A stretch of DNA of 64,000 bases from an uncultured Candidatus Poseidoniales archaeon (GTDB lineage Archaea > Thermoplasmatota > Poseidoniia > Poseidoniales > Thalassarchaeaceae), in the NCBI GenBank assembly GCA_964585295.1, contig CAZPCY010000004.1, positions 90,786 through 154,785 of the forward strand, given 5' to 3'. The position numbers were made by a program, and so were the translations under genes. Every line of letters starts with the position of its first letter. Positions within the stretch are counted from its first letter, which is position 1. Below the pieces are notes generated by a model that worked only from the letters and a program-made list of their open reading frames with translations, ran no database searches and was not told the origin of the DNA. Shown piece by piece: positions 1-64,000 of this stretch.

Positions 1-1227
1 GAGTACCCTCTCGATTGCACCACACTCTTCGAGGGAGTATCTCAGGTTGCTGCTGGGACCGTGGAGACATGGTCGCTCGATGCGGCAGGCCGTGCGGTCT
101 GCACCGGAGTCGCTAGTCACTCCCGCGACATCATTTCTCCGGCTTCCCATTGGGACCCCGTAGTTGGAGCCGAGCATCTGTTGGAATCACTCCGACTCGA
201 TGTTGCCGACCGCTTGATGTCGGATGTCCCGGTCGGCATCGTGCTCTCAGGTGGGCTGGATTCTAGCCTCATCGCCGCTCTGGCGCACGAGGCTGCGGAG
301 ATCGCTGGAAAGCCGATTCCAGGATGCTATACGGTCACCGAGAGCGAGGACAATCCCGATCATATGGCCGCTCAGGAGGTCGCATCTTCACTCGATCTGG
401 AACATAGCTCCTGGAAGTTGGATGAAAGCGTCTTCCATAATCGATTGCCAGATCTCGGATGGCACGGTGAGGACCTCGATGTGACGGTGGTGTTCTTCCA
501 ACCACTATTCGATCGGATGTCGGAGGATGTGACTGTAGGCCTCTGCGGCCAGGGTGCTGATGAGTTGCACGCCGGATATCCTAGGTATCTCGACCCGAGC
601 GCACATGCATCGCTGGTCCGCAAACGACTTGATTCGGTCGAAGATGCGACTCCGACAAAAGTCTGCATTGGTCCTGTCCAACCGTGGCAGGAGCGACCGC
701 CTGAACCGGAGATTGCGTTCGCCGACCTCACCTCCATGCTACAGTTCGAACTCGACCGCGGTCAACTTTCCAATTTCCAATTGCGCCTCGTCGACAGACA
801 CAGCATGGCGCATGGATTGGAGGTCAGGGTCCCATTCCTCGGCTACCGTCACCGTACAGCGGCACATTGCCTACCCAATCGTTGGCGCCTCGACCGTGGT
901 CTCGAGAAGATCGCCCTCAGGAAGGCTGCTGCATTGACTGACCTACCTTCCTCGATTGTCGATCGGCCGAAGCTCCCAGCCGGTACGGCGACTGCCCCTC
1001 GTCTATTGGCTGAATTCCTCGAAGAGATGCGCCCGAGAGCGATGGAGTGGGCCGAGGATACACCAATTCTCGCTCCGGTGCTTAGAGACCAGCCAGAGAT
1101 GGCAATCGGTCTACGCCTCTTCTCGGCTCTACATCTGTCGGGCGCAGAGCCTCGACAATCCTCTTCCTTGCTAGATATTCTGGATGATGCCGATCCTGTG
1201 GCCGTCCCAGCCCAAGGTGGTGTCTGA
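1..1227 (+). CDS. asnB: Asparagine synthetase-like amidotransferase (PP-loop synthetase domain); 5' end runs off the window
   Basis: Frame 1 is open from base 1, with no stop before the listed start at 61. PP-loop motif SGGLDSSLIAALA. AsnB-like C-terminal region LRLVDRHSMAHGLEVRVPFL. Confidence 0.65.
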   Translation, partial: EYPLDCTTLFEGVSQVAAGTVETWSLDAAGRAVCTGVASHSRDIISPASHWDPVVGAEHLLESLRLDVADRLMSDVPVGIVLSGGLDSSLIAALAHEAAEIAGKPIPGCYTVTESEDNPDHMAAQEVASSLDLEHSSWKLDESVFHNRLPDLGWHGEDLDVTVVFFQPLFDRMSEDVTVGLCGQGADELHAGYPRYLDPSAHASLVRKRLDSVEDATPTKVCIGPVQPWQERPPEPEIAFADLTSMLQFELDRGQLSNFQLRLVDRHSMAHGLEVRVPFLGYRHRTAAHCLPNRWRLDRGLEKIALRKAAALTDLPSSIVDRPKLPAGTATAPRLLAEFLEEMRPRAMEWAEDTPILAPVLRDQPEMAIGLRLFSALHLSGAEPRQSSSLLDILDDADPVAVPAQGGV

Positions 1228-2452
1228 AGTGGAGGTCAACGGACTCGACCATCCCATAGCAGGATTTCTGGAGAGACGATTGAGCGAATGCATCGAAGAA
1301 GTTGATCGCTGGCTTGGTGGATTACGTTCTCTACATGGAACTCCGCTCCACTGTTCCTTCGATGTAAGAGACGCCGGTTGGAAGGTCGCGACGGTTGATG
1401 CCAATGCATTCCCTGCGGGATCGAACAATCCCCCCTTGGCTGATCGCAAGGCTCTGGGTTCACAGATGAAGTCCAACATTGAGAGACATCATCCAGAGGC
1501 TGAGAGGATCCTTCTCCTGCCGGAATCAAACACCCGCAACATCGGTTATGGGGAGAATGTACGGATTCTGCACAACCTGCTATCAAGCGGCGGCTACGAG
1601 GTCGTCGTGGGTTCTCCTAGATTGAATGGCGTGGAGAGACTCGTTGGAATCGATGGCTCGGTGGAACTCGTCGAAGTCGATCTCCAGGGAGATGATGCCA
1701 TCGCAGGTGGCTCACCGGTGGACCTGATTATCCTCAATGACGATCTAACCAGCGGCTCTCTTCCGATGGTGTCAACTCCGGTGCTTCCTCCAACGACTCT
1801 TGGGTGGTATCAGAGGCGAAAGTCGGGTCATTTCCGTTCGTTGCAACCCCTGATAGGAGAACTGGCAGAAATCCTGGGGGTTGATCCATGGCTTCTAGGA
1901 ACGCACTGGTTCGTCAGCGAGGATAAGTGCTTGGAGAAGGAGGTGTGCCGGATTGAACTGGCTGCGGAGGTCGACCGATGCTTGGAAGCCATATCCACAA
2001 AGCATCGCGAACACGGAATCGATCGCGAACCGGCGATGTTCGTGAAGAACGACCAAGGTACCTACGGGTTGGGGATTCTCAGGATAACCTCGGGTGAGGA
2101 GTTGCTACATCTATCAAATCGGAGGATGAATCGACTCACCTATGGGAAGGGTGGGTCAGATGTCGCCGACTTCCTGCTTCAGGAGTCGGTGCCGACGGCT
2201 CTATTCGACGAAGGCAAGGTGCTGGAACCTTGCGGCTATGCTGCCGATGGCCTCGCGGTTGGATGGTTCCTGCGATCCAACAGCAAGCGAGGTGATGAGG
2301 ACAACCTGAACACTCCCTCCAGCGGATATGTACATGTCGAAGATCTCAATCACGAGTCCAGATTTGCAGTCCTTCGTCGCCGGCAACTGCACCGCATCGT
2401 CTGCGAGGTCGGATCGGTAGCGATTGCCATCGAGGCGAATCACGATGGTTAA
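1184..2452 (+). CDS. ATP-grasp-like ligase, possibly the rare GshA (Thiobacillus ferrooxidans-type) glutamate-cysteine ligase family
   Basis: 422-aa ORF overlapping the asnB-like stop; an alternative GTG start at 1229 lies just after that stop. Segments FDVRDAGWKVATVDANAFPAGSNN and MFVKNDQGTYGLGI resemble my recollection of that family. The family assignment is from memory only. Confidence 0.45.
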   Translation: MMPILWPSQPKVVSEVEVNGLDHPIAGFLERRLSECIEEVDRWLGGLRSLHGTPLHCSFDVRDAGWKVATVDANAFPAGSNNPPLADRKALGSQMKSNIERHHPEAERILLLPESNTRNIGYGENVRILHNLLSSGGYEVVVGSPRLNGVERLVGIDGSVELVEVDLQGDDAIAGGSPVDLIILNDDLTSGSLPMVSTPVLPPTTLGWYQRRKSGHFRSLQPLIGELAEILGVDPWLLGTHWFVSEDKCLEKEVCRIELAAEVDRCLEAISTKHREHGIDREPAMFVKNDQGTYGLGILRITSGEELLHLSNRRMNRLTYGKGGSDVADFLLQESVPTALFDEGKVLEPCGYAADGLAVGWFLRSNSKRGDEDNLNTPSSGYVHVEDLNHESRFAVLRRRQLHRIVCEVGSVAIAIEANHDG

Positions 2453-2557
2453 GGAATCGAAGGTTGATTGAATCCCAAGGTACCAGTCGACCTCATCTGA
2501 GAATCTATGCCTTTGATATCGGGGCTGGTTCGGAATTTCATCGCCCGACCGTCTCGA

Positions 2558-2899
2558 TCAGACGTTCTCCCCTGATTGAGATGTTGTTGACTCGCCAGCC
2601 GAATCTTCACCGGATTCGGAACTACCCGGAGCATCCGAATGATTGGCTTGTCCCATTCCGACTATCTCGTAATTGGATGGGAATAGCGCAACTCCCACAC
2701 CGGCCACGAAGCAGAGCAGTGCCCAACCGAACGCGTTGCGGGTGATTAGAAGTTCCAATCCGATGGCGACTAGCACCAATCCACCTATGTTGGAGGTCCA
2801 AACCAAGGTCTTGAACGTGGAGAGTGAAACTCCCGTGGACTTGCTCGATCTGTATGGGCCGAACTCCGCACCGAATCGGACGGGGTCGTCTTTCGACAT
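2558..2899 (-). CDS. Small membrane protein, unknown function
   Basis: 113-aa ORF with two hydrophobic helices (GGLVLVAIGLELLI, WALLCFVAGVGVALF) and an acidic Ser-rich tail. Confidence 0.4.
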   Translation of the reverse strand: MSKDDPVRFGAEFGPYRSSKSTGVSLSTFKTLVWTSNIGGLVLVAIGLELLITRNAFGWALLCFVAGVGVALFPSNYEIVGMGQANHSDAPGSSESGEDSAGESTTSQSGENV

Positions 2900-2948
2900 C
2901 CGACTGAGGCGTGGGCTATCTCCGTTTGAACCTCGCGTGGCAGGTGCC

Positions 2949-3281
2949 TCAACGATCGATCATGATGATCGCATCGGTGGGACATGCTAGAACACAGAGT
3001 CGACAACCAGTGCATGGGTCGCGAAGCACCTTCGCCTTCCTGTTCACTTCGATGTCCATAATCGGGCTAGCGAGAGGGGTATCGTAGAGCTCAATGGCGT
3101 CGTCGTCGCATGCCAATGTACATTGATCACAACCGATACAGAGTTCCTCCTTGACCCAAGCCACGGTCCCCTCCCCACCTTTGAGAGATTCGAGTTCCTC
3201 TGCCTTGGCGGCATTCAGTGCCGTTCGGATACGACGCTGTTCGGCGGCCCTTCGGATTGCCACGTCCTCCTTCGACGTCAT
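2949..3281 (-). CDS. 2x[4Fe-4S] ferredoxin-domain protein with helical N-terminal extension
   Basis: Two cluster motifs: CIGCDQCTLAC and CTGCRLCVLACP. Confidence 0.75.
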   Translation of the reverse strand: MTSKEDVAIRRAAEQRRIRTALNAAKAEELESLKGGEGTVAWVKEELCIGCDQCTLACDDDAIELYDTPLASPIMDIEVNRKAKVLRDPCTGCRLCVLACPTDAIIMIDR

Positions 3282-3423
3282 CGCACCTTCGAATGGTGCG
3301 CTTCTCTCAAGCCTACCGCTTTGGGGACATCGCGAGCGATTGGGAATTTCCTCTAGCCAGAGCCATTGTGTTCAATCCGGTCGGTCACCTAGACTAGAAT
3401 CCGATTCGTCCGCTGCTTGATAG

Positions 3424-3813
3424 ATGCTCGACTCGATTCCCATTCGATTCAGCCGAACCATCAAGGAGGAATCGGTGGGGTGGGGGTACATGGTTGGTGA
3501 GGACATACACGAAGATGACCGAGCCGGCAGCCTGAATGAGTTCATCGATGGAAAGGTGGAGGCGATTCTTGAGCCGTCCTCATGGCAAGATGACCGAATG
3601 GCGATATTCTTCGCATCGATCGGCCCCTTGATCTGGATGATTATGGCCCTCCAGTCATTCGATTTCGCAGCCATCGCAATCGTCTGCCACGCTCAGGTCG
3701 GCTTTTTTCTCTGTCTCATCGCTCTAGGATATCGTCGTCCACGTGCGTTCAAGGGGTCGTTAATCGGCATAGCCATCTGCGCTGTGCTCAGCTCATTTTC
3801 CTGGATTCTGTGA
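3424..3813 (+). CDS. Hypothetical membrane protein
   Basis: 129-aa ORF with three hydrophobic segments in its C-terminal half. No recognisable motif. Confidence 0.35.
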   Translation: MLDSIPIRFSRTIKEESVGWGYMVGEDIHEDDRAGSLNEFIDGKVEAILEPSSWQDDRMAIFFASIGPLIWMIMALQSFDFAAIAIVCHAQVGFFLCLIALGYRRPRAFKGSLIGIAICAVLSSFSWIL

Positions 3814-3874
3814 TAGGAAGGTCCTCTTCTTAGCGGACTAGAAAGCGAAACGACTGTCCGGCGACGCTGCAGGA

Positions 3875-6751
3875 TTAAGTCTGCGCCGCTTCAACCGGAT
3901 TCGCGCCGCCCGCATCGGTCAGCATCGATCCCTCATCCAGTGCAGCTCTCCGCTCTTCGACCTGTCTTGCTAGGAAGCTTACGACGTCGAGAATCTCAAA
4001 GTCATGCTTCGGGTCGCCTTCGAACTTCAGGCATTCGAAGTGACTAACGCACTTAGGACAGGATGTGAGCATAATCTCGGCACCTGTCGAGCGCACCTCT
4101 TCGAACCGCTGGATTCGAAGTGCACGGCTGTTCTCATTGCATCCCATCATGCTGGAGACGCCGCAGCAGAGAGCGTCCTCACCGTGGTGCTCCATCTCGA
4201 CGAGATCGACGTTCTCGACGTTCCGGACGAGGTCGCGCGGCTGCTCGTACATGTTCATCTGACGCCCGAGCCGGCACGGATCGTGGTAGGTGACCTTGGT
4301 TCCCTCCGCGGCTTCCAATCGGAAGTCGTGGCCGGATTCCAGAAGATACTCCGCCGTGTGCATGACCTTCATGTCATCCAGTTCGTAGTCCATTGCGAAG
4401 GTACGGAAGCACTCTGCGCATGATGTGACCAAGGTATCGATGCCACTCTTGGTGAGTTTCTTCTGGTTGTACGACTTCAGCTTCTCAAAGACCTCGGTCA
4501 TTCCTTGCCACTTCTGATCGTGACCGCAACACTTCAGGAAATCTCGACCGAGGTAGGCGACGTCGAGCCCGGCTTCTTCGAAGAGTGTGAAGGCAGCCGT
4601 CGTAGTGTCGCCGAGATCCATAGTTCCCTCGTTGACATGACTGAAGACCATCTCCTGATCGATGTAATCGACGCATCCAGGATAGTAACCGACCGTCGAA
4701 TCAATCGGATACTCGTCGATTGGGATGAAGAGGCCGTCGGCCTCCTCCTCCGCCTCGGCAGCGAGAACGGCCTGCAGGACCGTGTGGGGAATCTCAGCGG
4801 CGGGCGGTCCACCGACGATCAGGTTTCTGCGGATGTCTACGTAGGAGTCGTAGTCGACTAACTGTGGGCAAGCGTTCGTGCAGGCGGAGCAAGTCAGGCA
4901 TGTGTACATCGGTACTCCGTCATCTTCGTTGTTCCATGTGTTGTAGATGATGTTGAGCTTGTCACCCGCATTGAAGAGTCTGACAGGACACGCGTCATCG
5001 CACAGGTCACAGCCGTAGCACTTGTTCATCTCCCATTCGTAACCCCGCGCCATCCTTCGCATCAGCATGTAGACCAACGCACCGACGCCCAAGCAAGGTG
5101 CGAATAGGGAGTAGGTCAACTTCGCATCGAGGCTCTTGGGGTTCTTCTGGTAGGTCGGATTGTCGACCGTATATGATGAGAGTGAAGCGGTTGTTATCCC
5201 AGCGGCAGCCATCGCAGTAGCATCGCTTCGATCGATTGCCATCCCGTCAGCGCCGATGAGGAGCGGCTGGAAGGCAATCACCTGAATGTCGCTCGGAACA
5301 TACATCGTATCGTTGATGCCGGTGGCAGTGATTGAGTAATCGACCGTGTAGGTCGCACCGGAGGCGAGATACACCATATCGACTCCGCACTCGGAGAGCG
5401 ATGCGACGGTCGCTCCAGATGAGTCCTTGACTGTGAGAGTGGTGTCTATCATACCGACTCCACGCTCGCTCGTTCTCGCGTTGCAGGCGATGTCGGCCGG
5501 CACACTCGCGACACCAAGGTCCTCGACGGTCATAGTTGCAGAGTGTGTCGTAGAGACGGCAGCTCCGGATGCGAGTCCGCTTAGGTTGAAATCCGCCGTG
5601 ACGGTGTTGCGACCGCTAGCGGGGTCGCCGTGAGCATTCTCTCCAGCGTAGTCGATGACGGTCGCCTGCGTTGGTTGGGTTATCCCCCAATTCAGCCAAT
5701 GCGTAGCGGGTATCAGACACCAATCCTCCCGGAGTTGATCGCCGCTGAGGAAATCCTTGTGCTGCCAAGAATCAGCTCCGCTAGAATCCGTGTATGGGAG
5801 GCAATGCTGTTCCATGTGTTCCCAATGGTGGTTCTCGCCGAGATGGATGACGGTGTCGATTGGCTGGCCCCGTAGGCCGTCCAACTCCTCCACCTCATCC
5901 ATGGCGCCGAGTCCGCCGAGATCCCAGAACCCGTTCTCGTAGATTGGCCAAGTGAAGGCGCACAGTAGGGTGGCGGCCAGAATCGAGCCAATCGCGAGAT
6001 TCCTGCTGCGCTCAGGCGTGACTAGTGCTCCTTGCGCTCGGACGAGCATCCATCTGCCACCGTAGTAGAAAAGCGCGAAGAGGAATATCCCGGTCAACAC
6101 CCATGGTATCGAGTTGAACACCTCCGCCAGCCAAGGTTGTCTGACTCCGCAAGAGAGTCCGGCATGCGAATTCAACTGGCAGAAGTCGGTCCGGTTCTTG
6201 CCGTATAGGTCTAGGAAGATGTTGATTGAGTAGACCGAGATGAACCAGACATGGGCGAGGTAGACCGCCCCGGCAGTGGCGAACCAAGGGTCTTCGACCC
6301 CCCGCTTCTCTCGTCCGCCAAGGAAGGGGGGGAGGGCGAGGATTCCGACTGGAATTCCCGTCAGGACGCTCCCCCACCAAGCTGCGTTCCAAGAGATGAC
6401 CGGGGTGCCGAAGAACGCTCCAATCGCTTCGGGGAGCGGGATGTCGAATTGCGGCAGGTATTCGCCCCAGCGTAGATAGCCGTACGAGAAAAGGACATAC
6501 CAGTCGGGGAAGACGAATCCTGCTTGGGCGAACGGATCAGCTGCTGAGTGGAGAGGTGGGGGAATCAGCCAGCAGTAGAAAGCCAGAACCATCAGGATGG
6601 CTGCTAGGATGATGGTGTCCCTGAGCGCCTCTTGTGGCCAGAAAGGCGCACCTAGATGCAGCCTCTTCCGCTCCTTCTCAGCAACTTGCAACTTGTCGCG
6701 CTCCGTTACGTACGTGTCGGCTATTCGACCAAATCTCTCAAGGATGCCCAA
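3875..6751 (-). CDS. Fusion protein: cytochrome b C-terminal/subunit-IV-like membrane domain, extracytoplasmic S/T/A-rich domain, TM helix, then HdrD/GlpC-type Fe-S module (2x[4Fe-4S] plus two CCG domains)
   Basis: N-terminal ADPFAQAGFVFPDWYVLFSYGYLRW is the PEWY-box equivalent of cytochrome b / PetD. Multiple TM helices follow. The C-terminal part carries CYGCDLCDDACP, CLTCSACTNACP, YYPGC...KCCGHD, and YHDPC...LCCGVS...SCPKC. Confidence 0.75.
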   Translation of the reverse strand: MGILERFGRIADTYVTERDKLQVAEKERKRLHLGAPFWPQEALRDTIILAAILMVLAFYCWLIPPPLHSAADPFAQAGFVFPDWYVLFSYGYLRWGEYLPQFDIPLPEAIGAFFGTPVISWNAAWWGSVLTGIPVGILALPPFLGGREKRGVEDPWFATAGAVYLAHVWFISVYSINIFLDLYGKNRTDFCQLNSHAGLSCGVRQPWLAEVFNSIPWVLTGIFLFALFYYGGRWMLVRAQGALVTPERSRNLAIGSILAATLLCAFTWPIYENGFWDLGGLGAMDEVEELDGLRGQPIDTVIHLGENHHWEHMEQHCLPYTDSSGADSWQHKDFLSGDQLREDWCLIPATHWLNWGITQPTQATVIDYAGENAHGDPASGRNTVTADFNLSGLASGAAVSTTHSATMTVEDLGVASVPADIACNARTSERGVGMIDTTLTVKDSSGATVASLSECGVDMVYLASGATYTVDYSITATGINDTMYVPSDIQVIAFQPLLIGADGMAIDRSDATAMAAAGITTASLSSYTVDNPTYQKNPKSLDAKLTYSLFAPCLGVGALVYMLMRRMARGYEWEMNKCYGCDLCDDACPVRLFNAGDKLNIIYNTWNNEDDGVPMYTCLTCSACTNACPQLVDYDSYVDIRRNLIVGGPPAAEIPHTVLQAVLAAEAEEEADGLFIPIDEYPIDSTVGYYPGCVDYIDQEMVFSHVNEGTMDLGDTTTAAFTLFEEAGLDVAYLGRDFLKCCGHDQKWQGMTEVFEKLKSYNQKKLTKSGIDTLVTSCAECFRTFAMDYELDDMKVMHTAEYLLESGHDFRLEAAEGTKVTYHDPCRLGRQMNMYEQPRDLVRNVENVDLVEMEHHGEDALCCGVSSMMGCNENSRALRIQRFEEVRSTGAEIMLTSCPKCVSHFECLKFEGDPKHDFEILDVVSFLARQVEERRAALDEGSMLTDAGGANPVEAAQT

Positions 6752-6769
6752 CTTTCTTCACCCCCTCGA

Positions 6770-7633
6770 TCAATGTGGCTCCGCTATGCCCTGCACCCAG
6801 ACGATGAACAGATGGATGATGATGAGTAGTGTGACGACGACGGGTAGCACGAATACATGGATGAAGTACATCCTAGTGACTGTCTGTCCGGAGAGGCTCG
6901 AGCCAGCGAACATCGCGGTGGCTATCCACTTCCCTACCAAGGGCGTCGAATTGGCCATGTTGATCCCAATGGTAGCAGCTCCGAACGCCAAGGCATCCCA
7001 AGGAAGCAAGTATCCCGAGTAGCCGAAGAAGATTGTGAAGAACATCAGGGCGACTCCGATTAGCCAGTTCAACTCGCGAGGATTCCGGTAGGCTCCGGTG
7101 AAGTACACCCGGCACATGTGGAGGAATACCGCGGCGACCATGAAGTGGGTCGTCCAATGGTGGATGGACCGCATGATGTAGCCGAACGGCAGTTGCGTCA
7201 TGATGTACTCCATGCTGGAGTAGGCGGGCGTCGGATCACCATCGCCACCTGGGACGTAGTAGAATCCGAGGATGGTGCCGGTAATCACTAGGATGATGAA
7301 GGCTAGGAACGAGATTCCTCCTAGGCAGTAAAGTGGATACCAGTACCAGATTATCCGCAACTTGTACTTCTCCGCGTGGGTCAGCGGCATCTGACGGTGC
7401 ATGCTCGTGTATGCCTCACGACTCATCGCCCAGTAGTCTTGCACCCGGAAGCGTGTGTCCATCCATGAGAAGACCCAGAGGAAGGATTTCTCCAACAGCC
7501 CCATGTTGCCGCTGGACTCGACTGCTCGGAGTATCTCCTTGCGAGGCATCTCCTCGCGCTCCTTGCGGAGCGTCATCGCGATTAGCACCAGCACGAAGAC
7601 GAGGAAGAGCCAGAGCAGCGTGAACTCGATCAT
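6770..7633 (-). CDS. Cytochrome b, N-terminal (b6-like) di-heme subunit
   Basis: MRSIHHWTTHFMVAAVFLHMCRVYFTGAYRNPRELNW and FIHVFVLPVVVTLLIIIHLF give two His pairs with 13 and 14 intervening residues (b6-type spacing). GYLLPWDALAFGAATIG is the cd-loop signature. Confidence 0.88.
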   Translation of the reverse strand: MIEFTLLWLFLVFVLVLIAMTLRKEREEMPRKEILRAVESSGNMGLLEKSFLWVFSWMDTRFRVQDYWAMSREAYTSMHRQMPLTHAEKYKLRIIWYWYPLYCLGGISFLAFIILVITGTILGFYYVPGGDGDPTPAYSSMEYIMTQLPFGYIMRSIHHWTTHFMVAAVFLHMCRVYFTGAYRNPRELNWLIGVALMFFTIFFGYSGYLLPWDALAFGAATIGINMANSTPLVGKWIATAMFAGSSLSGQTVTRMYFIHVFVLPVVVTLLIIIHLFIVWVQGIAEPH

Positions 7634-7644
7634 CTTCTATCTCC

Positions 7645-8502
7645 TCAGTCGCAGAACGTGTACCAGTCAGCGAATTCGTCGAGAGCCTCGATCGTGCCGC
7701 CATTGACGGTGAAGGGGATTAGGGGCATGCCGACCGGAGCCGGACCTCCAGTCAATTTGATACCGATATAGTCGAACTCCTTCCCCGTGCTCCGGTTCCG
7801 ATTCCGATTCATCTCGATTACAGTGGGGTCGTATCTGCTCGAGTGGCATATGCAGAACAACTTGTTGCCTCCAGAGTCGACGCCTCCCGGAAGCCATGTG
7901 TCGGCCGTGAAGTCATTGGCCACTAATTGCCAGCCTGGGATGCAGCAGAGGTGAGGGCAGCGACTGAAGACAATCATCAGGTCGTCATGCATGGCGAGCG
8001 AGGCATATGCCGGATCTTCGTTGACCTCCCCCCCCCATCCGATCACCTTGCCGGTCGCATCCTGCCCCTCCATGTACTGGAACCTAGGGTTGCCCTCGAC
8101 CGTAGGGGTGCCCGCGTTCTTTGAGTCGGGGATGTGCAGGACGTTCACAGGCAGCCCACTCCAGACCCCCTGCGCTCCAGCCATACCAGTATCCGACTTC
8201 CCAGCCTCAGTCACGAAGTCTGGTTTCGTCATCGTCTGCATATGCATGGATCCGTACCAGACGCTGTCCTCTTGTCCCTTCGGTACCCAGTATCTGACGG
8301 CGTTGTCAGTACCGGAGCCGCTGGATGAGCCCATCAGCATCGAGGCGAAGCCAATGGTGCCTAGACACGCGGTGGTGATGACTCCGGCCGCGCTGTTGAA
8401 GGAGTGGCGAACGAAGTCGCGGCGATCGATGAGTCTTTTTCCACCCGCTGTAACCTCCTCCTCGGCCCCAGGAGCCGGGCGAAGTCGGAAATTGCGATTC
8501 AT
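7645..8502 (-). CDS. Rieske [2Fe-2S] protein with twin-arginine signal
   Basis: Rieske boxes CPHLCC and CICHSSRYD; Tat-like RRDFVRHSF followed by a hydrophobic helix. Start chosen at the internal ATG (MNRNFRL), 10 nt after the upstream gene's stop. The listed ORF extends to 8583. Confidence 0.85.
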   Translation of the reverse strand: MNRNFRLRPAPGAEEEVTAGGKRLIDRRDFVRHSFNSAAGVITTACLGTIGFASMLMGSSSGSGTDNAVRYWVPKGQEDSVWYGSMHMQTMTKPDFVTEAGKSDTGMAGAQGVWSGLPVNVLHIPDSKNAGTPTVEGNPRFQYMEGQDATGKVIGWGGEVNEDPAYASLAMHDDLMIVFSRCPHLCCIPGWQLVANDFTADTWLPGGVDSGGNKLFCICHSSRYDPTVIEMNRNRNRSTGKEFDYIGIKLTGGPAPVGMPLIPFTVNGGTIEALDEFADWYTFCD

Positions 8503-8512
8503 CCAGTTCACC

Positions 8513-8962
8513 TCAACTCTTGTAATCGTGCCAACCCATCGTGTCCTTAGGTGGGATGAATTTGTTGCGGCGATGCTTGACAATCACCAAGTCGGGCATG
8601 ACGAACCGAAGGTGAAGAATTCCTAGGATGATGACGGTTAGAAGGGTCATCGCGAGGTGGAAGGATAGTTGCTGCTGGTCCCAGCCGTTCATCAGGCCAT
8701 AAGAGAGGGTGAAAGCCCAGTAGAGGGTGAAGAACAGGCCCCAAAGAGCGAATGCCATGACGAGCCAAGATGCTCCGCTGGGACGTATGCTGGCGCGGAC
8801 GATGGTTCCCGGTGCGACCTCGTTGAACACCCCGTGGTCAATCGCCTGCTCGTACTGCTCCTCGGAGAGACTAACCCCTTCGAGCGCTGCCCTCGCATCC
8901 TCAACGCTGACTTCTCCGCGCTTGACCTCGCGCAGGAGTTGGAGGATGACATCGTCCTTCAC
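8513..8962 (-). CDS. Small membrane protein of the Rieske/cyt b operon, with a SHOCT-like N-terminal helix pair
   Basis: GTG start in a GTGA overlap with the upstream stop. N-terminus LLREVKRGEVSVEDARAALEGV, then 2-3 TM helices. Confidence 0.5.
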   Translation of the reverse strand: MKDDVILQLLREVKRGEVSVEDARAALEGVSLSEEQYEQAIDHGVFNEVAPGTIVRASIRPSGASWLVMAFALWGLFFTLYWAFTLSYGLMNGWDQQQLSFHLAMTLLTVIILGILHLRFVMPDLVIVKHRRNKFIPPKDTMGWHDYKS

Positions 8963-9768
8963 AACTGGTCCCCCCTTCGCAGGTGCTTGATCCTTAGGCG
9001 GAGAAGGTTGCTTCTGCCCTCATAGTGTCGTGAGAATCCGTAGCGTAGGAAGAATCCGCAGAAGAGCAACACTAGGATGACGGCGCCGAAGCCGAGCAGG
9101 CCGAGCCAGTGCGCCCGGAACGCCGCTCCCATGTGGTGCAAGTCGACATGCCCGCTCTCCGGTGCGGGCGGCTCGACATTACCATCACCAGCGAAGAGCA
9201 AGCGGTGGTTGCCATCGTCGACACCTTCGACCATGACTCCGGTGAGCCGGTTCCAAGCGTCACCCTGGTTCCCATCAGCACCGTTGACTGAGTTGCCTAC
9301 GAGTTGGATGGAGATGCTGCCTGAACCTTCTGCCGGGGCAGTCCAGATGACGTTCCAAGTGCGGTCAGCGACCTTCGCTCCGGCAGTGGTGTGACTCAGA
9401 GTCGTTAGGTCCGATTTCCAGTTCTGCACATCGGATTCGGATTCGACACCGGCAGCGAGTGCACCATCGCTGACCTTCATCGAGAATCCCCCGGTGTTGG
9501 ACGCAGAGTCGATGTCCGGGCCGCCTATGATTTGGATGGTCCACGCGTACTCGGATCCGGGCTCGTAGATAGTGGGGACTCCATCGAGTAGGAGTTGCAC
9601 CTCATTCGATGGTTCTGGAGCGTGGCATGTGCATCCGGCAATGGAGACATCACCGCTCCCTTCGTCACCACCGATTCCCGATGGAAGAGCAGTGACTAGG
9701 CCGGATGCCAGCGAGGCTGTGAACAGCAGCATTGACGCGGCCACGAATCGTCCTCTTCGAGCCCTCAT
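8959..9768 (-). CDS. Secreted, C-terminally membrane-anchored beta-rich protein; first gene of the Rieske/cyt b operon
   Basis: Signal-like N-terminus MRARRGRFVAASMLLFTASLASG; C-terminal TM WLGLLGFGAVILVLLFCGFFL plus a basic tail. Single GCTCH motif; GNSVNGADGNQGDAWN segment. Confidence 0.55.
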   Translation of the reverse strand: MRARRGRFVAASMLLFTASLASGLVTALPSGIGGDEGSGDVSIAGCTCHAPEPSNEVQLLLDGVPTIYEPGSEYAWTIQIIGGPDIDSASNTGGFSMKVSDGALAAGVESESDVQNWKSDLTTLSHTTAGAKVADRTWNVIWTAPAEGSGSISIQLVGNSVNGADGNQGDAWNRLTGVMVEGVDDGNHRLLFAGDGNVEPPAPESGHVDLHHMGAAFRAHWLGLLGFGAVILVLLFCGFFLRYGFSRHYEGRSNLLRLRIKHLRRGDQL

Positions 9769-9900
9769 ATCGAGTCCTCTCGGTCAGCGATTCGCGCCAC
9801 CTGAATTGGGGCTATCAAGTTATCCGCCCGCCAACCACAGTAGCGTGCGACGTAAAGGCATCCAAGCGGTTGATGAAGAGCGGTATCGACACCATTTGAG

Positions 9901-10326
9901 ATGACCAACACAGACTCTCTAATAGATGGCATCCAAGATGGTCCTGACAACGGATTGTTCGGGTGTTCACTAGACCACGCCAGCGTGGGGTTGAAGCGAG
10001 CCGCGCCACTCGACGGCGTGATGGCCGATCGAGCGTGGGAGAACATCTACGACCTATCGGATGAACAGATTACGAATCTCGATTTGGCTGAGGAGAAGAT
10101 GGAGGCGCATGATCTGAACGAGGCGGAGAGGATCCTCCTCAGCATGCTCGACGAGGACCCACACTGCGTACCGGTGCTCTCGAATCTAGGTCACCTAAAC
10201 GGTCGCTATCTCAGTGATTTCGAGACCGCTGTCGAATACTACGGAAAGGTTCTCGCCATCGAGCCTGACAACGCTTGGGCACGGGATGAGAGGCGGCGCT
10301 ACAAGCGATATTCCACCTACGACTGA
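9901..10326 (+). CDS. TPR-repeat protein
   Basis: TPR-like helices: AERILLSMLDEDPHCVPVLSNLGHL and FETAVEYYGKVLAIEPDNAWA. Confidence 0.5.
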   Translation: MTNTDSLIDGIQDGPDNGLFGCSLDHASVGLKRAAPLDGVMADRAWENIYDLSDEQITNLDLAEEKMEAHDLNEAERILLSMLDEDPHCVPVLSNLGHLNGRYLSDFETAVEYYGKVLAIEPDNAWARDERRRYKRYSTYD

Positions 10327-10462
10327 AGGCACCTGCCGACGGTTCGAAGCGGGATGGTGAGCACCTCTCTAATGCATGGTTTCACGATTGGGTATTCTGT
10401 TCAGTATGGATGGGCTTCGCCCGGGCGAGAGAATGAAGGGGTGGCCACGCGCCAGACGGTAG

Positions 10463-11368
10463 GTGGACGATGGCGCTCTGCTCGTCGCCGGGGTCGGCGG
10501 CCTCGGTTGCTCTTGGGCGAGAGCGTCGCACGCGCGATGCGACGGCAACGCCGAACTATTGCTCATAGATGCGGACCGATCGAGCCTGAAGGATGCCGAG
10601 CACGCCAATTGCATTGAGCTCGGACCAGACGATGAATCCGTGGGTTGTGCTTCGATGCCCGAACTCGCACGCGGGTGGCTCGCAGAACGGACCGAGGCAC
10701 TTGTGAAGGTACTGGAGCCGGTAGAATTGGTGATAATCCTAACCGCACTAGGCGGTGGAGCAGGAACGGGAGCTGCCCACCTGCTGGCGCAACGGGCGAA
10801 GTCGAAGGGGGCCCTCGTCATCTCGGTGGTCGCCACTCCATTCGAGGAACAGGTCACTCGTCTCCGCACGGCCCGAGCTTGGCTCGGGCGACTCGAGGAT
10901 GCGAGCCATGCCTGCATCCGATTGTCATTGCCGAGACTCGCATGGCGAGCGCGTGAACGCGGAGCCGATTGGCGATTGGGTGGAGGTTGGATTGAAGATC
11001 TGGTCGATGGTTTGGTTAGGACCCAGTCACAGGTAGGACTGATCAATCTCGATCTCATGGACCTTAGAGCAATCCTCCTCCGCCCCGGTCGTTCGACGAT
11101 GCTCGTGGCCCAAGGCAGGGCGAGTGATGCTCAGAGGCTAGTCCGTAACGCGTTGGCGGCACCGCTGGAGAATGTGGCCCTCGATGGTGCTGCGGGATGC
11201 CTGCTGCAGATCGAAGGCGGGATGGACCTTAGCCTCGGTGAGGTGAATGAGGTCGCGGAGGCGTTCACCGACAGACTCCATCCGGATTCGCAGGTTATCT
11301 TCGGGGCCCGGATGACCGATTCCCTAGATGGTGAGGTGCGGGTCGTGGCGGTTCTCGCTGGGCTATAA
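10463..11368 (+). CDS. Divergent short FtsZ/tubulin-superfamily GTPase
   Basis: GTG start. Ordered signature elements: VAGVGGLGCSW (T1), ALGGGAGTGAA (T4), ATPFEEQ, INLDLMDL (T7-like NxDxxD), and a C-terminal domain ending EVRVVAVLAGL. Confidence 0.7.
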   Translation: MDDGALLVAGVGGLGCSWARASHARCDGNAELLLIDADRSSLKDAEHANCIELGPDDESVGCASMPELARGWLAERTEALVKVLEPVELVIILTALGGGAGTGAAHLLAQRAKSKGALVISVVATPFEEQVTRLRTARAWLGRLEDASHACIRLSLPRLAWRARERGADWRLGGGWIEDLVDGLVRTQSQVGLINLDLMDLRAILLRPGRSTMLVAQGRASDAQRLVRNALAAPLENVALDGAAGCLLQIEGGMDLSLGEVNEVAEAFTDRLHPDSQVIFGARMTDSLDGEVRVVAVLAGL

Positions 11369-12727
11369 TCAATCGATCAGTTCCACCGCGTCATCATCAT
11401 CCATCAGCTCGACATAATCCTCGGATTCGGGAGTATCGACCAAATCTATGGATTCTACCGCTTCTTCAGCATCTGCTTCGGCAGCTTCAGATGCTTCTTC
11501 GGCAGCTTCAGATGCTTCTTCAGCAACTGATTCAGCTGCGGTTTGTGCTTCAGAGGATGATTCTTCAGCTCCTCCCTCATCCTCTGAATCAGAATCGTCA
11601 TTCTTCTTTTCTACCGAAACAATGGCGCCTCGTACGACTGGCCCGGAATATGCGAGGATGAGAGTTGCGACCGTTACCGCATGCCCAATGCCCAAGGTTG
11701 CTGGCAGGGTGCCGAAGAAGGGCATGGCGCCGCTCAGGTCCGTGAGTACGATGATGCTACCAGCGTATGCGTACCCGAATGCGAGGGCCCAGAACAGTGC
11801 ATTCCGTTGGGTCAGCAGGGTACCACCGGAGCGCACCGTCCTACTGGATAGGGCCCAGACAGCAGCGAATACGGTGAGCACCATCAGTAGCGCTTCCTCA
11901 ATCAGCATCAGGACATCGTCGGGATTGGTAAACAACCTCCTCCATGTGCTCGCAAGATGCCAAGCGGCGAACCCGAAGCATAGAAATCCCCAACGATGAG
12001 CTAGAGCTCGTCCACCGACGGTTTTGATCGCACTGCCAACCCTCCTCTTGGCTAGGGTGATGGAGATGAGAGGGATGGCGATGGCGGCCGGGATATAGAT
12101 TGCCCAGATGCCAGGATCGGGAGGCCGATCGAGCCACATCGGTAGGAAGTGACCGAACAAGGCGGCGATCGTTCCCGCCAATATCGCTTGCTCAAAGAGC
12201 ATCAGGGCAGCGAATCCGGGTAACTCCGAACCACTCGGAGACGAGTCGGCGCATCGAGAACCTCCGGCGACCCAACGGGAAACGGCTGATCTGAACGATA
12301 GGGCCTGACCGGCGGACCAAGCGATGAAGAGAGAAGCCAACACCAATGCCCAATCATCTCGCACATCTGGTTCCGAAGCAATCGTTCCGAGCAGAGCTCC
12401 GGCAATCAAGCCGGTCGCGATTATAGGCAGTAGTATGGATTTGAATGAGGCCCTGATCCTCTTTCCGAAGGGTAGTCCAACGGGCACGGAGACGAGGGCG
12501 CATCCACTCTCTGACCTCGCCACAATCGCTGTCAGAATCTGCGCCCCCACCAAAGCGGTGAAGATGACCGCAACCAGCCCGGCGCCATCCGACGCCGATC
12601 TCGTCACCCCTAACAGAGCGACAGAAGAGATAACGAGCAGCACGATGTGAGACAGAGTCGCTGGTGACAACAGGGCGCTGATTAACTGCCTGACCCCGAA
12701 GGCCCCCTCTCCGCCTGCGTCGCCCAC
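11369..12727 (-). CDS. Polytopic membrane protein with poly-acidic C-terminal tail
   Basis: 452-aa ORF with about 10 hydrophobic segments and the tail EDEGGAEESSSEAQTAAESVAEEASEAAEEASEAAEADAEEA. Tail-to-tail with the FtsZ-like gene, with no spacer. Confidence 0.6.
   Translation of the reverse strand: MGDAGGEGAFGVRQLISALLSPATLSHIVLLVISSVALLGVTRSASDGAGLVAVIFTALVGAQILTAIVARSESGCALVSVPVGLPFGKRIRASFKSILLPIIATGLIAGALLGTIASEPDVRDDWALVLASLFIAWSAGQALSFRSAVSRWVAGGSRCADSSPSGSELPGFAALMLFEQAILAGTIAALFGHFLPMWLDRPPDPGIWAIYIPAAIAIPLISITLAKRRVGSAIKTVGGRALAHRWGFLCFGFAAWHLASTWRRLFTNPDDVLMLIEEALLMVLTVFAAVWALSSRTVRSGGTLLTQRNALFWALAFGYAYAGSIIVLTDLSGAMPFFGTLPATLGIGHAVTVATLILAYSGPVVRGAIVSVEKKNDDSDSEDEGGAEESSSEAQTAAESVAEEASEAAEEASEAAEADAEEAVESIDLVDTPESEDYVELMDDDDAVELID
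11479..11520. repeat. Perfect 21-bp tandem duplication (2 copies) inside the acidic tail coding region
   Basis: cggcagcttcagatgcttctt occurs at 11479-11499 and again at 11500-11520, encoding EEASEAA twice on the minus strand. Confidence 0.9.
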
Positions 12728-12778
12728 GTACCCGCTCTTCTAGACGGACTCCATTAAGTCGCGCCCCCTCGCCCGTCC

Positions 12779-13102
12779 ATGGCCAAGCGCGGCAAGGCTT
12801 CGCGCGGTAAGCGGCGATGGCTGGGAATTGAGGTCTCCCCTAAATTGAGAGACAGGGAATCGGTCGAAGCATCGATCGATGCTGCCAATTCTCTGCAGGG
12901 CTCTCGGCTCTACGACTTCGTCCCCGGTGAGGATGGAAATGCCGGTCTAGCGATCCTCAGGATTCCGTTGGATGGGGCCGCCGTCGCTAGATATGCTCTC
13001 GACGGCGTATCGACACCATTCACCTCAATCACCACTTCGGGAAAGATCAACTTGGTCCGGAAGCGGCTCGGGTTGGAACGCAGTCGACGGCGGCCTAGGT
13101 GA
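12779..13102 (+). CDS. rnp2: RNase P protein component 2 (Pop5/Rpp14 family)
   Basis: KRRWLGIEV near the N-terminus, AILRIPLDGAAVARYAL in the middle and TTSGKINLVRKRL at the C-terminus parallel archaeal Pop5 (KKRYIAFKV ... VSGTIKRLKRKF). Confidence 0.55.
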   Translation: MAKRGKASRGKRRWLGIEVSPKLRDRESVEASIDAANSLQGSRLYDFVPGEDGNAGLAILRIPLDGAAVARYALDGVSTPFTSITTSGKINLVRKRLGLERSRRRPR

Positions 13103-13151
13103 GATCCTCCATAGCCGTGACTTTCAATTCGCAACGTCCTCTGGCGGTAGT

Positions 13152-13640
13152 ATGGCTGGGGGAGGCGAGGCACCTTCTGTCGAGCCGTGGGACCTCAGCG
13201 CGCTCGTCGGGGCGATCCTCCTCACTTCGACGATACTCATGCTCACTTGGCCGCCTAGCCATGATGTCGGATTGACCGGGGATCGAATCGGTCTCACCGA
13301 GGTTGGCGTGGGCGCTCTAGGTTCAGCGGATTCGATTGAGGTGACGCTTCGGAACGCCACCGCATGCGAGGTCGAGAACTCTACCTGTACAGGAGCTGTG
13401 ATACATGTTTCATCTCCTAATGGGGATGAGATTACGCAGTTCCGCCTCTCGGATGGAGAATCCCACACGACGGATAGGATGACGAACGGTCCCGTGACGG
13501 TCGAAGCCTCTGGTGAGGGCCAGTATAGAATCACGGTGAAGGTTCATCGACAACTGCCGTTGGAATTCGTTCCCGCGATGCTCGGAATCGTGCTTCTGGC
13601 ATGGGGAGAATGGCGTAGACGTCAAGGCCCATCGCCATGA
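13152..13640 (+). CDS. Hypothetical protein anchored by N- and C-terminal TM helices
   Basis: Internal ATG at 13152 chosen to avoid overlapping the Pop5 gene. TM helices LSALVGAILLTSTILML and FVPAMLGIVLLAW. Confidence 0.4.
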   Translation: MAGGGEAPSVEPWDLSALVGAILLTSTILMLTWPPSHDVGLTGDRIGLTEVGVGALGSADSIEVTLRNATACEVENSTCTGAVIHVSSPNGDEITQFRLSDGESHTTDRMTNGPVTVEASGEGQYRITVKVHRQLPLEFVPAMLGIVLLAWGEWRRRQGPSP

Positions 13641-15085
13641 TCCATATCCAGTTGGGTTTCTGAGCGAACGAACGCTGAATCCGCCACCATCAGAGCTCCC
13701 TCTTCGCTGATTCCTACCGGTCGCTCGTCAGCCTCGAATCCAAGTGAAGCGCCACCCCTAGAGAATCTCGCTGAGAAGAGGGACCACCATGCTCTCGATC
13801 TAGTGACGACATCGCTCCGCGGAAGCCTCGGGTGTGCCTCCAATCTACCCCCTAGACAGGCGGCAAGTGCAGTGAAGATGGTGTTGGCATCGGAACCAAG
13901 CCCGATATCATCGAATCCAGCCACCCGTTCTCCGTCCTGGATCCTTCCGCGACCGTTGATCCCGACTCCTAGGTCGAAGGTCGTTGATTCTCCAAATGTC
14001 CGACCCCTCAACAGGATTCCACCCAATTTTCCGACGTCTTCCACCATGATGTCGTTCGGCCATTTCAGTTGCACCCCCATTCTGGAGACTCGGATGCCTC
14101 CCGACCAAGAAAGGAGTGGAGGAACTTGCTGCAATCTCGAGGCGATTGCATCAGCGACTGCTAGCCCAGCCTCCAACTGCATACCGCCCCCACTATGCAT
14201 GATGTTACCGTCACGATTGGAGACCCTCCAGGTCGCGGTTAGATCGCCCTCCTCGCTATTCCAGATTCTTCCTCTCCTACCTTGGCCACGATCCTGCATC
14301 CTAGCGATTACGGCAGAACCTGTTGCAGCCTCATCAGGCATATCCTCCATCGTACTGGCGGAGCGTTCGAGGCGTACTGGCTCAATACGGCCCCAGCCCC
14401 GCCAAAGGGCGAGTGCTACCAACCTCTCGTCCCCGAACATGGTGCTGGCGAGAGGTCGGATCGACCACCCAGACTCGATCCACGATTCGAGGGTCGGACC
14501 CGAACGCTCCCCCAACCTATGGATGATGATCACGACTCCGTCATCCGCGAGGATGGAGGATTCTTCGATGAAGATGCGGAGCAACCCCGCCCACCCTCCT
14601 CCTTCCTCGATGTCAGTCAGGGCTCCCTCCTCAAGCGGCCCAAGCCTCTGCTCATCTAGGGTGACCGGATCCAGGTAGGGTGGGTTCCAGCATATGATGT
14701 CGAACGCACCCGGACCTGCCCACGCTCCATCATCCGATTCTTCGGCTAGACCACCTTCCCAGAAACTCGTTCTCTCCGAAACTCCCTGTTCCTCTGCTAA
14801 CCCCCTAGCCACTGCGATTGCGAGCGGGTGGACATCGCACCCATCAACATTCCAACCGCGGAGTGCGGCAGAGACTGATACCACTCCAGTTCCACAACCA
14901 ATCTCGAGCATCCTACCTGGTGGTCCACAGATTCGCATCAAGGCTAGGTCTAGAAGCGCCGAGTCCTCTCGAGGTGGATACACCGTGGGCGGTACGGAAA
15001 ACTGCCATTCCTTCCCTCGGCCATCGAACCAAATGTGTGCGGCGGCTGCCCCCCTACTCCTGGCCGCCTCTTCTTCTGCATCCAC
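13622..15085 (-). CDS. Fusion: class I SAM methyltransferase (PrmC/Mtq2-like, NPPY) plus biotin-protein ligase (BirA catalytic domain)
   Basis: N-terminal half has LEIGCGTGVVS (motif I) and ICWNPPYLD (motif IV). C-terminal half has GQGRRGRIWNSEEGDL and LKWPNDIMV, both BPL signatures. Confidence 0.7.
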   Translation of the reverse strand: MDAEEEAARSRGAAAAHIWFDGRGKEWQFSVPPTVYPPREDSALLDLALMRICGPPGRMLEIGCGTGVVSVSAALRGWNVDGCDVHPLAIAVARGLAEEQGVSERTSFWEGGLAEESDDGAWAGPGAFDIICWNPPYLDPVTLDEQRLGPLEEGALTDIEEGGGWAGLLRIFIEESSILADDGVVIIIHRLGERSGPTLESWIESGWSIRPLASTMFGDERLVALALWRGWGRIEPVRLERSASTMEDMPDEAATGSAVIARMQDRGQGRRGRIWNSEEGDLTATWRVSNRDGNIMHSGGGMQLEAGLAVADAIASRLQQVPPLLSWSGGIRVSRMGVQLKWPNDIMVEDVGKLGGILLRGRTFGESTTFDLGVGINGRGRIQDGERVAGFDDIGLGSDANTIFTALAACLGGRLEAHPRLPRSDVVTRSRAWWSLFSARFSRGGASLGFEADERPVGISEEGALMVADSAFVRSETQLDMDHGDGP

Positions 15086-15128
15086 TTGGAGAACACCCCC
15101 CGCCCGCTCTCGGATTCCGCGCCAAACC

Positions 15129-15134
15129 TTTATT
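15129..15134 (-). promoter_or_regulatory. Candidate TATA box for the methyltransferase-BirA gene
   Basis: AATAAA on the minus strand, 44-49 nt upstream of the ATG at 15085, in an otherwise GC-rich spacer. Confidence 0.25.
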
Positions 15135-15268
15135 CACACCGGAGGATAGGGTTCTGTTGCACCCGGGAAGCATATCGATGCTGGGTCCCCGGGCGTTTGG
15201 CCCCGAGATGCGTGGCCGATAGGTTCAATAAGCCCCCCTCGGTCCGCGGAGAGCCCAGCATCAGCCAT

Positions 15269-15345
15269 GGGCCTGTAGCTCAGTCAGGTAGAGCGTCCGG
15301 CTTTTAACCGGGTGGCCGCGGGTTCGAACCCCGTCAGGCCCTCCA
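15269..15345 (+). tRNA. tRNA-Lys (anticodon TTT), CCA encoded
   Basis: Manual cloverleaf: acceptor GGGCCTG/CAGGCCC, D stem GCTC/GAGC, anticodon stem TCCGG/CCGGG with loop CTTTTAA, T arm GCGGG-TTCGAAC-CCCGT, discriminator T plus CCA. Confidence 0.9.
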
Positions 15346-15396
15346 CCTGATGAGCGAGCAGGTTCGCGGCCGCAGGGCAAGGCGGGGGCCTGCGGC

Positions 15397-15987
15397 ATGG
15401 TGGTTAAGAGTTCGACGAAGAAGCGACTGATTGAGCTTGGCGTTCCAGAGAACCACGCCCATCGTCTGGCTGACGATGCCAACATGGACGCAATCAAGCG
15501 CATGTCGGTCGAAGAAGTCTCGGAGAAGCTGGAATTAGAGATTGGAGATGAGATTCTCGAGAAGATAATGGGGATTGTTCGCGAGCAGGCCGCCTCTCGC
15601 CGACGCCGATCCCGAAGCGTTCGCATGACCATATCTTCCAGGACCGTCGACATAGACGACTTCCAGCGCGGAGAGGACAGGTTCAACGTCCTCAACCACG
15701 AATTGGTACCGCACCACGAGTTGGTTCCGATTGGAGATGAGGATGAGGTCCTCGCTCCTTGGGGCCTGACGGTTAAGGAGGACAATGGCGAGACCCGTCT
15801 TGCGAAGGAGTTGCTTCCAAAGATTGTCATCAGCGATGCTGCCGTACAGGCCATCAAGGAGATGGAGGAAGCGGAAGACGAGGAATTGCCGGCTGGCTGG
15901 CTCACCAACCGGGTAGTCCGCGTGATTCGATACAGTCAGTCAGCTGGTACCACGGTCGCGTATCGATTGGTCGTCGAGGGGCAGTGA
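15397..15987 (+). CDS. rpoH: RNA polymerase subunit H (Rpb5 C-domain homolog) with ~95-aa N-terminal extension
   Basis: Core HELVPHHELV ... LPKIVISDAAVQ ... RVVRVIRYSQSAGTTVAYRLV sits directly upstream of rpoB. The N-terminal 95 aa are extra. Confidence 0.85.
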   Translation: MVVKSSTKKRLIELGVPENHAHRLADDANMDAIKRMSVEEVSEKLELEIGDEILEKIMGIVREQAASRRRRSRSVRMTISSRTVDIDDFQRGEDRFNVLNHELVPHHELVPIGDEDEVLAPWGLTVKEDNGETRLAKELLPKIVISDAAVQAIKEMEEAEDEELPAGWLTNRVVRVIRYSQSAGTTVAYRLVVEGQ

Positions 15988-15999
15988 GGAGAGAGAAAT

Positions 16000-18900
16000 A
16001 TGCGTGAGATTATTGAATCATTCTTCCAACAGCGTAGTCTGGTCAACCATCAATTGGCCTCGTACGACGATTGCATCCCTTCAGCGGAAGGTTCGGAGGG
16101 CCGCATGGAAAGAATCGTCCAAGCGATTAGGATCGGGACTGACGAGCCGCCCGAGGACGATCTCGGCGGAATGATCAAACTCGATGTTCTCGACAAGGAG
16201 ATCACTGTCCGGATGCGAAACATCCGCCTCGGTCAACCGACGATTCGGGAAGCGAATGGGGCCGAACATCCAGCCACTCCTCTGGAGTGCCGCCTGCGCA
16301 AGTTAACCTACTACTCACCAGTCTATCTCGACTTCACGATAATCAGGGACGACCTTCCGCAACCCATTGTCGAGGAGAGCGTCCACATCGGGAACCTCCC
16401 AATCATGGTGCGTTCGCGACGATGCAATCTACACCCTACGCACATCGACCCAAATCGACATCTTTCACCTTCAACCTCACAAGAGGATTTGGATCACTAC
16501 CACCGCCTGCTGGAGAAGATGGGCGAGGACCCCCTGGATCCGGGTGGCTACTTCATCATCAACGGCACCGAGCGGGTCCTAATCTCGATGGAGGATTTGG
16601 CCCCTAACCGGGTAACGGTCGAGAAGAACCGTCGTTACACCCACGAGACCGAGGTGGCCAAGATATTCTCTCAGAAGGATGGCAGCCGTAAACCTCTGAC
16701 AGTCGAGAAGCGGCGCGATGGCATGTTGATGACGAAAATCCCGTCAGCTGGCAGCACACCCATACCAGTCGTGCTTTTGATGCGCGCTCTAGGAATCGAG
16801 AACGATCAGGACATCTTCCAGGCGATCGCCGGTCCGGTTGAATCGATGAAGTACACCGTAGCCAACATAAACGAGGTCAAGGACAATGAGGAGTACGGCG
16901 TTCACACCCAGATAGAGGCTACGCAGTGGCTGGAGAAGAAGTTCGCAGCCGGGCAGCAGAAGGAGTACCGGGAGCAGCGTATCCAGAACATGCTCGACCG
17001 CGAGTTGTTGCCCCACCTTGGCGGGGCTCCCGAGCAGCGTGAGAAGAAGGCGATCTTCCTCGGGAGAATCGTCCGACAGGTCCTCGAGATGGCGATCACC
17101 AATCGTGATCCCAACGACAAGGATCACTACGCGAACAAGCGCGTTCGGCTCGCCGGCGACCTGATGGAGGACCTCTATCGAGTCAGCATGCAGCAACTCG
17201 CTCGCGACCTGAAGTACCAACTGGAGAGGCACCACAATCGCAAGCGCGACCTGAAGATTAACAGCTGTCTACGCCCCGATGTCCTGACTTCCAAGATAAT
17301 GCATGCCTTGGCAACCGGAAATTGGGTCGGAAGTAGAAGCGGCGTGAGTCAACTGCTCGACCGAACGACCTACCTCGCAGCGTTGAGTCACATGCGTCGC
17401 GTCACGAGTCCGCTCGTGCGTAGTCAGCCACACTTTGAGGCGAGAGACCTACACCCTACCCAATGGGGTAGGCTATGCCCCAACGAGACTCCGGAGGGTC
17501 AGAACTGCGGCCTAGTCAAGAACGCCGCTCAGATGATCGATGTAAGCGAAGCCGTGCACGAGTCATCGGTCAAGGAACTGCTAATCGAAGCGGGAGTGGA
17601 TGACTCTCCTGCGGGTTGGTCCGAGGGCGCGCGTGTGCACGTTAACGGAGACATCTTCGGTCTTCACATGAATCCACACAAGTTGGTCGAGCACTTCAAG
17701 CGGCGACGACGCAGCGGCAGGATTCGATCAGAGGTAACGATTCGACACGATGTCTTGAACCGTGACATTTTCATCAACACGGATAAGGGCCGCATCCTGC
17801 GGCCGTTGCTCGTCATCGATAGCGGTTCACTCAACCTCAGCAAGGAAGTCCTTGACGGTCTTAAGAGCCGAGAGATGACCTTCACTGATCTCGTCAACCA
17901 AGGAGTCGTTGAGTGGGTCGATGCCGAGGAGGAGGAGGATCTCCTAATCGCGGCTAGACCATACGACCTCCCGTCTCGGTCGCCGAAGTTCGATCGCCCT
18001 CTTAACCCAGCGATGATCGAGTGGTTGAACCTCGGTGAGATAGACGAGGATGGCCGTCAGAGAGCAGCCAAACTCCGAGCCACCGTCATAATGCCGAACG
18101 GTGAGGAGAAGCAGGAAGATTTCGAGGTCCCGCTGAATTACTATCAGGAGGATTACGACCGACTGAAGAGACAGCAGCGCAAGAGTGGCAATGTGATGCT
18201 CTACACTCATGTTGAGATTGATCCACAACTGATTCTAGGAGTGTGCGCGAGTCTGGTCCCGTACCCGGAACACAACTCGACGCCTCGCGTAACCGGAGGA
18301 ACCGCGATGGTGAAGCAGAGCCTCGGACTTCCATCGTCGAACTACCGGCTTCGACCCGACACGCGCTTGCACAAGTTGCACTACCCGCAGCAGTCGATAG
18401 TGGGAACTCGGGCTATGGAAGCGACGAACTACCTCCGCCGCCCAGGTGGGCAGAACTTCGTCGTCGCCATCCTCAGCCATCACGGCTACAACATGCAGGA
18501 CGCGGTCATCATGAATCGCGCTTCGGTCGAGAGAGCCTTGGCTCGCTCGACCTTCGTGCGCACATACAATTCAGAGAACCGTCGCTATCCTGGTGGTCAA
18601 GAAGAGAGAATCGAGATACCTGGGACCGGACTCGATGAGGTCAAGGGACTCAAGGCCCCTGAATCCTACGCTCACTTGGAATCCGACGGATTGCCTTCGC
18701 CGGAGACCTATCTTGAGGGCGGCGAGGTTCTTGTTGGCAAGACTAGCCCACCTAGATTCCTCGAGGAGTCACATGGCGCATTCCTACAAGCCCCGGAGCG
18801 TCGCGAATCCTCGATGACCGTTCGTCATGGTGAGCGTGGCTTCGTTGACCATGTATTCGTCACCGAGAGTCTCGACTCCGGTCGCTTGGTCCGAACCACG

Positions 18901-19665
18901 CTTCGAACCAATCGGACACCTGAGTTGGGTGACAAGTTCGCAAGCCGACACGGACAGAAGGGCGTGATTGGGCGACTCGTCGCCCCGGAAGACATGCCGT
19001 TCACGGTCGATGGTGTGATTCCAGACCTACTGATCAACCCGCACGCGATCCCCAGCCGGATGACGGTCGCTCACGTCCTCGAGATGATTGGCGGCAAGGT
19101 CGGTAGCCTTGAGGCTCGCAAGATCGATGGCACCGCATTCAACGGCGAGAAGGAGGCATCTCTCCGAGAAGGGCTGACTAGGAACGGCTTCGCCCACACC
19201 GGTCGCGAAGCCATGATCAGCGGCGAGACTGGAGAGCAGTACCCCGCCGAGATCTTCGTCGGAGTCATCTACTATCAGAAGCTTCACCACATGGTCAGCG
19301 GCAAGATGCACGCTCGGAGCCGCGGTAGGGTTCAGATTCTGACGCGCCAGCCGACCGAGGGTCGAGCCCGTCAGGGCGGGCTGAGATTTGGTGAGATGGA
19401 GCGTGATTGCCTAATCGCCCACGGTGCGTCAATGGTCATCAAAGACAGGCTCCTAGACGAATCCGACGGCTGGACCCTGCAGGTCTGCGCGGGCAGCGGC
19501 CACATCGCCTACTGGGATTGGCGGAAGAGATGCTATGTCAGTCCGATACACGGCGAGAGGGCCGAGGTGTTCCCGGTCCAGACGTCGTACGCGTTCAAAC
19601 TGCTGCTGGACGAGATGAAATCGTTAGGCGTTGCCATGAGGATTGAACTGGAGGACCGAAGATGA
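16000..19665 (+). CDS. rpoB: RNA polymerase subunit B (unsplit)
   Basis: 1221 aa. Signatures include GGYFIINGTERV, RQPTEGRARQGGLRFGEMERDCLIAHGAS and SRHGQKGV. Confidence 0.95.
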   Translation: MREIIESFFQQRSLVNHQLASYDDCIPSAEGSEGRMERIVQAIRIGTDEPPEDDLGGMIKLDVLDKEITVRMRNIRLGQPTIREANGAEHPATPLECRLRKLTYYSPVYLDFTIIRDDLPQPIVEESVHIGNLPIMVRSRRCNLHPTHIDPNRHLSPSTSQEDLDHYHRLLEKMGEDPLDPGGYFIINGTERVLISMEDLAPNRVTVEKNRRYTHETEVAKIFSQKDGSRKPLTVEKRRDGMLMTKIPSAGSTPIPVVLLMRALGIENDQDIFQAIAGPVESMKYTVANINEVKDNEEYGVHTQIEATQWLEKKFAAGQQKEYREQRIQNMLDRELLPHLGGAPEQREKKAIFLGRIVRQVLEMAITNRDPNDKDHYANKRVRLAGDLMEDLYRVSMQQLARDLKYQLERHHNRKRDLKINSCLRPDVLTSKIMHALATGNWVGSRSGVSQLLDRTTYLAALSHMRRVTSPLVRSQPHFEARDLHPTQWGRLCPNETPEGQNCGLVKNAAQMIDVSEAVHESSVKELLIEAGVDDSPAGWSEGARVHVNGDIFGLHMNPHKLVEHFKRRRRSGRIRSEVTIRHDVLNRDIFINTDKGRILRPLLVIDSGSLNLSKEVLDGLKSREMTFTDLVNQGVVEWVDAEEEEDLLIAARPYDLPSRSPKFDRPLNPAMIEWLNLGEIDEDGRQRAAKLRATVIMPNGEEKQEDFEVPLNYYQEDYDRLKRQQRKSGNVMLYTHVEIDPQLILGVCASLVPYPEHNSTPRVTGGTAMVKQSLGLPSSNYRLRPDTRLHKLHYPQQSIVGTRAMEATNYLRRPGGQNFVVAILSHHGYNMQDAVIMNRASVERALARSTFVRTYNSENRRYPGGQEERIEIPGTGLDEVKGLKAPESYAHLESDGLPSPETYLEGGEVLVGKTSPPRFLEESHGAFLQAPERRESSMTVRHGERGFVDHVFVTESLDSGRLVRTTLRTNRTPELGDKFASRHGQKGVIGRLVAPEDMPFTVDGVIPDLLINPHAIPSRMTVAHVLEMIGGKVGSLEARKIDGTAFNGEKEASLREGLTRNGFAHTGREAMISGETGEQYPAEIFVGVIYYQKLHHMVSGKMHARSRGRVQILTRQPTEGRARQGGLRFGEMERDCLIAHGASMVIKDRLLDESDGWTLQVCAGSGHIAYWDWRKRCYVSPIHGERAEVFPVQTSYAFKLLLDEMKSLGVAMRIELEDRR

Positions 19666-22600
19666 ATCATTTGAATCATAGAGATGTTGCGAAGATTCCG
19701 AAGAGAATCGGTTCAATCAAGTTCAGCCTGATGGATCCGAATGAGATCCGGAAGATGAGCGCGGTCGAGGTAAAGACAGCTGACACCTACAAGGACGACG
19801 GACACGCCTTCCGCCAAGGTCTGATGGACCCTAAGATGGGAGTTATCGACCCAGGAATCCGCTGTGAGACTTGCGGCAACAAGCACGAGGAGTGCCCGAG
19901 CCACTTCGGTCACATACAACTCGAACTGCCGGTCATTCACATCGGATTTGCCCAGTTGATCAAGAGGTCACTGAAGTCGACCTGCAACGAGTGCAGTAGA
20001 ATCCTCCTGCATGACAAGAAAGGAACCCACCCTCACGATCCTGAGAAGTCCGAACAGGACCACTACCGCGACCGCGTGTTGGATGTGAAGCAGAAGCACG
20101 GCGTTGGCGGTAGCCAGTTCAAGAAGATGATCAAGGACATCGAGAAGGAGTGCAGCAGCGCGAAGCGTGCAATTTGCATGCACTGCGGTAACGAACAGGG
20201 TAAGATAATCCTTGACAAGCCGACCACCTTCAAGGAGAAGAAGGCGGACAAGGGTGAGCACAAGCTGAATCCCCGTGACATTAGGGAATGGCTGGAGAGG
20301 ATTCCAGACAGCGACTTGATTTTCCTAGGTATGGAATCACAATCGAGCCGGCCCGAATGGATCATCATGAAGGTCCTGCCGGTACCGCCAATCACGGTCC
20401 GACCCTCGATAACCTTGGACAGTGGCGATCGGTCTGAGGACGATTTGACCCACAAGTTGGTCGACGTCCTGAGGATCAACCAGCGCTTGCGGGAGAATCG
20501 CGATTCGGGGGCCCCCCAACTAATCGTCGAGGACCTCTGGGAGTTGCTCCAATACCACATCACCACCTATTTCGACAACCAGACCAGCGGCATCCCGCCG
20601 GCTAGGCACAGATCAGGTAGAACCCTGAAGACGCTGACTCAGAGGTTGAAGGGCAAGGAGGGTCGATTCCGCAGCAACTTGTCAGGCAAGCGAGTGAACT
20701 TCTGCGCCCGCACCGTCATCAGTCCCGATCCGAATCTCGGCATCAACGAGGTGGGTGTACCGGTTCCGACGGCCAAGGAACTGACCGTGCCAATCAGAGT
20801 GACTGGAAGGAACCGAGAGCAGATGAGGCAGATGATTCTGAGAGGTCCCGATTACCACCCTGGAGTCAATTACATCGTCCGCGGCGACAACTTCAGAGTC
20901 AGAATTACCGATCGCACGAAGTACATCTGGGCCGGATTCCGATGTCTGAATGGAGAGTGCCACTGCGGTTCCGACGAGGAACCGTACAATGGCCACAGAC
21001 CCGATCTGAACACCGTTCTTCCTGCACCGAACTTCCTTCCCGGGTTGGAACTAGGGGTCGAGAAGCGACGGCTGATGGATGGCACCGAGGAGGAGTCGTT
21101 CGTAGTCGATCTAGAGGGTACGCTGCGCAACCTCCGTGGCGAGGACGAGAAGGGAGTTTTGCTTCCGGATGGCGATCGACGAGCCTTGATTCATCAGCGT
21201 TGGGTCTGGGAGCGAGAGAATCCGCAAGAAGACTACCCAGAGGAACTCGATGTCTACTGTCCACATTGCGGATCTCCGCAGACCGAAGAGGGCTTCAGAA
21301 CCCTATGCGAGGATCGCCTGTCCACAGTCGACATCGATGGAAACCCGAAGCCAGGGATGGTCGTGGAGCGCCACCTCATCGATGGTGATGTTGCGATCTT
21401 CAACCGGCAGCCTTCGCTGCACCGGATGTCTATGTTGGTCCACGAAGTTCGGGTGATGCCAGGCAAGACCTTCCGATTCAATCTCGCTGACTGCACGCCA
21501 TACAATGCGGACTTCGATGGAGACGAGATGAATCTGCACGTCATCCAGTCTGAGGAGGCGAGGGCGGAAGCGAAGATACTGATGCGAGTCCAAGAGCACA
21601 TCATCACGCCCCGCTACGGTGGAAGCGTCATCGGTGGAATCCATGACCACATCTCAGGAGCTTTCCTACTGACCCACGGCGAACGCATCATCCCGAAGCG
21701 GATCGCGCTTGAGGTTCTAGGTGCCATCGGATGGGATGGCGAACTGCCGAAGGAGACGACGAAGGGTGGCCAGACCGGCTATCTCGGATGCGATATTCTC
21801 AGCCTGATTGTTCCCGGGGGATTCAATCTCCAATACACGAGCCGATCGAACGTTGACGTCAATATCTCTGGTGGAAATGTCAGTGGCACTATCGACAAGC
21901 GTGGTGTGGGCGCGGAAGACGGTCGTCTGCTGGATGCTGTGGTCCAGACCCACGGCACCACCGAGGGGGCGAAGTTCCTGAATCGGATGACCAAGATGAC
22001 GATTGCCATCTGTACGTCCCTCGGATTCACCACCGGTATCGATGATGAGGATCTGCCGCCGGAGGCAAGGGCCGAGATCAGGAGCATCAACGCCAAGGCT
22101 AGCGATGAGGTCGACGAGGAACTCCGAAAGTTCGGCAAGGACGGATCGAAGTACGAGACCAGACCCGGGCGTACTCCATTAGAGACGCTCGAGGAGAACA
22201 TTCTGGGCATATTGGATCGTTGCAAGTCCGGTACCGGTGATGTGGCGAAGAGCCACCTTGGAGAAGACAACGCCGCGGTCGTGATGGCGGTATCAGGAGC
22301 TCGCGGTTCGATGGACAACCTAGCGATGATGGCGGGATCCATAGGTCAGCCAAAGGTGCGTGGAAAGCGACTCGAGAGAGGCTACCACGAGCGCGTTTTG
22401 ACCCACTTCCCGAGGCAGGCGAAGGGGGCTGAGGAGAAGGGCTTCGTCGGTTCGTCGTTCAAGCGTGGATTGGAGCCGACCGAGTTCTTCATGCTCTCCG
22501 TCTCCGGGCGCGAGTCTCTGGTCGACACTGCAGTGAGGACCGCGAAGTCGGGTTACATGCAGCGACGACTGATCAACGCGATGGACGACCTGAAGGTGTG

Positions 22601-22748
22601 GAGCGACGAGCCGGCTTCGGTTCGGAACACGGCTAACAGGATCATCCAGTTCCACTATGGAGAGGACGGGGTCGATCCCTGCCGGTCCAAGCATGGAGCT
22701 CCGCTGGACGTCGATCGAATTCTGGAAGATGTGTTGGGGGGTGCTTGA
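19662..22748 (+). CDS. rpoA1: RNA polymerase subunit A'
   Basis: ATGA overlap with rpoB. Zn motif [17 protein letters not shown]; catalytic [13 protein letters not shown]; [12 protein letters not shown]. Confidence 0.95.
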
Positions 22749-22749
22749 G

Positions 22750-24324
22750 ATGACGGTCAAGAGCGCGACGAAGAAGAAGCTCATGGACATGGGTATAGAG
22801 GAGAGTTACGCCCACGCCCTTGCAGATGATCGGAAGTGGGACGATGTCAAGGTCCTGAGTTCCGGAGAGATTGCCAAGATCTGTGGGCTCGACTCGCAAG
22901 CTGGTGAGAAGATTCACACCCTAATCTCACAGACCGGCCGCCGTAGCCGAGACGATAGCCCTAAGGCGGAGACAATCAGGGTTCGCAGACGCGCTGCGCC
23001 AAGGCGATCCCGTTCGATAACCGCTCAACCTCTGCAGGAATACGACCTTGAGAACAAGATGACTCAGATTGGTCGCGATGTCGCGACCGACGACCCTCTG
23101 TACAAGAAGGTGAGTGAGGCTACGAAAGAGCATGGTTTGATGCTAAGCCCGAGGATGATCGATGACATCGTAGAGGGTCTCCGAGAGAGGGGCGTCAAAA
23201 GGCTCACTCCAAAGCGTCTGGAGGCACTCTTGAAGAGCACGGAGAACGAGTTGCAGCGCAGCCGCGTAGATCCCTTCGAAGCTATCGGTATCACCACGGC
23301 CCAGTCGATAGGAGAACCGGGGACACAGATGACGATGCGGACTTTCCACTACGCAGGTGTGGCGACTGTGAACGTCACTCAAGGTCTACCGCGCATCATC
23401 GAGATCGTCGATGCACGCAAGAAGCCTAACACTCCTACCATGCGGGTCTACCTGAATTCCGAGGACGGGAAGGGGAAGCCGCTTCGAACGGATGAGAAGA
23501 AGGTGCAGGCTATCGCCGCTTCCTTGGAGACGACGACCACGCAGGACATCGCTGACATCGATGTCAATGTCGCCCAGAGGTACATCTCTCTCAACCTGAA
23601 TCGACGCCATCTCAAGTTGAAGGGAATGAGTGGTGCGGAGGTCAGAGACAAACTCCAGCGGGCGCTCCGACTGTTCATCCAAGCAGACAACGACAAGAAT
23701 CCCAAGACGCTTCAGATAGTCCCAGGTGTGACCAAGGAGGAGGACCTTGCTGACCTAGCTGGGAATCCGCCAACCTACACCGATCTTCTGCAACTTGAGG
23801 AGAAGACGAAGAAACTGCGGTTGAAGGGTGTCAAGGACATCTCGCGGGCGAATGTTCAGGGGCCGGCACAGGACACCGGAGAGTACTACATCGCCACCAT
23901 CGGCAGCAATCTCGCCAAGGTTAGTGAGTTCGCGGGCGTCGACCGCGCTCGGACCTACACGAACAACATCATGGAGATCCACAAGTACCTCGGAGTTGAG
24001 GCGGCTAGACAGGCGATTATCAACGAGATGATTCTGACTCTGGAGGGCGCCGGGCTAGAGGTGGACGTACGTCACCTGCTGACGGTTGCGGATGTGATGA
24101 CGAGCGAGGGTGAAGTGCGGGCCATCGGCCGGCATGGAGTCAGCGGCAACAAGCACAGCATACTGGCTAGAGCTGCATTCGAGGTCACAGTGAACCACCT
24201 TCTGCGTGCCGGAGTGATTGGCGAGAAGGATCATCTGACCGGTGTGGCGGAGAACATCATCGTCGGTCAGCCGGTCGCGCTCGGCACCGGCAGTGTCGAG
24301 TTGTACTACGTGCCGAACGAGTGA
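22750..24324 (+). CDS. rpoA2: RNA polymerase subunit A'' with ~130-aa N-terminal extension
   Basis: ATG lies 2 nt after the rpoA1 stop. Core [17 protein letters not shown] and [18 protein letters not shown]. The listed ORF start at 22657 overlaps rpoA1 and is unlikely. Confidence 0.9.
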
Positions 24325-24364
24325 GTTCGGATCCTGAGAAGCATAGAAGTGGAGGATTGGTGAA

Positions 24365-24664
24365 ATGGACATCGGAAAGGAATTGAAGAACGCGATGAGC
24401 AGTGGTACGCTGCTGTTTGGCATGAAGCAGAGCGTCAAGGCGTGTGCCAATGGCGATGCTAGGATGGTTATTCTAGCGGCTAACTGCCCTCGGGATCACA
24501 TCGAAGCGATTCGGAGCCGCCATCCAGATGTTCCTCTCCATCAGGCGATTCTGGTGAATCGGGAACTCGGTGCGGCTTGTGCTAGACCTTTCCCGGTGTC
24601 TTCCATCTGCGTCGTTGACGCAGGATCCTCGGACTTGCTGACATTGCGACCTAATGTGGACTGA
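24365..24664 (+). CDS. rpl30e: Ribosomal protein L30e
   Basis: 99 aa in the conserved position after rpoA2. GTLLFGMKQSVKACANGDARMVILAANCP matches the L30e pattern. Confidence 0.75.
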   Translation: MDIGKELKNAMSSGTLLFGMKQSVKACANGDARMVILAANCPRDHIEAIRSRHPDVPLHQAILVNRELGAACARPFPVSSICVVDAGSSDLLTLRPNVD

Positions 24665-24697
24665 TGATCATCGTCGAACGGCGGTATTCAATACCGG

Positions 24698-25822
24698 TTG
24701 CGCTTGCTCGCTTCCCGCATGGACGATTTGATTCGCGGATTGCTGGAGCAACGAGGGGCGACCCTCGTTCCAGCAGATGATGCGATTGGCACCGCCCGCA
24801 TCAGGTGTCTAGGACGCCTCCTCGAGCCACCCATTGGGATGGTCGACGAGCCAGCCGTCGTGGATGCGCATGTATGGCATGCAGCGGATGGTTGGTCGCC
24901 TCTCGACCGGATTGAAATCGAACGCTGGATGGTGGACGCTCCTTCCGGCAGCCATTGGCTGCTCTCGGAACGGGCCATAGAGAGGGTTGGCAGAATGCCT
25001 GAGAGGGATGATTTGAGATTAACCATCTGGGACCCGAGGCGCCTCGCCGGCTGGATTGGCGAAGCGGTCCTAGCCGGCGACCTATCCGCCTCTCCGACAG
25101 GTTTCGTCGAGCCTGATTCCCAGCTGAAGGGTACACTGATGCCCGAATCTCCCCAACCGGAATCGGGGAATGGATTCATCCAAGAACTCCATCCCTCGAA
25201 ATCATCTGCGCCTACCGATTTGGAGCATTCCAATTTCTCTGGGACCTCTCTTCGTAGTGATTCAAATGCTTCTAACTCGGATGGTGTGCCAATCGAGGCA
25301 CTCCGGCCCACCGTCGACATCGATAGCTGGCTCGAACGACATGGATGGGGTTCCATCCAAACGACACCAGTACTGCTGCCGGCCAGGATTTGGCATGTCA
25401 GTGGGATATTGAGAGGTCCGGAGGAGGCAGCGGAGCGCCGATGGTGGCGCATCCTCGAGGATCCAATCGCTGAGCGGGTCGTCAGAATCGATGATGCCGA
25501 GATCCTGCCGAGCATTCCAAGGCTGGTCGTCATCGACGATGTGCGTTGGATCGGTCGTGATGGAGTTAGGCTTCATCTGCCGGGCCTGTGTGAGGTCAGG
25601 AGGCAATGGGCAGATGACCCAGCATCCGGATCGAGGTTGCTGCACTGGTGGCGCTTGGACCCTTCATCATGCGAGATGCGGTCCAGTCGTTCTTTGCTCC
25701 CAGCATGGATCGTCAAGATTCCGTTCGAGGGCCCCCACCTGCTGCACGGCTTGGTGGGGGAACTGTTCCAAGCCCCTCCTTCTATCTCTCAAGAACTGAT
25801 TCATCCGACCGTTGAGCGGTGA
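24698..25822 (+). CDS. Hypothetical protein
   Basis: 374-aa ORF co-directional with the RNAP/L30e cluster. Its composition looks protein-like, unlike the S/R-rich antisense ORF 24688-25533. No motif recognised. Confidence 0.45.
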   Translation: MRLLASRMDDLIRGLLEQRGATLVPADDAIGTARIRCLGRLLEPPIGMVDEPAVVDAHVWHAADGWSPLDRIEIERWMVDAPSGSHWLLSERAIERVGRMPERDDLRLTIWDPRRLAGWIGEAVLAGDLSASPTGFVEPDSQLKGTLMPESPQPESGNGFIQELHPSKSSAPTDLEHSNFSGTSLRSDSNASNSDGVPIEALRPTVDIDSWLERHGWGSIQTTPVLLPARIWHVSGILRGPEEAAERRWWRILEDPIAERVVRIDDAEILPSIPRLVVIDDVRWIGRDGVRLHLPGLCEVRRQWADDPASGSRLLHWWRLDPSSCEMRSSRSLLPAWIVKIPFEGPHLLHGLVGELFQAPPSISQELIHPTVER

Positions 25823-25892
25823 ATTTGTTGGTATCCCCATCTAGGCAAACGGAAATGAGATTCGATGCGAAGCGAGGATGGTCCGTTACAAC

Positions 25893-27053
25893 TCAGGTTA
25901 GTACCTCGAGCAATCGGTCCTGTTCCGCGGCAATCCTAATCTCCCTTGCGATTCTGCGACCGCTGCTCATCTCACGGCGCCACAATGCGTTCCCGTACGG
26001 ATGACCGACGCTGACATGCACATTGGTACCGCCACCCAGTCGAGGTGCGACATCGTAGATCCAGTAGTTCATGTCCTTGTCGATGCATGTTTGCAGGCAG
26101 AATGGTCCGATGATGCCTGGGGAATAGTGCTCTTTGCTCGCTTCCACGAAACGCTCTCCGAGTTCGAAAGCCCGTTCAAGCAGACTCTCTCTGATGGTGG
26201 CCGTGTTGTGACCGACGACGGTCATCTCCGGAATCATTTGGTGTTCAGGCAGAGTCATCTGCTGAGGTGCCGGTAGCCGGACATGCCCGTCGAGACTGGA
26301 TTCAAATCGCCAATCGACTCCTAGCAACTCCAGTTTCGACATCTCCTCTTCCATCGGGCTGTAGAAGAAGTTCAGATTGAACACTGGGCCCATGACATAA
26401 CGTTCGATTCGGGCAGTTCGGAGGCTCTCCTCGTCGATCACTCCATCCTTGAGCAGGTTCTGTGACTTCTCTGCGTATTCCTCAGGGGAAGCGCAGGTGA
26501 AGAAGCCACGCTCTAACTTCTTCTGGGCGTGGTGTAACTTGACAATCGCTAGGCAGTCGATGTCCTCTGGATTGTCGATTGGTTCGGGATATGGGAGGCC
26601 TGCCTTCTCCAACAACCAGTAGTAGTCGAACTCCTCCGTCCTTTCTTCCATCCTGAGCATCGATCGAGTGCCGAACATCGGAATCCTGAAGTCGTTCTCG
26701 ACCGCATCGATTGTGCAGTAAGAAGTGAAGGCTCGGTTCGGAACGAAGATGATGTTCCGGTCCCTCATTCCTTGCTGGAAGTTAGGATCGAGAATGTCGT
26801 CGAAGCGGTCGAGGACGACCGCTTTGTCGACCATACCCCTGACCACCCTTCCTTGGCTGTTCCTCTTGGTGCGGAAGTACTCTCCATACAATTTGTCTCG
26901 CCCCTTCTGGCAGAAAGCGACCGTCGGAAAGCCCTCTTCAATCGCCCCGTCGCAGATGTCGAGGGCCGAGTGGCTGGCTGATACTCCAATCCGGAGTTTC
27001 AGCTGATCATATTCGGCGAGGATGGCCGAGATCTCGTCGTGTGGGATCGGCAT
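25893..27053 (-). CDS. purP: 5-formaminoimidazole-4-carboxamide ribonucleotide (FAICAR) synthetase, archaeal ATP-grasp PurP
   Basis: Close match along its length to M. jannaschii PurP as I recall it: SASHSALDICDGAIEEGF, LGVDWRFESSLDGHVRLPA, VVGHNTATIRESLL, GIIGPFCLQ, SGRRIAREIRIA. Confidence 0.85.
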   Translation of the reverse strand: MPIPHDEISAILAEYDQLKLRIGVSASHSALDICDGAIEEGFPTVAFCQKGRDKLYGEYFRTKRNSQGRVVRGMVDKAVVLDRFDDILDPNFQQGMRDRNIIFVPNRAFTSYCTIDAVENDFRIPMFGTRSMLRMEERTEEFDYYWLLEKAGLPYPEPIDNPEDIDCLAIVKLHHAQKKLERGFFTCASPEEYAEKSQNLLKDGVIDEESLRTARIERYVMGPVFNLNFFYSPMEEEMSKLELLGVDWRFESSLDGHVRLPAPQQMTLPEHQMIPEMTVVGHNTATIRESLLERAFELGERFVEASKEHYSPGIIGPFCLQTCIDKDMNYWIYDVAPRLGGGTNVHVSVGHPYGNALWRREMSSGRRIAREIRIAAEQDRLLEVLT

Positions 27054-27066
27054 CGCTCTCGCTCCG

Positions 27067-28005
27067 TCAGCCTTCCGTGCGACGAAGGGCCATCAAGTCG
27101 TCGATGCCCACAGTCTCACCGCTCATGAGGAGATCCATGAGGTCCTTGACCTCGACGCGCTCATCAACCCCTTGGAGCCCTTTTCCTCGGTTCTCGCTCG
27201 CCCTGACTAGGTCTTGGATTGAGTGTAGGCAGCGTAGCGAGACGACGTACCTCTGGTGGTGTTGATCAGCGACCCGACGGAAGCGCTCGACCTTGCGATG
27301 GGCACGCTGTGCCTCGTCGCGGAGCCGATCAACTTCGCGTGAGATTTCCCCCATGAGGTCGTGCGCCGATTGAGCAGCCTCGGCGGCTGCCCCTACCGCC
27401 TGGTGCGCCTCCTCGTGTGCTTCGGATGCTTCTCCTACCGCCTTCTTCGCAGCACCAATCGCGGTGTTTCCAGAATCGGCCTTCTCAGCCTCCTTCAGTT
27501 CCCGAAACAGTCGCTTGAGGCGATCCATGGTCTCACGCTCCTTGTTCGGACCGATTGAACCGGTCTCGAGACTCCACTCAAGACGCTGGATCTCCTTGCG
27601 CAAGCGGGCCGGATTCGATCTCTTACCCTCGGATCCACCCGATTCTTCAATCAGATCCTTGAGGTTGTCTCGCACCTCTCGCAATTCGGTGGTCCTAGTT
27701 CGTCGTGCATCCTTCAGTTCTCGGACCCGAGCGTTCTCTCCATCTCGAATCTCACGCTGCTTCTGCATCTCGTCGATTAGTTCACGGACCTTGCTGCTCG
27801 CTTCCCTCCTCGTCTTGAGGTGGGTCTGCGTCTCGCCGTTGTTCCGGTCTCTCTCCTCGCGAGCGTCGTTCGCCTTCCGGTCGACGACCTCCCGCTTTGC
27901 GAGCAGCGTCTTCTTCACTGTCGACCACCCGTCATTCGGAGTCCCATCAGGGCGCGATGAGCGATATGCCGGCCGGTTATAAGTGCGATGCTGAATGGAC
28001 GTCAC
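27067..28005 (-). CDS. Archaeal coiled-coil protein (COG1340-like), paralog 1
   Basis: Heptad-rich K/R/E sequence. Central KEIQRLEWSLETGSIGPNKERETMDRLKRL motif; C-terminal LMSGETVGIDDLMAL. Confidence 0.6.
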   Translation of the reverse strand: MTSIQHRTYNRPAYRSSRPDGTPNDGWSTVKKTLLAKREVVDRKANDAREERDRNNGETQTHLKTRREASSKVRELIDEMQKQREIRDGENARVRELKDARRTRTTELREVRDNLKDLIEESGGSEGKRSNPARLRKEIQRLEWSLETGSIGPNKERETMDRLKRLFRELKEAEKADSGNTAIGAAKKAVGEASEAHEEAHQAVGAAAEAAQSAHDLMGEISREVDRLRDEAQRAHRKVERFRRVADQHHQRYVVSLRCLHSIQDLVRASENRGKGLQGVDERVEVKDLMDLLMSGETVGIDDLMALRRTEG

Positions 28006-28111
28006 ACATCTCTCTGGTCCTTTCCCTAATCGGAGATTACAGTATGTGCATCGGAGTCTTAGGCCGAAGGTTCATTCAGTTGGTCCGACGCGGCTTGGAC
28101 GAGGTATTAGC

Positions 28112-28795
28112 ATGTTCCTGACCGGCATAGCAGGCATGAATCGAGTCATGGAGAGAGACGCGCAGTCACCCTACCTGACTTTGTTGACCGGGCCGCCCGG
28201 GGCGATGAAATCTAGTTACGCCCTCAGCATGATGTCGAACCATCTTCGATCGCAGGGTGGTTTCGGACTCTATTGCACCGTGGAGGAGACTGTTGATTCT
28301 TTGATGCGATCGGCCCATTCGCTCGGCCTTCATCTCCCATCGAATCTGCAGTTGACTGATTTCACCGAACTTCGCAAGGAGAACCAGTCGATGGATTACC
28401 TCAAGTTCACTCGTCGTATGATTGAGCACTTCAAGGCGGAACGAGGCGATCAGTTCTCGGCCTTCGTGCTCGACTCCCTAGGTGCGATTTACAGTCTAAC
28501 GACGGTTGACGAGGAGATGCGGGTTAGGATGTTCAACTTCTTCGACTTCCTCCGGGCTCAGGATCTCTACACATTCATCATCACAGAGCGTCAATCTGGC
28601 CAGCACGCAGAGTTGGAAGGCAACGAAGGATTCCTAGCTGACGCGATTCTGAACCTCGGCGTTGACTTCCGAAATGGCCAGATCGTTCGGACTCTTCAGG
28701 TTGAGAAGTTGCGTCACATCAGGCATTCGATGGAGAAGCAGGCTCTGCATGTCGGACATACCGGTGTCGAAATCATAGGTCCGCTCTTCGACTGA
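28112..28795 (+). CDS. Single-domain KaiC/RecA-superfamily ATPase with atypical P-loop
   Basis: TGIAGMNRVM ... LLTGPPGAMKS (Walker A with Met where Gly is expected), TVEE, Walker B FVLDSLG, EKLRHIRH. Start taken at the internal ATG 28112. Confidence 0.6.
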   Translation: MFLTGIAGMNRVMERDAQSPYLTLLTGPPGAMKSSYALSMMSNHLRSQGGFGLYCTVEETVDSLMRSAHSLGLHLPSNLQLTDFTELRKENQSMDYLKFTRRMIEHFKAERGDQFSAFVLDSLGAIYSLTTVDEEMRVRMFNFFDFLRAQDLYTFIITERQSGQHAELEGNEGFLADAILNLGVDFRNGQIVRTLQVEKLRHIRHSMEKQALHVGHTGVEIIGPLFD

Positions 28796-28822
28796 GGCAC
28801 AGCCTCCGTAATTGCGGGCCAA

Positions 28823-29167
28823 TCAGATGCGTGGCATCAAGGGAGACAATCGCGCCGCCGCATCAATCGCCGCAGCCCGGACGGATCCATGATTAGGAGT
28901 TCTTTCCATGGCGACCAACAATCGATGATTTTGGTCGACTCTGATGACAATCAGGATTCCGTCCGAGCCAATCAGAGTCACTCTCTCAATCTCCTCGCCG
29001 AGGTCGTTGGCGCCCGCTTCCAGCAACGAGGCCGAGACGGCAGCGCCCGCCTCTGTGGTGGCGACTCCTTCTGGTGCGGTGATCAGAGGCAGCCCGTCAC
29101 CGCCAGAGAGACACGCCCACCGCACGTCAGGAGAGGAGGCGAGATCGCCGACTATCCTCTCCCTCAT
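28823..29167 (-). CDS. Roadblock/LC7 (MglB-like) domain protein
   Basis: 114 aa with the pattern VRWACLSGGDGLPLIT ... AAVSASLLEAG ... VTLIGSDGILIVIRVDQNHRLLVAM, typical of Roadblock/LC7. Confidence 0.5.
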   Translation of the reverse strand: MRERIVGDLASSPDVRWACLSGGDGLPLITAPEGVATTEAGAAVSASLLEAGANDLGEEIERVTLIGSDGILIVIRVDQNHRLLVAMERTPNHGSVRAAAIDAAARLSPLMPRI

Positions 29168-29260
29168 CGTCGCTGCGAGTTGCGAGTCCGTTCATCATCG
29201 TGCCGTCTTGGTATCGCCTCATCCCGGGACTACAGGCGGGGCCAAGTACTGGCCAAGCCG

Positions 29261-30184
29261 TCAATAGAGCCCGCCGCCGAGGAAAATAATACCAAAGCAG
29301 GCGATGATGAAGATGACCGGCAAGGAGAGGAATCCTGCACCGATGCCCATAGCCATTGCCTTGTTCGTCTGTGCGGCCTTCACAATGAGTGCTATGCACA
29401 TTATCGGCACACCGAAACATAAGAAGGTAAACATCAATCCTTCATCAATCGGTGGCTCGTAGTAGAAATCGATGTACAAGATGAAGTCGATTCTCATCTC
29501 TGGATCCACAATGTCGAACCAAATGGTCTGATTCGCTCCATTCCAGCCGCCGACGACGGTCATGTTCTCCTCCCAGTAGCCATCCTGATCATCAGTAAAT
29601 CGTTTTTCATGGTAGATGAAAACACCTCGAGAGAATTCGCTATCGTAATCGGAATAATCCTCTCCCGGATGGTCAAGGACATCGGTGCCCATATCGGTGT
29701 ATTTCTGAGGAATATCGGAGTGGTTGACCGCGTCCATGCCCATCCAGTCAACCGCACTCCAATCGATTTCAGGAAGGAAGATCTCGTGGTGCCCATCGGC
29801 TAGGTCCTCGGCACTCACCATACGCTCAAAATGATCATCGTGTGGTTCTCCCATTGTTTCGCCAATGGCGGCGATGACTGGCATCAGGATGAGTATCCCG
29901 AATCCGATTGCCAAGCCCTTGATGAAGGACTTCTGATCGCTTCGTTCCTTCTCTGGTAGGGGTTGACCAAGCGCCACCAATCCACCACCAGCCGGTTGGC
30001 CACTTATCATGCCACTTAGTTGGCCAGACGCTGGATTGGCAACCGCCTCACTTGGAGTCAAGGCCGCATCTGCAAGATTAATCTGGGCGTTTCCTTGGAG
30101 GCCCCCTTCGGTTGGAGTTGCAAACGAATCATCCGGATTCGTGGAGTCCTCCATCGGCGATCCCCCATCCTCTCCGTTCATCAT
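29261..30184 (-). CDS. Membrane protein (acidic extracytoplasmic domain between TM helices), coupled to the radical SAM gene
   Basis: ATGA overlap with the upstream stop. TM helices LAIGFGILILMPVIAAI and, at the C-terminus, FLCFGVPIMCIALIV and GAGFLSLPVIFIIACFGIIFL. Confidence 0.55.
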   Translation of the reverse strand: MMNGEDGGSPMEDSTNPDDSFATPTEGGLQGNAQINLADAALTPSEAVANPASGQLSGMISGQPAGGGLVALGQPLPEKERSDQKSFIKGLAIGFGILILMPVIAAIGETMGEPHDDHFERMVSAEDLADGHHEIFLPEIDWSAVDWMGMDAVNHSDIPQKYTDMGTDVLDHPGEDYSDYDSEFSRGVFIYHEKRFTDDQDGYWEENMTVVGGWNGANQTIWFDIVDPEMRIDFILYIDFYYEPPIDEGLMFTFLCFGVPIMCIALIVKAAQTNKAMAMGIGAGFLSLPVIFIIACFGIIFLGGGLY

Positions 30185-31707
30185 CGTGCCGCCTCCAATC
30201 CACTGCCATCATCGGATTCAGAAATCGGTAGCCGCACCCCATCAGAGGTTCGTGCAGCAATGTCATGATGTGATAGCAGAGCGAGTCCGGCCGCCTCCAA
30301 TTCGCGCCTTATCGGATCGAGTACGGTCTCTTCGAGATTCCCTCGGTAGAACAGGTTGTAGGTGTCGAAAGGGATGATTCGCAGATCTGGAGAGACGATG
30401 TGCACGCACGATTTCTTCACGCTGCGGACATCGAATCCATGTGCGTCTATGAACTCCATGATGATGATCCTGAACACATTGTCGTAAGTCAGGGAATCTG
30501 GAATCTCCAGCGCCGGCAGACAGCACAGCAACTGTGAGATGGCGTTGGTGGCGCTGTTTGGGGAATGCGCCGTCGATAGCAGCCCGAGGACGCTTTTTCG
30601 GAGTTCTGGGTCCTGTTCGAATTGGATCGTCGAGCGAGGTCCAGCGAGCAGCGTCTCATCGTCGATGTGTCTGGTTATCGGCAACACCTCGTCTCCGAGT
30701 CGCAGGGCGTACGCCATGGCGATGCAGTCGGGGTGGCATGGGACCGGAAGCATATCGTCCAGTTCGAACAGTTTGGATTGCTCAGCGATCATCCGGCGGA
30801 CCTCGGATAGCGTGAGCCGATCGGTGGCTGGATTGTAGTCGTCGGTCCGCCCGGCGTCTTGAATCGGCTGGAAGGTCACACCACGAACATGTGGCTGGGA
30901 GAGAGCATAGTCAAGCAGGTTCCCAATCCCTTCGTCATTGACACCCTTCGCGACCGTGCAGACCAGAGTGGTCGAGACCGAATGAGCTGCGAGGTTCGCC
31001 ATCGCCTTCTCTCGGACGCTGCGCAGGTCAGCGCCGCGGAGTTTCATCAGCGGCCCCCGCTCCAGACTGTCGAACTGCAGGTATACTTCGAATCCCGGCA
31101 TGTAAGAAGCCAGCCGCTCGGCGAACTCGGGCTCATTGGCGATTCTTATGCCATTGGTGTTGAGCATCAGATGCTGGATTGGCCTTTCCTTAGCAGCATC
31201 TAGGATGGCGAAAAATTCGGGGTGGAGGGTCGGCTCTCCACCCGAGATCTGGACTACGTCCGGCTCGCCTTCGTTGTCCACCACGGCATCGAGCATCTCG
31301 ATAACATGTTCCAAGGTGCGGTATGAATCCACATGCTCCGGGCCGGATCCGGCGTAGCAGATTGGACATCGCAAATCACAGTGATCAGTCACTTCTACTA
31401 TGGTAAGGCAGGAGTGCTGTTCGTGGGATGGGCAGAGGCCACAGTCATATGGGCAGCCGTGCTTCATCGGAGTGTTCCATCGCTCCGGCATCTCGCTCGG
31501 CTTGACGAACACCTCGCGGCATCGCCGATAGTAATCCGCGTCGTCAGAGATGAGGACCTCAGAGCGCTTGCCGCAGCCGTAGCAGAGCTTGTCCATGAAG
31601 ACCGAATCATCCCGGATGAGGACCTTCGCTTCAGCCCTCCGAAGGCAGGAACCGCAGACGGAGGTCGCGGTATCGTAGAATAGGTAGTCCCTGATCTTGC
31701 CGCTCAC
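30181..31707 (-). CDS. Radical SAM enzyme with N-terminal rubredoxin-like Cys pairs and an auxiliary Cys cluster (COG1964-like; possibly tetraether-synthase-like)
   Basis: CDLRCPICYAG (CxxxCxxC); upstream CGSC...CYGC and GCPYDCGLCPSHEQHSC; ISGGEPTLHP. A GTG start at 31707 forms a GTGA overlap with the Lgt-like stop. The listed ATG at 31806 would overlap that gene by 100 nt. Confidence 0.75.
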   Translation of the reverse strand: MSGKIRDYLFYDTATSVCGSCLRRAEAKVLIRDDSVFMDKLCYGCGKRSEVLISDDADYYRRCREVFVKPSEMPERWNTPMKHGCPYDCGLCPSHEQHSCLTIVEVTDHCDLRCPICYAGSGPEHVDSYRTLEHVIEMLDAVVDNEGEPDVVQISGGEPTLHPEFFAILDAAKERPIQHLMLNTNGIRIANEPEFAERLASYMPGFEVYLQFDSLERGPLMKLRGADLRSVREKAMANLAAHSVSTTLVCTVAKGVNDEGIGNLLDYALSQPHVRGVTFQPIQDAGRTDDYNPATDRLTLSEVRRMIAEQSKLFELDDMLPVPCHPDCIAMAYALRLGDEVLPITRHIDDETLLAGPRSTIQFEQDPELRKSVLGLLSTAHSPNSATNAISQLLCCLPALEIPDSLTYDNVFRIIIMEFIDAHGFDVRSVKKSCVHIVSPDLRIIPFDTYNLFYRGNLEETVLDPIRRELEAAGLALLSHHDIAARTSDGVRLPISESDDGSGLEAAR

Positions 31708-32507
31708 GCCTCTTCGACGGAGTCGGAGGGCAATGAAGCATCGCCATCCAAGACTTCGATTCTTCCAGGACCCGAATACCAAGCGAGAGCGATTAAGCAT
31801 ACCCATTGGATCGGAGACAACCAGAGCAATTCAGTGTCATGCGGTTTAATCGAATCGATGGCGAGTCGCCAGGCAAGGTATCCCATCATGAACCAGCGGA
31901 ATCGTTGACCAGTGGGCATTCTAGGTGCGAACCGAGGAATATTCTTGGCTCGCCGTTCAGCGAGATTGAGCATCAGCAACAGAACTCCTAGGAATACAAT
32001 CTCGTACAGTTGTGTGGGGTGGCGGAACCCATCTCCGAAATCGACGGCCCAAGGCAAGTTGGTGTGGACACCATGCGTCATGTCGGACATTCCTGAGAGG
32101 AAGCATCCTATCCTGCCGATGGCTATCGACACGATGATTGGGGTTGCGTAGACATCACCGGTCCGCACCTTGATTCCAAGATACCATTTCACAGTCTCGA
32201 CAGCAATCATTCCACCGAGAAGTGCGCCTACCACGGTCTTGCCACCGATTAGAAGGGCAGGGTCGTTCGACAATGCCTCGGCAGTTTGAGGAAGATGTTC
32301 GACCCAGACCAGTATTTTGGCTCCGATGATTGCTCCAATCAATGCTCCGAGGATTAGCCAACCACGTACCTCCATACTGATAGAATCGCCACGCTGCTCC
32401 CTCTCGCGCATGATGAGTAAGAATCCGACGATAAAGGCGAGGCTCTCAAACAGCGGATGTGGATGGATCCGGAACGGCCCGAGGGTAAACCAGACCGGGA
32501 ACTGCAT
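31704..32507 (-). CDS. Prolipoprotein diacylglyceryl transferase (Lgt)-family membrane enzyme
   Basis: GKTVVGALLGGMIAVE and GRIGCFLSGMSDMTHGVHTNLPWAVDFGDGFRHPTQLYE parallel the Lgt signatures (GRxGNF ... RHPxQLYE). Seven hydrophobic segments. Confidence 0.7.
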   Translation of the reverse strand: MQFPVWFTLGPFRIHPHPLFESLAFIVGFLLIMREREQRGDSISMEVRGWLILGALIGAIIGAKILVWVEHLPQTAEALSNDPALLIGGKTVVGALLGGMIAVETVKWYLGIKVRTGDVYATPIIVSIAIGRIGCFLSGMSDMTHGVHTNLPWAVDFGDGFRHPTQLYEIVFLGVLLLMLNLAERRAKNIPRFAPRMPTGQRFRWFMMGYLAWRLAIDSIKPHDTELLWLSPIQWVCLIALAWYSGPGRIEVLDGDASLPSDSVEEA

Positions 32508-32537
32508 GGTCCGACGAGGCGTCCCTCGTCCTTCATC

Positions 32538-33722
32538 TCAGCGGACTTCTTCTCGCTCTCTTCCGAGCGCGTGCCGCCTCGGACCACCCCTTCTCGGGGT
32601 TGAACGGCTACGCTTGCGCGGCTTCCCAACGTCGCTTTCCTGCTTATGCCCCTCAGGTTCTTTGGACGGCTGTGGGCCAGTTGCATCTTCTCCACCAGTC
32701 TCTCCGTCATCTCCCGCCAACGCACCTAGGCCACCTCGATCGAGAAGCGCTCCTAGGTCGTCAAGGGTCAACGACCCACCCTCAAGAGCCCTCTCCTGAA
32801 CCTCCTCAAACGACTCTTCTCTAGTCAGCAGTCGTCCGCTTTCCTGCAACCTGAGGAAAGCCTCCAAACGCCCGCGCTCCCTTCTCATGCCTCGAAGATT
32901 CCTTCGTTGCTCCTTTGAGAGCGAATCTATCTCTTCGATCCTGTTGCTGATTCTTTGCACCGCTTTCCAACCGGCATCTTCGCTGTTTGCGTGAGGCACA
33001 TCCGCCAATCCATCTTCGACCACCTTCTCGCTAGCTTCCTTGGATGAATCGAGCAACTTGCCTATCTCTCGCATCCGAAGGCTGCAATCTCGTTGAGTTT
33101 GGTGAGCGTCCTCGGCCTTCTTCTTCCTCAGGTACATCTGCTGATGTTCGAAGAATCGACGGAACATCTCCCTCTCAAGTCCGAATCTGGGAATTTCCCT
33201 CAGATCGTTGTGCATCTGGGTTAATCCTCGATGCAGATGGTGCATCTGTTCCACAATCTGCTCCAGCAGGGGTGGGATGTCCCGATTGATTGAATCTCGG
33301 ATACGCCGCGCTGCCTCCGCCTCTTTCCGAGTCTTGGTCATCTCATCTATGAGCGCTCGTCTCTCAGCGCTCATATCGCTCCTGTTTCGGAGTGCGGCGC
33401 GCATCGCCGTAACAATCTCGACCTGCTGTCGGCGTTCGTCCTTAATCGATGAGTGCTGTTGCTCCATCGCGCGGAGATTGGCCTTCACCTCTCGTAGCAT
33501 CTCCTCGATCATGTGGGAATCCATCTTCTCTAGATCATCGAAGAGACCGGATCCACCGTTGTCAACAGATTTCTTGCGGGAGCGTTTCCTCCTGCCACGA
33601 GACGATCCTCCCCGGGATGCCCGCCCTGAATCTCTGCCATCTCCGCGATGGCCCTTCCGTCCGCTGCCGCGCCCACCTCCGCTCCGGGGGGAGGACTTGC
33701 GAGGACGTCTCTCGTCGCTCAT
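32538..33722 (-). CDS. Coiled-coil protein (COG1340-like), paralog 2, with Arg/Gly-rich termini
   Basis: ATGA overlap with paralog 3. RGG-like N-terminus, long heptad region, C-terminal ALEGGSLTLDDLGALLDRGG. Confidence 0.6.
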   Translation of the reverse strand: MSDERRPRKSSPRSGGGRGSGRKGHRGDGRDSGRASRGGSSRGRRKRSRKKSVDNGGSGLFDDLEKMDSHMIEEMLREVKANLRAMEQQHSSIKDERRQQVEIVTAMRAALRNRSDMSAERRALIDEMTKTRKEAEAARRIRDSINRDIPPLLEQIVEQMHHLHRGLTQMHNDLREIPRFGLEREMFRRFFEHQQMYLRKKKAEDAHQTQRDCSLRMREIGKLLDSSKEASEKVVEDGLADVPHANSEDAGWKAVQRISNRIEEIDSLSKEQRRNLRGMRRERGRLEAFLRLQESGRLLTREESFEEVQERALEGGSLTLDDLGALLDRGGLGALAGDDGETGGEDATGPQPSKEPEGHKQESDVGKPRKRSRSTPRRGGPRRHALGREREEVR

Positions 33723-34540
33723 TCCTCCTCACCTCTGACTGACAATCTTTCGTCGCGCCGGATGGCGCTAGTCGATATGCCACCAGATGCCACGCGGTTA
33801 GCGTCCTCCAGCAGATCCTCGTAGTCACCTTCCATACGACCGAAACCGTCCTGCAGTCGTCGCTCCCAGTACTCGACGGCGCGCTCAGCGTTGCCGAGGA
33901 TAGCCTTCGCTCGGTGGAGTTGCCGATCGGTGTCGACGCGCTCCTTTCTAATCAATCTGAATCGGCTCGATATCGGATCTGCTCTCTTGATTGCCTCAAT
34001 CATCCGCTGGTGCGCCTTGTTCCCGGTTTTGTAGAGGGCATTCATTCTACGCCTCGCATCGATGTAAGCAGCCATCTGGGGGTTCTCTGCCCTGCGTTCC
34101 TTGAGCCACACCTCGTTCTGTTCGACGAGCCGCTGCCTTTCCTTCAGCATCTTGGCCTCTTGTCGATGATCGTAAGCCTCCGTCTCGATTCTCTCGTCTA
34201 TCGATTGCAAATTCTCAATCAGTCGGTCCTTCTTCCACTTCGGATCTAGGCTGACCAGGCCGCCCCCCCCCTCCAGTGAGGAGCGCGCCCTCTCCGCCTC
34301 CTCTCTGAGCGCCTTCGCCTCGGTATGTGCCTCATCGCGCACGACCTTGTGGTCGGCTATGCGATGTTGCGCTTCCCGGTGCGCTTTCGTCGCCTTCTCA
34401 AGTTGTGGCCCGAGTTGATCAGCCGATTCCTCGAGTGTCCTGATGATGTACGGGAGCTGTTCAGACAGCAACCTCCGCCTCAGAAGGACAGCCTCCGCTA
34501 CCTGTTCGGGAGTGAGTTCAAGCAGGGCATCGATCTCCAT
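33719..34540 (-). CDS. Coiled-coil protein (COG1340-like), paralog 3
   Basis: Start placed at the internal ATG 34540 (MEIDALLELTPEQ). The upstream part of the listed ORF is low-complexity and antisense to the next gene. LQSIDERIETEAYDHRQEAKMLKERQRL motif. Confidence 0.55.
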   Translation of the reverse strand: MEIDALLELTPEQVAEAVLLRRRLLSEQLPYIIRTLEESADQLGPQLEKATKAHREAQHRIADHKVVRDEAHTEAKALREEAERARSSLEGGGGLVSLDPKWKKDRLIENLQSIDERIETEAYDHRQEAKMLKERQRLVEQNEVWLKERRAENPQMAAYIDARRRMNALYKTGNKAHQRMIEAIKRADPISSRFRLIRKERVDTDRQLHRAKAILGNAERAVEYWERRLQDGFGRMEGDYEDLLEDANRVASGGISTSAIRRDERLSVRGEEE

Positions 34541-34649
34541 GGAGGCATCGACGGCCACCGTAGAGGCTGCAATAAAGGGTTCCAACCACTTCCGACCGGC
34601 AGCAACGCCTATGCGTCCTTCGCATCGCATCCCGGGCGTGGTCGTGCGT

Positions 34650-37274
34650 ATGCGTCGTCGCGCCCTGATGCTCACCCTTCTTGCTGTGTGCGCTCCAATG
34701 GTGTCCTTAGACGTCACTGGCTCGGCTGGCGGGATGCTGATGATCACCGAAACGGTCACCCTGTCCGGCGATGGTGGAGTCGGAACGGGGGATATAGTGG
34801 TCACATTCGATGTCATAGAGGTTGAGGGTGGGCCTGCGAATGCCACTGTTCGCGCCAGCATAGTGTCAGGAGAGGGCGAGGAATTATCGGTTACCAATCT
34901 CAGCGTCAGCCTCAACGCCAGCGAGATGAGAGGAGTCTCGCTGACTCTGCAATCGGTTCCCCCTGGCCTGCACCAATTGCGCATGGTTCTAACCGGAGAG
35001 GTCGCGATACCTACCGCTGTGGGCTCTGACAACGGAACCGATCTGCATGAGCTGTTCATCAGACGCCATTTGCCACTCTCGCTGTCGCTCGCCGCACCTT
35101 TCACGATCGTCCCGCTTGATGGTCAAACCGGATTGCCGAGTGGTAATACAACCCTGCGCGATGGGGATTCAGCGAACATCTCCGTCGCCGTGACCAATGA
35201 GGGCGAGGTTGCTTGGAACGGCTCATGGGTCTTCGAGATAGATGATGGAGAGGGTGGCTGGATCCAAGTATCTTCAGGGGATGTCTCAATCTCCTGGGAT
35301 GATGATGGCCTCATCCAGGGGGCCTTGGGACCCCTGTCAGAGGGAGTCCTTCAGGTGCGGGCTAGGTTAATCGGCTTGGCAGATGCCGACCCTTCGGACA
35401 ACAGCGCCATCGATAACCTCACCACCGGCCCTCCTGCCGGCCCGAGGCCGCATATCTCTCTAATCGGGGATGTTGCGAATGCATCAGTCGGTGATCAGGT
35501 CGTCATCACGGCGATGGTGACCAACGATGGTGATCTCTCACATTTCGGCAATTGGTCATGTGGATGGGTCGATGGAACTCCTATCACGAATGGGAGCGGG
35601 TCGCTCTCCGTTGATGTTGGATCAGCGACTAACCTCACGATAATCGTCGAGGCAAGACCAGGTACGCTGAGATGTACCTTAGAATCTGCGAGAAGCCATG
35701 CGGATGCCACCTTAGAAGGGGAGATCGTATTCGACCTCGCCGCTGCTTCCTTCACCATCGCTGGCAGCGCCGGAATAGCCCTCACCGGATCTCCCGCGCA
35801 TGTAGGGGATACTCTGGAAGCGAGCGTTCTGGTGCACAATTCAGGGGAAGCGAGCGGATCCGCGTTCCTAGTGTTGACTCGGGGGGCAGATGGCGTCGCG
35901 ATTTCGACGGGGGCTCCCGTGACCATTGACCCTGGATCAAGTCGGGAGGTTACCACCATGATGACTCTGACCGAAAACGGCTCCCAGTCGATCGATTGGC
36001 GAATCGGTAGCCAAGACGGTTTCAGAGATGGGACTCTCAATGGAACCTCGTCCTTCGACGCCCAGGAATCGCAGTCACTCGATGTCTCGATTGCACCTGG
36101 ATCGTGGACCCTAGACACCGGCCTTTCGGCTACTGTGACCACCACACTCTCCGAGGGTCGCGATCGATTGGTCACCATCGAGACAGGTCACCTGGCCGGA
36201 GGTTCCCGAACCGCTGGCCTCACCTTCGCCGTGCTTCTCTCACCGGGCTCACGCACCTTCGAACTCGATCTTGACCACCCGGCTTCCTCATCGCTGTACG
36301 TGGAGGCGGAACCGGTTGGATGGACAGCCTCTGCCAATGCATATCATGAGGCTGCAGCGGTGATGCCGACGATTGCACCGTCGGTCGAATCACTGTCTTG
36401 GAGCACTCCTACACCCAATGGTCGCGTCACTCTGACCTTCGATCTAGTGAACGGCGGAAATAGCGATACCCTAGCTGGAGAAGTCGTCGTCGTCGACGCA
36501 GGGGATGGAGCGATACTTGCTGAGGTCGCCGTCGAACCTGTCGGTTCAAGAGCAGAGGAGATGTCAATCGTCGTCGATCCATGGCCGACCGGTTCCACCG
36601 TCGATCTACGCATCGAGTGGAGGTGCGGCGACGGTCGGGCGGAACTAGTCGAGACGATCAGCAATGCAATCATCGAGGAATCTCTCTCCGCGACATTGCC
36701 GGTCGAGGCTCTCGCGGTCGGCATCATCGGAGGTCTAGCATTAGGATTAGCAGCCAGACTCCTCCTTCGTCGCGATGAACAACCGAAGGGCAGGGAGGGG
36801 GAATCGTTGGGCCGAAGTAGAAGTTCGGGTCGTTCCCTTACGGCCGACGAGGACGACAAGCGAGAGGTGACTTGTCCTTCGTGCTCACAGGCTCTCAGGG
36901 TTCCATCGGCATACGCCGGCAGGGCTAGGTGTCCAGCGTGCAGCACTGAGTTCTCGGCAGCTAGAATGGATGATTCGGAGGGGGGTCAATCAGTCGAGAA
37001 GGTGGATGAGGAATTCGAAGGTTCGGAAACCACCCAGCCCTTCTCATCCCCGGAAGAGGAATCCGAACCTCCGGAGGCAAGTGAGTCCGATGCGAGCCGA
37101 TTGAATGCTTCTCAAGCTGACTCATCAGATGCGGAAGAATCGGTCGCCAGATCGAAGGACGATCTCCTATCCTGTCCGGAGTGTAGTCAGAGACTACGCA
37201 TCACGATTGACAAGAGGCCGACCAGAGCGAGATGTCCTGCCTGTCGGGCGGAATTCAGGGCAGAGGTGGGATGA
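34650..37274 (+). CDS. Large cell-surface protein with CARDB-like repeats, a C-terminal TM helix and a cytoplasmic tail carrying two MJ0042-type zinc ribbons
   Basis: Signal-like start MRRRALMLTLLAVCAPMVS at 34650. Repeated V-x-N-x-G modules (VAVTNEGEVAW, AMVTNDGDLSH, VLVHNSGEASG, FDLVNGGNSDT). TM helix ALAVGIIGGLALGLAARLLL. Zinc ribbons CPSCSQALRVP...RCPACSTEF and CPECSQRLRIT...RCPACRAEF. Confidence 0.65.
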   Translation: MRRRALMLTLLAVCAPMVSLDVTGSAGGMLMITETVTLSGDGGVGTGDIVVTFDVIEVEGGPANATVRASIVSGEGEELSVTNLSVSLNASEMRGVSLTLQSVPPGLHQLRMVLTGEVAIPTAVGSDNGTDLHELFIRRHLPLSLSLAAPFTIVPLDGQTGLPSGNTTLRDGDSANISVAVTNEGEVAWNGSWVFEIDDGEGGWIQVSSGDVSISWDDDGLIQGALGPLSEGVLQVRARLIGLADADPSDNSAIDNLTTGPPAGPRPHISLIGDVANASVGDQVVITAMVTNDGDLSHFGNWSCGWVDGTPITNGSGSLSVDVGSATNLTIIVEARPGTLRCTLESARSHADATLEGEIVFDLAAASFTIAGSAGIALTGSPAHVGDTLEASVLVHNSGEASGSAFLVLTRGADGVAISTGAPVTIDPGSSREVTTMMTLTENGSQSIDWRIGSQDGFRDGTLNGTSSFDAQESQSLDVSIAPGSWTLDTGLSATVTTTLSEGRDRLVTIETGHLAGGSRTAGLTFAVLLSPGSRTFELDLDHPASSSLYVEAEPVGWTASANAYHEAAAVMPTIAPSVESLSWSTPTPNGRVTLTFDLVNGGNSDTLAGEVVVVDAGDGAILAEVAVEPVGSRAEEMSIVVDPWPTGSTVDLRIEWRCGDGRAELVETISNAIIEESLSATLPVEALAVGIIGGLALGLAARLLLRRDEQPKGREGESLGRSRSSGRSLTADEDDKREVTCPSCSQALRVPSAYAGRARCPACSTEFSAARMDDSEGGQSVEKVDEEFEGSETTQPFSSPEEESEPPEASESDASRLNASQADSSDAEESVARSKDDLLSCPECSQRLRITIDKRPTRARCPACRAEFRAEVG

Positions 37275-37924
37275 TGAGCGGGTCCAACGAATATGTGGAG
37301 ATGTACCTCAAGCGCCTGTATGAATTACATCTGTCTGCTCCTGATCAACCCGTCCGAACCGGACAGATTGCCGCGGTCATGGAAGTCAGCGACCAATCTG
37401 CCTCAGAGATGCTCGCTCGACTCGGGGATCGAGGATTGGTCGATCGGGTGCCGTACAAGGGGGCCACCCTGAACGATGAGGGCCTTCGAATCGCGGCCGG
37501 GGTAAAACGGCGCGAATTGCTGCTCGAGGTTTTCCTCGATAGGATGCTCGGCTACGACGGCGACCTGAATGAGGCAGCATGTCGGCTGGAGCACGCCCTG
37601 AGTCCCGATTTGGAGCGACTAATCGATCGGTTGCTGGGATACCCCGAGAGGGGTATGGACGGCATCTGTATCCCCTCTGAGGGCAGGGCCATCGAACCCT
37701 TCCCTCCTGAAGTCCTAATTCCATTGCGGGCGCTACCTGATGGCGCCTCGGGAGTGATCTCTATCATCCTCTTTGATGGGGCGGTCAACCGGACGTTGGA
37801 ATCGAGCGGCATCGAGATAGATGCCAGAATCCAACGGGATGGCCCATCCTTCGCGCTCGGAGAGTCGTCATTGATTCTCTCCAACGATGTAGCTGATCGG
37901 ATCCTCGTCCGACTTGCGCCCTGA
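37271..37924 (+). CDS. DtxR/MntR-family metal-dependent transcriptional repressor with FeoA-like C-terminal domain
   Basis: ATGA overlap with the surface-protein stop. VEMYLKRLYEL ... VRTGQIAAVMEVSDQSASEMLARLGDRGLVDRVPYKGATLNDEG. Confidence 0.8.
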   Translation: MMSGSNEYVEMYLKRLYELHLSAPDQPVRTGQIAAVMEVSDQSASEMLARLGDRGLVDRVPYKGATLNDEGLRIAAGVKRRELLLEVFLDRMLGYDGDLNEAACRLEHALSPDLERLIDRLLGYPERGMDGICIPSEGRAIEPFPPEVLIPLRALPDGASGVISIILFDGAVNRTLESSGIEIDARIQRDGPSFALGESSLILSNDVADRILVRLAP

Positions 37925-37978
37925 AGGAGTCTTGATTCTGACGCTTAGAAATAAGTTCGGAATAGAGGCATAATGTCC

Positions 37979-37986
37979 TTTTTATC
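37979..37986 (+). promoter_or_regulatory. Candidate TATA box (TTTTTATC), with a GGTGA Shine-Dalgarno-like element at 38016-38020, for the DNase I-like gene
   Basis: AT-rich island in a GC-rich background. The TATA-like element lies about 40 nt upstream of ATG 38025, and GGTGA lies 5-9 nt upstream of it. Confidence 0.35.
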
Positions 37987-38024
37987 ACGAATCATTGAAA
38001 CTCGTTTGATGCCCGGGTGAATAT

Positions 38025-38960
38025 ATGGCCATAGATTTACGAGGAATCACGGCGATCTCCATCTGCCTCAATCTCGTGCTCGCAGGTTTGCTCCTGCATT
38101 CCATCCTTGAAGAGGAGGATGAACCAGTGATTGTCTTCTTCGATCGTTCGGATGAAGATCTCCAGCCGTTCGATCGAGATAAGACCATGAGGCTGGCCAC
38201 ATTCAACATCCGAACTTTCGGGGTCACGAAGATGGGGAAATCAGCCGTCGTTTCAGAGTTGGTCACAATCTTCGATCGATTCGATGTTGTCACCGTTCAA
38301 GAGATTAAGGATGTCAATCAGGAGGTGCCTTACAGGTTCCTTGACGAACTGAGGAATGGGTCGTCACCTGATTGGGACATGTTGCTCTCACCGCGAAGCG
38401 GCCAGCAGGATGATGATTTGTCCAGTCAGGAGCAGTATGCGGTCTACTTCCGCAGTTCATCGGCAAGGCCGGAATCTGAACCGTTCCTGCACAATGACAG
38501 TGCTCGGGATGAGTTCCAATATGAGCCGTTCGTGACCACTATCACCGCTCTCGGACCCACTGGGGAGGATACAAATCTGACCTTCACGATGATTTCAATT
38601 CACACCTCTCCGGGTTCAGCACCTCAAGAGCTTCGATCCTTGTCGAATCTCTCGGGAGTCCATTCAGATGTCGAGAATTTGATCTTCATCGGTGACATGA
38701 ACGCTGATTGCGACTATGTGTCATTGAACGAACTCGACGAATTGGAAATCCGAGGTGAGGACTACACATGGGTCGTCCCCGACAACGCTGACACCACGGT
38801 ATCCTCCACGAGGTGCGCGTACGATAGAATCGTCCTAAACGCTGGCATGGATCGATACTACACAGGTTGGTGGGGCATCGATCGTGACATGAGTGGACCG
38901 GATGTTTCCGACCATTATCCTGTTTGGGTGGAGTTCCACTTGCCAAACGGTTCCGATTGA
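38025..38960 (+). CDS. DNase I-family endonuclease (EEP fold) with N-terminal membrane anchor/signal
   Basis: Motif-by-motif match to bovine DNase I as I recall it: ATFNIRTFGVTKMGK vs AAFNIRTFGETKMSN; VTVQEIKD vs VLIQEVRD; GDMNADCDYV vs GDFNADCSYV; WVVPDNADTTVSSTRCAYDRIVL vs WLIPDSADTTATSTNCAYDRIVV; SDHYPVWVEF vs SDHYPVEVTL. Confidence 0.85.
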   Translation: MAIDLRGITAISICLNLVLAGLLLHSILEEEDEPVIVFFDRSDEDLQPFDRDKTMRLATFNIRTFGVTKMGKSAVVSELVTIFDRFDVVTVQEIKDVNQEVPYRFLDELRNGSSPDWDMLLSPRSGQQDDDLSSQEQYAVYFRSSSARPESEPFLHNDSARDEFQYEPFVTTITALGPTGEDTNLTFTMISIHTSPGSAPQELRSLSNLSGVHSDVENLIFIGDMNADCDYVSLNELDELEIRGEDYTWVVPDNADTTVSSTRCAYDRIVLNAGMDRYYTGWWGIDRDMSGPDVSDHYPVWVEFHLPNGSD

Positions 38961-39033
38961 TGGTACTGGTATTGGGATTCTAATCCTCGGCCACCACGAA
39001 TCTTCTTCATCCGATGCCCCGCGATGGCCCACC

Positions 39034-40686
39034 ATGAGTGGCGTCGAGGAGGCAGATGAAGCCTCAGCCGACGAATCCGAGGTCCCATCTGATTTGGGTG
39101 AGGCCGAGGATGCGGGAGATGCTGACTCCGACATCATGCCAGATCTAGACGAGGCGATGGCCCTCTTGGGAGCCGATCCCTCAGACGCCGAAGAAGCGAT
39201 GGCGGAGCCGATTGAGAACTCGGACCGCAGATTGATGCTCCGAGATCGGGAGGAGAATCTGATTGATCTGGATGAGAAGCTGATCTCAAGTGGGTTGCGG
39301 CTGATCCACGCGCTGCCGATTATCGCCCTTGTTCTGCTCGGCGTCGGCCGAACCTTCGGAGACCAATCTCCCGGCTGGTGGGATGCTCATGTCAGACCGT
39401 CCTTGGGCGCATCCTTCACCTTCGCAATAGGGGCGCTTGCGATTCTAGTCCTAGTAGCACACCTGTCAGCGCTGACCTTGCTCCTGCGGACCATTTGGCT
39501 TACCCGAGAGGGGATTAGGTTGGAGACCGCGGTCAGAGAGGAAGATGGACAGAGATTCAGGAGCGTGCACGGGCACGCGAGGATGCGCGCCATCGTGGAA
39601 TCAGCATACAGACAGAACCTCGTTATCGCGATGATGGTTGCTGCCGCCGTAGTGTTGCAGGTGCTGGCCCTCCTGCCCAATCTAGGCACTGACTCGTCGA
39701 TGACGATGCTCGCCTTGGGAAGCGCCGCTCTGATGGTCGGCTACGGGTTGCAACTCCTGTCGATGAGAAAGAGATTCAATTCGGCTCATATTTGCGGGAT
39801 GCTGAATGCGTATGAATCTCCGGTTCATCCAGCGCTTCCGGAGCACCCCTTTACTGGCGTGATAGGGAGTCATATGGACCCAATTCTCCGAGCGAGGGTG
39901 AACGAGTTCGTCCATGGACTCTCAGACCACCTGACTGGGGATTTCGACCTCGCAGTAGTCCAGGAGAGGCTCCTGCACGCGCTATCTCTTGGGAGCAGGA
40001 GCAGGTCTTCCGATGAGGATTTGCTCAAGCGAGCGCTCGGAGATCTAATCGATGATGATGGAATGGCGAAGATTAGCAGCGATTCCGAAGTCATCAATAG
40101 ATATGTTTTGTACGACATCCTCGAAAATTCAAGGACGAAGGCGAGACCCTTCTTCCGGCTGTACGACAGGGTTCGACATCGCTCGCATGAAGTGGCTTCT
40201 GGTTCTAGGCCCCCGGGTGGCATTTGGTTCGATGTTGACATGGAGAACCTAGTCACAGGTGAGGCTAACCTGTTCGTTTTCGTCCATAACGGAACTCCAG
40301 AGGAGAAGGACCTAGTCGTCCGTGTTCTAACTCCCGATTTCCGTCCATCGGAGACAACCTACTCGATTCGACTGGTGCCGGGTCAGCACCACGCCATGGT
40401 GGAGGTTGATTCTGAGGAGGTCGATGCCGCCCTAGTCGATCTCTACGCTGAGGCCAGTCTGGTCTGGCAAACTCTCCTTCCAGCCCGCATCGGCGAGGGC
40501 ACAGTGACTGCACGGCTCGAGGATCCCGAGGGTAATCTGGTCACCGGACGCATCATCACGGTAAAATCTCGGTATGATCTGATGGAGCGCGTCAGGACGT
40601 GGGCGTCGATGATTCTGATGGCTAGCGGAGGAATAGCGGTCTTGTCTAGGTTGGTGCCATCGGTTCTCGAATTCCTCACGCTCTGA
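39034..40686 (+). CDS. Membrane protein with acidic N-terminus and beta-rich C-terminal domain, unknown function
   Basis: Start at the internal ATG 39034 (MSGVEEADEA), after the DNase gene. At least four TM helices; the last is at the extreme C-terminus. Confidence 0.5.
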   Translation: MSGVEEADEASADESEVPSDLGEAEDAGDADSDIMPDLDEAMALLGADPSDAEEAMAEPIENSDRRLMLRDREENLIDLDEKLISSGLRLIHALPIIALVLLGVGRTFGDQSPGWWDAHVRPSLGASFTFAIGALAILVLVAHLSALTLLLRTIWLTREGIRLETAVREEDGQRFRSVHGHARMRAIVESAYRQNLVIAMMVAAAVVLQVLALLPNLGTDSSMTMLALGSAALMVGYGLQLLSMRKRFNSAHICGMLNAYESPVHPALPEHPFTGVIGSHMDPILRARVNEFVHGLSDHLTGDFDLAVVQERLLHALSLGSRSRSSDEDLLKRALGDLIDDDGMAKISSDSEVINRYVLYDILENSRTKARPFFRLYDRVRHRSHEVASGSRPPGGIWFDVDMENLVTGEANLFVFVHNGTPEEKDLVVRVLTPDFRPSETTYSIRLVPGQHHAMVEVDSEEVDAALVDLYAEASLVWQTLLPARIGEGTVTARLEDPEGNLVTGRIITVKSRYDLMERVRTWASMILMASGGIAVLSRLVPSVLEFLTL

Positions 40687-40705
40687 TGCGACAATACAGT
40701 GACGA

Positions 40706-41752
40706 TTGTCTGAAGGAGCGTATTCAAGACCTCCGCGAGGGTGCGGCGGTGGGATGAGTGACACGCAGGGAGGCCGTGACGCCGACCTGAAGACGAGACT
40801 GCATGCGATGGAGACCAAACTCTCTAGGATGCGCGATCAACGCAACCAGCACAATGAGCAGGCGAAGAGGGCGGCGGAACAGAGGAACGCCCTGCATGGG
40901 CAGAGAAGGGAACTGCAGTCTAGCATCGATGAACGGATGGAGGAGCAGAACGGAATCCGCGAGAGGGCGCGAGGCAAGAAGGCAATCCGCGATGGCATTC
41001 AAGAGCAACTCAAGGCGCTTTTCGATCGGCAGCGTTCCGGTAAGGGAGACCAGCGCCAAGCGAAGTCGATTATCGTGCGACTGTCGGAGACAGTGGGTGA
41101 GATGGACCGGATTCAGACACGTCTAGAGACCGATGGCAGTCTCTCCTTGGATGCCGAAAACGGGATGGTAAAGCGACTTCGAGAACTCGCCAGCGTGAGG
41201 GACGAGCTCGCCCCTCACGTACAGGAGGAAGCGCAAATCCAGATCGACCTCGATGACATCGATGGCTCGATTCAGAGGCTTAAGGGAGAGGCTGACGAAG
41301 CGCATCAGGCGATGGTTTCTCTGCACGAGGAGGCGGATGCTCTCTGGGAGACTCTCAAGTCGTCACTGGAGGAGCGTGACCAATTACGCGCCGAAGGTGA
41401 TCGACTACATCAGGCGTTCATCACATCGAGGGAGCAGGCAGATTCGATACATGAGTCGGTCGTCGAATTGATCGACGAGGTCAACGGAATCCGTGACCAG
41501 TTGAACCAACAGCGTCTCGACCGGAAGAAACTGATCGACGATCACAACGAGTCGGTGCGCAGGATGCTCTCTACCCCTGATGAGGACGAGGGGCTCGCCT
41601 CATCGCTAACTGAGAGGCTGATGTCTCAGGGCAACATCACCCTCGGTGGCGGAGTAGCCGAGAAGGAACAACGAGGCGGTGGTGCACACCGGAAGCGCGG
41701 CACCGGAGCGAGGCGAAGTCGCGTCGTACGAGGCGGTCCACGCCGCTCTTGA
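40706..41752 (+). CDS. Coiled-coil protein (COG1340-like), paralog 4
   Basis: Heptad-rich. IVRLSETVGEMDRIQTRLETDGSLSLDAENGMVKRLREL motif; C-terminal LMSQGNITLGG plus a basic tail. Alternative start ATG 40754. Confidence 0.6.
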   Translation: MSEGAYSRPPRGCGGGMSDTQGGRDADLKTRLHAMETKLSRMRDQRNQHNEQAKRAAEQRNALHGQRRELQSSIDERMEEQNGIRERARGKKAIRDGIQEQLKALFDRQRSGKGDQRQAKSIIVRLSETVGEMDRIQTRLETDGSLSLDAENGMVKRLRELASVRDELAPHVQEEAQIQIDLDDIDGSIQRLKGEADEAHQAMVSLHEEADALWETLKSSLEERDQLRAEGDRLHQAFITSREQADSIHESVVELIDEVNGIRDQLNQQRLDRKKLIDDHNESVRRMLSTPDEDEGLASSLTERLMSQGNITLGGGVAEKEQRGGGAHRKRGTGARRSRVVRGGPRRS

Positions 41753-41820
41753 ACGGCTTGGGAGAGTCGGGTCGCCGTGCTACTCAAATACCCCCGTGGG
41801 ACGGCGACGGAACGACTACC

Positions 41821-42051
41821 ATGACGGCGCCGGTACGGAGCTACAACCGCAGCTGGGACGAGATAGAGGCGATGTTGGATGCAGCGGAGGATCGAGTCCG
41901 GGAATGGAAGGACTGGTTCGAGCAGTGCAAAGAGGTGCACGACCGAGACGGCATGAAGGAGGCTGCACGCAATTACAAGGCTCTTGAAGGCGTCGTCAAG
42001 ACTCTGAAGTGGGTTCTCGGAGAGAAGGGTATCGACCACCCACTAGAGTGA
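41821..42051 (+). CDS. Small helical protein, unknown function
   Basis: ATG at 41821 (MTAPVRSYNRSWDEIEAMLDAAEDRVREWKDWFEQ). The listed ORF begins with TTG at 41749, overlapping the upstream stop. Confidence 0.35.
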   Translation: MTAPVRSYNRSWDEIEAMLDAAEDRVREWKDWFEQCKEVHDRDGMKEAARNYKALEGVVKTLKWVLGEKGIDHPLE

Positions 42052-42120
42052 GCCGACCCTCATCCTATCGATTGCCCCGGCTAGTGGTCACCGACTTCTT
42101 TTCCGGTCTCCAGACCCCGC

Positions 42121-43110
42121 TCACCAGCCACGGGATTCGAGCCGGACTTCCAGAGTCTCAATATCGAGTCCAGGCATCGCCTCACCGGTCATCTCGCACG
42201 CCTCGACTACCTTCTCGGCATCGTCGAAGTGATGGGTGGCGAGGACGATTGCCTCAGCTGTTCTCTCAGGGTCATCTGACTTGAAAATCCCCGAGCCGAC
42301 GAATATCCCATCCATCCCATGATGCATCATCAGAGCGGCATCTGCCGGGGTGGCAATCCCTCCGGCGGAGAAGGTGACCACCGGAAGCCTGTGCATATCG
42401 ACGACATCGCGCATGACCGATTCGACTTCGGTACGAACCTCCTCGATCGTTCCATGAGGAGTGTCGGTGACGGCCAGATCGAACCCGGATGCTCCCTCAA
42501 GACGATGGAAACCAGCCATCACCTGCGTGACGGCTTGATCGAATCCAGCGTCGTCCAAACGTGACAGATGTTCCATCTCTGCGGCGACCACCCGAGCGTG
42601 CTGGACGGCGCTGACGACATTCCCCGTTCCAGCCTCACCCTTGGTTCGCATCATAGCAGCGCCTTCCGCGATTCGCCTGACTGCCTCACCCATGTCGGTG
42701 CAGCCGCAGACGAATGGGACTGTGAACCGCTTCTTCGCGATGTGATGGAATGGGTCTGCGGGAGTCAACACCTCGCTCTCGTCGATCATGTCCACACCAA
42801 GGCTCTCAAGCACCCTAGCCTCCTCGTCGTGACCGATTCGAGCCTTGGCCATCACCGGGATTGAGGTGGTGTCGATTATCCCCCGAATCATGTCAGGGTG
42901 GCTCATCCGAGCGACCCCGCCATCTGACCTGATGTCTGCCGGAACCCGCTCCAGAGCCATGACGCTGGTCGCTCCAGAATCCTCCGCCACCTGTGCTTCC
43001 TCAGGGGTGACGACGTCCATGATGACGCCTCCTTCCTGCATACGGGCGAAGCCTCGCTTCAGCAGGTCGGTGCCGTGTCTCAGGCTTTCCATGTCGATGC
43101 GTCGGGCCAT
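42121..43110 (-). CDS. pdxS: Pyridoxal 5'-phosphate synthase, lyase subunit PdxS
   Basis: [43 protein letters not shown] and further PdxS/SNZ signatures along the full length. Confidence 0.95.
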
Positions 43111-43273
43111 CGGTATAACCGAGCCGAGAGGCTGACATGAATGTTCGTTAATCCAAGAGTCTGATTATCGAGGACGGAGTCGCAAGATGTGCATGGTCCG
43201 GAACGGTGTTCTCTCATCGGACGGTGACGTCTGACTGAGGTGGCTGGACCAGCCGCGGCCGAAAGTTGAGGAT

Positions 43274-43549
43274 TCAGTCTCCAAGGACGGGGGAGTCGCC
43301 CATAGCGAGTGGTAGATTTGGCGACTCGTTCTCGTTCCGGTCGATCCACTCCTCTTCCTCTGGCGGCACGTCAGTGTCAGCGAAGATTGCCTCGACTGGA
43401 CACTCCGCGACGCAGGCGGCGCAGTCGATGCACTCGTCGGGGTCGATGACGAGATATGTATCGGCTTCCTTGAACGCCTCCACGGGGCAGACGGCGACGC
43501 AATCCTGGTACTTGTGGTCAACACAGGCGCTGGTGACTACATGTGTCAT
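43274..43549 (-). CDS. fdxA: 7Fe-type ferredoxin (FdxA-like)
   Basis: [26 protein letters not shown] ... [18 protein letters not shown]. Confidence 0.88.
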
Positions 43550-43750
43550 GTCGCGTCGTGTGCACCGGACGCATTTGAATCCTCTTTCGGACTTCTTTCC
43601 CGTTCGACAGTATCGGATGGGGTCAGAATCGGACTATTTCTCGACGAATGGTAATCCTGAGGTGATTCCATTCAGCACTAGCCGTCTCGAATGGGAGTTT
43701 GACGCAAAGCCCCGATCAGTCATCGAATCTGGATGGCGAATGAACGCGAA

Positions 43751-44239
43751 TCACTTCCCGGCGTCGTCGTGGATGCCAATCCATCCCCGGTTCTCTGCAA
43801 TGGCGATGGATGCGTTGAGGAGTTCACGAGCGATGTCGATTGGGGACTGGGTCGGATAGACCTCTAATTTAATCCGCCCCTTCACTGCAGCACCTGAACC
43901 TACAGACTCCAGCAACTGCATCTTACCGCAAGCGAGTGCTCCAAGATCGAGTCTTAGGTGCAGGACTCGCTCTTCGTCGATTCTTCCAGTCAAAGCCCCC
44001 TCGTCTTCGGTGAGGCTTGAAAGGAGAGGTGTTCCGAGCCTGGCAATCACCTCAGTGGATGCTCGTCGCTTCTCGATTCTGACCTTGAGAAGACGCTGCG
44101 TTGCTCCGTGGTGAGAGCGGCTCACCTCCTCCTCGATGACTGCGTCCTCACCCACCAACCAAGACAGCGCATCCTTGACGATGTCTTCGTCGTCGATTGC
44201 GCTGCAGTTGATTCGCCAAGCGACGCTGTGAACGCTCAC
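43751..44239 (-). CDS. Hypothetical protein, possibly a DUF54/COG1931-type RNA-binding protein
   Basis: 162-aa ORF. The N-terminal pattern VAWRINCSAIDDEDIVKDALSWLVG weakly recalls that family. Assignment is weak. Confidence 0.35.
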   Translation of the reverse strand: MSVHSVAWRINCSAIDDEDIVKDALSWLVGEDAVIEEEVSRSHHGATQRLLKVRIEKRRASTEVIARLGTPLLSSLTEDEGALTGRIDEERVLHLRLDLGALACGKMQLLESVGSGAAVKGRIKLEVYPTQSPIDIARELLNASIAIAENRGWIGIHDDAGK

Positions 44240-44360
44240 GCACCCACCCCATCATGACGTGTTCTTCAGCCTGTCCCGCGCTTCCCCCCGAAGGGGGGCG
44301 TTCAAATACGGGTCCCATGTCGGCGGACCTGCTCAGGCGGATGTCCGGGAGAGGGTGCGA

Positions 44361-45383
44361 ATGGCGAGCAAGGGTGCTTCGGCTAGGGCAGCGGCCCGCA
44401 AGCAGCGGGACAAGTGGAAGTCGAAGCGCTGGTACGACATCCGTGCTCCTCGTAACCCTTGGTCATACCGCGTAATCGGCGAGACCTTGGGAGAAGAGGA
44501 TGAGATTGTCGTTGGCCGCATCTTCGAGATGACCCAGCACGAGTTAGACGGCGATTTCAGTCGAATGCATGTCAAACTCCGATTTCGAATCACCGAGACC
44601 CTGAACTCCGACGCACTCACCGAGTTCATCGGACATTCGATGATGAAGGACCACATGCGTCGACAGGTCCGTCGCTACCGAGGAAAGGTGGACGATGTCA
44701 TCGATGTGGTAACCGTCGATGGATACCACATCAGGATTAAGCCGTTGATTATCAGCCAGCGAAGAATCAACACGAGTCGAAAGGCGGCAATGCGGGAAGC
44801 GACGCGAGACGTCATTCTCCAGATGTCGGGAACTAGCACATGGGTGGACCTGCAGCGAGTGATACTGGATGGAACCATGGAACGTTCGATCAACGACGCC
44901 GCCGGCAAGATCCACCCCGTGCGCAATGTGATGATTCGCAAGTCCGAACTATGCCAGAGCGGTGTGGTCGTCGATGACGGCCCGAGCCTCGACGAGATAG
45001 TCGCTGAGGAAGAGCGCGCTCGTGCGGCCGAAGCAGTCGCAGCAGAAGCGTCCTCTCAATCAGATGTCCTCGCAGCCGCCGAGGCGAGCGAGGCGATTAG
45101 TGAGACGGTCGCGGATGACGCCGAAGAGGTATCCGACCCCGAGAAGGATGGCGACCTCCTAGAGGCGGAAGCCGAGATAGCTCCTGAAGATGAGGGGGAG
45201 TCAGAGGCCGATGCACCGGCGGAGGATGATGGGGGAGAGGCGGTCGAGGAATCCGAGATAGAATCCTCTAGCGAAGAGGACCTAGGATCATTGACGGTCG
45301 CCGAGTTGAAGGAGAGGTTGAAGGCTGCTGGGAAGCCAGTCTCCGGAAAGAAGGCCGAACTCATCGCGAGACTGCTTGAGTGA
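44361..45383 (+). CDS. rps3ae: Ribosomal protein eS1 (S3Ae) with acidic C-terminal extension ending in a SAP-like motif
   Basis: KSKRWYDIRAPRNPW ... VGRIFEMTQHEL ... KLRFRI core. The extra tail is Glu/Ala-rich and ends LTVAELKERLKAAGKPVSGKKAELIARLLE. Confidence 0.85.
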   Translation: MASKGASARAAARKQRDKWKSKRWYDIRAPRNPWSYRVIGETLGEEDEIVVGRIFEMTQHELDGDFSRMHVKLRFRITETLNSDALTEFIGHSMMKDHMRRQVRRYRGKVDDVIDVVTVDGYHIRIKPLIISQRRINTSRKAAMREATRDVILQMSGTSTWVDLQRVILDGTMERSINDAAGKIHPVRNVMIRKSELCQSGVVVDDGPSLDEIVAEEERARAAEAVAAEASSQSDVLAAAEASEAISETVADDAEEVSDPEKDGDLLEAEAEIAPEDEGESEADAPAEDDGGEAVEESEIESSSEEDLGSLTVAELKERLKAAGKPVSGKKAELIARLLE

Positions 45384-45425
45384 ACGCGACAGCCTGAAGG
45401 TCGCTCCCCTACCCCGGCCATCCAG

Positions 45426-46253
45426 ATGCGTCGCCTAGGTGTGCTATGTGGAACCGGCATGAGCGATTTGCAAGCCGCCTTCCCAAGCGATTCGGATTTG
45501 TTGGTGACCTCGACCGAATCAGTCCGAGTCGAATCACCTTGGGGCATCGTCCCACTCGATCTCGTGACCATCAAAGAAGGTGATACAGAGGCCAAACTGG
45601 GATTCGTGCAGAGGCACCATTCGCCTGATGGAAAGACCACGCCACCGCACGTCATCGAGCATCGGGCGAACGTGCATGCGATTCTCTCGATGGCCCCTGA
45701 AGCAATCGTCAGCATCAACGCCGTAGGATCGATGCATCCAGATCTGCCACCCGGATCCATCGGCCTCGCGACACAGGTTCTCGATTTGACTGGCAGAGTG
45801 TGGACCTTCAACGATCTCGATGCCATCCATGCTGACATGACATCGCACTTCGACCGGGCCCTGTCGGATGTCTGCCGTGCAGCCATCATCTCATGTGGTC
45901 AAACCAAGGTGGCAGATGCAGTCGTCGCGCAGATGGTCGGCCCACAGTTCGAGAGCAGCGCCGACATCGTGGCACTGAAATCGCTCGGTGCTGATGCCGT
46001 CGGGATGACCTTGGCTGGTGAGGTCCGTCTCCTAGCCGAGGCGAAGCATCACCCTGATCGAGTACCTGTCTGCAAATCCGAGTCACCAGCGGTTCGTCAT
46101 GTGGGCCTCTCGATATCATCGAATTGGGCGGCTGGCGAGGTCGACGCCGACATCGATCACGATTCTGCAGAGGCGACAGCTGCGAATCAGCATGGCAGGA
46201 TATGGAGCGCGCTTCTCGCCATCCTTGACGACCTCAATCATCCCGAAGGTTGA
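45426..46253 (+). CDS. mtnP: Purine nucleoside / 5'-methylthioadenosine phosphorylase family
   Basis: FVQRHHSPDGKTTPPHVIEHRANVHAIL and GPQFESSADIVALKSLGADAVGMTLAGEV. Confidence 0.7.
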   Translation: MRRLGVLCGTGMSDLQAAFPSDSDLLVTSTESVRVESPWGIVPLDLVTIKEGDTEAKLGFVQRHHSPDGKTTPPHVIEHRANVHAILSMAPEAIVSINAVGSMHPDLPPGSIGLATQVLDLTGRVWTFNDLDAIHADMTSHFDRALSDVCRAAIISCGQTKVADAVVAQMVGPQFESSADIVALKSLGADAVGMTLAGEVRLLAEAKHHPDRVPVCKSESPAVRHVGLSISSNWAAGEVDADIDHDSAEATAANQHGRIWSALLAILDDLNHPEG

Positions 46254-46279
46254 ACGAGCGCGAATCACGCCGCCTTACC

Positions 46280-46705
46280 ATGACATCGAGGACCACCGGC
46301 GTGGTTGATTGGATGGATCACCCCGCCCAATCGCGAGTGCCGGATGAGGGAGAGGCGGGAAAGGCAGACGGTTCGTTCGATACGATGATGGCCAGAGTGG
46401 CGAGATTCCACGCCAAGCACGACTTCGCCTCTCCGGAGAACAACGGACATGACATGAGATATCGAATCGCTCTTTGCATTGAGGAGTTGGGTGAGCTCTC
46501 AGCAGCCATCACGAAGGGAAAGCCAGCCGAGGAAGCAGCAGAGGAACTCACTGACCTATTCATCCTGCTGCTTGGCAATGCACTTGCGATGGAGGTCGAC
46601 CTAGAGAGCGAGTTCCATCACAAGATGGACCGGATAATGCTCCGTCCATCGAAGCGAGGTGGGATGGGCATCCGAGTCACTGAATATACTGGGGACGAGT
46701 CATGA
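46280..46705 (+). CDS. MazG-like nucleotide pyrophosphohydrolase
   Basis: EELGELSAAITKG ... EELTDLFILLLGNA (EExxE ... ExxD helices). Start ATG 46280 chosen; the listed TTG start at 46250 overlaps the upstream stop. Confidence 0.55.
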   Translation: MTSRTTGVVDWMDHPAQSRVPDEGEAGKADGSFDTMMARVARFHAKHDFASPENNGHDMRYRIALCIEELGELSAAITKGKPAEEAAEELTDLFILLLGNALAMEVDLESEFHHKMDRIMLRPSKRGGMGIRVTEYTGDES

Positions 46706-47188
46706 TTCAGGCTTACTAAACAAATCATCCACGGAGGGTCGCACTCCCAGCCTCCATTCGGCAATCCACAGGCTGAGACAGACGCCTCCAATCTGTGCGA
46801 ACATCCTGAATACATGTCCGGTGGGCGAAAGAGATGCACCGTCTCCCAGCTTTACATCGTATATCCACATGTACAGATTGGCCGGATACAGCGCCACTAG
46901 CAGAGCAGCGCTGGCATAACCACCGAGTTTCCTCGTCCTTGGCAGCATCAAACCGATCCCTACTACTATCTCTACTACTCCGCTAACTATCACCCAGAAA
47001 GCCGCAGAGCCAAGAATAGGGGGTACTATTGGCTCAAACCAACTGGTATCGGTGAAGTGGAGAACTCCGACATACGTGAAGAACAGCCCACCTGCTATGG
47101 CGAATAGGCCACGCCCATTCATCTCATTCCAGAGCCCAGATCGAAGAATTGGAGGCATACTTGTCGTTCTCGGTAGCCATCGGGTCAA
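46700..47188 (-). CDS. DoxX-like four-helix membrane protein
   Basis: Four TM helices. LLVALYPANLYMW and VVEIVVGIGLMLPRTR resemble DoxX-like proteins. Confidence 0.5.
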   Translation of the reverse strand: MTRWLPRTTSMPPILRSGLWNEMNGRGLFAIAGGLFFTYVGVLHFTDTSWFEPIVPPILGSAAFWVIVSGVVEIVVGIGLMLPRTRKLGGYASAALLVALYPANLYMWIYDVKLGDGASLSPTGHVFRMFAQIGGVCLSLWIAEWRLGVRPSVDDLFSKPES

Positions 47189-47715
47189 GAGCGCCTGAGA
47201 ACCACATGGGTGGATGGGAATTCGTCATCCTCACCGGCTGGCAGTTCGGCGACAACTTCCCTATCCCATTCATCGCCTAGTTCGCAGAATAGGGCGTCGT
47301 CTGGTTTCAGTGAAGCATCATCATGGACGATGGTCATGATGATCTCATCGACTCGTTCAAGGAATAGTTCGTAGATTGATGCGCCGCCGATTATCCAGCA
47401 CTCCTCGCAGCCGTATGCGAAGGCTATCTCCAACGCTCGCCCTGGATATAGGGCAACCTCAGCATCCTCGCCGTCCGATGGCCTCCAATCGGTGTCCCTG
47501 CTCATCACCACATTCACGCGCTCGGGCAGCGGCCGGAACGAATCCGGAAGACTACCCCATGTCTTGCGCCCCATGATCACCGCGCTCGTATCGTCTCCAT
47601 CTCCGAGTGTAAGCCGCTTGAATCGGGCCATGTCGGTGGCCAGCCTCCACGGCAAGCCACCGCCTCGACCAATCACTCGCGCCTCGTTCATCGCGACTAT
47701 CATCCGGATGCGCAT
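47185..47715 (-). CDS. folA: Dihydrofolate reductase
   Basis: MIVAMNEARVIGRGGGLPWRLATDMARFKRLT ... VIMGRKTWGSLP ... WIIGGASIYE. Confidence 0.88.
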   Translation of the reverse strand: MRIRMIVAMNEARVIGRGGGLPWRLATDMARFKRLTLGDGDDTSAVIMGRKTWGSLPDSFRPLPERVNVVMSRDTDWRPSDGEDAEVALYPGRALEIAFAYGCEECWIIGGASIYELFLERVDEIIMTIVHDDASLKPDDALFCELGDEWDREVVAELPAGEDDEFPSTHVVLRRS

Positions 47716-47721
47716 CTTGGA

Positions 47722-48516
47722 TCACACCGAGATTGGGGCTGGGATGTGGGTGTGGCTGACATAGTCGACGATGGTGATGTCGTCGTAGGTGAAGTCGTCA
47801 ATCAAGCGGCAATGCGGTGATAGCAACACCTTGGGTGGCTCGAGTGGCGTTCTAGAGACCTGCTCTCGAGCTTGGTCGAGATGGTTGAGGTAGAGGTGTG
47901 CATCGCCGATGGAGTGGACGAAGTCACCGGGTCGCAGATCGCATACGCTCGCCATCATGCAGAGGAGCAGGCTGTAGGAGGAGATGTTGAACGGCACTCC
48001 TAGGAAGACATCGGCAGAACGCTGGTAGAGATGGAGTGAGAGTTCTCCGTTGGCCACGTGGAACTGGAAGAAAGCATGGCAGGGCATTAGGGCCATCTCG
48101 TCCAATTCACCAACATTCCAAGCGCTAACGATTATCCTGCGGCTCTCAGGTTCGTTCCTAATCAGATCGATGGCCCTCTCGAACTGGTCGATTACGCGAC
48201 CGTCCGAGCATTCCCATCGACGCCATTGCTTACCATACACCGGCCCCAGATCACCAGCCTCATCGGCCCACTCGTTCCAGATCCTAACACCGTTGTCCCT
48301 CAGGTATCGGACATTAGTGTCGCCACTGATGAACCAGAGTAATTCGTGGATTATGCTCGGCCAATGCACCCGCTTGGTGGTGATGGCTGGAAGGTGCCTT
48401 CGCACATCGAATCTCATCTGATGACCGAACACTCCGATGGTACCAGTTCCCGTGCGATCGTCGCGCTCGACCCCCTCCGAGAGGATGCGCTTGATCAGGT
48501 GCAGGTATTGGTCCAT
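47722..48516 (-). CDS. thyA: Thymidylate synthase (ThyA type)
   Basis: [48 protein letters not shown]. Confidence 0.95.
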
Positions 48517-48612
48517 GCCGACGCCGGGACTCGCGGCACGCGTGACGGTTCATCAACGAGTCGGCGCAGACGACTCTGGTTCATCGGTGCAAATCTAGAC
48601 CCAGAGTCTTCT

Positions 48613-49389
48613 TCAAGGCGCACCCAATGCTCTCAGGCTCTCGATGAACTGGTCGGTGAACGATCGATACAGCTTGCTCATCGATGCCCTTCTCTCCTCT
48701 TCCGATGCGGCCAGTATTGACGATATCTTCTCATCATCGAATGCCCCACCTCTCGGATGACGAAGCCATTCCCTCCAAGTGATCGACTCCCCGACATGTA
48801 TGTCGATTCGCGCGAAAGGCCTGAATCTCGACGAACCGGGAGCGAGCATGTCACGCGCACCCACCAATGCAACTGGGTGGACCGGCATGTCGGGGAAGGT
48901 CGCAGCGAGCCTTGCTACGCCGGTCTTACCGCGTTGCAGGTACGGTGCCTCTTGACTCCGTGACCTAGTCCCCTCGGGGAACAGTCCCATCGGAGATCCA
49001 GCGGAGAGGATGTCGGAGGCGCGGGCGAGGGCATCGGATGCACCCGCTTGCCGATCGGTCTCCAACTGCCCAGTCCAGAGCATCACCTGTCGGATTCCCG
49101 GTACTGAGAAGTGTTCCTTCTTGGAGAGAAAGCGGAGTGGCCTGCGAACCCCGATTATCTCGATCAACGGATCGACGTGTGATGTGTGGTTGCCAGCGAT
49201 GATTACCGCTCCACGCTTGGGAACGCGTTCGAGGCCGGTGAATCTCAGCCGCAGAAACGATCGCACGGTGCAAGGAAGGAGTCGTACGAGGAACGGGAAC
49301 ATCGGAGTGAAAGGAACCCCACGACCAGTTCCCTCGACCCCCACTTCATCGGCGAGCCGCTGCACCATGTCGACACTCATAGGCAACAT
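48613..49389 (-). CDS. plsC: 1-acyl-sn-glycerol-3-phosphate acyltransferase-like (PlsC family)
   Basis: Acyltransferase motifs AGNHTSHVDP (HX4D) and GLFPEGTRS. Confidence 0.75.
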   Translation of the reverse strand: MLPMSVDMVQRLADEVGVEGTGRGVPFTPMFPFLVRLLPCTVRSFLRLRFTGLERVPKRGAVIIAGNHTSHVDPLIEIIGVRRPLRFLSKKEHFSVPGIRQVMLWTGQLETDRQAGASDALARASDILSAGSPMGLFPEGTRSRSQEAPYLQRGKTGVARLAATFPDMPVHPVALVGARDMLAPGSSRFRPFARIDIHVGESITWREWLRHPRGGAFDDEKISSILAASEEERRASMSKLYRSFTDQFIESLRALGAP

Positions 49390-49448
49390 CCTTGCTGCGT
49401 TGCGGATCCCACTTCATACTGCCGCAGGGGCGTGGCACGAAGCCTTGA

Positions 49449-50750
49449 TTGAAGCGTTCGGGCGCGGTCGGGGGGATGCAAGCGCGAGCAGCCTCCGCCA
49501 TGACGACGCTGCTTCTGTCTGCGCTGTTTGCGTCCTTCTGCTCCGAGATCACTTTGGCGTCCGTGGATGATGGATTCGATTCCAGCGAATGGGATGCTGA
49601 CGGGTGGTTGGGTGCCATCATAGGGCCCGAACTTCTCGCACGTGGTGACGAATTCGGATGTCACGGAATACCTAGGGTTGACCCAAGGGAGGACCACAGC
49701 GTATTCAGCCAGTGCACCGCTTATCTCGGGATGCACACCGAAGCATCGAGGTGGGGTGCTGACCCGCTCTCGTTCGGATTTGAATCCGGCAACCTTGCCG
49801 CCGATGATTCGAGCGCTGCGTACGATGCCGGCTTCCGTGTCATAGGCCCTGGAGTCGAGCTGGAGATTGGCTCTCGCCTTACAGCGGTGACCGAGGATGG
49901 TGGTACTCTAGAGAGGAACATTGCCGACACTGATACAATGCAGGCAGCCATCTTCGCGGCGCAGGGAGGTGGCTTGGTTTCGATTTCTTGGCAGGATCGA
50001 ATCGGCGACCTGAATGTCCGCAAAGATTCCGAGGCAATCGAGTGGCTGGAGGCTCAATCAGTTTGGTTCACCACCTGGGGTGAGTGGTGGAGTCACTCGC
50101 AGGCGAGTCGGCGAATCGCCCCGATTGATGGAATCGAAGGGAATCAAATTAGGTTCCATCACCCCATGGCAATCGACCACTCATGGTCGACTCCGGGCAC
50201 CATACGGGTCGAGGTCATCGATACCGGCGTAACCATCGTCGATGTCATCTGGTCGAACGGAACCAGCCTTCCATCGATATCCATCGATGAACGTCATCTG
50301 AGAGTCGGCTGGCGCTCCTTGGATGATGATGCTGCAGTGATAACCTCTCCACCGGGAGTAAACTTCACTATCGAGTTGTCAGATACATCCGCTTCGTCCT
50401 ATGCCAATGCCTCGTTCAATGGCATAGAGACCGCCGTCTCTATCGTGGGTCTACACACCACCGACTTGATGGAGTGGTCGTCCGGTTTCTCGAATTCCCC
50501 CATGAGATTCACATGGCTTGTCGAGCCGGGTGTGAAGGAAGGGCTCGATGCCGGATTGCTTGTATTGGCGGGAGTCACCCTTGTGGCCACAGTGGCGACG
50601 ATGCTCCATTTGGTTCAACGTGAGGAGAGGGCCAATGAGCATGACTCCCGTTTGGAACATGCGCATAGTGGAGAGATGCTCGATGGTCCCGCACCACCGC
50701 TTAGGGGCGTATCCGTGCGCGACCAGGTTCCGGCCGACGATGAGGAATGA
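49449..50750 (+). CDS. Secreted protein with C-terminal TM anchor, unknown function
   Basis: Signal-like TTLLLSALFASFCSEITLA; C-terminal LLVLAGVTLVATVATMLHL followed by a charged tail. Confidence 0.5.
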   Translation: MKRSGAVGGMQARAASAMTTLLLSALFASFCSEITLASVDDGFDSSEWDADGWLGAIIGPELLARGDEFGCHGIPRVDPREDHSVFSQCTAYLGMHTEASRWGADPLSFGFESGNLAADDSSAAYDAGFRVIGPGVELEIGSRLTAVTEDGGTLERNIADTDTMQAAIFAAQGGGLVSISWQDRIGDLNVRKDSEAIEWLEAQSVWFTTWGEWWSHSQASRRIAPIDGIEGNQIRFHHPMAIDHSWSTPGTIRVEVIDTGVTIVDVIWSNGTSLPSISIDERHLRVGWRSLDDDAAVITSPPGVNFTIELSDTSASSYANASFNGIETAVSIVGLHTTDLMEWSSGFSNSPMRFTWLVEPGVKEGLDAGLLVLAGVTLVATVATMLHLVQREERANEHDSRLEHAHSGEMLDGPAPPLRGVSVRDQVPADDEE

Positions 50751-50816
50751 GCACCCACCGCCTTCGCACGCCGTAGGGTTGATGCCCCCGAGTCCGGCGG
50801 ATATGGAGCGAGAGAG

Positions 50817-52199
50817 ATGGCGGACGAAGTTTCCATCGACCCTTGGTCTTCCTCTCAGTCGACCGACTACGATGCAATCCGAACGAAATTCGGACTGAGC
50901 GATATTGATGCATCCACACTCCCCTCGCCCTCCACCCTGCACAGGCGTGGAATCGTCTTCGCCCACCGGGATCTAGACATCGTCCTCGATGCCCAGCGTT
51001 GTGGTGATCCGTTCGGTGTGCTAACTGGTCTCATGCCTTCCGGGAGGATGCACCTAGGACACAGCATGGTCATTGAACAGGTGCGTTGGTTCCAGTCTAT
51101 CGGCGCCGATGTCACAATCGCTGTCGCCGATCTTGAAGCGCATGCGACCAGAGGGATGTCACTCGACGATTGTCGAAGGAATGCTCTACAGGAATATGTC
51201 CTGAACTACGCCGCTTTGGGACTGGATCCAGAACGGACCGAGGTATATTTCCAGAGCACACGGCATTTGGTTCAGAGGATGGGATTCACCCTCGGGAAGA
51301 AGACCAATCTGTCGGAGTTTGAGGCAATCTATGGATTCCAAGGTGAGACAAATCTGGCACATGTGCAAGCACCCTTGGTTCAAGCGGGGGACATCCTCCA
51401 TCCTCAACTTGAGGAGTATGGCGGCCTCCGCCCGATTGTAGTTCCAGTGGGTGTTGATCAGGACCCTCATCTCCGGCTGACGAGGGGGCTGGCGGCGAAG
51501 ACGAACTGGTTCAATGTCAAGCCAAGGAAATCCGGCGGTCTATCCATTGGCCTCTCGGTTCAGGATGACAACGCTTCGGCTCTGGGAGTCGAGGAAAGAG
51601 GGCGCATCAATCGCGATCGACGAGGCGAGGTAATCGGCCGACTCACCTCTGCTCTCTCCGACTTGGGATTCGCAGACCTAATACCCAACCCAAAGCATGG
51701 ATTGGTCGAGATTCCCGCCGCCACCAGCGAAGACAGAGATCGTATACGAATGGCAACCTTGAGCCTCGAGCGGGAAATGGGTGGCCTCGGACTGCTGCAG
51801 CCGTCGTCCACCTACCATCGCTTCGCCATCGGGATGACGGGCGACAAGATGAGCAGCAGCCAGCCCGAGACCACGATCTTCCTCGACGATGATTCGGCCG
51901 CGGTGGAACGGAAGGTCAAGCGGGCCGTCAGCGGTGGGAGGACCACAGTCGAAGAGCATCGAAGAGAAGGCGGGGATTGCGAGCGAGATGTAGCGTTCCA
52001 GTACCTTCGGTTCTTCTTCGAGAGCGATGACGAAGCATTGGCGGAGATTCGATCCGGCTATGAGAGCGGCCGCCTTCTCTCGGGGGATGTGAAGAGGATC
52101 TGTACCGAAGCAGCGACCGCGTGGCTCGAGGATCTAGCAGAAAAGAGGGATGCGATGGCCGATTCGTTGGATCTATTTCTTGCCGAGGACGCTCGCTGA
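50817..52199 (+). CDS. trpS: Tryptophanyl-tRNA synthetase (archaeal/eukaryotic type) with internal insertion
   Basis: IDPWSSSQSTDYDAIRTKFG N-terminus, HIGH-type GRMHLGH, KMSKS-type DKMSSS, VGVDQDPHLRL. Confidence 0.8.
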   Translation: MADEVSIDPWSSSQSTDYDAIRTKFGLSDIDASTLPSPSTLHRRGIVFAHRDLDIVLDAQRCGDPFGVLTGLMPSGRMHLGHSMVIEQVRWFQSIGADVTIAVADLEAHATRGMSLDDCRRNALQEYVLNYAALGLDPERTEVYFQSTRHLVQRMGFTLGKKTNLSEFEAIYGFQGETNLAHVQAPLVQAGDILHPQLEEYGGLRPIVVPVGVDQDPHLRLTRGLAAKTNWFNVKPRKSGGLSIGLSVQDDNASALGVEERGRINRDRRGEVIGRLTSALSDLGFADLIPNPKHGLVEIPAATSEDRDRIRMATLSLEREMGGLGLLQPSSTYHRFAIGMTGDKMSSSQPETTIFLDDDSAAVERKVKRAVSGGRTTVEEHRREGGDCERDVAFQYLRFFFESDDEALAEIRSGYESGRLLSGDVKRICTEAATAWLEDLAEKRDAMADSLDLFLAEDAR

Positions 52200-52219
52200 T
52201 TCCAATTGAGCCTCTATCC

Positions 52220-52837
52220 TTAATCCACACGTTCTGCTTCGTCAACGTCCATAATCGGGATCTCGGGTCCAACGGCTAATCCACATCTCTCATCTTCGGT
52301 CAATTCACGTGGCTTAGCATCTTCGTGGAGAATCTGACTGTGCCCTGCCGGATCGAGAATGGTGAGAGTGGCGCTGGAATCATTCTCAACGGATTTGATT
52401 GCTTGGAGCGATGCGATAATCCGAGTGATCCGTACTATCGAATCTGGATCGGCATCCAGATCCCCTTCTAGGTCCCGCTTCACCATCTCGCATATACCCT
52501 TGAATCTCTCAAGGACGCCCTCCACATTGCTCACATAACCACTAGAATGGCTGCCCGGCTCCACCTCCAGCCCCAATTCCTCCAGCCGGACGGTTGCGTG
52601 CGCACCCCGAACGACCCTCGCTCGCAGGTGTGATGAGTCTTCGATCACCAAGGTCCAGACTCCTGGTTTGCTGCCTTCGGACGGAATGAAGTCGGTGTGC
52701 TTCCAGCCGCATCCGTCGCAGGAGATGGTTAGTTGCGTATGCTCTCCGAAGTACGGGATTCCGTCGCTGTGGACGATCATGCTCAGAACACCTTCGTCTT
52801 GACAAATCGGACACGGTTGCTCGATTGTGGACTCCAT
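52220..52837 (-). CDS. ZPR1-type zinc-finger protein
   Basis: CPICQDEG ... IPYFGEHTQLTISCDGCGWKHTD, then a beta-rich domain of the COG1779 pattern. Confidence 0.7.
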   Translation of the reverse strand: MESTIEQPCPICQDEGVLSMIVHSDGIPYFGEHTQLTISCDGCGWKHTDFIPSEGSKPGVWTLVIEDSSHLRARVVRGAHATVRLEELGLEVEPGSHSSGYVSNVEGVLERFKGICEMVKRDLEGDLDADPDSIVRITRIIASLQAIKSVENDSSATLTILDPAGHSQILHEDAKPRELTEDERCGLAVGPEIPIMDVDEAERVD

Positions 52838-52854
52838 GCGCGCACCTCCGCGCC

Positions 52855-53250
52855 TCAGGGCTCCGCTTCGACTCCGGAGACACCGCGGAACGATGGCGGT
52901 AGTAGAAGGATCCTCGAATCGCCGAGTTGCACGATCTCTCCTCCAAGGTCGGATTCGATGAAGGTCTGCAACCTAGCGATTGCCTCCTTGAACTCCGTAC
53001 CTCGATTCATCAGGCGTCGCATCTCAACGATCACCATATCTCCTTGGGCTAGCCAATCGAGCAGGTGATCAATCCCGGTCAGGTCATGGAGCAACGCTCT
53101 GTGTATCAGGACATCCCCCACGCCTCTGGGAACCGGAGCAAGAGGGTGTCTGAGTCCGAGATCGTGGTAGATCTCTCCAGGGGTTGGGGAATCGTGGTCG
53201 CGTTGCAGGCTCGGGACATCGATCCAACGAGGTCCGCCGCGCTCCTCCAT
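52855..53250 (-). CDS. sepF: Archaeal SepF-like cell-division protein
   Basis: C-terminal LAQGDMVIVEMRRLMNRGTEFKEAIARLQTFIESDLGGEIVQLGDSRILLLPPSF parallels Haloferax SepF (GNLVIADITRH ... VDGDIVQKGDDQIIITP). Start at the internal ATG 53250. Confidence 0.6.
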   Translation of the reverse strand: MEERGGPRWIDVPSLQRDHDSPTPGEIYHDLGLRHPLAPVPRGVGDVLIHRALLHDLTGIDHLLDWLAQGDMVIVEMRRLMNRGTEFKEAIARLQTFIESDLGGEIVQLGDSRILLLPPSFRGVSGVEAEP

Positions 53251-53472
53251 GAAGGACGCTCGCAGCCGTCGCCCCTCAAGATTCCGATGTCCTGTTCGCA
53301 AGGATGCATGAATGATGCACATGATTCAAAGAGCGATTCAGCATCCAACCGAAGGACATCGAGGAATCGAGGTTCGAGGCCGTCCGAATGCGCACCTTCG
53401 GCGGATTGATAAGGGGCCGTCGAATGGTCATGGGCGTCAAGACCGAAGTCCGGTCTAGGCGGTGAGTTGGAG

Positions 53473-54099
53473 ATGGAACAAGGCATGGACGCGGTGAAGA
53501 CCGGCACCAGCACGATTGGTATCACGTACAACGGTGGGGTCATCGTTGGAGCCGACCATCGTGCCACCATGGGACACTTCGTCGCTAACAAGAGCGTACA
53601 GAAGTTGTTCCGCATCGGCGACAATATCGCGCTCACTACCGCTGGCCTCGTCGGTCATGCACAGTCCCTGTCGAGGACACTCGCCGCGGAACTCAACCTG
53701 TTCACACTGAAGAGAGACAGGCAGATGACCGTGAAGGGTGCAGCGACTCTGACCGCGAACATCCTCGTGGGCAGGCCTCACTGGGTTCAACTTCTGATTG
53801 CCGGAGTGGATGGCGAGGGCAGCCATGTCTACAGCATCGACTCGGCGGGTGGCTCGATTCCAGATCTCTACTGCGCGACCGGATCCGGATCGCCTTACAT
53901 GTATGGTGTCCTAGAGGACCAGTTCAAAGAGGGCATGAAGGAGCGGGAAGCGCTGACCGTTGCCGCCAAGGCCCTGCTGGCCAGCGCGCAACGAGACGCC
54001 GCGAGCGGCAATGGCATGGATCTAGCGATAATCAGCGAGAAGAACGGCTTCGACATGCTCTCGAAGGATGCAATCGAGAAGCTGCTCGCAAGCCTGTGA
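53473..54099 (+). CDS. psmB: Proteasome subunit beta
   Basis: Propeptide followed by GTSTIGITYNGGVIVGADHRAT. The listed ORF begins with TTG at 53467. Confidence 0.9.
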   Translation: MEQGMDAVKTGTSTIGITYNGGVIVGADHRATMGHFVANKSVQKLFRIGDNIALTTAGLVGHAQSLSRTLAAELNLFTLKRDRQMTVKGAATLTANILVGRPHWVQLLIAGVDGEGSHVYSIDSAGGSIPDLYCATGSGSPYMYGVLEDQFKEGMKEREALTVAAKALLASAQRDAASGNGMDLAIISEKNGFDMLSKDAIEKLLASL

Positions 54100-54195
54100 C
54101 ATCACTTTCCCCACCGTTGGTCCTTGTGGCCAACGATGTGCTCGGCCGATGCCGAGCCCTTGCGGGGGAGGCACCATCAGAAGGAGTTCGATGAG

Positions 54196-56109
54196 ATGCG
54201 ACTGACATTGGCCGAGATCAAGAAGACCGCGAAGAAGGTGATACCGGACGGGATACCGTACGAGATTGACCTAGAGGCTGGAACGATAGCCGTCGTAACC
54301 CAGACTCCAGAGGCGTTCGCAGGCAGGGACAACCTGACCGTGAAGCTGGCGAAGGCGGTGCGGAGGCGCATCGTCGTAAGACCGGCACCGTCTTTGCTCA
54401 AGAGTGAGGAGGAGGTTATGGAGGCGATCCAGAGAATCGTTCCAGAGAGCGCTCAGTTGCAGAAGGTATCGTTCGACCCGGCCCTCTCCGAGGTAATTCT
54501 GGAGTGCAAAAATCCCGCTGAGGCGGTAGGTCCGAAGGGAGCCAACATCTCAGCGCTGCGGGATGATGTCGGTTGGTTGTTCAGGGTTGAGCGCGCTCCC
54601 GCATTCGAATCGCGGACCAGGAACGACATCCGTCGCTTCAGGAAGGAGATGGCTACCGAGCGCCGCTCCCTTCTGCGGAAGTTCGGGACCCGCATCTATC
54701 GTCCGCCTCGACCAACCGTTCCTTGGATCCGCCTCACCGCGCTCGGGTCGTATCGTGAGGTTGGCCGTGCGATGCACCTTGTGACCACGAATGAGAGTAG
54801 GGTGTTGGTCGATTGTGGTGCGAAGCCGACGAACAAACTGGACGAGGTGCAGCCTTTCTTCGATGCTCCCGAACTAATGCCTCTAGAGAACTTGGATGCG
54901 ATCGTGATTACCCACGCCCACGTCGACCACATCGGCATGCTGCCTGTGCTGTTCAGGTACGGTTACTCAGGTCCGGTGTATTGCACACCACCGACTAGGG
55001 ACCTGATGACTCTCCTGCAGATGGATTACATCAAGGTGGCCAAAGCCGAGGGGCGAGAGCCTCCGTATTCAAAGCAGGATATCCAGAATTGCGTCAAGCA
55101 CTGCATAGATGTGGCATGGGGAGAGAAAATCGACATCGCTCCCGATGTGAAGATGACGATGGAGAACGCCGGACATATCCTAGGTTCATCCTCGGTCTAC
55201 ATGCAGATTGGAGACGGGCGAAGCGAGCACCGTCTGCTGTTCTCAGGTGACATCAAGTACGAACGGTCTTGGCTATTCGATGCGGCGACGGTGAGATTCC
55301 CGAAGGTCGAGACATTAGTGATTGAGTCGACCTACGGTGGCCGTAAGTCGTTCCAGCCGACCCGCATGGAGGCTACTGAGGAGCTGCAGGACCTCATCCT
55401 TAGGATGCTGGCCAAGGGAGGGCGGATGTTCTGCCCTGTCTTCGCGGTCGGCCGCAGTCAAGAGGTGATGATTGCAATCGACCAGCTGTTCAAATCGGGA
55501 GATGTGGAACCTTGCCCCGTCTGGATCGACGGGATGATATCGGAGGCAACCGCCATCCACGCTAGCCATCCCGAATTCCTCAATCGGGATCTTCGCAAAT
55601 TGGTCCTAAAAGGAGGCGAGAACAACCCGTTCAACTCCCCATGGTTCAAACCGGTCGGAGGCCGTGAGAAGCGGGAGCAGGTCGTCCTCGATCCATCGCC
55701 ATGTATCGTACTGGCGACTAGTGGCATGATGACCGGAGGCCCAATCATGGAGTACTTCAAGCACTGGGCCCCCGATTCATCGGCCACACTCTGTTTCGTT
55801 GGATACCAAGCCTCTGGAACGATGGGTAGGAGGCTGCAAGCGGGATATTCCGAGGTGCCGATATCGGACGACGGTCAGACTAACATGATTCCAGTGAACT
55901 GCGATATGGTGACCATAGACGGATTCAGCGGCCACTCAGATCGTCGTCAGTTGATGGATTACGTCGGAGCCTTCCATCCGAAGCCTCGAAGGGTCATCTG
56001 CCATCATGGTGACGATTCCGTATGCAATGAGTTCAGACAAGCGTTGAGGGAGACTCACAGGGTTCGTTCACAGGCTCCCGAGAACCTAGAGACGATCCGC
56101 CTTCTATAG
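54196..56109 (+). CDS. aCPSF1 (beta-CASP/metallo-beta-lactamase RNase with N-terminal KH domains)
   Basis: KH-like N-terminus; VITHAHVDHIGMLP (HxHxDH); beta-CASP region; C-terminal FSGHSDRRQL and CHHGD. Start at ATG 54196. Confidence 0.9.
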   Translation: MRLTLAEIKKTAKKVIPDGIPYEIDLEAGTIAVVTQTPEAFAGRDNLTVKLAKAVRRRIVVRPAPSLLKSEEEVMEAIQRIVPESAQLQKVSFDPALSEVILECKNPAEAVGPKGANISALRDDVGWLFRVERAPAFESRTRNDIRRFRKEMATERRSLLRKFGTRIYRPPRPTVPWIRLTALGSYREVGRAMHLVTTNESRVLVDCGAKPTNKLDEVQPFFDAPELMPLENLDAIVITHAHVDHIGMLPVLFRYGYSGPVYCTPPTRDLMTLLQMDYIKVAKAEGREPPYSKQDIQNCVKHCIDVAWGEKIDIAPDVKMTMENAGHILGSSSVYMQIGDGRSEHRLLFSGDIKYERSWLFDAATVRFPKVETLVIESTYGGRKSFQPTRMEATEELQDLILRMLAKGGRMFCPVFAVGRSQEVMIAIDQLFKSGDVEPCPVWIDGMISEATAIHASHPEFLNRDLRKLVLKGGENNPFNSPWFKPVGGREKREQVVLDPSPCIVLATSGMMTGGPIMEYFKHWAPDSSATLCFVGYQASGTMGRRLQAGYSEVPISDDGQTNMIPVNCDMVTIDGFSGHSDRRQLMDYVGAFHPKPRRVICHHGDDSVCNEFRQALRETHRVRSQAPENLETIRLL

Positions 56110-56129
56110 ATGCCTGGTGATTCCAAGCA

Positions 56130-56429
56130 TCAGATTGGCGAATCGAAGCCATGCTCGATGGGATCAGGTAGAGGCTCTCTCTTCGCTTCTGCTTCACCTC
56201 CGGGACCCCCGGCTTCCCTCTTTCCTTGGATAGTCCCTGTATCGGTTTTTTTTCTGCCATCGATGACAGATAGGATCAGAGATGCCGCGAAGATCGCCGA
56301 AGCGGTTGCTAGGATGATGGTTAGCGATGCTGCTGGTGGCAGGTCGAAGAACGGGATCACTGCGATAGCCATCAGACCGAGGATGGCCGCGATCGCCCTC
56401 CAGTCGACCCGGTTGCGTTCATCCGTCAT
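56130..56429 (-). CDS. Small two-TM membrane protein (tentative)
   Basis: Internal ATG 56429 (MTDERNRVDWRAIAAILGLMAIAVIPFF...). The longer listed ORF would overlap the PdaD-like gene. Confidence 0.3.
   Translation of the reverse strand: MTDERNRVDWRAIAAILGLMAIAVIPFFDLPPAASLTIILATASAIFAASLILSVIDGRKKTDTGTIQGKREAGGPGGEAEAKREPLPDPIEHGFDSPI
56246..56253 (+). terminator. Oligo-T (T8) tract downstream of aCPSF1, candidate archaeal termination signal
   Basis: Run of eight T on the plus strand about 140 nt after the aCPSF1 stop. Oligo-T tracts are the known archaeal intrinsic termination signal. The tract lies inside a low-confidence minus-strand ORF. Confidence 0.25.
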
Positions 56430-56552
56430 CGAGTCGTGACGGACCCGCCCGTTGATGAACCCCGACGCCTTCGCCAGTCCGTGGACTTCGACATCAGTGG
56501 CGGAGTTGTCCGCAAACCTAGAGCAACGCCGAAGCGAGATCCTTCGGAGGGC

Positions 56553-57149
56553 ATGGGAGGTTCCATCGCACCTACCAGTGGATGGCTTCTGACCGCAGTC
56601 GCGCCATGGGGTGAGTCCGAGGAGGACGCCTATGACCAATGCCTCGTCGAACTGGGTCTTGGGGATGCTCGAATCGTTCAGGTCAGAGGCGCGATGCTCC
56701 CACTCGGCTTCACTGCTGGATCACCCCAGTTGCTACCCATGGGGAGTCTGGTCGAATGCCACATGGCTGTCGCTACCGCATTCGATGGCGCCTCTGCGTG
56801 CGCCGCCGTCGCTTGGGCACAAGCGCAGACCCCAGAGGGAGAGGAGTGCGCCATAGTCGCGACTCTGGAGAGCGACCTCGATCCAGAGGAGTGCGAGTTG
56901 ACGTTGAAGCGGGTGCTGCAGAGGAAGTTGGCGAGCCGCGATCTCGAAGTTATCGATCACGACGTCGCAGTCGATGAGGTCACCGCTGCCGATGGCCACC
57001 ACGGAACCGCAATCGCTGCCCTGATTCTCCCCAACAGTCTCGGTGGAATAGGCGGGCCGACCGGCAGGACGCGAGAGATCACGAAGCCGGTCTCTCCGAC
57101 TGGTGGAGTCAGGACAGCCGACATGTCAGGAAGCGACTTCTCCCTCTGA
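56553..57149 (+). CDS. Pyruvoyl-dependent arginine decarboxylase (PdaD)-like protein lacking the self-processing serine
   Basis: WGESEEDAYDQCLVELGLGDARIVQVRGAMLP aligns with M. jannaschii PdaD [33 protein letters not shown], and LPMGSLV matches LPMGALV. Start at the internal ATG 56553. Confidence 0.45.
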   Translation: MGGSIAPTSGWLLTAVAPWGESEEDAYDQCLVELGLGDARIVQVRGAMLPLGFTAGSPQLLPMGSLVECHMAVATAFDGASACAAVAWAQAQTPEGEECAIVATLESDLDPEECELTLKRVLQRKLASRDLEVIDHDVAVDEVTAADGHHGTAIAALILPNSLGGIGGPTGRTREITKPVSPTGGVRTADMSGSDFSL

Positions 57150-57162
57150 TTTTGAACCGATC

Positions 57163-57345
57163 TCATCTGAGAATTACTCTGGTGGTTCCATTGACCCGAT
57201 GGCGCGGGCCGTCACCGTTGAACTCGATGTAGATGTGTAGTTCGCAGCCATCTGCCCCGACAATGTCGCAGATTTGCTCCCCGTTCTCCTCGATAATGAG
57301 TATCTCGTCTTGCCCCCAAACTTCGGGATCTTCATCTGCCTGCAT
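57163..57345 (-). CDS. Small acidic protein (tentative)
   Basis: 60-aa ORF in an otherwise unassigned gap. No motif. Confidence 0.2.
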   Translation of the reverse strand: MQADEDPEVWGQDEILIIEENGEQICDIVGADGCELHIYIEFNGDGPRHRVNGTTRVILR

Positions 57346-57365
57346 ACCAACAATTCATCTCGGAG

Positions 57366-57372
57366 ATAAATA
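57366..57372 (+). promoter_or_regulatory. Candidate TATA box (ATAAATA) for the small membrane-protein gene
   Basis: AT-rich element 28-34 nt upstream of ATG 57400, spacing consistent with a leaderless transcript. Confidence 0.3.
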
Positions 57373-57399
57373 GAAGAAGAACCCTATTATCGATTGAAT

Positions 57400-57642
57400 A
57401 TGGAAAAACAGGTCGCCGAAGATGGAAATAAGATCTGGTTCATCAGGATGTGGGGGTTCAAATTCCCATTCATCGATCTCAGATTAGCAGGCTTGGTGGG
57501 ATTCTCCGCCGCGATGTTGATCGCAACGCTATGGCCGCCGATTCTTTCCGTTGATTGGTATTGGTGGGTGATTCTCTTCTTGTTGGCCGCTGTTAAACCA
57601 ATTTCCACGTTTCTCAAGCAACTTTCCGAACCTGCCGAATGA
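57400..57642 (+). CDS. Small two-TM membrane protein (tentative)
   Basis: ORF with helices LAGLVGFSAAMLIATLW and WYWWVILFLLAAV. The listed start is TTG 57394. Confidence 0.3.
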   Translation: MEKQVAEDGNKIWFIRMWGFKFPFIDLRLAGLVGFSAAMLIATLWPPILSVDWYWWVILFLLAAVKPISTFLKQLSEPAE

Positions 57643-57657
57643 GAACCTAGCCTCGGA

Positions 57658-57735
57658 TGGTGGGCCCGCTCAGATTCGAACTGAGGTCTATGGCTCCCAA
57701 AGCCACAAGCATAAGCCAAGCTAACCCACGGGCCC
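57658..57735 (-). tRNA. tRNA-Pro (anticodon TGG), CCA encoded
   Basis: Reverse complement folds as acceptor GGGCCCG/CGGGCCC, anticodon stem GTGGC/GCCAT with loop TTTGGGA, T arm CTCAG-TTCGAAT-CTGAG, discriminator A plus CCA. Confidence 0.9.
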
Positions 57736-57771
57736 TATGAGCCGGCGGGCGAGGTCTCTTGCCCATGAACC

Positions 57772-58275
57772 TCACTGCTCGAGCAGCCGCCAGCGCCCGT
57801 CTCCGATCTGCATCAGTACACCCTCCATAGCGGCCATCTCTAGGATTCCCTGCACTTCCTCCTTCGTCACCCCATATCGACCGGCGATTCGAACCGCTCT
57901 GTCGAGTGTAACTTCACCTTCCACGGTCGAATCACGAACCAGACGTCGAGGATCGAAAGAATCGGATTTCCTCACGCCCGGAACCAAGTGTGACCTCGAT
58001 GCGATAGCCTCCTCGAACTCCGCTCGAATCGACTTGGGTAGGTTGGAGGAGGCAACGGAGGCGGCGAGGGCAGCGGCATCATCGAACGATTCTACGACAC
58101 CAGTGGAATCACTGCCGCAATGCTTGCACCTCCGGTCCTTGGCCGCACCACTTACTCCCATTGAGAGCCTGCAGACATTGCAGACTAGTCGTTGCCATGG
58201 GTCGGACATGTCCAATTCGCTCAATCGGACGTCCATGATTCCGTCGGTGATAATCGGAATCGAGCCGCCATGCAT
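57772..58275 (-). CDS. Zinc-ribbon protein with C-terminal winged-helix-like domain, unknown function
   Basis: CNVC ... CKHC pair. C-terminal VTLDRAVRIAGRYGVTKEEVQGILEMAAMEGVLMQIGDGRWRLL looks like a wHTH. The antisense ORF 57737-58369 is S/R/P-rich. Confidence 0.5.
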   Translation of the reverse strand: MHGGSIPIITDGIMDVRLSELDMSDPWQRLVCNVCRLSMGVSGAAKDRRCKHCGSDSTGVVESFDDAAALAASVASSNLPKSIRAEFEEAIASRSHLVPGVRKSDSFDPRRLVRDSTVEGEVTLDRAVRIAGRYGVTKEEVQGILEMAAMEGVLMQIGDGRWRLLEQ

Positions 58276-58365
58276 CTTGACTCAGGCATCATCCCCTCGC
58301 GAGAGATCCGAACCGATTCCTCTGCGAGCGGAAGGATATCATGCAAGACCCTTCCTCCGAGCAGT

Positions 58366-58686
58366 ATGAATGAGGAAAAGAAGGGCGGATTCATCGGTCG
58401 CGCAGTTAAGGGAGCGGCTGGCAAGGCAACCGGAGCGGCGAGCGACGCTGTGAAAGGAGCGGTGAAGGAGACTGCAGCGAAGGCGACCAAGCCCGCTCGC
58501 GACGCCGTCTCCGCAAAGGTTGGCGAGGCTATGGGGGCTGCGACCGATGCGGTCTCATCGAAGGTCGAGGAGGTCGCCTCCAAGGTCACCGAAGCAGCCG
58601 AGAATAAGGCGAAGGAGATCGCCCGGGAGGCGGCCAAGGAAGCGGCTAAGGAATCAGTGAAGGGCATCTTCCGGGGTAAGCGTTGA
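58366..58686 (+). CDS. LEA-like / amphipathic 11-mer repeat protein
   Basis: From ATG 58366, about eight Ala/Lys/Glu-rich 11-residue repeats (AVKGAAGKATG, AASDAVKGAVK, ETAAKATKPAR, DAVSAKVGEAM ...). Confidence 0.45.
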   Translation: MNEEKKGGFIGRAVKGAAGKATGAASDAVKGAVKETAAKATKPARDAVSAKVGEAMGAATDAVSSKVEEVASKVTEAAENKAKEIAREAAKEAAKESVKGIFRGKR

Positions 58687-58757
58687 TTATCCAATCAATA
58701 GTCCGACTACCATACTGAAGAGGATAACTTCATTCGCTCATAGTTTGAGAGTCGTGC

Positions 58758-60173
58758 ATGCAGGATGTAGGCCCTCTCGGCGCGTACTACTGGCGAGTCA
58801 TCACAGGCATCGATCTCTCGACGGGCATGACGATTGGCCTGACCCACATCGTCTCGTTCCTCTCGCTAATCACATGCATCGCCCTGATTTTCCTCTCGAT
58901 GCTCATCATCCGGGCACGTCCGAAGGCGGCGGAGAACCGATTCATGTGCGTGCTGCTTCTCGCAGAGGCGTGGCGGGTGATAGCGAATTGGTACAATCTG
59001 TTGCCCTTAGGACCAGAGTACCTTCCAGCAGTTCAGGCTTACCGCGTCGTCTGGTACTTCTGTGGCATACTCTGCATCATGCTCTACCTCTCCACGGTCG
59101 CCTTCTATCCGACCAAGAGGACGCGCTTCATGACAAAGGATGCGATCAAGAACAACCTCTGGTGGGCCTTGCCGGTCATCAGCGCCACTCTACTTGCATT
59201 GATGATTTCAAGCAGTGGGAGTCTCGCATCGACTATCGGTGGCACCGCCCATGTGGACTGCACCGGTTTGACGGATGCTGACTATACCGATGGGCTCGCA
59301 CCGGCGACAATGAGCTACTCTCCTGGGACCGAGGAGATCAAGGGCAGTTGCGACAATCAATACGCTCCCTTCTCCTACTTCTTACCCGAGGCGGGCACAG
59401 GATTGGGGACCCTGTTGCTAATCATCCCGGTCTTCTCCGCAACGATCGCAGTTTTCCTCATGCGGAGCGCTTGGAAGGATCTGCGGAATCAGGAGGGCCA
59501 GGAGGATGCGGCCAACGAGGCCCGTGCCCTGTTCATCGGATTCAGCGGGAAGGCGGTACTCAAGGGCACCTTGGTACTATCGATCATATTCACAACAATC
59601 AAGTTCGGACGATTCAATCTGGCCGATAGTGCCTCGATCGAGGACACTACCCAGTTGGCGATTTACTACGCCTGCTTGTATGGATTCCTATTCAGTATCC
59701 TGCTCACAGGGATGTTCGAGGGATTCATGTTCAGCTATGCGATTCTGAAGAACGATATCCTCGGCATCGACCGACGACTTCGGCAGACCTTCTCCGCGGC
59801 CAGCTTTGCTGGCGTTGGTGCTATACTGGTGCTGATATCAACTGAGATAATGGAGTCTATTTCTGGGTTCGGTTGGATCGGCGGAGTTCTAATCGGCTTG
59901 CCATTGATCTTGCTTCGCAAACCTATCTATGGAGTAATCGACGGCTTCTCCAGCCGAATCATGCCCGAATCCCTCACGGGGCCTCAGAGGAGTTACCTAG
60001 AAGCATACGAGACCGTCGCCGAGGACGGAGTGATAACCGATGGGGAAAGGAAATTGCTCGAACTACAAGCGAAGAATCTGGGTCTTAGCGCCACTCAAGT
60101 AGCCAGTTTGGAATCGTTGTACGATTCTCATGGATTGGTTGAGGAGTCGCTGGGAAATGACGAATCGGAATGA
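58758..60173 (+). CDS. Polytopic membrane protein with cytoplasmic TerB-like C-terminal motif
   Basis: About 8-9 hydrophobic helices. Tail AEDGVITDGERKLLELQAKNLGLSATQVASLESLY. Confidence 0.6.
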   Translation: MQDVGPLGAYYWRVITGIDLSTGMTIGLTHIVSFLSLITCIALIFLSMLIIRARPKAAENRFMCVLLLAEAWRVIANWYNLLPLGPEYLPAVQAYRVVWYFCGILCIMLYLSTVAFYPTKRTRFMTKDAIKNNLWWALPVISATLLALMISSSGSLASTIGGTAHVDCTGLTDADYTDGLAPATMSYSPGTEEIKGSCDNQYAPFSYFLPEAGTGLGTLLLIIPVFSATIAVFLMRSAWKDLRNQEGQEDAANEARALFIGFSGKAVLKGTLVLSIIFTTIKFGRFNLADSASIEDTTQLAIYYACLYGFLFSILLTGMFEGFMFSYAILKNDILGIDRRLRQTFSAASFAGVGAILVLISTEIMESISGFGWIGGVLIGLPLILLRKPIYGVIDGFSSRIMPESLTGPQRSYLEAYETVAEDGVITDGERKLLELQAKNLGLSATQVASLESLYDSHGLVEESLGNDESE

Positions 60174-60242
60174 TAATCCCGTCGTTTCCAATCAGGTTGC
60201 GGGTCGAGTCACTAGTAGCGCGGATGATTGAAAATTGCGAGG

Positions 60243-60317
60243 TGCTCGTGCCGGGATTTGAACCCGGGTCGACGGATCGAGAGTCCGTCATGATGGACCG
60301 AACTACACCACACGAGC
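60243..60317 (-). tRNA. tRNA-Glu (anticodon CTC), CCA not encoded
   Basis: Reverse complement folds as acceptor GCTCGTG/CACGAGC, anticodon stem ACGGA/TCCGT with loop CTCTCGA, T arm CCGGG-TTCAAAT-CCCGG, discriminator A. Confidence 0.9.
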
Positions 60318-60344
60318 GTGGACGGCGCGGGGGTGCATCATCCC

Positions 60345-60350
60345 ATATTT
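60345..60350 (-). promoter_or_regulatory. Candidate TATA box (AAATAT) for tRNA-Glu
   Basis: AT-rich hexamer on the minus strand, 28-33 nt upstream of the tRNA 5' end (60317), flanked by GC-rich sequence. Confidence 0.35.
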
Positions 60351-60817
60351 CAATGGACCTGCGGCGCCGATGATACCGACTCTCAACCGCTCCGAATCGA
60401 TTCTTAGACTACCAGCGCGGAATAGTTCCATTGCCTTCACTTTCAGTTTTTATTCAGCCGCAGTGTAGCGTTCTCACATTCACTTTCAACACCCCCTCTC
60501 CATCTCTGGTTGATATGCTGGTCGGCATTGCTCGAACCGGTGAACGGGATGCTGAGCCAAGAGAACATGAACACGAATGAAACTGAAGTGCGAGATGACG
60601 ATCGACGGGCGATGCGAATTGTCCCTCTATCGACGCTCCGAATGACGAGGAACAGAGTAGCGGTGAGTTCGCACCATCCAGCGATCGTCGCAGAGCGAGG
60701 GATGTCGGAGATGGTCGATTGGGTGCCGCTCCGTCGGCGTCTAGGGGTTAATCGGATGCCCATTGGATGGAAGTCATTGCACAACCGCGCCTTGGTCGCG
60801 ATGACGGAGGCGGTCTG

Positions 60818-61084
60818 ATGTCGAGGACTAAGCGTCTTCGAAAAGAGGTGCGAACGCTTCTTTCCGAGAAGGGCGAGGCGAACACCGTCGAGATCTTCGA
60901 TCACCTCAACAACCGTTTCTCCTGGGGGGCGACGATGAACCAGGTAGGCAATATTCTCGCCAAGGACTCGCGATTCGTAAAGGTCGGCCATGTTCGGGAC
61001 TACTTCCGGCTCGGCCGCTACACTGTATGCGTGTGGGCCCTCGCCTCTGATGCGAGACCAACACTCACCACAGCACAAGGATGA
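60818..61084 (+). CDS. Small winged-helix-like protein (tentative)
   Basis: MSRTKRLRKEVRTLLSEKGEANTVEIFDHLNNRF... The start ATG overlaps by one base the TGA of an upstream small ORF (60510-60818). Confidence 0.35.
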   Translation: MSRTKRLRKEVRTLLSEKGEANTVEIFDHLNNRFSWGATMNQVGNILAKDSRFVKVGHVRDYFRLGRYTVCVWALASDARPTLTTAQG

Positions 61085-61150
61085 GTCCGTGTTTTCGCAA
61101 CACGACTTGGGCGCGAACGATGAAGTCCAGAAGACGACCGTCGCCGGTCA

Positions 61151-62056
61151 GTGACATCCACCTCTGTTCGATGGCGTCTGATTCGGGGCCTCAATTCCAC
61201 CGTGGGTGCTCTGACCGTGCCCGTCGGGGCTGTCGTAGTCGGAGCGACTGCCGATTTGACTTCTGTATTACTGGTGATCTTGCACGCTGCTTGCGTCTGG
61301 ATGTTCATGGGTGCGTGGAATGTCTTCAACGATGTGATGGACATCGATGGGGATCGCATCAATCATCCTGATCGCCCGATAGCATCCGGAGAGATATCCA
61401 TCGATGAGGCGAGAGCGCTGGGCAAGAACCTCCTCTTCGGATCGATAATGGCACTCCTAACTGCTGCTTCCGTAGCGGCTGCTAGGACTGGGGAAATAGT
61501 GTATTGGCTCCCCTCCTTACCAATATGGTTCGCAGCGTTCGGACTGATGTTCCATTACGAGTTTGAAGGTGATTCTAGTCTCCGTCTGAAGCACAAGGGG
61601 TTACCTGGCAACCTCGTCGTGAGCCTCTTGGTCGGCCTAGTCATAGTGTTCGGCGCAGCAGCGGTTGGTGGGGCGGGCGACCCACGCGTCTGGTCAGTTG
61701 GCCTCTCTGCGTTCGCAGTCAACAGCGCGCGTGAGGTGATTAAGGACGTCGAGGATATGGCCGGCGATGCTGACAGAGATACGCTGTCGAAGAGGATAGG
61801 TCCTGAGCGCGCAAGGACCATCGCCTGGGTTCTGACTCTCATCGGTTTGGCATCGATGTTCATGCCGTTCGTGCTACGTCTATTCAACCCTGACCTGATG
61901 CTATGCATGGTACCTGCTGTTTTCGCACTGTTCGCGGCCAAGCCTCGACTCTATAGAGGGGAGGATTACGCTGCTCAGCGAGGTCTCAGAATGGCGATGA
62001 TACTGGGTCTGGCCGGATTTCTAACGACAGCCTTGTTGGAGCGTTGGATAGCATAG
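61151..62056 (+). CDS. UbiA-family prenyltransferase, likely digeranylgeranylglyceryl phosphate (DGGGP) synthase
   Basis: NVFNDVMDIDGDRINHPDRPIASGEIS (NDxxDxxxD plus the RP-x-x-SG pattern) and a second Asp-rich motif KDVEDMAGD. Eight to nine TM helices. Confidence 0.65.
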   Translation: MTSTSVRWRLIRGLNSTVGALTVPVGAVVVGATADLTSVLLVILHAACVWMFMGAWNVFNDVMDIDGDRINHPDRPIASGEISIDEARALGKNLLFGSIMALLTAASVAAARTGEIVYWLPSLPIWFAAFGLMFHYEFEGDSSLRLKHKGLPGNLVVSLLVGLVIVFGAAAVGGAGDPRVWSVGLSAFAVNSAREVIKDVEDMAGDADRDTLSKRIGPERARTIAWVLTLIGLASMFMPFVLRLFNPDLMLCMVPAVFALFAAKPRLYRGEDYAAQRGLRMAMILGLAGFLTTALLERWIA

Positions 62057-62065
62057 TTGGAATGT

Positions 62066-63013
62066 TCAGAATAGTTCTCTATAAACTTCCCAAGCGGCCG
62101 GATTCAGCATTCTCGTCAACAGCGACATCTGGGCCCACATCCGGTTCTCAGCTTGTTCAAAGACAACGCTGTTCTCGCTATCGATTACTCCGTCCGTTAC
62201 CTCTTCTCCGCGATGGGCTGGCAGACAGTGCATGAAGATGTGATCATCATCTGCGTGGGCCACCAGATCCTCGTTCACTTGGAATCCCTCAAAGGCGCTC
62301 ATCTTGTCCTGCAATCCCTCCTCTCCCATGCTTACGAAGACATCCGTGTAGATTACGGTCCGGTTGCTGACCGCTTCAATCGGGTCGTGCGTCATCTCGA
62401 TCTTCGATCCTTCGCGAGACGCCATCTCCTTCGATCTCTCAACCACATCTTCAGCAGGCTCATATCCTTCGGGGACGGCATATGTGATGTCAATTCCTAG
62501 ACCTGCGCAAGCGAGCATCAGGTCGTGGAGTACATTGTTTCCGTCTCCAATCCAAGCTACTCTAGAATCCATTCCATCCTGATGTTCGATGACCGTCATG
62601 AGGTCCGCAGCCGCCTGACAAGGGTGGTGCTTGTCGGATAGCGCATTGATTACTGGAACCGTTGCTGCATCTGCTAGCATCTCCACATCAGAGTGTTCGA
62701 AGCATCGGTAGGTGATCCCATCCATGTACCTAGAAAGAACGGCAGCAGTGTCGCTGACACTCTCACTCTTTCCCAGTTGGATGTCGTTCTTCAGCAGAGT
62801 CAGAGGCTGCCCGCCAAGTCTGCTGATGCCCACCTCAAAGGATACTCTGGTCCTCGTTGAGGGCTTCTCGTAGATTGATCCCACAGTCATGCCATCCAAT
62901 GGCGCGAAACCGTCGGATAGATCATCATCCTGCTTCAGGAGTATGGCCCAGTCTATGATGTCACGCAACTCACCATCGAAGTCGTCAATCGCCAACAGGT
63001 CGATCTTCTCCAT
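62066..63013 (-). CDS. argF: Ornithine carbamoyltransferase
   Basis: YEKPSTRTRVSFE, HPCQAAADL, DVFVSMGEE, HCLPAHRGEEV. Start at the internal ATG 63013, just after the upstream stop. Confidence 0.85.
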   Translation of the reverse strand: MEKIDLLAIDDFDGELRDIIDWAILLKQDDDLSDGFAPLDGMTVGSIYEKPSTRTRVSFEVGISRLGGQPLTLLKNDIQLGKSESVSDTAAVLSRYMDGITYRCFEHSDVEMLADAATVPVINALSDKHHPCQAAADLMTVIEHQDGMDSRVAWIGDGNNVLHDLMLACAGLGIDITYAVPEGYEPAEDVVERSKEMASREGSKIEMTHDPIEAVSNRTVIYTDVFVSMGEEGLQDKMSAFEGFQVNEDLVAHADDDHIFMHCLPAHRGEEVTDGVIDSENSVVFEQAENRMWAQMSLLTRMLNPAAWEVYRELF

Positions 63014-63014
63014 C

Positions 63015-63860
63015 TCAGCCACGCTCCTCTTCGATGTCACCGGAGAATCCATCCCTGACGTCCGACATGCCTCCGAAGATCGTCTGGGCGAACGCAAGGA
63101 CATCTGCAAGACCCTCCTCCATCTCGCTCGAAAGGGGGATCAATGAAGGCATGAGAGAAGCCTCCTGCATCGTCCTCAGTTGGGCTATCGCGAACTCGAC
63201 CCGTTGAGCGGAGGCAGCATCCTCCTGCATTCTCTGCGAAGTCTCCTCGTAGAGAGCCGCTTCGAGAACATCCAATCTCTCCCCCCATTCTAGGATCCGC
63301 TCCAGATCGTCCGGTTCCAGCAGGTCAGCCTTCGACAGGAAGTTGGCGGTCGGAAGGCCGAGGCGGAAATGCACTATGTTGGACAACTGCATCTGGGCGA
63401 CGAATCCAGATGCGGTCCTCGAGAGCATCGGATCGAATAGGAAGATCAACGCGGCCTGTCCTCCACCTAGGACTTCTACGAGATGGTTAGATGCCTCGCG
63501 GAAGGCGAATAACTCGACCTGCCCGGGGGTGTCGATAACCAACAGATCCCCGGCCACACCATCAAGCTCATCCGCGATGTCGTATGCCTGCGCCGCTACC
63601 AGATCGGCTGCGAGAATCTGTGCTCCGTTAGGTCCAAGGTCATACTCGTCCATCACATCGCTAAGTGAGATTAGATCCCGCACATCAAACTCCGGGTCGT
63701 AGTGCACCCGTTCGGCCCCCGGGTCAAGATTAATCGTCAGGGCGTCGACCTCAAGGAATCGCGCCCAACGTTGCAATGCTGTCACGAGCGAACTCTTGCC
63801 AGCACCAGCGGTTCCGACGACGAACAGGACGGGGGGAGTGGTGGCATCGCTAACTGTCAC
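63015..63860 (-). CDS. GPN-loop GTPase (Npa3/XAB1 family)
   Basis: P-loop GTAGAGKSS, NLDPGAE, the diagnostic GPNGA motif, DTPGQVELF. Confidence 0.8.
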   Translation of the reverse strand: MTVSDATTPPVLFVVGTAGAGKSSLVTALQRWARFLEVDALTINLDPGAERVHYDPEFDVRDLISLSDVMDEYDLGPNGAQILAADLVAAQAYDIADELDGVAGDLLVIDTPGQVELFAFREASNHLVEVLGGGQAALIFLFDPMLSRTASGFVAQMQLSNIVHFRLGLPTANFLSKADLLEPDDLERILEWGERLDVLEAALYEETSQRMQEDAASAQRVEFAIAQLRTMQEASLMPSLIPLSSEMEEGLADVLAFAQTIFGGMSDVRDGFSGDIEEERG

Positions 63861-64000
63861 GTGATGAGTGCCTCTAGTAGGGGTTCATCAAGCATTTGGG
63901 CAGGAGGGGGGAATGCATGTGCTTGTTCGCGTATAGGCAACGTTCATACAATCGACAGCGCCGTTGTCGCGCAGCGATTCGCTGCATTAGGAGGTCAAAC

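Follow-up and report, generated by a model that had tools for sequence, protein, structure and literature searches.

Mycobacterial EtfD, the closest solved relative of the iron-sulfur module considered here, is an input wire that carries electrons from ETF to menaquinone, and the known CCG proteins of aerobes (EtfD, GlcF, GlpC, LutA and SdhE) act on the input side. In HdrDE, the module is ordered as membrane part, two [4Fe-4S] clusters and CCG domain, which is also the order found here, and electrons flow from the membrane to a disulfide. Bacterial cytochromes b fused to Fe-S, MvhD and flavin domains, in systems without a Rieske protein, have been described by Kao & Hunte (2014). In a related order, Ca. 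Angelarchaeales, complex III has hdrD-like and rnfB-like neighbors, as Diamond et al. (2022, PMC9038741) remark in a single sentence that suggests ferredoxin entry. A sequence-only reading of the DNA studied here had taken its architecture to be undescribed; this stands for the PetD fusion, which we did not find described in the literature either in itself or in its occurrence in Marine Group II, but not for the neighboring hdrD-like and rnfB-like genes.

The locus lies in a stretch of 64,000 nucleotides (the window) from a Marine Group II (Poseidoniales) archaeon. In these abundant marine archaea, a membrane subunit of complex III is fused to an iron-sulfur module typical of heterodisulfide reductases, and this module probably wires the inner hemes of the complex to cytoplasmic electron carriers.

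Gene Layout and Domain Architecture

Five genes on the minus strand (9768-3875) encode, in order, an anchored secreted protein, a two-helix membrane protein, a Rieske protein, a cytochrome b6 and a 958-aa fusion protein (Table 1). The GTG start of gene 2 overlaps the stop of the gene upstream of it (GTGA at 8959-8962), and the subsequent genes are separated by 10 nt (gene 2 to Rieske), 11 nt (Rieske to cytochrome b) and 18 nt (cytochrome b to the fusion). The layout, overlap, gaps and motifs given in the sequence-only reading were all reproduced.

Table 1. Features of the Rieske/Cytochrome b6 Locus and the Genes Downstream of It (Window Coordinates)
Feature	Position	Strand	Basis or remarks
Gene 1, 269 aa	8959..9768	-	secreted; N-terminal signal/anchor, Reeler-fold head, highly conserved C-terminal membrane helix and tail
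Gene 2, 149 aa, two membrane helices, DUF7318-like	8513..8962	-	GTG start
Rieske [2Fe-2S] protein, Tat-exported	7645..8502 (from ATG)	-	RRDFV; box I CPHLCC; box II CICHSSRY
Cytochrome b6-type di-heme protein, four-helix, 287 aa	6770..7633	-	PF00033, PDB alignment, hydropathy
Fusion ORF, 958 aa	6751..3875	-	
PetD/subunit IV (cytochrome b C-terminal) domain, residues 1-185, helices E-G, PDWY = Qo motif	6197..6751	-	profile search
Two extra membrane helices, residues 186-272, Marine Group II form only	5936..6196	-	hydropathy; absent from short-form fusions (alignment)
Extracellular domain, residues 273-543, Marine Group II-specific, beta-sandwich core, four Cys	5123..5935	-	composition, topology, AF2
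Last membrane helix, residues 544-566, chain back to cytoplasm	5054..5122	-	hydropathy, RRMAR segment
Linker GYEx(E)xNxC and HdrC-like 2x[4Fe-4S] domain (CYGCDLCDDACP, CLTCSACTNACP), residues 567-645	4817..5053	-	Pfam
HdrB-like double CCG domain, residues 646-958	3875..4816	-	PF02754, EtfD alignment, Foldseek
Ferredoxin, 110 aa, 2x[4Fe-4S], "RnfB-like", conserved	2949..3281	-	Pfam Fer4_21 5.5e-13
113-aa protein, two membrane helices, conserved, after ferredoxin	2558..2899	-	synteny, homology

The 958-aa ORF had been read from the letters alone as a PetD-like start followed by extra helices, a S/T/A-rich domain, two 4Fe-4S motifs and two CCG domains, and these domains were confirmed. Pfam mapping recovered the CCG domain (PF02754, two stretches, 1.1e-22), a 4Fe-4S dicluster (residues 574-630, with Fer4_8, Fer4_9 and Fer4_10) and, in the cytochrome b gene, Cytochrome_B (PF00033, 3.5e-42), but missed Cytochrom_B_C in the 958-aa protein, even at E=10. 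PetD homology is nevertheless established, because a profile built from nine fusion N-termini finds, in the PDB, bc1 cytochrome b over its C-terminal half (2.4e-14) as well as subunit IV of b6f (5.6e-10), the short-form relatives P0127 and P0128 exceed the PF00032 cutoff, and PDWY is invariant throughout the fusion family.

About 12 residues lead from the last membrane helix to the first cluster, with G570, Y571, E574, N576 and C578 invariant, as are all eight Cys of the 2x[4Fe-4S] domain in our alignment. The CCG domain carries all ten Cys (C693, C741, C742, C778, C781; C826, C862, C863, C898, C901), matches EtfD (9ojn) by sequence at 2.6e-22, and gives Foldseek matches to EtfD (1.4e-13), LutA (4.8e-10) and HdrB (5odc_B, 8.4e-8).

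Hydropathy predicts six membrane segments that would leave the 271-residue domain on the outer side of the membrane and the Fe-S/CCG module in the cytoplasm, in agreement with the topology expected in the sequence-only reading. The last helix, the counterpart of helix four of the short forms in the alignment, is followed by the positively charged RRMAR. The extracellular domain is rich in Ala, Thr, Gly, Asp and Ser; its AF2 model reaches pLDDT 70-89 over approximately residues 370-500, all of them strands, and finds only generic beta-sandwich matches with Foldseek. The AF2 model of the whole fusion protein has an overall pLDDT of 57 and a pTM of 0.38, its membrane part being poor (pLDDT <50).

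Conservation of the Fusion

Two observations could be taken to mean that separate petD-like and hdrD-like genes have been joined here by an assembly error, a frameshift or a missed stop: a split form is real in other Thermoplasmata, where PetD::Fe-S is followed by a separate CCG gene and then a ferredoxin, and the PetD domain of the 958-aa protein is invisible to Pfam. We reject this reading as extremely improbable. Hundreds of independent contigs from Marine Group II carry full-length homologues at 67-79% identity, the best 120 of the 456 homologues are all 923-958 aa long with 97-100% coverage, and the assemblies come from five sources (ENA, JGI, NCBI, the sequencing-run assemblies of Logan, and Tara). 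Furthermore, the identical protein P0098 is present on 80 contigs, and the break in the split form falls after the Fe-S domain and not at the PetD/Fe-S boundary. The same fused domain order is thus widespread in Marine Group II, with shorter fusions that lack the insert in other lineages, other phyla included (other Thermoplasmata, Bathyarchaeia, Geothermarchaeales), and this conservation across assemblies excludes the frameshift or missed stop that had been named as a possible origin of the fusion.

Cytochrome b6 lies directly upstream of the fusion in all 12 non-Marine-Group-II loci with a full-length match, which cover Thermoplasmata, Bathyarchaeia and Geothermarchaeales. No operon examined contains a separate petD gene, so the fused protein must sit within the complex. 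The persistence of this association in several archaeal lineages, in fused or in split form, argues strongly that the Fe-S arm is physically and functionally linked to the b-heme subunit set.

The Rieske/Cytochrome b6 Core and Its Probable Small Subunits

Motifs and alignment bear out the earlier assignment of a Tat-type Rieske protein (CPHLCC/CICHSS) and a di-heme cytochrome b with b6-type His spacing. For the Rieske gene we took the ATG at 8502 as the start, the mechanical ORF listing beginning at TTG 8583. Its HMM support is weak (TIGR01416 4.6e-8, below cutoff); the protein aligns with the bc1 iron-sulfur subunit 8smr_C over both boxes (PDB E=0.019), and orthologues upstream of cytochrome b are conserved across loci. 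Box II (S..Y) predicts a high-potential cluster and PDWY is usually associated with low-potential systems, which together count against the model that we favor below.

The cytochrome b aligns to solved cytochrome b6 (3e-43); it has four His, those in helix D show the 14-residue spacing of the b6 type, and hydropathy indicates an extra N-terminal membrane helix. Its Cys103 (LYCLGG) is aligned to b6 Cys35 (FYCLGG), such that the CxGG cysteine corresponds to the heme ci-binding cysteine of b6f. This cysteine is kept in all Thermoplasmata-type loci but is missing from the Bathyarchaeia and Geothermarchaeales versions, and heme ci is thus not essential to the arm link. In addition, the alignment puts Trp here at the position of cytochrome b6 Arg207, which lies near heme cn; this makes the condition of the Qi site uncertain and again counts against the favored model.

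The head domain of gene 1 matches NCBIfam NF041895 ("choice-of-anchor V", 1.5e-25), and its AF2 model (pLDDT 70.6) has the F-spondin reeler domain as its top Foldseek match (2e-6). GCTCH, H126 and the membrane helix with its tail are invariant among 24 homologues, and the C-terminal anchor is homologous to that of a cupredoxin gene in the equivalent position in Thermoplasmata loci; the product is a candidate partner or electron acceptor for the Rieske protein. Gene 2, which falls under the family cutoff for DUF7318 (2.4e-4), has orthologues with precomputed DUF7318 matches in the same slot of L081-L085 and a homologue detected by tblastn in 7 of the 12 other loci, and probably encodes a small subunit of the complex.

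Probable Redox Partners and Proposed Electron Transfer through the Arm

The ferredoxin encoded downstream of the fusion scores 9.2e-13 against TIGR01944 (rnfB), below cutoff, and recurs in the equivalent position in L085 (79% identical), L081, L083, L008 and the P0124 locus. We consider it the probable cytoplasmic redox partner of the complex, although the 593 nt that separate it from the fusion gene in the window, and the lack of tblastn detection in several loci, count against the favored model. The 113-aa protein behind it, which is 56% identical to a 120-aa gene behind the ferredoxin in L085 and weakly matches (1e-4) a 107-aa gene in the same position in L083, is possibly a further small subunit. 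In other lineages, HdrA-, MvhD- and FrhB-like genes lie downstream of the fusion (L002-L007, L009, L011, L012); their products, like the ferredoxin, are carriers of low potential.

In L012, the fusion is succeeded by complete sets of HdrABC-like genes, and this, together with the versions that lack the heme ci cysteine, would fit a PetD that only tethers an independent HdrD/GlpC/LutA-like dehydrogenase arm beside complex III, where neither the b hemes nor heme ci would exchange electrons with it, the arm delivering electrons straight to quinone or serving a soluble HdrA-type enzyme. CCG proteins such as GlpC, GlcF, LutA and SdhE indeed function at the membrane and have no cytochrome b as partner, and the module here has matches among such families as well as a fold match to LutA. 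We regard such a purely anchoring role as rather improbable: the subunit fused is always the one that contributes to the n-side face near bH/ci, the linker is invariant and very short, every locus examined has the gene immediately after cytochrome b6, the operons examined lack any other petD, and first cluster and heme are in contact in the homologous HdrDE/EtfD design.

The explanation that we tentatively favor, at somewhat less than even confidence, is that the locus encodes a respiratory Rieske/cytochrome b6 complex of a variant conserved in archaea, a complex III whose Fe-S arm wires the n-side hemes to a low-potential cytoplasmic partner, with inward flow as the likeliest direction. The last membrane helix of the lengthened PetD would end in the cytoplasm, and the HdrD-like module that begins shortly after it, with two cubane [4Fe-4S] clusters and then two CCG-type clusters, would act as an electron wire between this partner and bH plus covalently bound heme ci. 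The partner would most likely be the co-encoded ferredoxin in Marine Group II and a HdrA/MvhD/FrhB-type flavo-iron-sulfur protein in other lineages. Reduced ferredoxin, or possibly a dithiol, would then pass electrons through the CCG and Fe-S clusters to heme ci/bH and on to quinone at Qi, while the high-potential branch would run normally from the Qo site through the Rieske protein and the anchored extracellular protein to a terminal oxidase. Electrons that leave ferredoxin, at about -400 mV or lower, run downhill to the b hemes and quinone, and the opposite path climbs steeply. If this is correct, complex III doubles as a ferredoxin:quinone entry point in a ferredoxin-assisted Q cycle.

The sequence-only reading had proposed the opposite direction, in which quinol oxidation would drive the reduction of a cytoplasmic disulfide or similar acceptor at a catalytic CCG site. 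In such a model, one electron from quinol at Qo would pass along bL, bH (and ci) and then the Fe-S arm until it arrives at a CCG site that reduces a low-molecular-weight or protein disulfide in the manner of Hdr, instead of or besides quinone reduction at Qi, the other electron entering the Rieske/oxidase branch. Bifurcation at Qo does yield a low-potential electron, the CCG domain matches the HdrB fold (TM-score 0.58), and the window also has a gene for glutamate-cysteine ligase (GshA, 4e-82), at ~500 nt from that for the ferredoxin. However, the syntenic Marine Group II locus L085 has no GshA gene, nor do the other loci, and no thiol-related gene is conserved in the neighborhood among the loci compared; the conserved partners are ferredoxins and HdrA-type proteins. 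The HdrD-type arm, predicted to be cytoplasmic and tied to Rieske/cytochrome b6 in a conserved association, stands, and the idea that it is wired to the b hemes finds support, whereas quinol-driven disulfide reduction appears unlikely, if better placed than simple anchoring.

Comparison with EtfD and Heterodisulfide Reductases

In Marine Group II, both CX(n)CCX(n)CXXC motifs are complete, with ten Hdr-type Cys as in catalytic HdrB/HdrD, and the CCG domain has CAEC where EtfD has CPHC, such that this lineage may have a catalytic thiol/disulfide site; the module order shared with HdrDE likewise speaks for outward flow. Against this, several lineages that retain the architecture (L001-L005, P0128, P0132, P0159 and the split CCG proteins) have a degenerate first CCG motif, with CV or CT or without the last Cys. 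Marine Group II archaea, moreover, have been described as obligately aerobic and heterotrophic, with an "RnfB" that is an orphan (Tully 2019). Electron input through the arm is favored, and the quinol-to-disulfide direction disfavored, because of this degeneracy, the input role of EtfD, the aerobic hosts, and the ferredoxin and HdrA/MvhD/FrhB-type partners. The ferredoxin entry proposed for the split locus (Diamond et al. 2022, PMC9038741) is independent support for the inward direction. In EtfD itself, the cluster homologous to the first cluster here lies ~7 Å from heme b, and the degenerate first CCG motif of some lineages resembles the non-catalytic clusters of that enzyme.

An Operon That Joins a Rieske/Cytochrome b Core to an Fe-S/CCG Arm

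The five co-directional minus-strand genes that the sequence-only reading had described between positions 9768 and 3875, together with their overlap and short gaps, were reproduced from the sequence, and the G+C content is even over this region (55–59%). The coordinates of these and of all other features discussed are collected in the table below.

Features of the locus and of related loci (locus handles: L002–L012, loci with short fusions outside Marine Group II; L081 and L083, split-form Thermoplasmata loci; L085, the syntenic Marine Group II locus)
Feature	Coordinates	Strand	Remarks
Gene 1, 269 aa	9768..8959	-	overlaps gene 2 as GTGA at 8959–8962
Gene 2, 149 aa	8962..8513	-	weak DUF7318 match (Pfam)
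Rieske gene	8502 (ATG)..7645	-	10-nt gap after gene 2
Cytochrome b	7633..6770	-	11-nt gap after Rieske gene
Fusion ORF, 958 aa	6751..3875	-	18-nt gap after cytochrome b
Part of fusion ORF with Qo motif PDWY	6197–6751	-	
Marine Group II insert in fusion ORF	5123–6196	-	residues 186–543
Spacer, fusion gene to ferredoxin gene	3282–3874		593 nt
ORF in spacer, 129 aa	3424–3813	+	membrane-protein-like
Ferredoxin, 110 aa	3281..2949	-	79% identical to L085 ferredoxin
Two-membrane-helix protein, 113 aa	2899..2558	-	after ferredoxin; 56% identity to L085; weak match to 107-aa L083 gene
Glutamate-cysteine ligase GshA	1184–2452	+	Pfam 4e-82
Methyltransferase/BPL_LplA_LipB fusion	13622–15085	-	~4 kb from operon
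Downstream HdrA/FrhB/HdrC/HdrB/MvhD-type genes	L002 6110–8730; L006 3024–4691; L007 3683–7869; L009 9785–11320; L012 8708–13154		
Cytochrome b with YYLGG/YYLGS	L006 597–1298; L007 1292–1990		
Cupredoxin at gene 1 position	L081 4555–5202; L083 4473–5117		

Gene 1 carries a 'choice-of-anchor V' domain (1.5e-25, Pfam/NCBIfam search), and structure prediction followed by a fold search gives its head domain a Reeler-like fold; a GCTCH motif and H126 are invariant, and gene 1 has no sequence match in the PDB. The same position is occupied in the split loci by a cupredoxin with a C..PGH..GM signature. Since the C-terminal membrane anchor of this cupredoxin is homologous to that of gene 1, it appears that the anchor was retained while one head was substituted for another.

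The description of the third gene product as a Tat-type Rieske protein also stands. Both boxes (CPHLCC and CICHSS) and the Tat motif RRDFV are read in the sequence, giving the CxHxxC and CxCH boxes and Tat signal of b6f-type complexes, and an alignment to the bc1 iron-sulfur subunit (PDB 8smr_C, E = 0.019) spans both boxes; the HMM support is below threshold (TIGR01416, 4.6e-8, 33 bits against a cutoff of 97), and Pfam returns no match even at E = 10. The operon contains no gene for a c-type cytochrome, and thus no equivalent of the cytochrome f or c1 of b6f-type complexes. We note that box II, CICHSSRY, is paired here with the Qo motif PDWY, which is an unusual combination: Ser and Tyr in box II are a high-potential signature (Baymann 2012, PMC3509893), and PDWY was found only alongside low- or mid-potential Rieske proteins by Kao & Hunte (2014, PMC4122944).

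The cytochrome b was claimed to be a di-heme protein with b6-type histidine spacing, and this is confirmed by its PF00033 match (3.5e-42) and by its alignment to a solved cytochrome b6 (3e-43), in which all four histidines and the IHVFVLPVVVTLLIIIH spacing are kept, with the 14 residues between the helix D histidines that characterize four-helix cytochromes b6. Furthermore, Cys103 (LYCLGG) aligns with Cys35 of b6 (FYCLGG), providing a putative heme ci/cn CxGG motif. This motif is treated as the mark of heme cn and is reported in the short cytochromes b of cyanobacteria and Firmicutes and not in those of haloarchaea (Dibrova et al. 2017), the lack of the cysteine in haloarchaeal cytochrome b being noted by Baymann et al. 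(2012, PMC3509893) as well; an archaeal split cytochrome b carrying the cysteine is therefore already unusual. The cysteine is kept in Thermoplasmata-type loci and is replaced by Tyr (YYLGG/YYLGS) in the Bathyarchaeia/Geothermarchaeales versions (L006 and L007), whose Rieske proteins carry a low-potential box II (CRCHDGIV, CRCHDGIF), and thus the Fe-S/CCG arm occurs both with and without a predicted heme ci. The window cytochrome b also has an extra N-terminal membrane helix (residues 1–25) and an extension of ~75 residues ahead of the b6 core, and a further relative locus (P0124) encodes a cytochrome b of 758 aa with a Big_5 domain.

Subunit IV, Predicted Topology, and the Marine Group II Insert

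Among the domains named in the sequence-only reading, Pfam recovered CCG, the Fer4 dicluster, and the N-terminal part of cytochrome b, but it missed both the Rieske protein and Cytochrom_B_C, the latter giving no match in the window fusion protein even at E = 10. A PDB search with the single sequence reaches b6f subunit IV at E = 0.012 only. A profile of nine family members, built from the first 146–185 residues (varying per sequence), matches bc1 cytochrome b in its C-terminal half (2.4e-14) and also b6f subunit IV (5.6e-10); the PF00032 gathering cutoff of 20.7 bits is exceeded by two relatives of the short form, P0127 (48.7 bits) and P0128 (32.6 bits); and PDWY and its flanking residues are invariant in the fusion family. 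Because of this profile, these relatives, and the invariant PDWY, we assign the N-terminus of the 958-aa protein by homology as subunit IV, bearing out the earlier view that the protein starts like the C-terminal part of cytochrome b or PetD. As is typical of subunit IV, the gene for this domain, with its PEWY-type motif, sits immediately behind that for cytochrome b6, and none of the operons examined has another subunit IV.

Hydropathy analysis gives six membrane segments. With the PEWY loop anchored on the positive side, the five subsequent crossings put a domain of 271 residues on the outer side of the membrane and the Fe-S/CCG module on its cytoplasmic side, in agreement with the K+R counts (8, 3, and 3 for the segments predicted to lie inside, against 1 for the PDWY loop). 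Every cysteine that binds a cluster falls in the predicted inside domain, the predicted outside loops hold two and four cysteines, and the protein has no Tat signal. Hydropathy and charge are therefore both consistent with the cytoplasmic CCG module and external middle domain proposed earlier. In the short forms, three helices separate PDWY from the first cluster, and the parity is hence the same as in the window protein; this crude helix parity can be read clearly in the window protein and in the majority of the short forms, and is ambiguous for the divergent proteins P0133 and P0159 and for the split forms.

The middle domain is part of an insert that is confined to Marine Group II and absent from all other lineages, comprising two membrane helices and a predicted extracellular beta-sandwich of ~270 residues with four cysteines. 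A fold search on this domain returned generic beta-sandwich matches only, with no sign of a redox cofactor and no function suggested. The AF2 model of the 958-aa protein (23-row alignment, pLDDT 57, pTM 0.38) is confident only for the middle domain and the Fe-S/CCG module, and its membrane part is unusable.

The Fe-S/CCG Module and Its Predicted Cytoplasmic Position

The arm is a complete HdrD-like module of ~390 residues. Its HdrC-like part contains two CxxCxxCxxxCP motifs, CYGCDLCDDACP and CLTCSACTNACP, with the Fer4 dicluster mapped by Pfam to residues 574–630 and all eight cysteines invariant, and two PF02754 CCG stretches (1.1e-22) hold two complete CX(n)CCX(n)CXXC motifs (C693, C741, C742, C778, C781 and C826, C862, C863, C898, C901). 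The two 4Fe-4S motifs and two CCG domains that had been seen at the C-terminus are thus confirmed. All ten CCG cysteines are present in the window protein and its Marine Group II homologues. In several family members outside Marine Group II, the first CCG motif is degenerate: it reads KCVGHD in L001–L005 and P0128 and KCTGHD in P0132, and it has lost its last cysteine in P0159 and the CCG proteins of the split form. The second CCG motif is invariant in the fusion family.

Among proteins of solved structure, the one closest in sequence is EtfD of Mycobacterium smegmatis (9ojn, phmmer 2.6e-22), and Foldseek on the AF2 model retrieves EtfD (1.4e-13), LutA (4.8e-10), and HdrB (5odc_B, 8.4e-8, target TM-score 0.58). 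NCBIfam yields no equivalog at cutoff for the fusion protein, the best being TfrB with 110 bits against 385. The membrane partner is cytochrome b6/PetD, with no NarI/HdrE-type cytochrome b or HdrA partner in the operon, and HdrA is not present in the Marine Group II loci. The chief sequence-based reason for thinking that the first cluster would be held at the membrane face near hemes bH and ci is the linker GYEx(E)xNxC, which is short (~12 residues from the last helix to the first cluster) and invariant.

Fused and Split Forms in Other Archaea

We identified 456 homologues of the fusion protein among 5.8 billion proteins. The best 120 of these are all 923–958 aa long (coverage 97–100%, identity 67–79%) and derive from ENA, JGI, NCBI, Tara, and Logan (sequencing-run) assemblies, assigned, where named, to Thalassarchaeaceae or 'Euryarchaeota' (Marine Group II); one identical protein occurs on 80 contigs. 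An exhaustive search of 50%-identity representatives gave shorter fusions of 543–789 aa, without the two extra helices and the outside domain, and in a set of one genome per GTDB species, full-length short fusions occur in Thermoplasmata, Bathyarchaeia, Geothermarchaeales, and unclassified archaeal MAGs. Cytochrome b6 lies directly upstream of the short fusion in all twelve loci inspected, and tblastn detects a Rieske gene in three of them (L006, L007, and L010) and a small DUF7318-like gene in seven. In the split form, PetD, the extra helices, and the Fe-S dicluster make up a protein of 442–452 aa, followed by a 324–330-aa CCG gene, a ferredoxin, and a 107-aa protein.

The fused domain order is found elsewhere, and homologues from independent assemblies, together with the short and split forms, make the fusion both real and widespread. 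Because the association of PetD with the arm survives both fusion and fission, we infer that it is functional. Loci from Methanoperedens and ANME-2 that also emerged from the genome scan were set aside: these many loci encode soluble HdrB/D-like proteins within HdrA/MvhD clusters, have no cytochrome b in the vicinity, and are related to the CCG part only.

Probable Cytoplasmic Partners and the Direction of Electron Flow

The gene order of the window is preserved at L085, including a 110-aa ferredoxin and a 120-aa two-helix protein, and the corresponding 113-aa protein of the window may be an eighth component of the system. The 129-aa ORF in the spacer matches nothing in Pfam, and L085 has no equivalent of it, an unrelated ORF of 82 aa being called there instead. 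Outside Marine Group II, the genes downstream of the fusion encode HdrA-like flavoproteins (L002–L007 and L012), an FrhB/FdhB-like protein (L007), HdrC- and HdrB-like proteins (L012), MvhD/FlpD-containing proteins (L009, and, by N-terminal sequence, L011), and polyferredoxins (L008 and the P0124 locus). Judged by these ferredoxins and HdrA/FrhB/MvhD-type genes, the probable partners of the arm are thus consistently low-potential carriers, and this gene content suggests that outside Marine Group II the Rieske/cytochrome b complex is tied to a flavin-based bifurcating module.

The gene for GshA, ~500 nt away from that of the ferredoxin and on the opposite strand, is a hint that the host archaeon may possess a thiol of the gamma-glutamylcysteine type; we rejected its adjacency as a clue to a thiol substrate, as it is absent from the syntenic L085 and from the other loci. 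The window also encodes a methyltransferase fused to a ligase-type domain (assigned as BPL_LplA_LipB from the syntenic 456-aa L085 gene), and at the P0124 locus the fusion has two lipoate ligase genes of the LplA type in its neighborhood. Lipoate-binding proteins serve the Hdr-like systems of sulfur oxidizers; the occurrence of lipoate-ligase genes near fusion loci may be a coincidence. The rest of the window contains housekeeping genes only.

The sequence-only reading had electrons derived from quinol leaving the complex to reduce a cytoplasmic disulfide at the CCG site. In line with this, none of the ten Hdr-type cysteines is missing from the Marine Group II proteins, which have CAEC in place of the CPHC of EtfD, such that a thiol/disulfide site is possible in this group. 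However, the first CCG motif is degenerate in L001–L005, P0128, P0132, P0159, and the split CCG proteins, no thiol-related gene is conserved nearby (GshA being absent from L085), and the hosts are described as aerobic heterotrophs, obligately so in the case of Marine Group II (Tully 2019) and likewise for the Angelarchaeales (Diamond et al. 2022, PMC9038741). Moreover, the CCG-type clusters of EtfD are shielded, non-catalytic relays with a Cys-to-Thr change like that in the degenerate first motifs: in EtfD, this change results in a linear [3Fe-4S] cluster, and the clusters relay ETF electrons to heme b and menaquinone, the last cubane lying ~7 Å from the heme (Courbon et al. 2026, PMC13083937). 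Taken together, these observations lean against disulfide reduction at the CCG site, which we regard as unlikely.

We tentatively prefer electron input through the arm, in which ferredoxin or a thiol would assist the Q cycle. Electrons run downhill when they pass from ferredoxin to heme or quinone, and would have to climb steeply to go the other way. Weighing the ten conserved cysteines and CAEC against the degenerate motifs, the EtfD precedent, and the aerobic hosts, we therefore rank input first and exit to a disulfide second, followed by the quite improbable case that the arm is merely tethered by PetD.

It is doubtful that complex III would act in these organisms as a two-way junction between the quinone pool and a low-potential cytoplasmic pool, which could take either of two forms. 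With electrons entering, abundant ocean archaea would possess a covalently fixed route from ferredoxin through heme ci to quinone, and hence a ferredoxin-assisted Q cycle. Such a ferredoxin–heme ci–quinone route has long been postulated for cyclic electron flow at the chloroplast b6f complex. With electrons leaving, quinol bifurcation at Qo, paid for by O2, would drive electrons by way of the b hemes to a site of the Hdr type, and in the HdrA-bearing relatives onward to a flavin-based bifurcating module, joining quinone and flavin bifurcation in one complex.

Relation to Published Descriptions and Significance

The archaea of Marine Group II, still uncultured, rank with the most abundant in surface ocean waters and have been reported to possess cytochrome b and Rieske proteins with no canonical bc1, an 'MGII specific' complex III, and a puzzling lone RnfB (Tully 2019). 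Because the 110-aa ferredoxin matches rnfB, below threshold, in NCBIfam, we infer that this lone RnfB is probably the ferredoxin of the present cluster. The locus would thus account both for a complex III called lineage-specific and incomplete and for the orphan RnfB, as the missing subunit IV is hidden in a gene annotated as 4Fe-4S/HdrD (the public annotations being 'hypothetical', '4Fe-4S dicluster domain-containing', and 'heterodisulfide reductase subunit D'), and the RnfB-like ferredoxin is its conserved neighbor.

The architecture had been thought undescribed. This holds for the PetD::HdrD fusion, as full-text searches of the openly accessible literature returned a description of neither it nor any Rieske/cytochrome b plus CCG fusion, and a 2024 survey of archaeal fusion proteins mentions none of cytochrome b, Rieske, or CCG; the split form, however, has one published sentence (PMC9038741). 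The feature is real and conserved, and recombines two known modules, a Q-cycle Rieske/cytochrome b6 core and an HdrD/EtfD-type arm, which is unexpected for Rieske/cytochrome b complexes. As a natural construct, it could serve to test whether electrons enter or leave a b6f-type complex via heme ci from the cytoplasmic side, a question still unanswered for cyclic electron flow in photosynthesis, and it bears on how ferredoxin is re-oxidized in aerobic archaea using 2-oxoacid:ferredoxin oxidoreductases.

Comparison with Known Systems

The window system shares with b6f and the Firmicute/heliobacterial b6c complexes the separate genes for a four-helix cytochrome b6 and subunit IV, the four histidines with 14-residue helix D spacing, the CxGG cysteine at the position of b6 Cys35, a PEWY-type motif (here PDWY), and a Tat-exported Rieske protein. 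It differs in having no cytochrome f or c1, in the added helices and ~390-residue cytoplasmic 2x[4Fe-4S] plus 2xCCG arm on subunit IV, in its extra small subunits (the DUF7318-like and 113-aa proteins), and in its extracellular partner, which has a Reeler fold here and is a cupredoxin in relatives.

The haloarchaeal halocyanin-Rieske/cytochrome b cluster (Baymann et al. 2012, PMC3509893) is likewise archaeal, with a split cytochrome b, a second subunit whose eighth helix ends in the cytoplasm, a DUF7318-type small protein, and a blue-copper protein in place of cytochrome c, as in the L081 and L083 relatives; in contrast to the window system, its cytochrome b lacks the heme ci cysteine, and no Fe-S/CCG extension or hdrD-like gene is reported there. 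The complex III locus of Ca. Angelarchaeales (Diamond et al. 2022, PMC9038741) comprises blue copper, Rieske, cytochrome b, hdrD-like, and rnfB-like genes near a V/A-ATPase, and ferredoxin entry at complex III was proposed for it as well. Because this gene set matches those of L083 and L084 (a further split-form Thermoplasmata locus) beside the V/A-ATPase, the Angelarchaeales locus is very probably a split form of the window system. The published text, however, refers only to two 'unusual genes proximal', and mentions neither the Fe-S::PetD fusion, nor the full PetD::HdrD fusion, nor that the latter occurs in Bathyarchaeia, Geothermarchaeales, or Marine Group II.

HdrDE and DsrMK-type complexes also pair a di-heme membrane cytochrome b with a cytoplasmic 2x[4Fe-4S] plus 2xCCG protein, and all ten CCG cysteines are kept in the Marine Group II proteins; here, however, the membrane partner is a Rieske/cytochrome b6/PetD Q-cycle machine rather than a NarI/HdrE-type cytochrome, and the hosts are neither methanogens nor sulfate reducers. 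Qmo uses an HdrE-like cytochrome. QmoABC and the bacterial PDWF-FeS clade, the latter with cytochrome b fused to 4Fe-4S/MvhD or ferredoxin/flavin domains (Kao & Hunte 2014, PMC4122944), resemble the present system in linking a bc- or Hdr-type cytochrome b to cytoplasmic Fe-S, MvhD, or flavin modules, and their HdrA-like partners recall the genes downstream of the fusion in L002–L012; the PDWF-FeS clade differs in having no Rieske gene in the cluster and no reported CCG domains.

Finally, mycobacterial EtfD (Rv0338c; 9ojn; PMC13083937), the best solved match, likewise runs in one polypeptide from membrane helices through 2x[4Fe-4S] to 2xCCG, and serves an aerobe as its input wire to quinone. 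Its membrane part is NarI-like with one modeled heme b, whereas that of the window protein is PetD-like, and it has TCTGDS (Cys-Thr) and CPHC where the window protein has KCCGHD (Cys-Cys) and CAEC. Thus, the NarI-like domain, the Cys-Thr pair, and the CPHC histidine of EtfD-type ETF:menaquinone oxidoreductases are all absent, and by analogy the fusion arm would at best be an EtfD-style wire rather than a member of the EtfD family.

Follow-up and report, generated by a model that had tools for sequence, protein, structure and literature searches.

The RNA polymerase of Poseidoniales carries one and the same N-terminal domain on two of its subunits, RpoH and RpoA'', and in each case the domain is joined to the body of the subunit by a 30-50-residue Arg/Ser-rich tether that is predicted to be disordered. 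We regard both the anatomy of the two extensions and their evolutionary conservation as established with high confidence. The same domain also stands at the N-terminus of a range of proteins that are not polymerase subunits, and our data suggest that it is a new, lineage-specific RNA polymerase accessory module from an undescribed domain family, common to the apparent mobile elements of the lineage.

The two subunit genes lie in a 64-kb window (the whole stretch of DNA that was analysed), in an archaeal RNA polymerase cluster of the classical kind with the gene order rpoH-B-A'-A'', of which rpl30e is the final recognisable gene. The features referred to below are the following.

15269 to 15345, forward strand: tRNA-Lys(UUU), predicted by ARAGORN, 51 nt 5' of the rpoH start codon.
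15397 to 15987, forward strand: rpoH, whole gene, 196 aa.
15397 to 15588, forward strand: N-terminal module of RpoH, H-type, residues 1-64, MVVKSSTKKRLIELGV..AHRLADDANMDAIKRM.., from the module HMM (E=2e-29) and AF2.
15589 to 15681, forward strand: Arg/Ser-rich, predicted-disordered tether of RpoH, residues 65-95, SRRRRSRSVRMTISSRT..., from AF2 pLDDT and composition.
15682 to 15987, forward strand: Rpb5_C core of RpoH, residues 96-196, including the stop codon, from Pfam PF01191 and the 1hmj alignment.
16000 to 19665, forward strand: rpoB, unsplit, 1221 aa, from the ORF list and named by operon position and sequence.
19662 to 22748, forward strand: rpoA', 1028 aa, from phmmer against solved Rpo1N chains (E=3e-284).
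22750 to 24324, forward strand: rpoA'', whole gene, 524 aa, its ATG one base past the rpoA' TGA.
22750 to 22941, forward strand: N-terminal module of RpoA'', A''-type, residues 1-64, from the module HMM (E=1e-34).
22942 to 23109, forward strand: tether of RpoA'', S/T/A-rich and then Arg-rich, residues 65-120, outside all solved A'' chains and Pfam.
23110 to 24324, forward strand: canonical body of RpoA'' (Rpb1 domain 5, trigger loop, jaw), including the stop codon, from Pfam PF04998 and solved Rpo1C chains.
24365 to 24664, forward strand: ribosomal protein L30e (rpl30e), from Pfam PF01248 (E=4e-14).

Positions 15397 to 15681 encode residues 1-95 of RpoH, that is, the module and its linker. The Pfam family Rpb5_C covers residues 96-192 only (E=8.2e-13; 48.4 bits at a cutoff of 23.5), and residues 3-75 of the solved 78-aa subunit H of M. 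jannaschii (1hmj) align to residues 98-194 of the window protein, the core of which has two insertions relative to the M. jannaschii subunit. RpoH has about 95 N-terminal residues beyond the canonical form, which consists of the assembly domain only and is about 75-90 aa long. When full-length RpoH was modelled with AF2, the module was predicted with a pLDDT of 80-86, whereas residues 69-112 reached a pLDDT of only about 30, and we therefore regard this stretch as a disordered tether. R69, R71, R76 and T78 of the tether are invariant in orthologues and its R-rich composition is kept.

The architecture of RpoA'' is analogous. The longest A'' ORF begins at 22657 but overlaps rpoA', and the ATG at 22750 was taken as the start codon. 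The body of the protein matches RNA_pol_Rpb1_5 (E=5e-46, 157.6 bits) as well as solved Rpo1C chains (E=1.6e-83, covering residues 121-523). Since residues 11-25 of the solved archaeal A'' chains (391-397 aa) align to residues 121-136 of the window protein, and the chains align only from there, about 110 residues of A'' are extra. The tethers of RpoH and RpoA'' orthologues contain 16-18% R and 7-11% K, and the basic composition is conserved. About 140 aa are inserted into the rpoA' product in between, at residues 423-564; according to phmmer the insertion falls between Pfu residues 401 and 409.

A preliminary description of the window, made from the nucleotide sequence by itself, had given RpoH 196 aa with an H core from about residue 96, had noted an Arg-rich linker behind each module and had taken canonical archaeal RpoH to be free of any such extension. 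Each of these statements agrees with our data, and the last one holds for A'' too: the solved chains comprise 78 aa for subunit H and 391-397 aa for A'', and archaeal RpoH is described as being 'without any N-terminal extensions' in PMC3906176, in line with PMC2675907. Our literature search found no paper linking Poseidoniales, RpoH or A'' with an extension of this kind.

When the N-termini of RpoH and RpoA'' were compared by BLASTP, 28 of 73 aligned positions were identical (38%) and 63% were positives (E=6e-13). The similarity that had been reported over roughly 60 residues is thus significant, but the ungapped part, which had been stated to extend over the entire stretch, ends after about 47 residues; beyond this point, two short gaps put the EKI and RRSR motifs shared by the two proteins into register. 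We built an HMM of the module from 23 family members and searched the six-frame translation of the window, which returned two matches only, E=1e-34 for A'' and E=2e-29 for H. No third copy was found in this translation, the next-best score being E=3.8. Within the module, M1, V3, K4, S5, T7, K8, K9, L11, A21, H22, L24, A25, D31 and K34 are invariant and E18, D26 and D27 nearly so, while G15 is the sole nearly invariant glycine; the resulting signature, KS-TKK / AH-LADD / D--K, is unique to the module family. By residue count, the folded module has a net charge of about -4 in the H-type and of about 0 in the A''-type, and the positive charge is borne by the N-terminal arm of the module and by the linker. 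The H-type and A''-type modules are diverged paralogues, both of which were fixed before the Poseidoniales radiation.

Both extensions are conserved among relatives. The module was present in 115 of the 120 best RpoH homologues, which were 184-196 aa long apart from a few truncated calls of 112-179 aa, and in all of the 120 best A'' homologues (522-545 aa), where it started at residue 1 in 118 cases. In NCBI and JGI the homologues are entered as subunit H and A'', and their Pfam annotation comprises the canonical domain only. We scanned one genome for each GTDB species with a sequence pattern, which yielded 392 stretches confirmed by tblastn, and the named records among them were all MAGs of Poseidoniales, Thalassarchaeaceae or 'marine group II'. 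We kept 80 loci, in which 72 H-type and 6 divergent copies shared a single ORF with the Rpb5_C core; five ORFs ended at contig edges, and the complete RpoH ORFs were 194-205 aa long and started exactly at M-x-VKS.

For 58 RpoH genes of exactly 195 aa, we determined nucleotide diversity at codon positions 1, 2 and 3, which was 0.224, 0.119 and 0.560 in the module, 0.338, 0.274 and 0.649 in the linker and 0.287, 0.181 and 0.612 in the core. The diversity of third positions exceeded that of positions 1 and 2 by a factor of 2.5-5. In codons 2-15, positions 1 and 2 were invariant or nearly so, except for synonymous changes in R and L codons, and position 3 was free; within the first 15 codons the start codon is the exception, as it varies between ATG (38 genes), TTG (15) and GTG (5). 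Since third positions vary while positions 1 and 2 are fixed, selection acts on the protein, and purifying selection on the RpoH module is at least as strong as that on the Rpb5_C core. For the same reason, conservation of the 5' coding region at the level of RNA or DNA is ruled out.

These data leave a negligible probability for an annotation artefact, in which the true start codons would lie downstream and the extensions would be untranslated 5' regions or chance ORF extensions. Some public RpoH gene calls do begin at an internal Met (134-138 aa or 112-113 aa) and numerous short database matches look frameshifted past the linker, but reading frame, start position and the length of 194-205 aa are kept in about 75 species, the module is found in every one of the A'' orthologues inspected, the A'' ATG of the window follows the rpoA' stop codon by a single base, and the codon-position pattern given above is that of a translated sequence. 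The conserved ORF, the start codon and this pattern rule out a downstream start, which the preliminary description had named as a refuting condition; the extensions are real, translated and paralogous and are kept throughout the order Poseidoniales. The short matches (47-129 aa) might also have suggested that relatives encode the module as a small separate protein or have a split gene; they turned out to be assembly errors or contig-end fragments, the latter with translated Nextera adapter (LSLIHI, VSYTHLTLPT, CLLYTSPSPRD), and this possibility was rejected.

We then considered which fold the module adopts and whether it belongs to a known family. An AF2 prediction based on the family alignment had a mean pLDDT of 81.5 and placed helices at residues 6-14, 18-26, 30-35, 38-45 and 52-63. 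In a Foldseek search of the PDB with this model, the best matches were SAM domains of SARM1 (TMq, the TM-score normalised to the query, 0.72, rmsd 2.4 A, probability 0.99, E=0.41), and no match had E<0.4. The (HhH)2 domains of FANCM/FAAP24, the UvrC C-terminal part, the RadA N-terminal part, NusA and Topo V followed with TMq 0.5-0.7; for FANCM/FAAP24, UvrC and RadA, TMq was 0.57-0.70, but E was 1.1-3.4. Neither alpha-CTD nor any Rpb5 chain was among the Foldseek matches listed, which for alpha-CTD were 50 PDB matches. At the level of sequence, neither module matched any Pfam family at E<=10, and the 23 family members gave no match at this threshold to the HhH profiles (HHH, HHH_2, HHH_5 and related), to SAM_1/SAM_2 or to the alpha-CTD profile RNA_pol_A_CTD. 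RNA_pol_Rpb5_N likewise gave no match at E<=10, the sole alignment to Rpb5 being with its C-terminal domain, and a sequence profile search of the PDB with the module returned nothing relevant. Membership by sequence in the HhH, SAM, alpha-CTD or Rpb5_N families is therefore ruled out, and because there is no Pfam or PDB sequence profile match we count the module as a new family. Its predicted five-helix fold is SAM/(HhH)2-like with moderate support. The module had initially been called helix-hairpin-helix-like, and with no sequence family match and Foldseek E values above 0.4, what remains of this designation is a moderate resemblance at the level of the predicted fold.

The predicted five-helix topology resembles, at the same moderate strength, that of the (HhH)2 domains of UvrC, FANCM/FAAP24, XPF/ERCC1, RadA/Rad51, the NusA AR region and Topo V and that of the SARM1 SAM domain, and the model has helix-hairpin-helix spacing at residues 6-26 and 38-63. 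In contrast to (HhH)2, which has the canonical G-h-G in its hairpins, the module is without this motif.

The module is a promiscuous N-terminal domain and is not confined to RNA polymerase. When 1.84 billion representative proteins were searched exhaustively with the HMM, only 209 matches were obtained, in nearly all of which the module occupies residues 1-62 or thereabouts. Besides RpoH, A'' and their fragments, these matches include at least 25 other families with the module at the extreme N-terminus, namely at least 12 families with several members and about 15 singletons, and their C-terminal parts are unrelated to one another. One carrier (P0172) combines the module with one TFIIB cyclin repeat (E=1e-5) and is TFB-like without the zinc ribbon; in this protein the module stands in for the N-terminal, polymerase-binding part. 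A second one (P0206) has zinc fingers, the module at residues 93-148 and an AAA_15/AAA_21 ATPase, a third one (P0145) has the module, an A''-like Arg linker and a MORN repeat, and a fourth one of 1292 aa (P0168) has no Pfam match. The idea of a duplication restricted to polymerase subunits, as put forward in the preliminary description, fails on the TFB-like protein, the AAA ATPase, the MORN protein and dozens of ORFans.

Many carriers match only positions 1-40/45 of the HMM. Out of 43 non-polymerase carriers, 39 are nearer to the A'' type, and they share on average 24 of their first 35 residues with the A'' consensus, the remainder of each protein being unrelated. The genomic contexts that we fetched for carriers consist of runs of co-directional ORFans with few recognisable genes; among the latter are a HerA/terminase-like ATPase (phrog_2666), a polynucleotide kinase, a Holliday junction endonuclease, DUF3846, an HRDC protein and a TFB of the kind seen in viruses of Sulfolobales and Halorubrum. 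One such context comes from a 116-kb contig. The locus of the ATPase (L090) looks cellular and defence-like. The carrier contigs appear to be archaeal viruses or mobile elements, and we infer their nature and host from gene content. A scan of IMG/VR gave 62 pattern matches, of which none was confirmed (confirmation used the H-type sequence), tblastn against INPHARED with the module gave no match, and Foldseek against BFVD gave nothing significant, a Marseillevirus SAM protein at TMq 0.65 included. Given that neither IMG/VR nor INPHARED yielded a confirmed copy, the assignment of the contigs to viruses of Poseidoniales is putative.

To place the two extensions on the enzyme, we relied on published descriptions of Rpo5 and Rpb5. 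Archaeal Rpo5/RpoH is without the first ~130 residues of Rpb5, the jaw, and a positively charged groove is left in its place; this groove is filled by Rpo13 in Sulfolobales, by the Rpb5 jaw in eukaryotes and by a beta' insertion in Thermus, and the Rpb5 jaw of Pol II contacts downstream DNA and general factors (all PMC2675907). Rpo13 is an HTH protein with Lys-rich flexible tails next to the downstream DNA (PMC2675907 and PMC3479171). From these likenesses we infer that the Poseidoniales add-on may be closest in function to Rpo13, the Rpb5 jaw and alpha-CTD. With the Rpb5 jaw it shares the position of an extra domain N-terminal to the conserved Rpb5_C/RpoH assembly domain, but the jaw, with its ~130 residues, is packed onto the assembly domain itself, whereas the module is a predicted 62-residue helical bundle on a tether of some 30 disordered residues. 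Jaw and module show no sequence match and have independent origins. Rpo13 of Sulfolobales and Desulfurococcales, compared here by description, would be the best functional analogue, as it is a lineage-specific small helical module with basic tails by the Rpo5/RpoH groove; it differs in being a separate 104-residue subunit with a three-helix HTH that is found in Crenarchaeota only, while the module is fused and has five predicted helices. Alpha-CTD is likewise a small helical domain of the SAM-like/HhH class on a flexible linker and present in two copies per enzyme, but its position is C-terminal on alpha, to which archaeal Rpo3/D is homologous, and not on H or A'', so that any analogy would be functional only. 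It contacts DNA and regulators. The N-terminus of A'', in turn, we take from Pol II architecture to correspond to the part of Rpb1 that immediately precedes the trigger loop, within the same 'shelf' module as Rpb5.

On this basis we favour, tentatively and at slightly under even confidence, the reading that the modules are flexibly tethered DNA-contacting or recruitment arms beside the lower jaw. Archaeal RpoH without the Rpb5 jaw would leave a groove open next to the channel for downstream DNA, and the two tethered modules, placed on the jaw/shelf side from the Rpo5/Rpb5 descriptions, could act there as flexible arms that contact double-stranded DNA or recruit other factors. They would do so with their invariant Lys-rich N-terminal arm (VKS-TKK-) and the Arg-rich linkers, and on other carriers the module might be a general-purpose head that targets DNA or chromatin. 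The resemblance to the eukaryotic Rpb5 jaw, crenarchaeal Rpo13 and bacterial alpha-CTD would then be one of function and not of ancestry. Carriers tied to DNA or transcription, such as the TFIIB-repeat protein P0172 and the zinc-finger ATPase P0206, count in favour of DNA-contacting arms. Several observations count against them: the net charge of the folded module is acidic to neutral, an uncommon property in a DNA-binding domain; the fold class itself is moderately supported, with no HhH, SAM or alpha-CTD profile match and Foldseek E values of at least 0.4; and the virus-like carriers that have positions 1-40/45 only could represent a docking peptide just as well as one half of a domain that binds DNA. 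SAM-like folds, moreover, are protein-protein modules at least as often.

The main rival reading, which we consider possible but unlikely, is that the module is a homotypic docking domain and, as is the case for many SAM and (HhH)2 domains, serves chiefly in protein-protein pairing. In this case the H-type and A''-type modules would pair with each other, or each of them would be a landing pad on the polymerase, and the heads on viral or mobile-element proteins would mimic them in order to dock; docking by virus proteins would redirect or inhibit host transcription, and the TFB-like protein and the ATPase would be dockers as well. Domains that oligomerise (SAM of SARM1) or form heterodimers ((HhH)2 of FANCM-FAAP24) are the top structural matches of the module, its core is not basic, and its invariant and nearly invariant residues are mostly polar and on the surface (K4, S5, T7, K8, K9, H22, D26, D27, D31 and K34), which suggests one specific conserved partner. 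The closeness of most carriers to the host A'' type, their location on contigs with viral or mobile-element traits (HerA/terminase-like ATPase, viral-type TFB, Holliday junction endonuclease, ORFan runs) and the replacement of the polymerase-binding part of the TFB-like protein by the module also fit with docking. However, promiscuous DNA-binding heads such as HTH and RHH are common on viral proteins and the same distribution would be expected of them, and with no module confirmed in IMG/VR or INPHARED both the viral nature of the contigs and their host come from gene content. Taken one step further, docking would make the modules a lineage-specific landing platform, with viruses or mobile elements having repeatedly acquired the N-terminal 35-60 residues of the A'' module for dozens of unrelated effectors that plug into the polymerase, a scenario that we rate as improbable.

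Contact with RNA, by which a SAM-like domain and its Arg-rich linker would bind nascent or structured RNA and couple the polymerase to RNA handling, is very improbable. The predicted fold is SAM-like and SAM domains of the Vts1/Smaug type bind RNA, and Arg/Ser-rich linkers resemble RS-like and arginine-rich RNA-binding motifs, which counts for this function. Yet no RNA-binding SAM family matches the module by sequence, and the RNA exit channel is remote from the jaw/shelf side, where RpoH and the N-terminus of A'' are located (PMC2675907).

Returning to the reading as tethered arms beside the lower jaw, archaeal RpoH is the textbook subunit with the Rpb5 assembly domain only, and Poseidoniales would represent a fourth independent solution to the groove that this leaves, one that is unusual in that a single domain has been duplicated onto two subunits on disordered basic tethers. 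Were the modules instead a docking platform, they would point to modular, mimicry-based hijacking or regulation of transcription in abundant uncultured ocean archaea. The module family is undescribed and marks marine group II and, apparently, their viruses and mobile elements. It could thus serve as a sequence tag by which orphan viral contigs are assigned to an uncultured marine group II host, it offers a testable handle on how transcription is organised or subverted in a dominant ocean archaeon, and it adds another case of multisubunit RNA polymerases acquiring accessory modules.

Features in the window and on carrier contigs
Window 13622-15085, minus strand: methyltransferase-ligase fusion ORF, 487 aa
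Window 15269-15396: tRNA-Lys(UUU) and the spacer to rpoH
Window 15682-15984: Rpb5_C core of RpoH, with two insertions relative to M. jannaschii subunit H
Window 20928-21353: insertion in rpoA' (residues 423-564)
Window 24688-25533, minus strand: candidate ORF, 281 aa, overlapping the next entry on the opposite strand
Window 24698-25822, plus strand: candidate ORF, 374 aa, TTG start, directly after rpl30e
Locus L082, 1884-5762, virus-like contig: P0168, 1292 aa, with the module at its head
Locus L088, 7074-8027: complete TFB (zinc ribbon and cyclin; phrog_20431)

Considering the surroundings of the polymerase cluster, we found that a GC-rich spacer of 51 nt separates the end of tRNA-Lys(UUU) from the rpoH start codon and, when read by eye, holds no obvious TATA-like element; the tRNA gene and rpoH may share one transcript. 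The 487-aa ORF is an unusual fusion: its N-terminal small-methyltransferase domain (MTS/Methyltransf_25) is joined to a biotin/lipoate protein ligase domain (BPL_LplA_LipB). At the other end of the cluster, the 374-aa candidate ORF had no Pfam match; in many archaea, nusA is found directly after rpl30e.

The module, that is the N-terminal domain common to RpoH and RpoA'', also heads proteins encoded on virus-like contigs. One of these, P0168, had no match in Pfam or PHROG, and by eye its motif SGTNAAHVAGVGLDFKFPVIYG looks similar to the phospho-histidine swivel domain found in PEP-utilising enzymes. The virus/MGE-like contig L088 encodes both a module-headed protein of 337 aa and the complete TFB, which shows ~27-29% identity to TFBs of the Sulfolobales viruses YNP1/YNP2 and of Halorubrum tailed viruses. 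Many public metagenome proteins (P0002, P0004, P0010, P0029, P0043 and others) end in LSLIHI, VSYTHLTLPT or CLLYTSPSPRD, which we read as translated Nextera adapter remaining at contig ends; such tails give database proteins false C-termini and can pass for gene truncations.

Within the polymerase itself, the RpoH core is interrupted around EDNGETRLAKE and EEAEDEELPAGWL by the two insertions (~11 and ~13 residues), both of which are kept in orthologues. RpoA' is 1028 aa long, whereas solved archaeal Rpo1N chains have 880-910 aa, and an insertion of ~140 residues lies between residues 401 and 409 of P. furiosus Rpo1N, presumably near the Rpb1 dock region. This insertion contains CxxxxCxC and CPHC motifs, and Pfam returned only a weak zinc-ribbon match for it (E=0.008). 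In this polymerase, the RpoA' insertion is a second lineage-specific addition.

Follow-up and report, generated by a model that had tools for sequence, protein, structure and literature searches.

An Lgt paralogue, a tetraether-synthase-superfamily radical SAM protein and a Cys-box protein in a marine-archaeal copy of a mostly bacterial membrane cassette

The stretch of DNA analysed here (64,000 nucleotides in its whole length, hereafter the window) contains a Poseidoniales-like marine-archaeal copy of a three-component membrane cassette, which occurs mostly in bacteria and is unnamed and uncharacterised; no description of the cassette was found in the literature searched. Its three genes, which encode a paralogue of the Lgt family, a radical SAM protein of the Tes/GDGT-MAS superfamily and a membrane protein (the third protein), lie on the minus strand and are translationally coupled by 4-nt overlaps (Table 1). 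The window has all the parts by which the cassette is defined: an Lgt-family gene with Cys at the position of E. coli N146, directly upstream of a gene for a Zn-ribbon radical SAM protein, and an adjacent membrane protein with a basic segment, a hydrophobic helix and the invariant Cys.

Conservation of the cassette

Direct reading and translation recovered every open reading frame, overlap and motif that the original prediction had placed in this region, including the two coiled-coil genes upstream of the Lgt-like start, which are separated from it by a spacer of 30 nt. Downstream of the third gene, after a spacer of 93 nt, the open reading frame that had been called a Roadblock gene is likewise present, but its family assignment comes from a sub-threshold Pfam match.

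Table 1. Features of the cassette and its neighbours in the window
Feature	Coordinates	Strand	Remarks
Two coiled-coil genes	32538-33722 and 33719-~34585	(-)	Upstream neighbours
Lgt-family paralogue	31704-32507	(-)	267 aa; polytopic membrane protein lacking the head domain
Lgt signature motif GRIGCFLSGMSDMTHG	32070-32117	(-)	Alignment with E. coli Lgt, translation check
TM6 segment YLAWRLAIDSIK	31845-31880	(-)	Matches Y235, R239, E243 and R246 of E. coli Lgt, the last two being Asp and Lys here
GTGA overlap	31704-31707	(-)	Lgt-like stop and radical SAM start; junction read directly, ...GAGGCGTGAGCGGC
Tes/GDGT-MAS-superfamily radical SAM protein	30181-31707	(-)	508 aa; GTG start
Rubredoxin-like zinc ribbon C18-x2-C21-x20-C42-x2-C45	31552-31680	(-)	Pfam Zn_ribbon_HMPTM, E = 8.7e-10
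N-terminal auxiliary [4Fe-4S] motif CPYDCGLCPSHEQHSC	31408-31455	(-)	C85, C89 and C92 correspond to MJ0619 C73, C77 and C80; conserved His present
Radical SAM cluster motif CDLRCPIC (C110, C114, C117)	31357-31380	(-)	Pfam, alignment, translation
C-terminal auxiliary-cluster region	30364-30738	(-)	C324, C395-C396, M417 and C434 invariant or nearly invariant in the clade (84-sequence alignment)
ATGA overlap	30181-30184	(-)	Radical SAM stop and membrane-protein start; junction read directly, ...GCACGATGATGAAC
Membrane protein (third gene)	29261-30184	(-)	307 aa
Cys-box segment NKAMAMGIGAGFLSLPVIFIIACFGIIFLGGGLY	29264-29365	(-)	C296, codon 29297-29299, in ...FIIACFGIIF...
Roadblock-like gene	28823-29167	(-)	Pfam match sub-threshold, 20.1 bits (cut-off 23)

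Synteny was surveyed at 172 related loci, 142 of which were informative for the upstream Lgt-family gene. Such a gene was found upstream of the radical SAM gene and on the same strand in 127 of these 142, and the same survey found no other conserved neighbour of the radical SAM gene. The coiled-coil and Roadblock-like genes are unrelated neighbours and were rejected as members of the system. The arrangement goes far beyond what chance would produce, since the same gene order is shared by well over 100 unrelated genomes and metagenome contigs. In addition, the two enzymes are fused naturally in P0243 and P0350, the distances between the Lgt-like proteins correlate with those between the radical SAM proteins (r = 0.79, permutation maximum 0.11), and the pairing also occurs in a second clade that is only 43% identical. 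The original prediction had taken the coupling of the Lgt-like and radical SAM genes to reflect a functional link, and synteny, fusions and co-evolution all indicate that this link is real and conserved. The radical SAM protein of the window belongs to a tight clade, with identities of 56-75%, which takes in proteins of Bacillota, Gamma- and Betaproteobacteria, Acidobacteriota, Myxococcota, Planctomycetota, Bacteroidota, a Halobacteriales MAG and marine archaea. The neighbourhood is also conserved with respect to a small Cys-box open reading frame, which was detected in 90 of 109 loci (9 of 109 on the opposite strand) by a strict rule that ~17% of loci fail, several of them positive by eye, and that also caught ordinary lipoprotein signal peptides in neighbouring genes. 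Its placement varies: it may precede both enzyme genes, follow them or lie between them.

Relation of the radical SAM protein to tetraether synthase

The radical SAM protein matches Pfam Radical_SAM (E = 1.7e-20) and is a homologue of GDGT-MAS/Tes over nearly its full length. M. jannaschii MJ0619 (PDB 7TOL/7TOM), which has been shown to be a lipid synthase, GDGT-MAS/Tes (Lloyd et al. 2022), was matched over residues 15-466 (7TOL, E = 3.5e-62), and 7TOL was also found by Foldseek (E = 6e-32, TM 0.69/0.71) with an AF2 model whose cluster loops and C-terminal domain are of low confidence. The protein shares with Tes/GDGT-MAS (MJ0619; M. acetivorans MA_1486) the same fold over ~450 residues, the CPYDCGLCP..H motif of the N-terminal cluster, the CX3CX2C SAM cluster, the GGE motif and a counterpart of the labile Met439. 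The CGSC and CYGC pairs were confirmed by translation at the N-terminus, and the spacing of the rubredoxin-like site is identical to that of MJ0619, C9x2C12x20C33x2H36 (Lloyd et al. 2022). Of the four metal sites of GDGT-MAS, the motifs of three (rubredoxin-like Fe, N-terminal [4Fe-4S] and radical SAM [4Fe-4S]) are conserved in the window protein, as is the counterpart of the labile Met439 (M417) of the fourth, the C-terminal [4Fe-4S] site, whose set of cysteines differs.

However, the protein was rejected as a Tes orthologue. With the Tes model NF045702, it scored 255.3 bits and the bacterial members of its clade 267-289 bits, below the cut-off of 450. It is ~27% identical to MJ0619 versus 56-66% to proteins of many bacteria, and in a distance-based neighbour-joining tree of 84 sequences it was placed with bacterial Lgt-linked proteins, with MJ0619 in a distant part. 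The clade itself is mostly bacterial and Lgt-linked, whereas the MJ0619-proximal homologues that were examined are methyltransferase-linked instead. The 84-sequence alignment showed that MJ0619 Y459 and C470 are replaced by I437 and D448 in the window protein, and that throughout the clade the equivalents of C455, Tyr459 and C470 are Ser/Thr, Ile/Val and Asp, respectively, while the clade-invariant Cys324 and Cys395-Cys396 pair are matched by Ser and a gap in MJ0619. The window protein thus lacks two C-terminal cysteines that MJ0619 has in common with its relatives; the ligands of the C-terminal cluster are not given in the GDGT-MAS paper. In 1,000 archaeal homologues, Tyr459 was found without exception (Lloyd et al. 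2022), but Y459F/L variants of GDGT-MAS are still active in vitro, and thus this residue is a family marker and not a catalytic requirement. The proposal that the enzyme belongs or is related to the tetraether-synthase group therefore holds for homology, but the profile score, the separation from MJ0619 in the distance tree and the loss of Tyr459 and of two C-terminal cysteines speak against functional membership. As the protein is not a tetraether synthase proper, it provides no evidence for tetraether lipids in these marine archaea, and the bearing that it had been thought to have on tetraethers in planktonic archaea falls away.

It is also unlikely that the enzyme is nevertheless a true synthase of membrane-spanning lipids, which would join lipid tails at their ends (yielding GDGT or macrocyclic lipids in the archaeon and lipids of diabolic-acid or brGDGT type in bacteria) and for which the Lgt-like and small proteins are only docking or substrate-delivery factors. 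Such a function would be in line with the homology to GDGT-MAS over all four domains, with the retention of Met439 and with the clade being common in Acidobacteriota, a phylum that includes brGDGT producers. Furthermore, a role in brGDGT synthesis has been suggested for Tes homologues of bacteria (Zeng et al. 2022). However, the score below the Tes cut-off and the clade-wide replacement of Tyr459, C455 and C470 argue against it, as does the identity of ~60% to proteins of Paenibacillus, Cohnella, Rhodanobacter, Roseateles and Cystobacter, compared with ~27% to MJ0619. These five genera are not known as producers of membrane-spanning lipids. A spanning-lipid synthase would also leave unexplained the near-obligate Lgt paralogue, the fusions and the invariant Cys of the tandem small proteins. 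Moreover, much closer Tes homologues (40-42% identity) are carried by Koribacter and Solibacter (Zeng et al. 2022), and a Koribacter MAG (P0053) also carries the window clade, which suggests paralogues with different roles.

Among curated models, NCBIfam TrsS (NF045646) was the best for the window protein, with 302 bits, which is below the cut-off of 490. TrsS belongs to the same superfamily, but the one representative above the cut-off, P0328, is 32% identical to the window protein; genes for RACo, MCR and a URO-D-type methyltransferase surround it, and its neighbourhood lacks an Lgt gene. Links to methyltransferases and to corrinoid or methanogenesis genes are seen in other clades of the superfamily. 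Together with the JGI names of clade members, this would suit a non-lipid cofactor chemistry such as pterin C-methylation, which was the original annotation of MJ0619 (7,8-dihydro-6-hydroxymethylpterin dimethyltransferase) and is still applied to clade members by some databases. We consider this extremely improbable, because MJ0619 later turned out to be a lipid synthase (Lloyd et al. 2022), and this clade is partnered by small membrane proteins and an integral-membrane enzyme that handles phospholipids, not by methyltransferases.

Retained and replaced residues of the Lgt paralogue

The Lgt-like protein matches Pfam LGT over the whole domain (E = 4e-27, 95.5 bits with a cut-off of 24.9, model positions 1-231 of 240) but is below the cut-off of the equivalog TIGR00544 (63.1 versus 118.9 bits). 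E. coli Lgt (PDB 5AZB) was the sole significant PDB match (E = 5.7e-6, TM 0.54) of its AF2 model (pLDDT 86). The protein has the seven-TM, multi-helix membrane fold of Lgt but not the periplasmic head domain. It also differs from E. coli Lgt in that its gene accompanies that of a radical SAM enzyme and is in some cases fused to it. In E. coli Lgt, the second phosphatidylglycerol/DAG site includes Y235, R239, E243 and R246 of TM6, the R143/R239 Arg pair has been proposed to catalyse transfer, H103 of the HGGL motif is the proposed acceptor-peptide site, and Y26 contacts the donor; both H103 and Y26 are essential, and no substitution of either that was tried complemented (Mao et al. 2016, PMC4728403).

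When 70 cassette-linked Lgt-like proteins were aligned with E. coli Lgt, it was found that R143, R239 and Y235 are retained in 69-70 of the 70 sequences, 69 have an acidic residue (Asp or Glu) at position 243, and 67 have Lys at position 246. In the window protein, the equivalents of R143, R239, E243, R246, Y235 and E202 are R132, R214, D218, K221, Y210 and E169, and within the signature motif, in addition to R132, G146 corresponds to G154 and C135 occupies the N146 position. G104, G142, G145, Y201 and R195-H196-P197 are kept as well, the last of these in the RHPTQLYE motif, which translation confirmed. In contrast, H103 is replaced by Val in 65 of the 70 and Y26 by His in 64, N146 is Cys in all 70 and thus clade-invariant, and E151 is variable. 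The residues therefore answer only in part to the expectation of an Lgt catalytic site. In this alignment, the paralogue retains the centre for the binding and activation of a glycerophospholipid (R143, E202, Y235, R239, E/D243 and K/R246 in E. coli numbering), and has lost H103, which is tied to acceptor binding, and the donor-contacting Y26.

Cys-box proteins and the proposed function

The third protein has three hydrophobic segments and consists of a hydrophilic N-terminus, TM1, an acidic loop of 141 residues (35 Asp+Glu versus 6 Lys+Arg), which is the acidic ectodomain that had been predicted, TM2, a short basic loop, and TM3 with the Cys-box. Because an HMM built solely from the small proteins of bacterial cassettes matches it with 32.0 bits (200 shuffled tails gave at most 7.2 bits), the third gene is a member of the small-protein family; the other marine-archaeal small proteins are too divergent for this bacteria-only HMM. 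C296 aligns with the sole invariant column of the family, a Cys that lies in a lipobox-like [G/A/S]-x-C-[F/G/A]-G context in a TM helix after a basic segment. The Cys-box of the third gene had been missed by the earlier reading. The helix that bears the box is N-terminal in some of these proteins and C-terminal in others, and the archaeal version carries the ectodomain as an insertion. Gln and Pro (both in TM2), Asn and Cys are conserved intramembrane positions. All three of the database members sampled are encoded directly after Lgt-like and radical SAM genes, and two or three Cys-box open reading frames are present as tandem copies in 23 of 109 loci.

The best reading, as was first suggested, is that the cassette acts on membrane lipids or on lipid-anchored proteins. 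Its radical SAM enzyme is not a Tes orthologue, and the cassette is no indication of GDGT synthesis. The most likely specific reading, to which we give about an even chance, is a dedicated system that lipidates or crosslinks the Cys of the small protein and remodels a lipid. We infer by analogy that the Cys-box cysteine is the acceptor, because the basic segment, hydrophobic stretch, small residues and Cys mimic the geometry of Lgt substrates. The cytoplasmic radical SAM enzyme would dock on the Lgt paralogue, to whose C-terminus it is fused in some organisms, and the paralogue would move the diradylglyceryl moiety of a membrane phospholipid to the Cys-box thiol. Like Tes, the radical SAM enzyme would remove a hydrogen from a carbon of a lipid tail, and it would create a C-C or C-S bond on the donor lipid or on the one already attached, so that the product would be a small membrane protein that is covalently lipid-modified or crosslinked. 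However, H103 and Y26 are replaced, and the paralogue might not transfer to Cys at all. The Gln and Pro of TM2 would equally fit a structural subunit, and one substrate would have to reach both the active site of Lgt, which faces the outer leaflet, and a cytoplasmic radical SAM enzyme.

Alternatively, the two enzymes may together produce a novel free glycerolipid, such as one with a thioether or C-C bridge, with the small protein as a structural or catalytic subunit whose Cys is a ligand or transient carrier and not the final acceptor. The conserved intramembrane Gln, Pro, Asn and Cys are typical of a subunit, the loss of H103 would be expected, the invariant active-site Cys135 could hold a covalent intermediate, and the chemistry of GDGT-MAS itself runs via a lipid-sulfur intermediate. 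Still, tandem duplication and a variable architecture, both in the helix that bears the Cys-box and in the 141-residue insert, are more typical of substrates than of subunits, and we regard this alternative as possible but rather improbable. Tandem, precursor-like small genes with one invariant Cys might instead point to RiPP-like chemistry, in which the small protein itself, and not a lipid, would be the substrate of the radical SAM enzyme (for instance, for a thioether or another crosslink at the Cys), and the addition or removal of a lipid by the paralogue would be a separate step. The peptide-modifying radical SAM enzymes SkfB, SuiB and anSME were indeed among the structural matches below 7TOL, at the level of the core fold only. 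This seems quite unlikely, since the enzyme has no SPASM/twitch or RiPP-recognition domain, the lipid-binding GDGT-MAS is by far the closest structure (E = 6e-32 versus 3e-10 or weaker), and the Cys is deep in a TM helix, probably near the outer leaflet and away from the cytoplasmic enzyme.

Within the proposed lipidation or crosslinking of the small protein, a bolder version is that the cassette is an unrecognised bacterial and archaeal pathway of protein-lipid conjugation, in which the paralogue S-lipidates the intramembrane Cys-box and the radical SAM enzyme couples the lipid tail to a second lipid or to the small protein. We hold this to be doubtful; if true, it would provide a covalent, possibly membrane-spanning anchor, and the paralogue would be the first functional Lgt-family enzyme in archaea. 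AliA/AliB of Haloferax volcanii also concern the lipidation of lipobox cysteines in archaea, but their sequences are unrelated to the cassette proteins. According to the AliA/AliB study, no archaeal Lgt homologues are known (PMC12462473); in contrast, an Lgt-family gene was found here in marine archaea and a Halobacteriales MAG, inside a specialised cassette.

The gene trio and its radical SAM protein

The trio had been described as a translationally coupled operon, and when the junctions were read both overlaps were seen, GTGA between the Lgt-like and radical SAM genes and ATGA between the radical SAM and membrane-protein genes. A 30-nt spacer lies 5' of the Lgt-like start, and 93 nt separate the third gene from the next. 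Every motif quoted in the original prediction was present on translation, and the family assignments were borne out by matches to Pfam LGT (E = 4e-27) and to Radical_SAM and Zn_ribbon_HMPTM. The start of the radical SAM gene was placed on the basis of the conserved N-terminus and of the public gene call. Three hydrophobic segments were seen in the third protein, and its acidic ectodomain was found to be a loop of 141 residues containing 35 acidic versus 6 basic ones. The window also contains an unsplit rpoB together with rpoA' and rpoA'', which mark it as archaeal, and its local gene order (PurP, DUF7121 and KaiC-like, with PdxS and S3Ae at a greater distance) is shared with contigs carrying a protein labelled by NCBI as Candidatus Poseidoniaceae; the DNA probably comes from a Poseidoniales-like (Marine Group II) archaeon.

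Features of the window (window positions)
Feature	Position	Strand	Remarks
Lgt-like gene	31704-32507	-	267 aa; ORF list
Radical SAM gene	longest ORF from 31806; start placed at GTG 31707	-	508 aa
Radical SAM C-terminal extension	30181-30300		residues ~470-508
Membrane-protein gene	29261-30184	-	307 aa; ORF list
Coiled-coil/ATPase/Roadblock block	27067-29167 and 32538-~34585		DUF7121 coiled-coil protein, divergent KaiC-like ATPase, weak Roadblock/LC7, two coupled coiled-coil genes
Antisense ORF	33719-35104		
Predicted surface protein	34443-37274	+	943 aa
Asparagine-synthase-like gene	61-1227	+	
GshA-type glutamate-cysteine ligase gene	1184-2452	+	
Methyltransferase/protein ligase ORF	13622-15085	-	

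The radical SAM protein aligned over residues 15-466 with the structure of the archaeal tetraether synthase (Tes, or GDGT-MAS) of M. jannaschii, MJ0619 (PDB 7TOL; E = 3.5e-62). The same structure was the top match of its AlphaFold model (E = 6e-32, TM 0.69/0.71), far ahead of MoaA (3e-10); the mean pLDDT of the model was 65, with a high-scoring core and low-scoring cluster loops and C-terminal domain. The N-terminal cluster motif and the CX3CX2C motif are conserved, and the rubredoxin-like site has the same spacing as C9x2C12x20C33x2H36 of MJ0619. Because of the alignment, the model match and these three conserved sites, the protein very probably works like GDGT-MAS as regards fold and cofactors. 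The fourth rubredoxin ligand is Cys in the window protein (CYGC) and His in MJ0619 and most clade members.

Membership of the Tes family itself, which had been considered possible, was not supported. With the Tes model the protein reached 255 bits, where 450 are required. Nor did the window protein and its marine relatives group with Tes when 84 sequences were placed in a neighbour-joining tree; they were sister to the bacterial clade, and MJ0619 and TrsS lay elsewhere. The C-terminal part, compared column by column, differs as well: Met439 is retained, but Ile takes the place of Tyr459, a residue strictly conserved among archaeal Tes proteins; the equivalents of Cys455 and Cys470, common to MJ0619 and its tree neighbours, are Ser/Thr and Asp; and the clade has an invariant Cys324 and an invariant Cys395-Cys396 pair where MJ0619 has Ser and a gap. 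The window protein also runs on for about 35-40 C-terminal residues (...SHHDIAARTSDGVRLPISESDDGSGLEAAR) that most bacterial homologues (about 466-490 aa) lack. TrsS was the best NCBIfam match, but at 302 bits it remained under the cut-off of 490, and the sole true TrsS representative adjoins methanogen-type methyltransferase, RACo and MCR genes and no Lgt gene. A role in anti-phage defence was also considered and rejected, the PADLOC matches being to the generic viperin core only.

In database searches, relatives with 74-75% identity came from marine metagenomes, followed by an unbroken series at 61-65% identity from Paenibacillus, Cohnella, Cystobacter, Acidobacteriota and Alpha- and Gammaproteobacteria. 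Genome and metagenome scans added Brevibacillus, Neobacillus, Roseateles, Dechloromonas, Myxococcota, Planctomycetota, Elusimicrobia, a Halobacteriales MAG and a Bacteroidota plasmid. When sequences were clustered at 50%, nearly the entire clade fell, fragments aside, under one full-length representative, P0241. Among 20 further representatives that were scored, none reached the Tes cut-off and one reached that of TrsS (P0328, 32% identity).

Inheritance of the enzyme pair and its neighbourhood

The order LGT, radical SAM, small ORF was seen in the homologous loci of Paenibacillus, Cystobacter and marine archaea, and a survey of neighbourhood conservation confirmed the pairing widely: of 172 loci, 142 extend far enough upstream to be informative, and in 127 of these the radical SAM gene is preceded by an Lgt-family ORF in the same orientation. 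All-against-all clustering yielded no other conserved neighbour beyond the Lgt gene. The two enzymes have been inherited and transferred as a unit, for several reasons: LGT, zinc-ribbon and radical SAM domains are naturally joined in two database proteins (P0243, 51% identity, and P0350, 37% identity), the same adjacency is found in a clade at 43% identity, the pairwise distances of the two enzymes are correlated over 109 loci (r = 0.79; permutation maximum 0.11), and the groupings match, in that the marine-archaeal copies are mutually nearest for both enzymes and the Halobacteriales copy goes with bacteria for both. Since both enzymes of this Halobacteriales locus (L015) are nearest to bacterial copies, its cassette appears to have been acquired separately from that of the marine archaea. 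In L015 the cassette is followed by two tandem Cys-box proteins (positions 5327-6176 of that locus and an overlapping frame).

Some lineages have additional neighbours. In eight Betaproteobacteria loci (for instance L062, positions 740-2914), a fusion of an LplT-like MFS transporter and a PlsC-type acyltransferase lies directly upstream of the cassette; this domain pair serves lysophospholipid recycling. In two Blastocatellia-type loci (L175 and L176), an OB-fold+HD protein is encoded upstream and a MobA/IspD-like nucleotidyltransferase downstream; the same two domains also occur in fusion with P0384, a distant relative of the radical SAM protein. This arrangement may point to a head group activated by a nucleotide.

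The original prediction had noted two coupled coiled-coil genes upstream of the trio and a Roadblock gene downstream. The Pfam match of the Roadblock gene is below threshold (20.1 against 23 bits), and both it and the coiled-coil genes belong to a separate block lacking in every bacterial locus. The coiled-coil, Roadblock, KaiC-like, DUF7121 and PurP genes recur in contigs of related marine archaea, where the position of the cassette among them varies, and they thus lie outside the system. The block with PurP was found in the marine-archaeal loci L087 and L093 wherever the cassette sits, and the ATPase, Roadblock and coiled-coil genes may form a separate conserved module.

The Lgt paralogue, the Cys-box protein and a proposed reaction

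The model of the Lgt paralogue was confident (pLDDT 86), and its only PDB match was E. coli Lgt. When 70 cassette-linked Lgt-like sequences were aligned with E. coli Lgt and read against its published structure and mutagenesis (PMC4728403), the catalytic residues, which the original prediction had singled out for checking, were found to be only partly retained. The paralogues keep the residues of the second PG/DAG site and of the proposed catalytic network (R143, E202, Y235, R239, E/D243, K/R246), along with G104, G142, G145, G154 and the RHP motif. In contrast, H103 in the HGGL motif, where the acceptor peptide is proposed to bind and no substitution is tolerated in E. coli Lgt (PMC4728403), is Val in 65 of the 70 paralogues; Y26, a hydrogen-bond partner of the donor's sn-2 ester (PMC4728403), is His in 64; N146 is Cys in all 70; E151 is variable; and the head domain is absent. 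In our reading of these residues, the paralogue would keep the donor-side chemistry, activating the glycerol-phosphate ester of a phospholipid, and its acceptor side would have been rebuilt for another, dedicated acceptor.

The small ORFs downstream of the bacterial enzyme pairs share a conserved terminal helix (e.g. ...KKRVGIGQGLLIGGAVTFLLNAACFGVVMANF). An iterated HMM defined a family of proteins with three transmembrane segments, in which TM2 carries Q-L-x-Y-x-x-P-A, a basic loop follows, TM3 ends in LLNA-x-C-[F/W]-G, and the Cys is the sole invariant column. The approximately 200 database members are nameless or hypothetical, and among those listed only one has a Pfam domain. All three randomly sampled members lie directly after LGT and radical SAM genes, in one, two and three tandem copies. 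The third protein of the window scored 32.0 bits with an HMM built from bacteria only (200 shuffled tails, at most 7.2 bits), and it belongs to the same family, with the acidic ectodomain inserted between TM1 and TM2.

A first rule, which needed a C-terminal Cys, caught 65 of 146 loci. Inspection of its gaps revealed a second architecture, with small membrane ORFs between or upstream of the enzyme genes and the Cys-box in the N-terminal helix (first helix ending ...LLGVSGCFGFL or ...VVSLGLCGVNF), and led to a rule independent of position: a basic residue, an uncharged hydrophobic stretch, small residues, Cys and then [F/G/A]-[G/A]. With the enzyme genes left aside, 90 of 109 loci contain this pattern on the coding strand (several of the failures being positive by eye), whereas 9 of 109 contain it on the opposite strand; two or three such ORFs are present in 23 loci. 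Ordinary lipoprotein signal peptides of neighbouring genes were also picked up, so the Cys-box closely resembles an Lgt substrate, although its helix, unlike a signal peptide, runs on beyond the Cys.

The three components are thus co-inherited and physically coupled: a radical SAM enzyme with a lipid-binding, tail-activating architecture, a phospholipid-handling membrane enzyme of the Lgt type, and a small protein that presents a single invariant thiol within an Lgt-substrate-like helix. A joint model, to which we give roughly an even chance, is that the Lgt paralogue lipidates the Cys-box thiol and the radical SAM enzyme bonds a lipid-tail carbon. The paralogue would move a diradylglyceryl group onto the invariant thiol, and the radical SAM enzyme would form a C-C or C-S bond at a carbon in the tail of either the donor or the attached lipid; the lipid-sulfur intermediate on the GDGT-MAS reaction path makes both outcomes chemically plausible. 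The steps could occur in either order, a cytoplasmic radical SAM enzyme and an Lgt-type active site at the outer leaflet would have to act on a common substrate, and the small protein may be a substrate or a subunit.

Tes homologues and other genes of the window

The cassette is widespread and strongly conserved, with about 60% identity across phyla and no assigned function. Its enzymes are of known kinds; the cassette itself is undescribed in the literature covered, where full-text searches found no papers linking Lgt with Tes-like radical SAM enzymes. It would join the thioether lipidation chemistry of Lgt and the radical tail coupling of Tes to a candidate substrate, and its presence in cultivable Paenibacillus, Cohnella, Brevibacillus and Cystobacter strains makes it directly testable. 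No archaeal Lgt homologues are known according to Pohlschroder and colleagues (PMC12462473); Lgt-family genes do occur in archaea, in the window and in other marine archaea, as components of this cassette.

The occasional "Tes homologue" in Marine Group II genomes has figured in the debate over the producers of oceanic GDGTs, and thereby over the TEX86 proxy. Zeng et al. (2022) found one (28% identity) in 231 MG-II MAGs and judged MG-II to be non-producers of GDGTs. The gene of the marine archaea falls in another clade, one linked to Lgt; it should therefore not be counted as tetraether potential, in agreement with Zeng et al. (2022), whose conclusion would gain a firmer basis for this gene type if their MAG carries the same clade. 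Bacterial "Tes homologues" likewise serve in screens for brGDGT producers, and many of these, from Acidobacteriota and numerous other phyla, make up a large share that belongs to the cassette and may have another role. "Tes homologues" have also been reported in haloarchaeal strains without GDGTs (Zeng et al. 2022). Haloarchaea were considered as natural negative controls and rejected: the haloarchaeal plasmid homologues inspected belong to another, methyltransferase-linked clade (28-30% identity). The Lgt-linked cassette is present in the Halobacteriales MAG.

The functions of the Tes/HMPTM superfamily extend far beyond tetraether synthesis. Its other clades (loci L173, L179, L181 and L182; proteins P0360, P0384 and P0389) have quite different partners, namely a SAM methyltransferase that is either a neighbour or fused (TrsS in its methanogen context, and Haloarcula and Mycolicibacterium plasmids), a fusion with a MobA-like NTP transferase plus HD domain, and a fusion with DUF5714.

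Further genes of the window were noted beside the cassette. The predicted surface protein has a weak CARDB match and a C-terminal transmembrane segment, after which its acidic cytoplasmic tail carries two CxxC...CxxC zinc-ribbon-like repeats; since the 5' end of its gene overlaps the antisense ORF, the real start of the coiled-coil gene is near 34585. The GshA-type ligase gene adjoins the asparagine-synthase-like gene in this archaeal genome, and in another, single ORF a small-molecule methyltransferase domain is joined to a BPL_LplA_LipB biotin/lipoate protein ligase domain.
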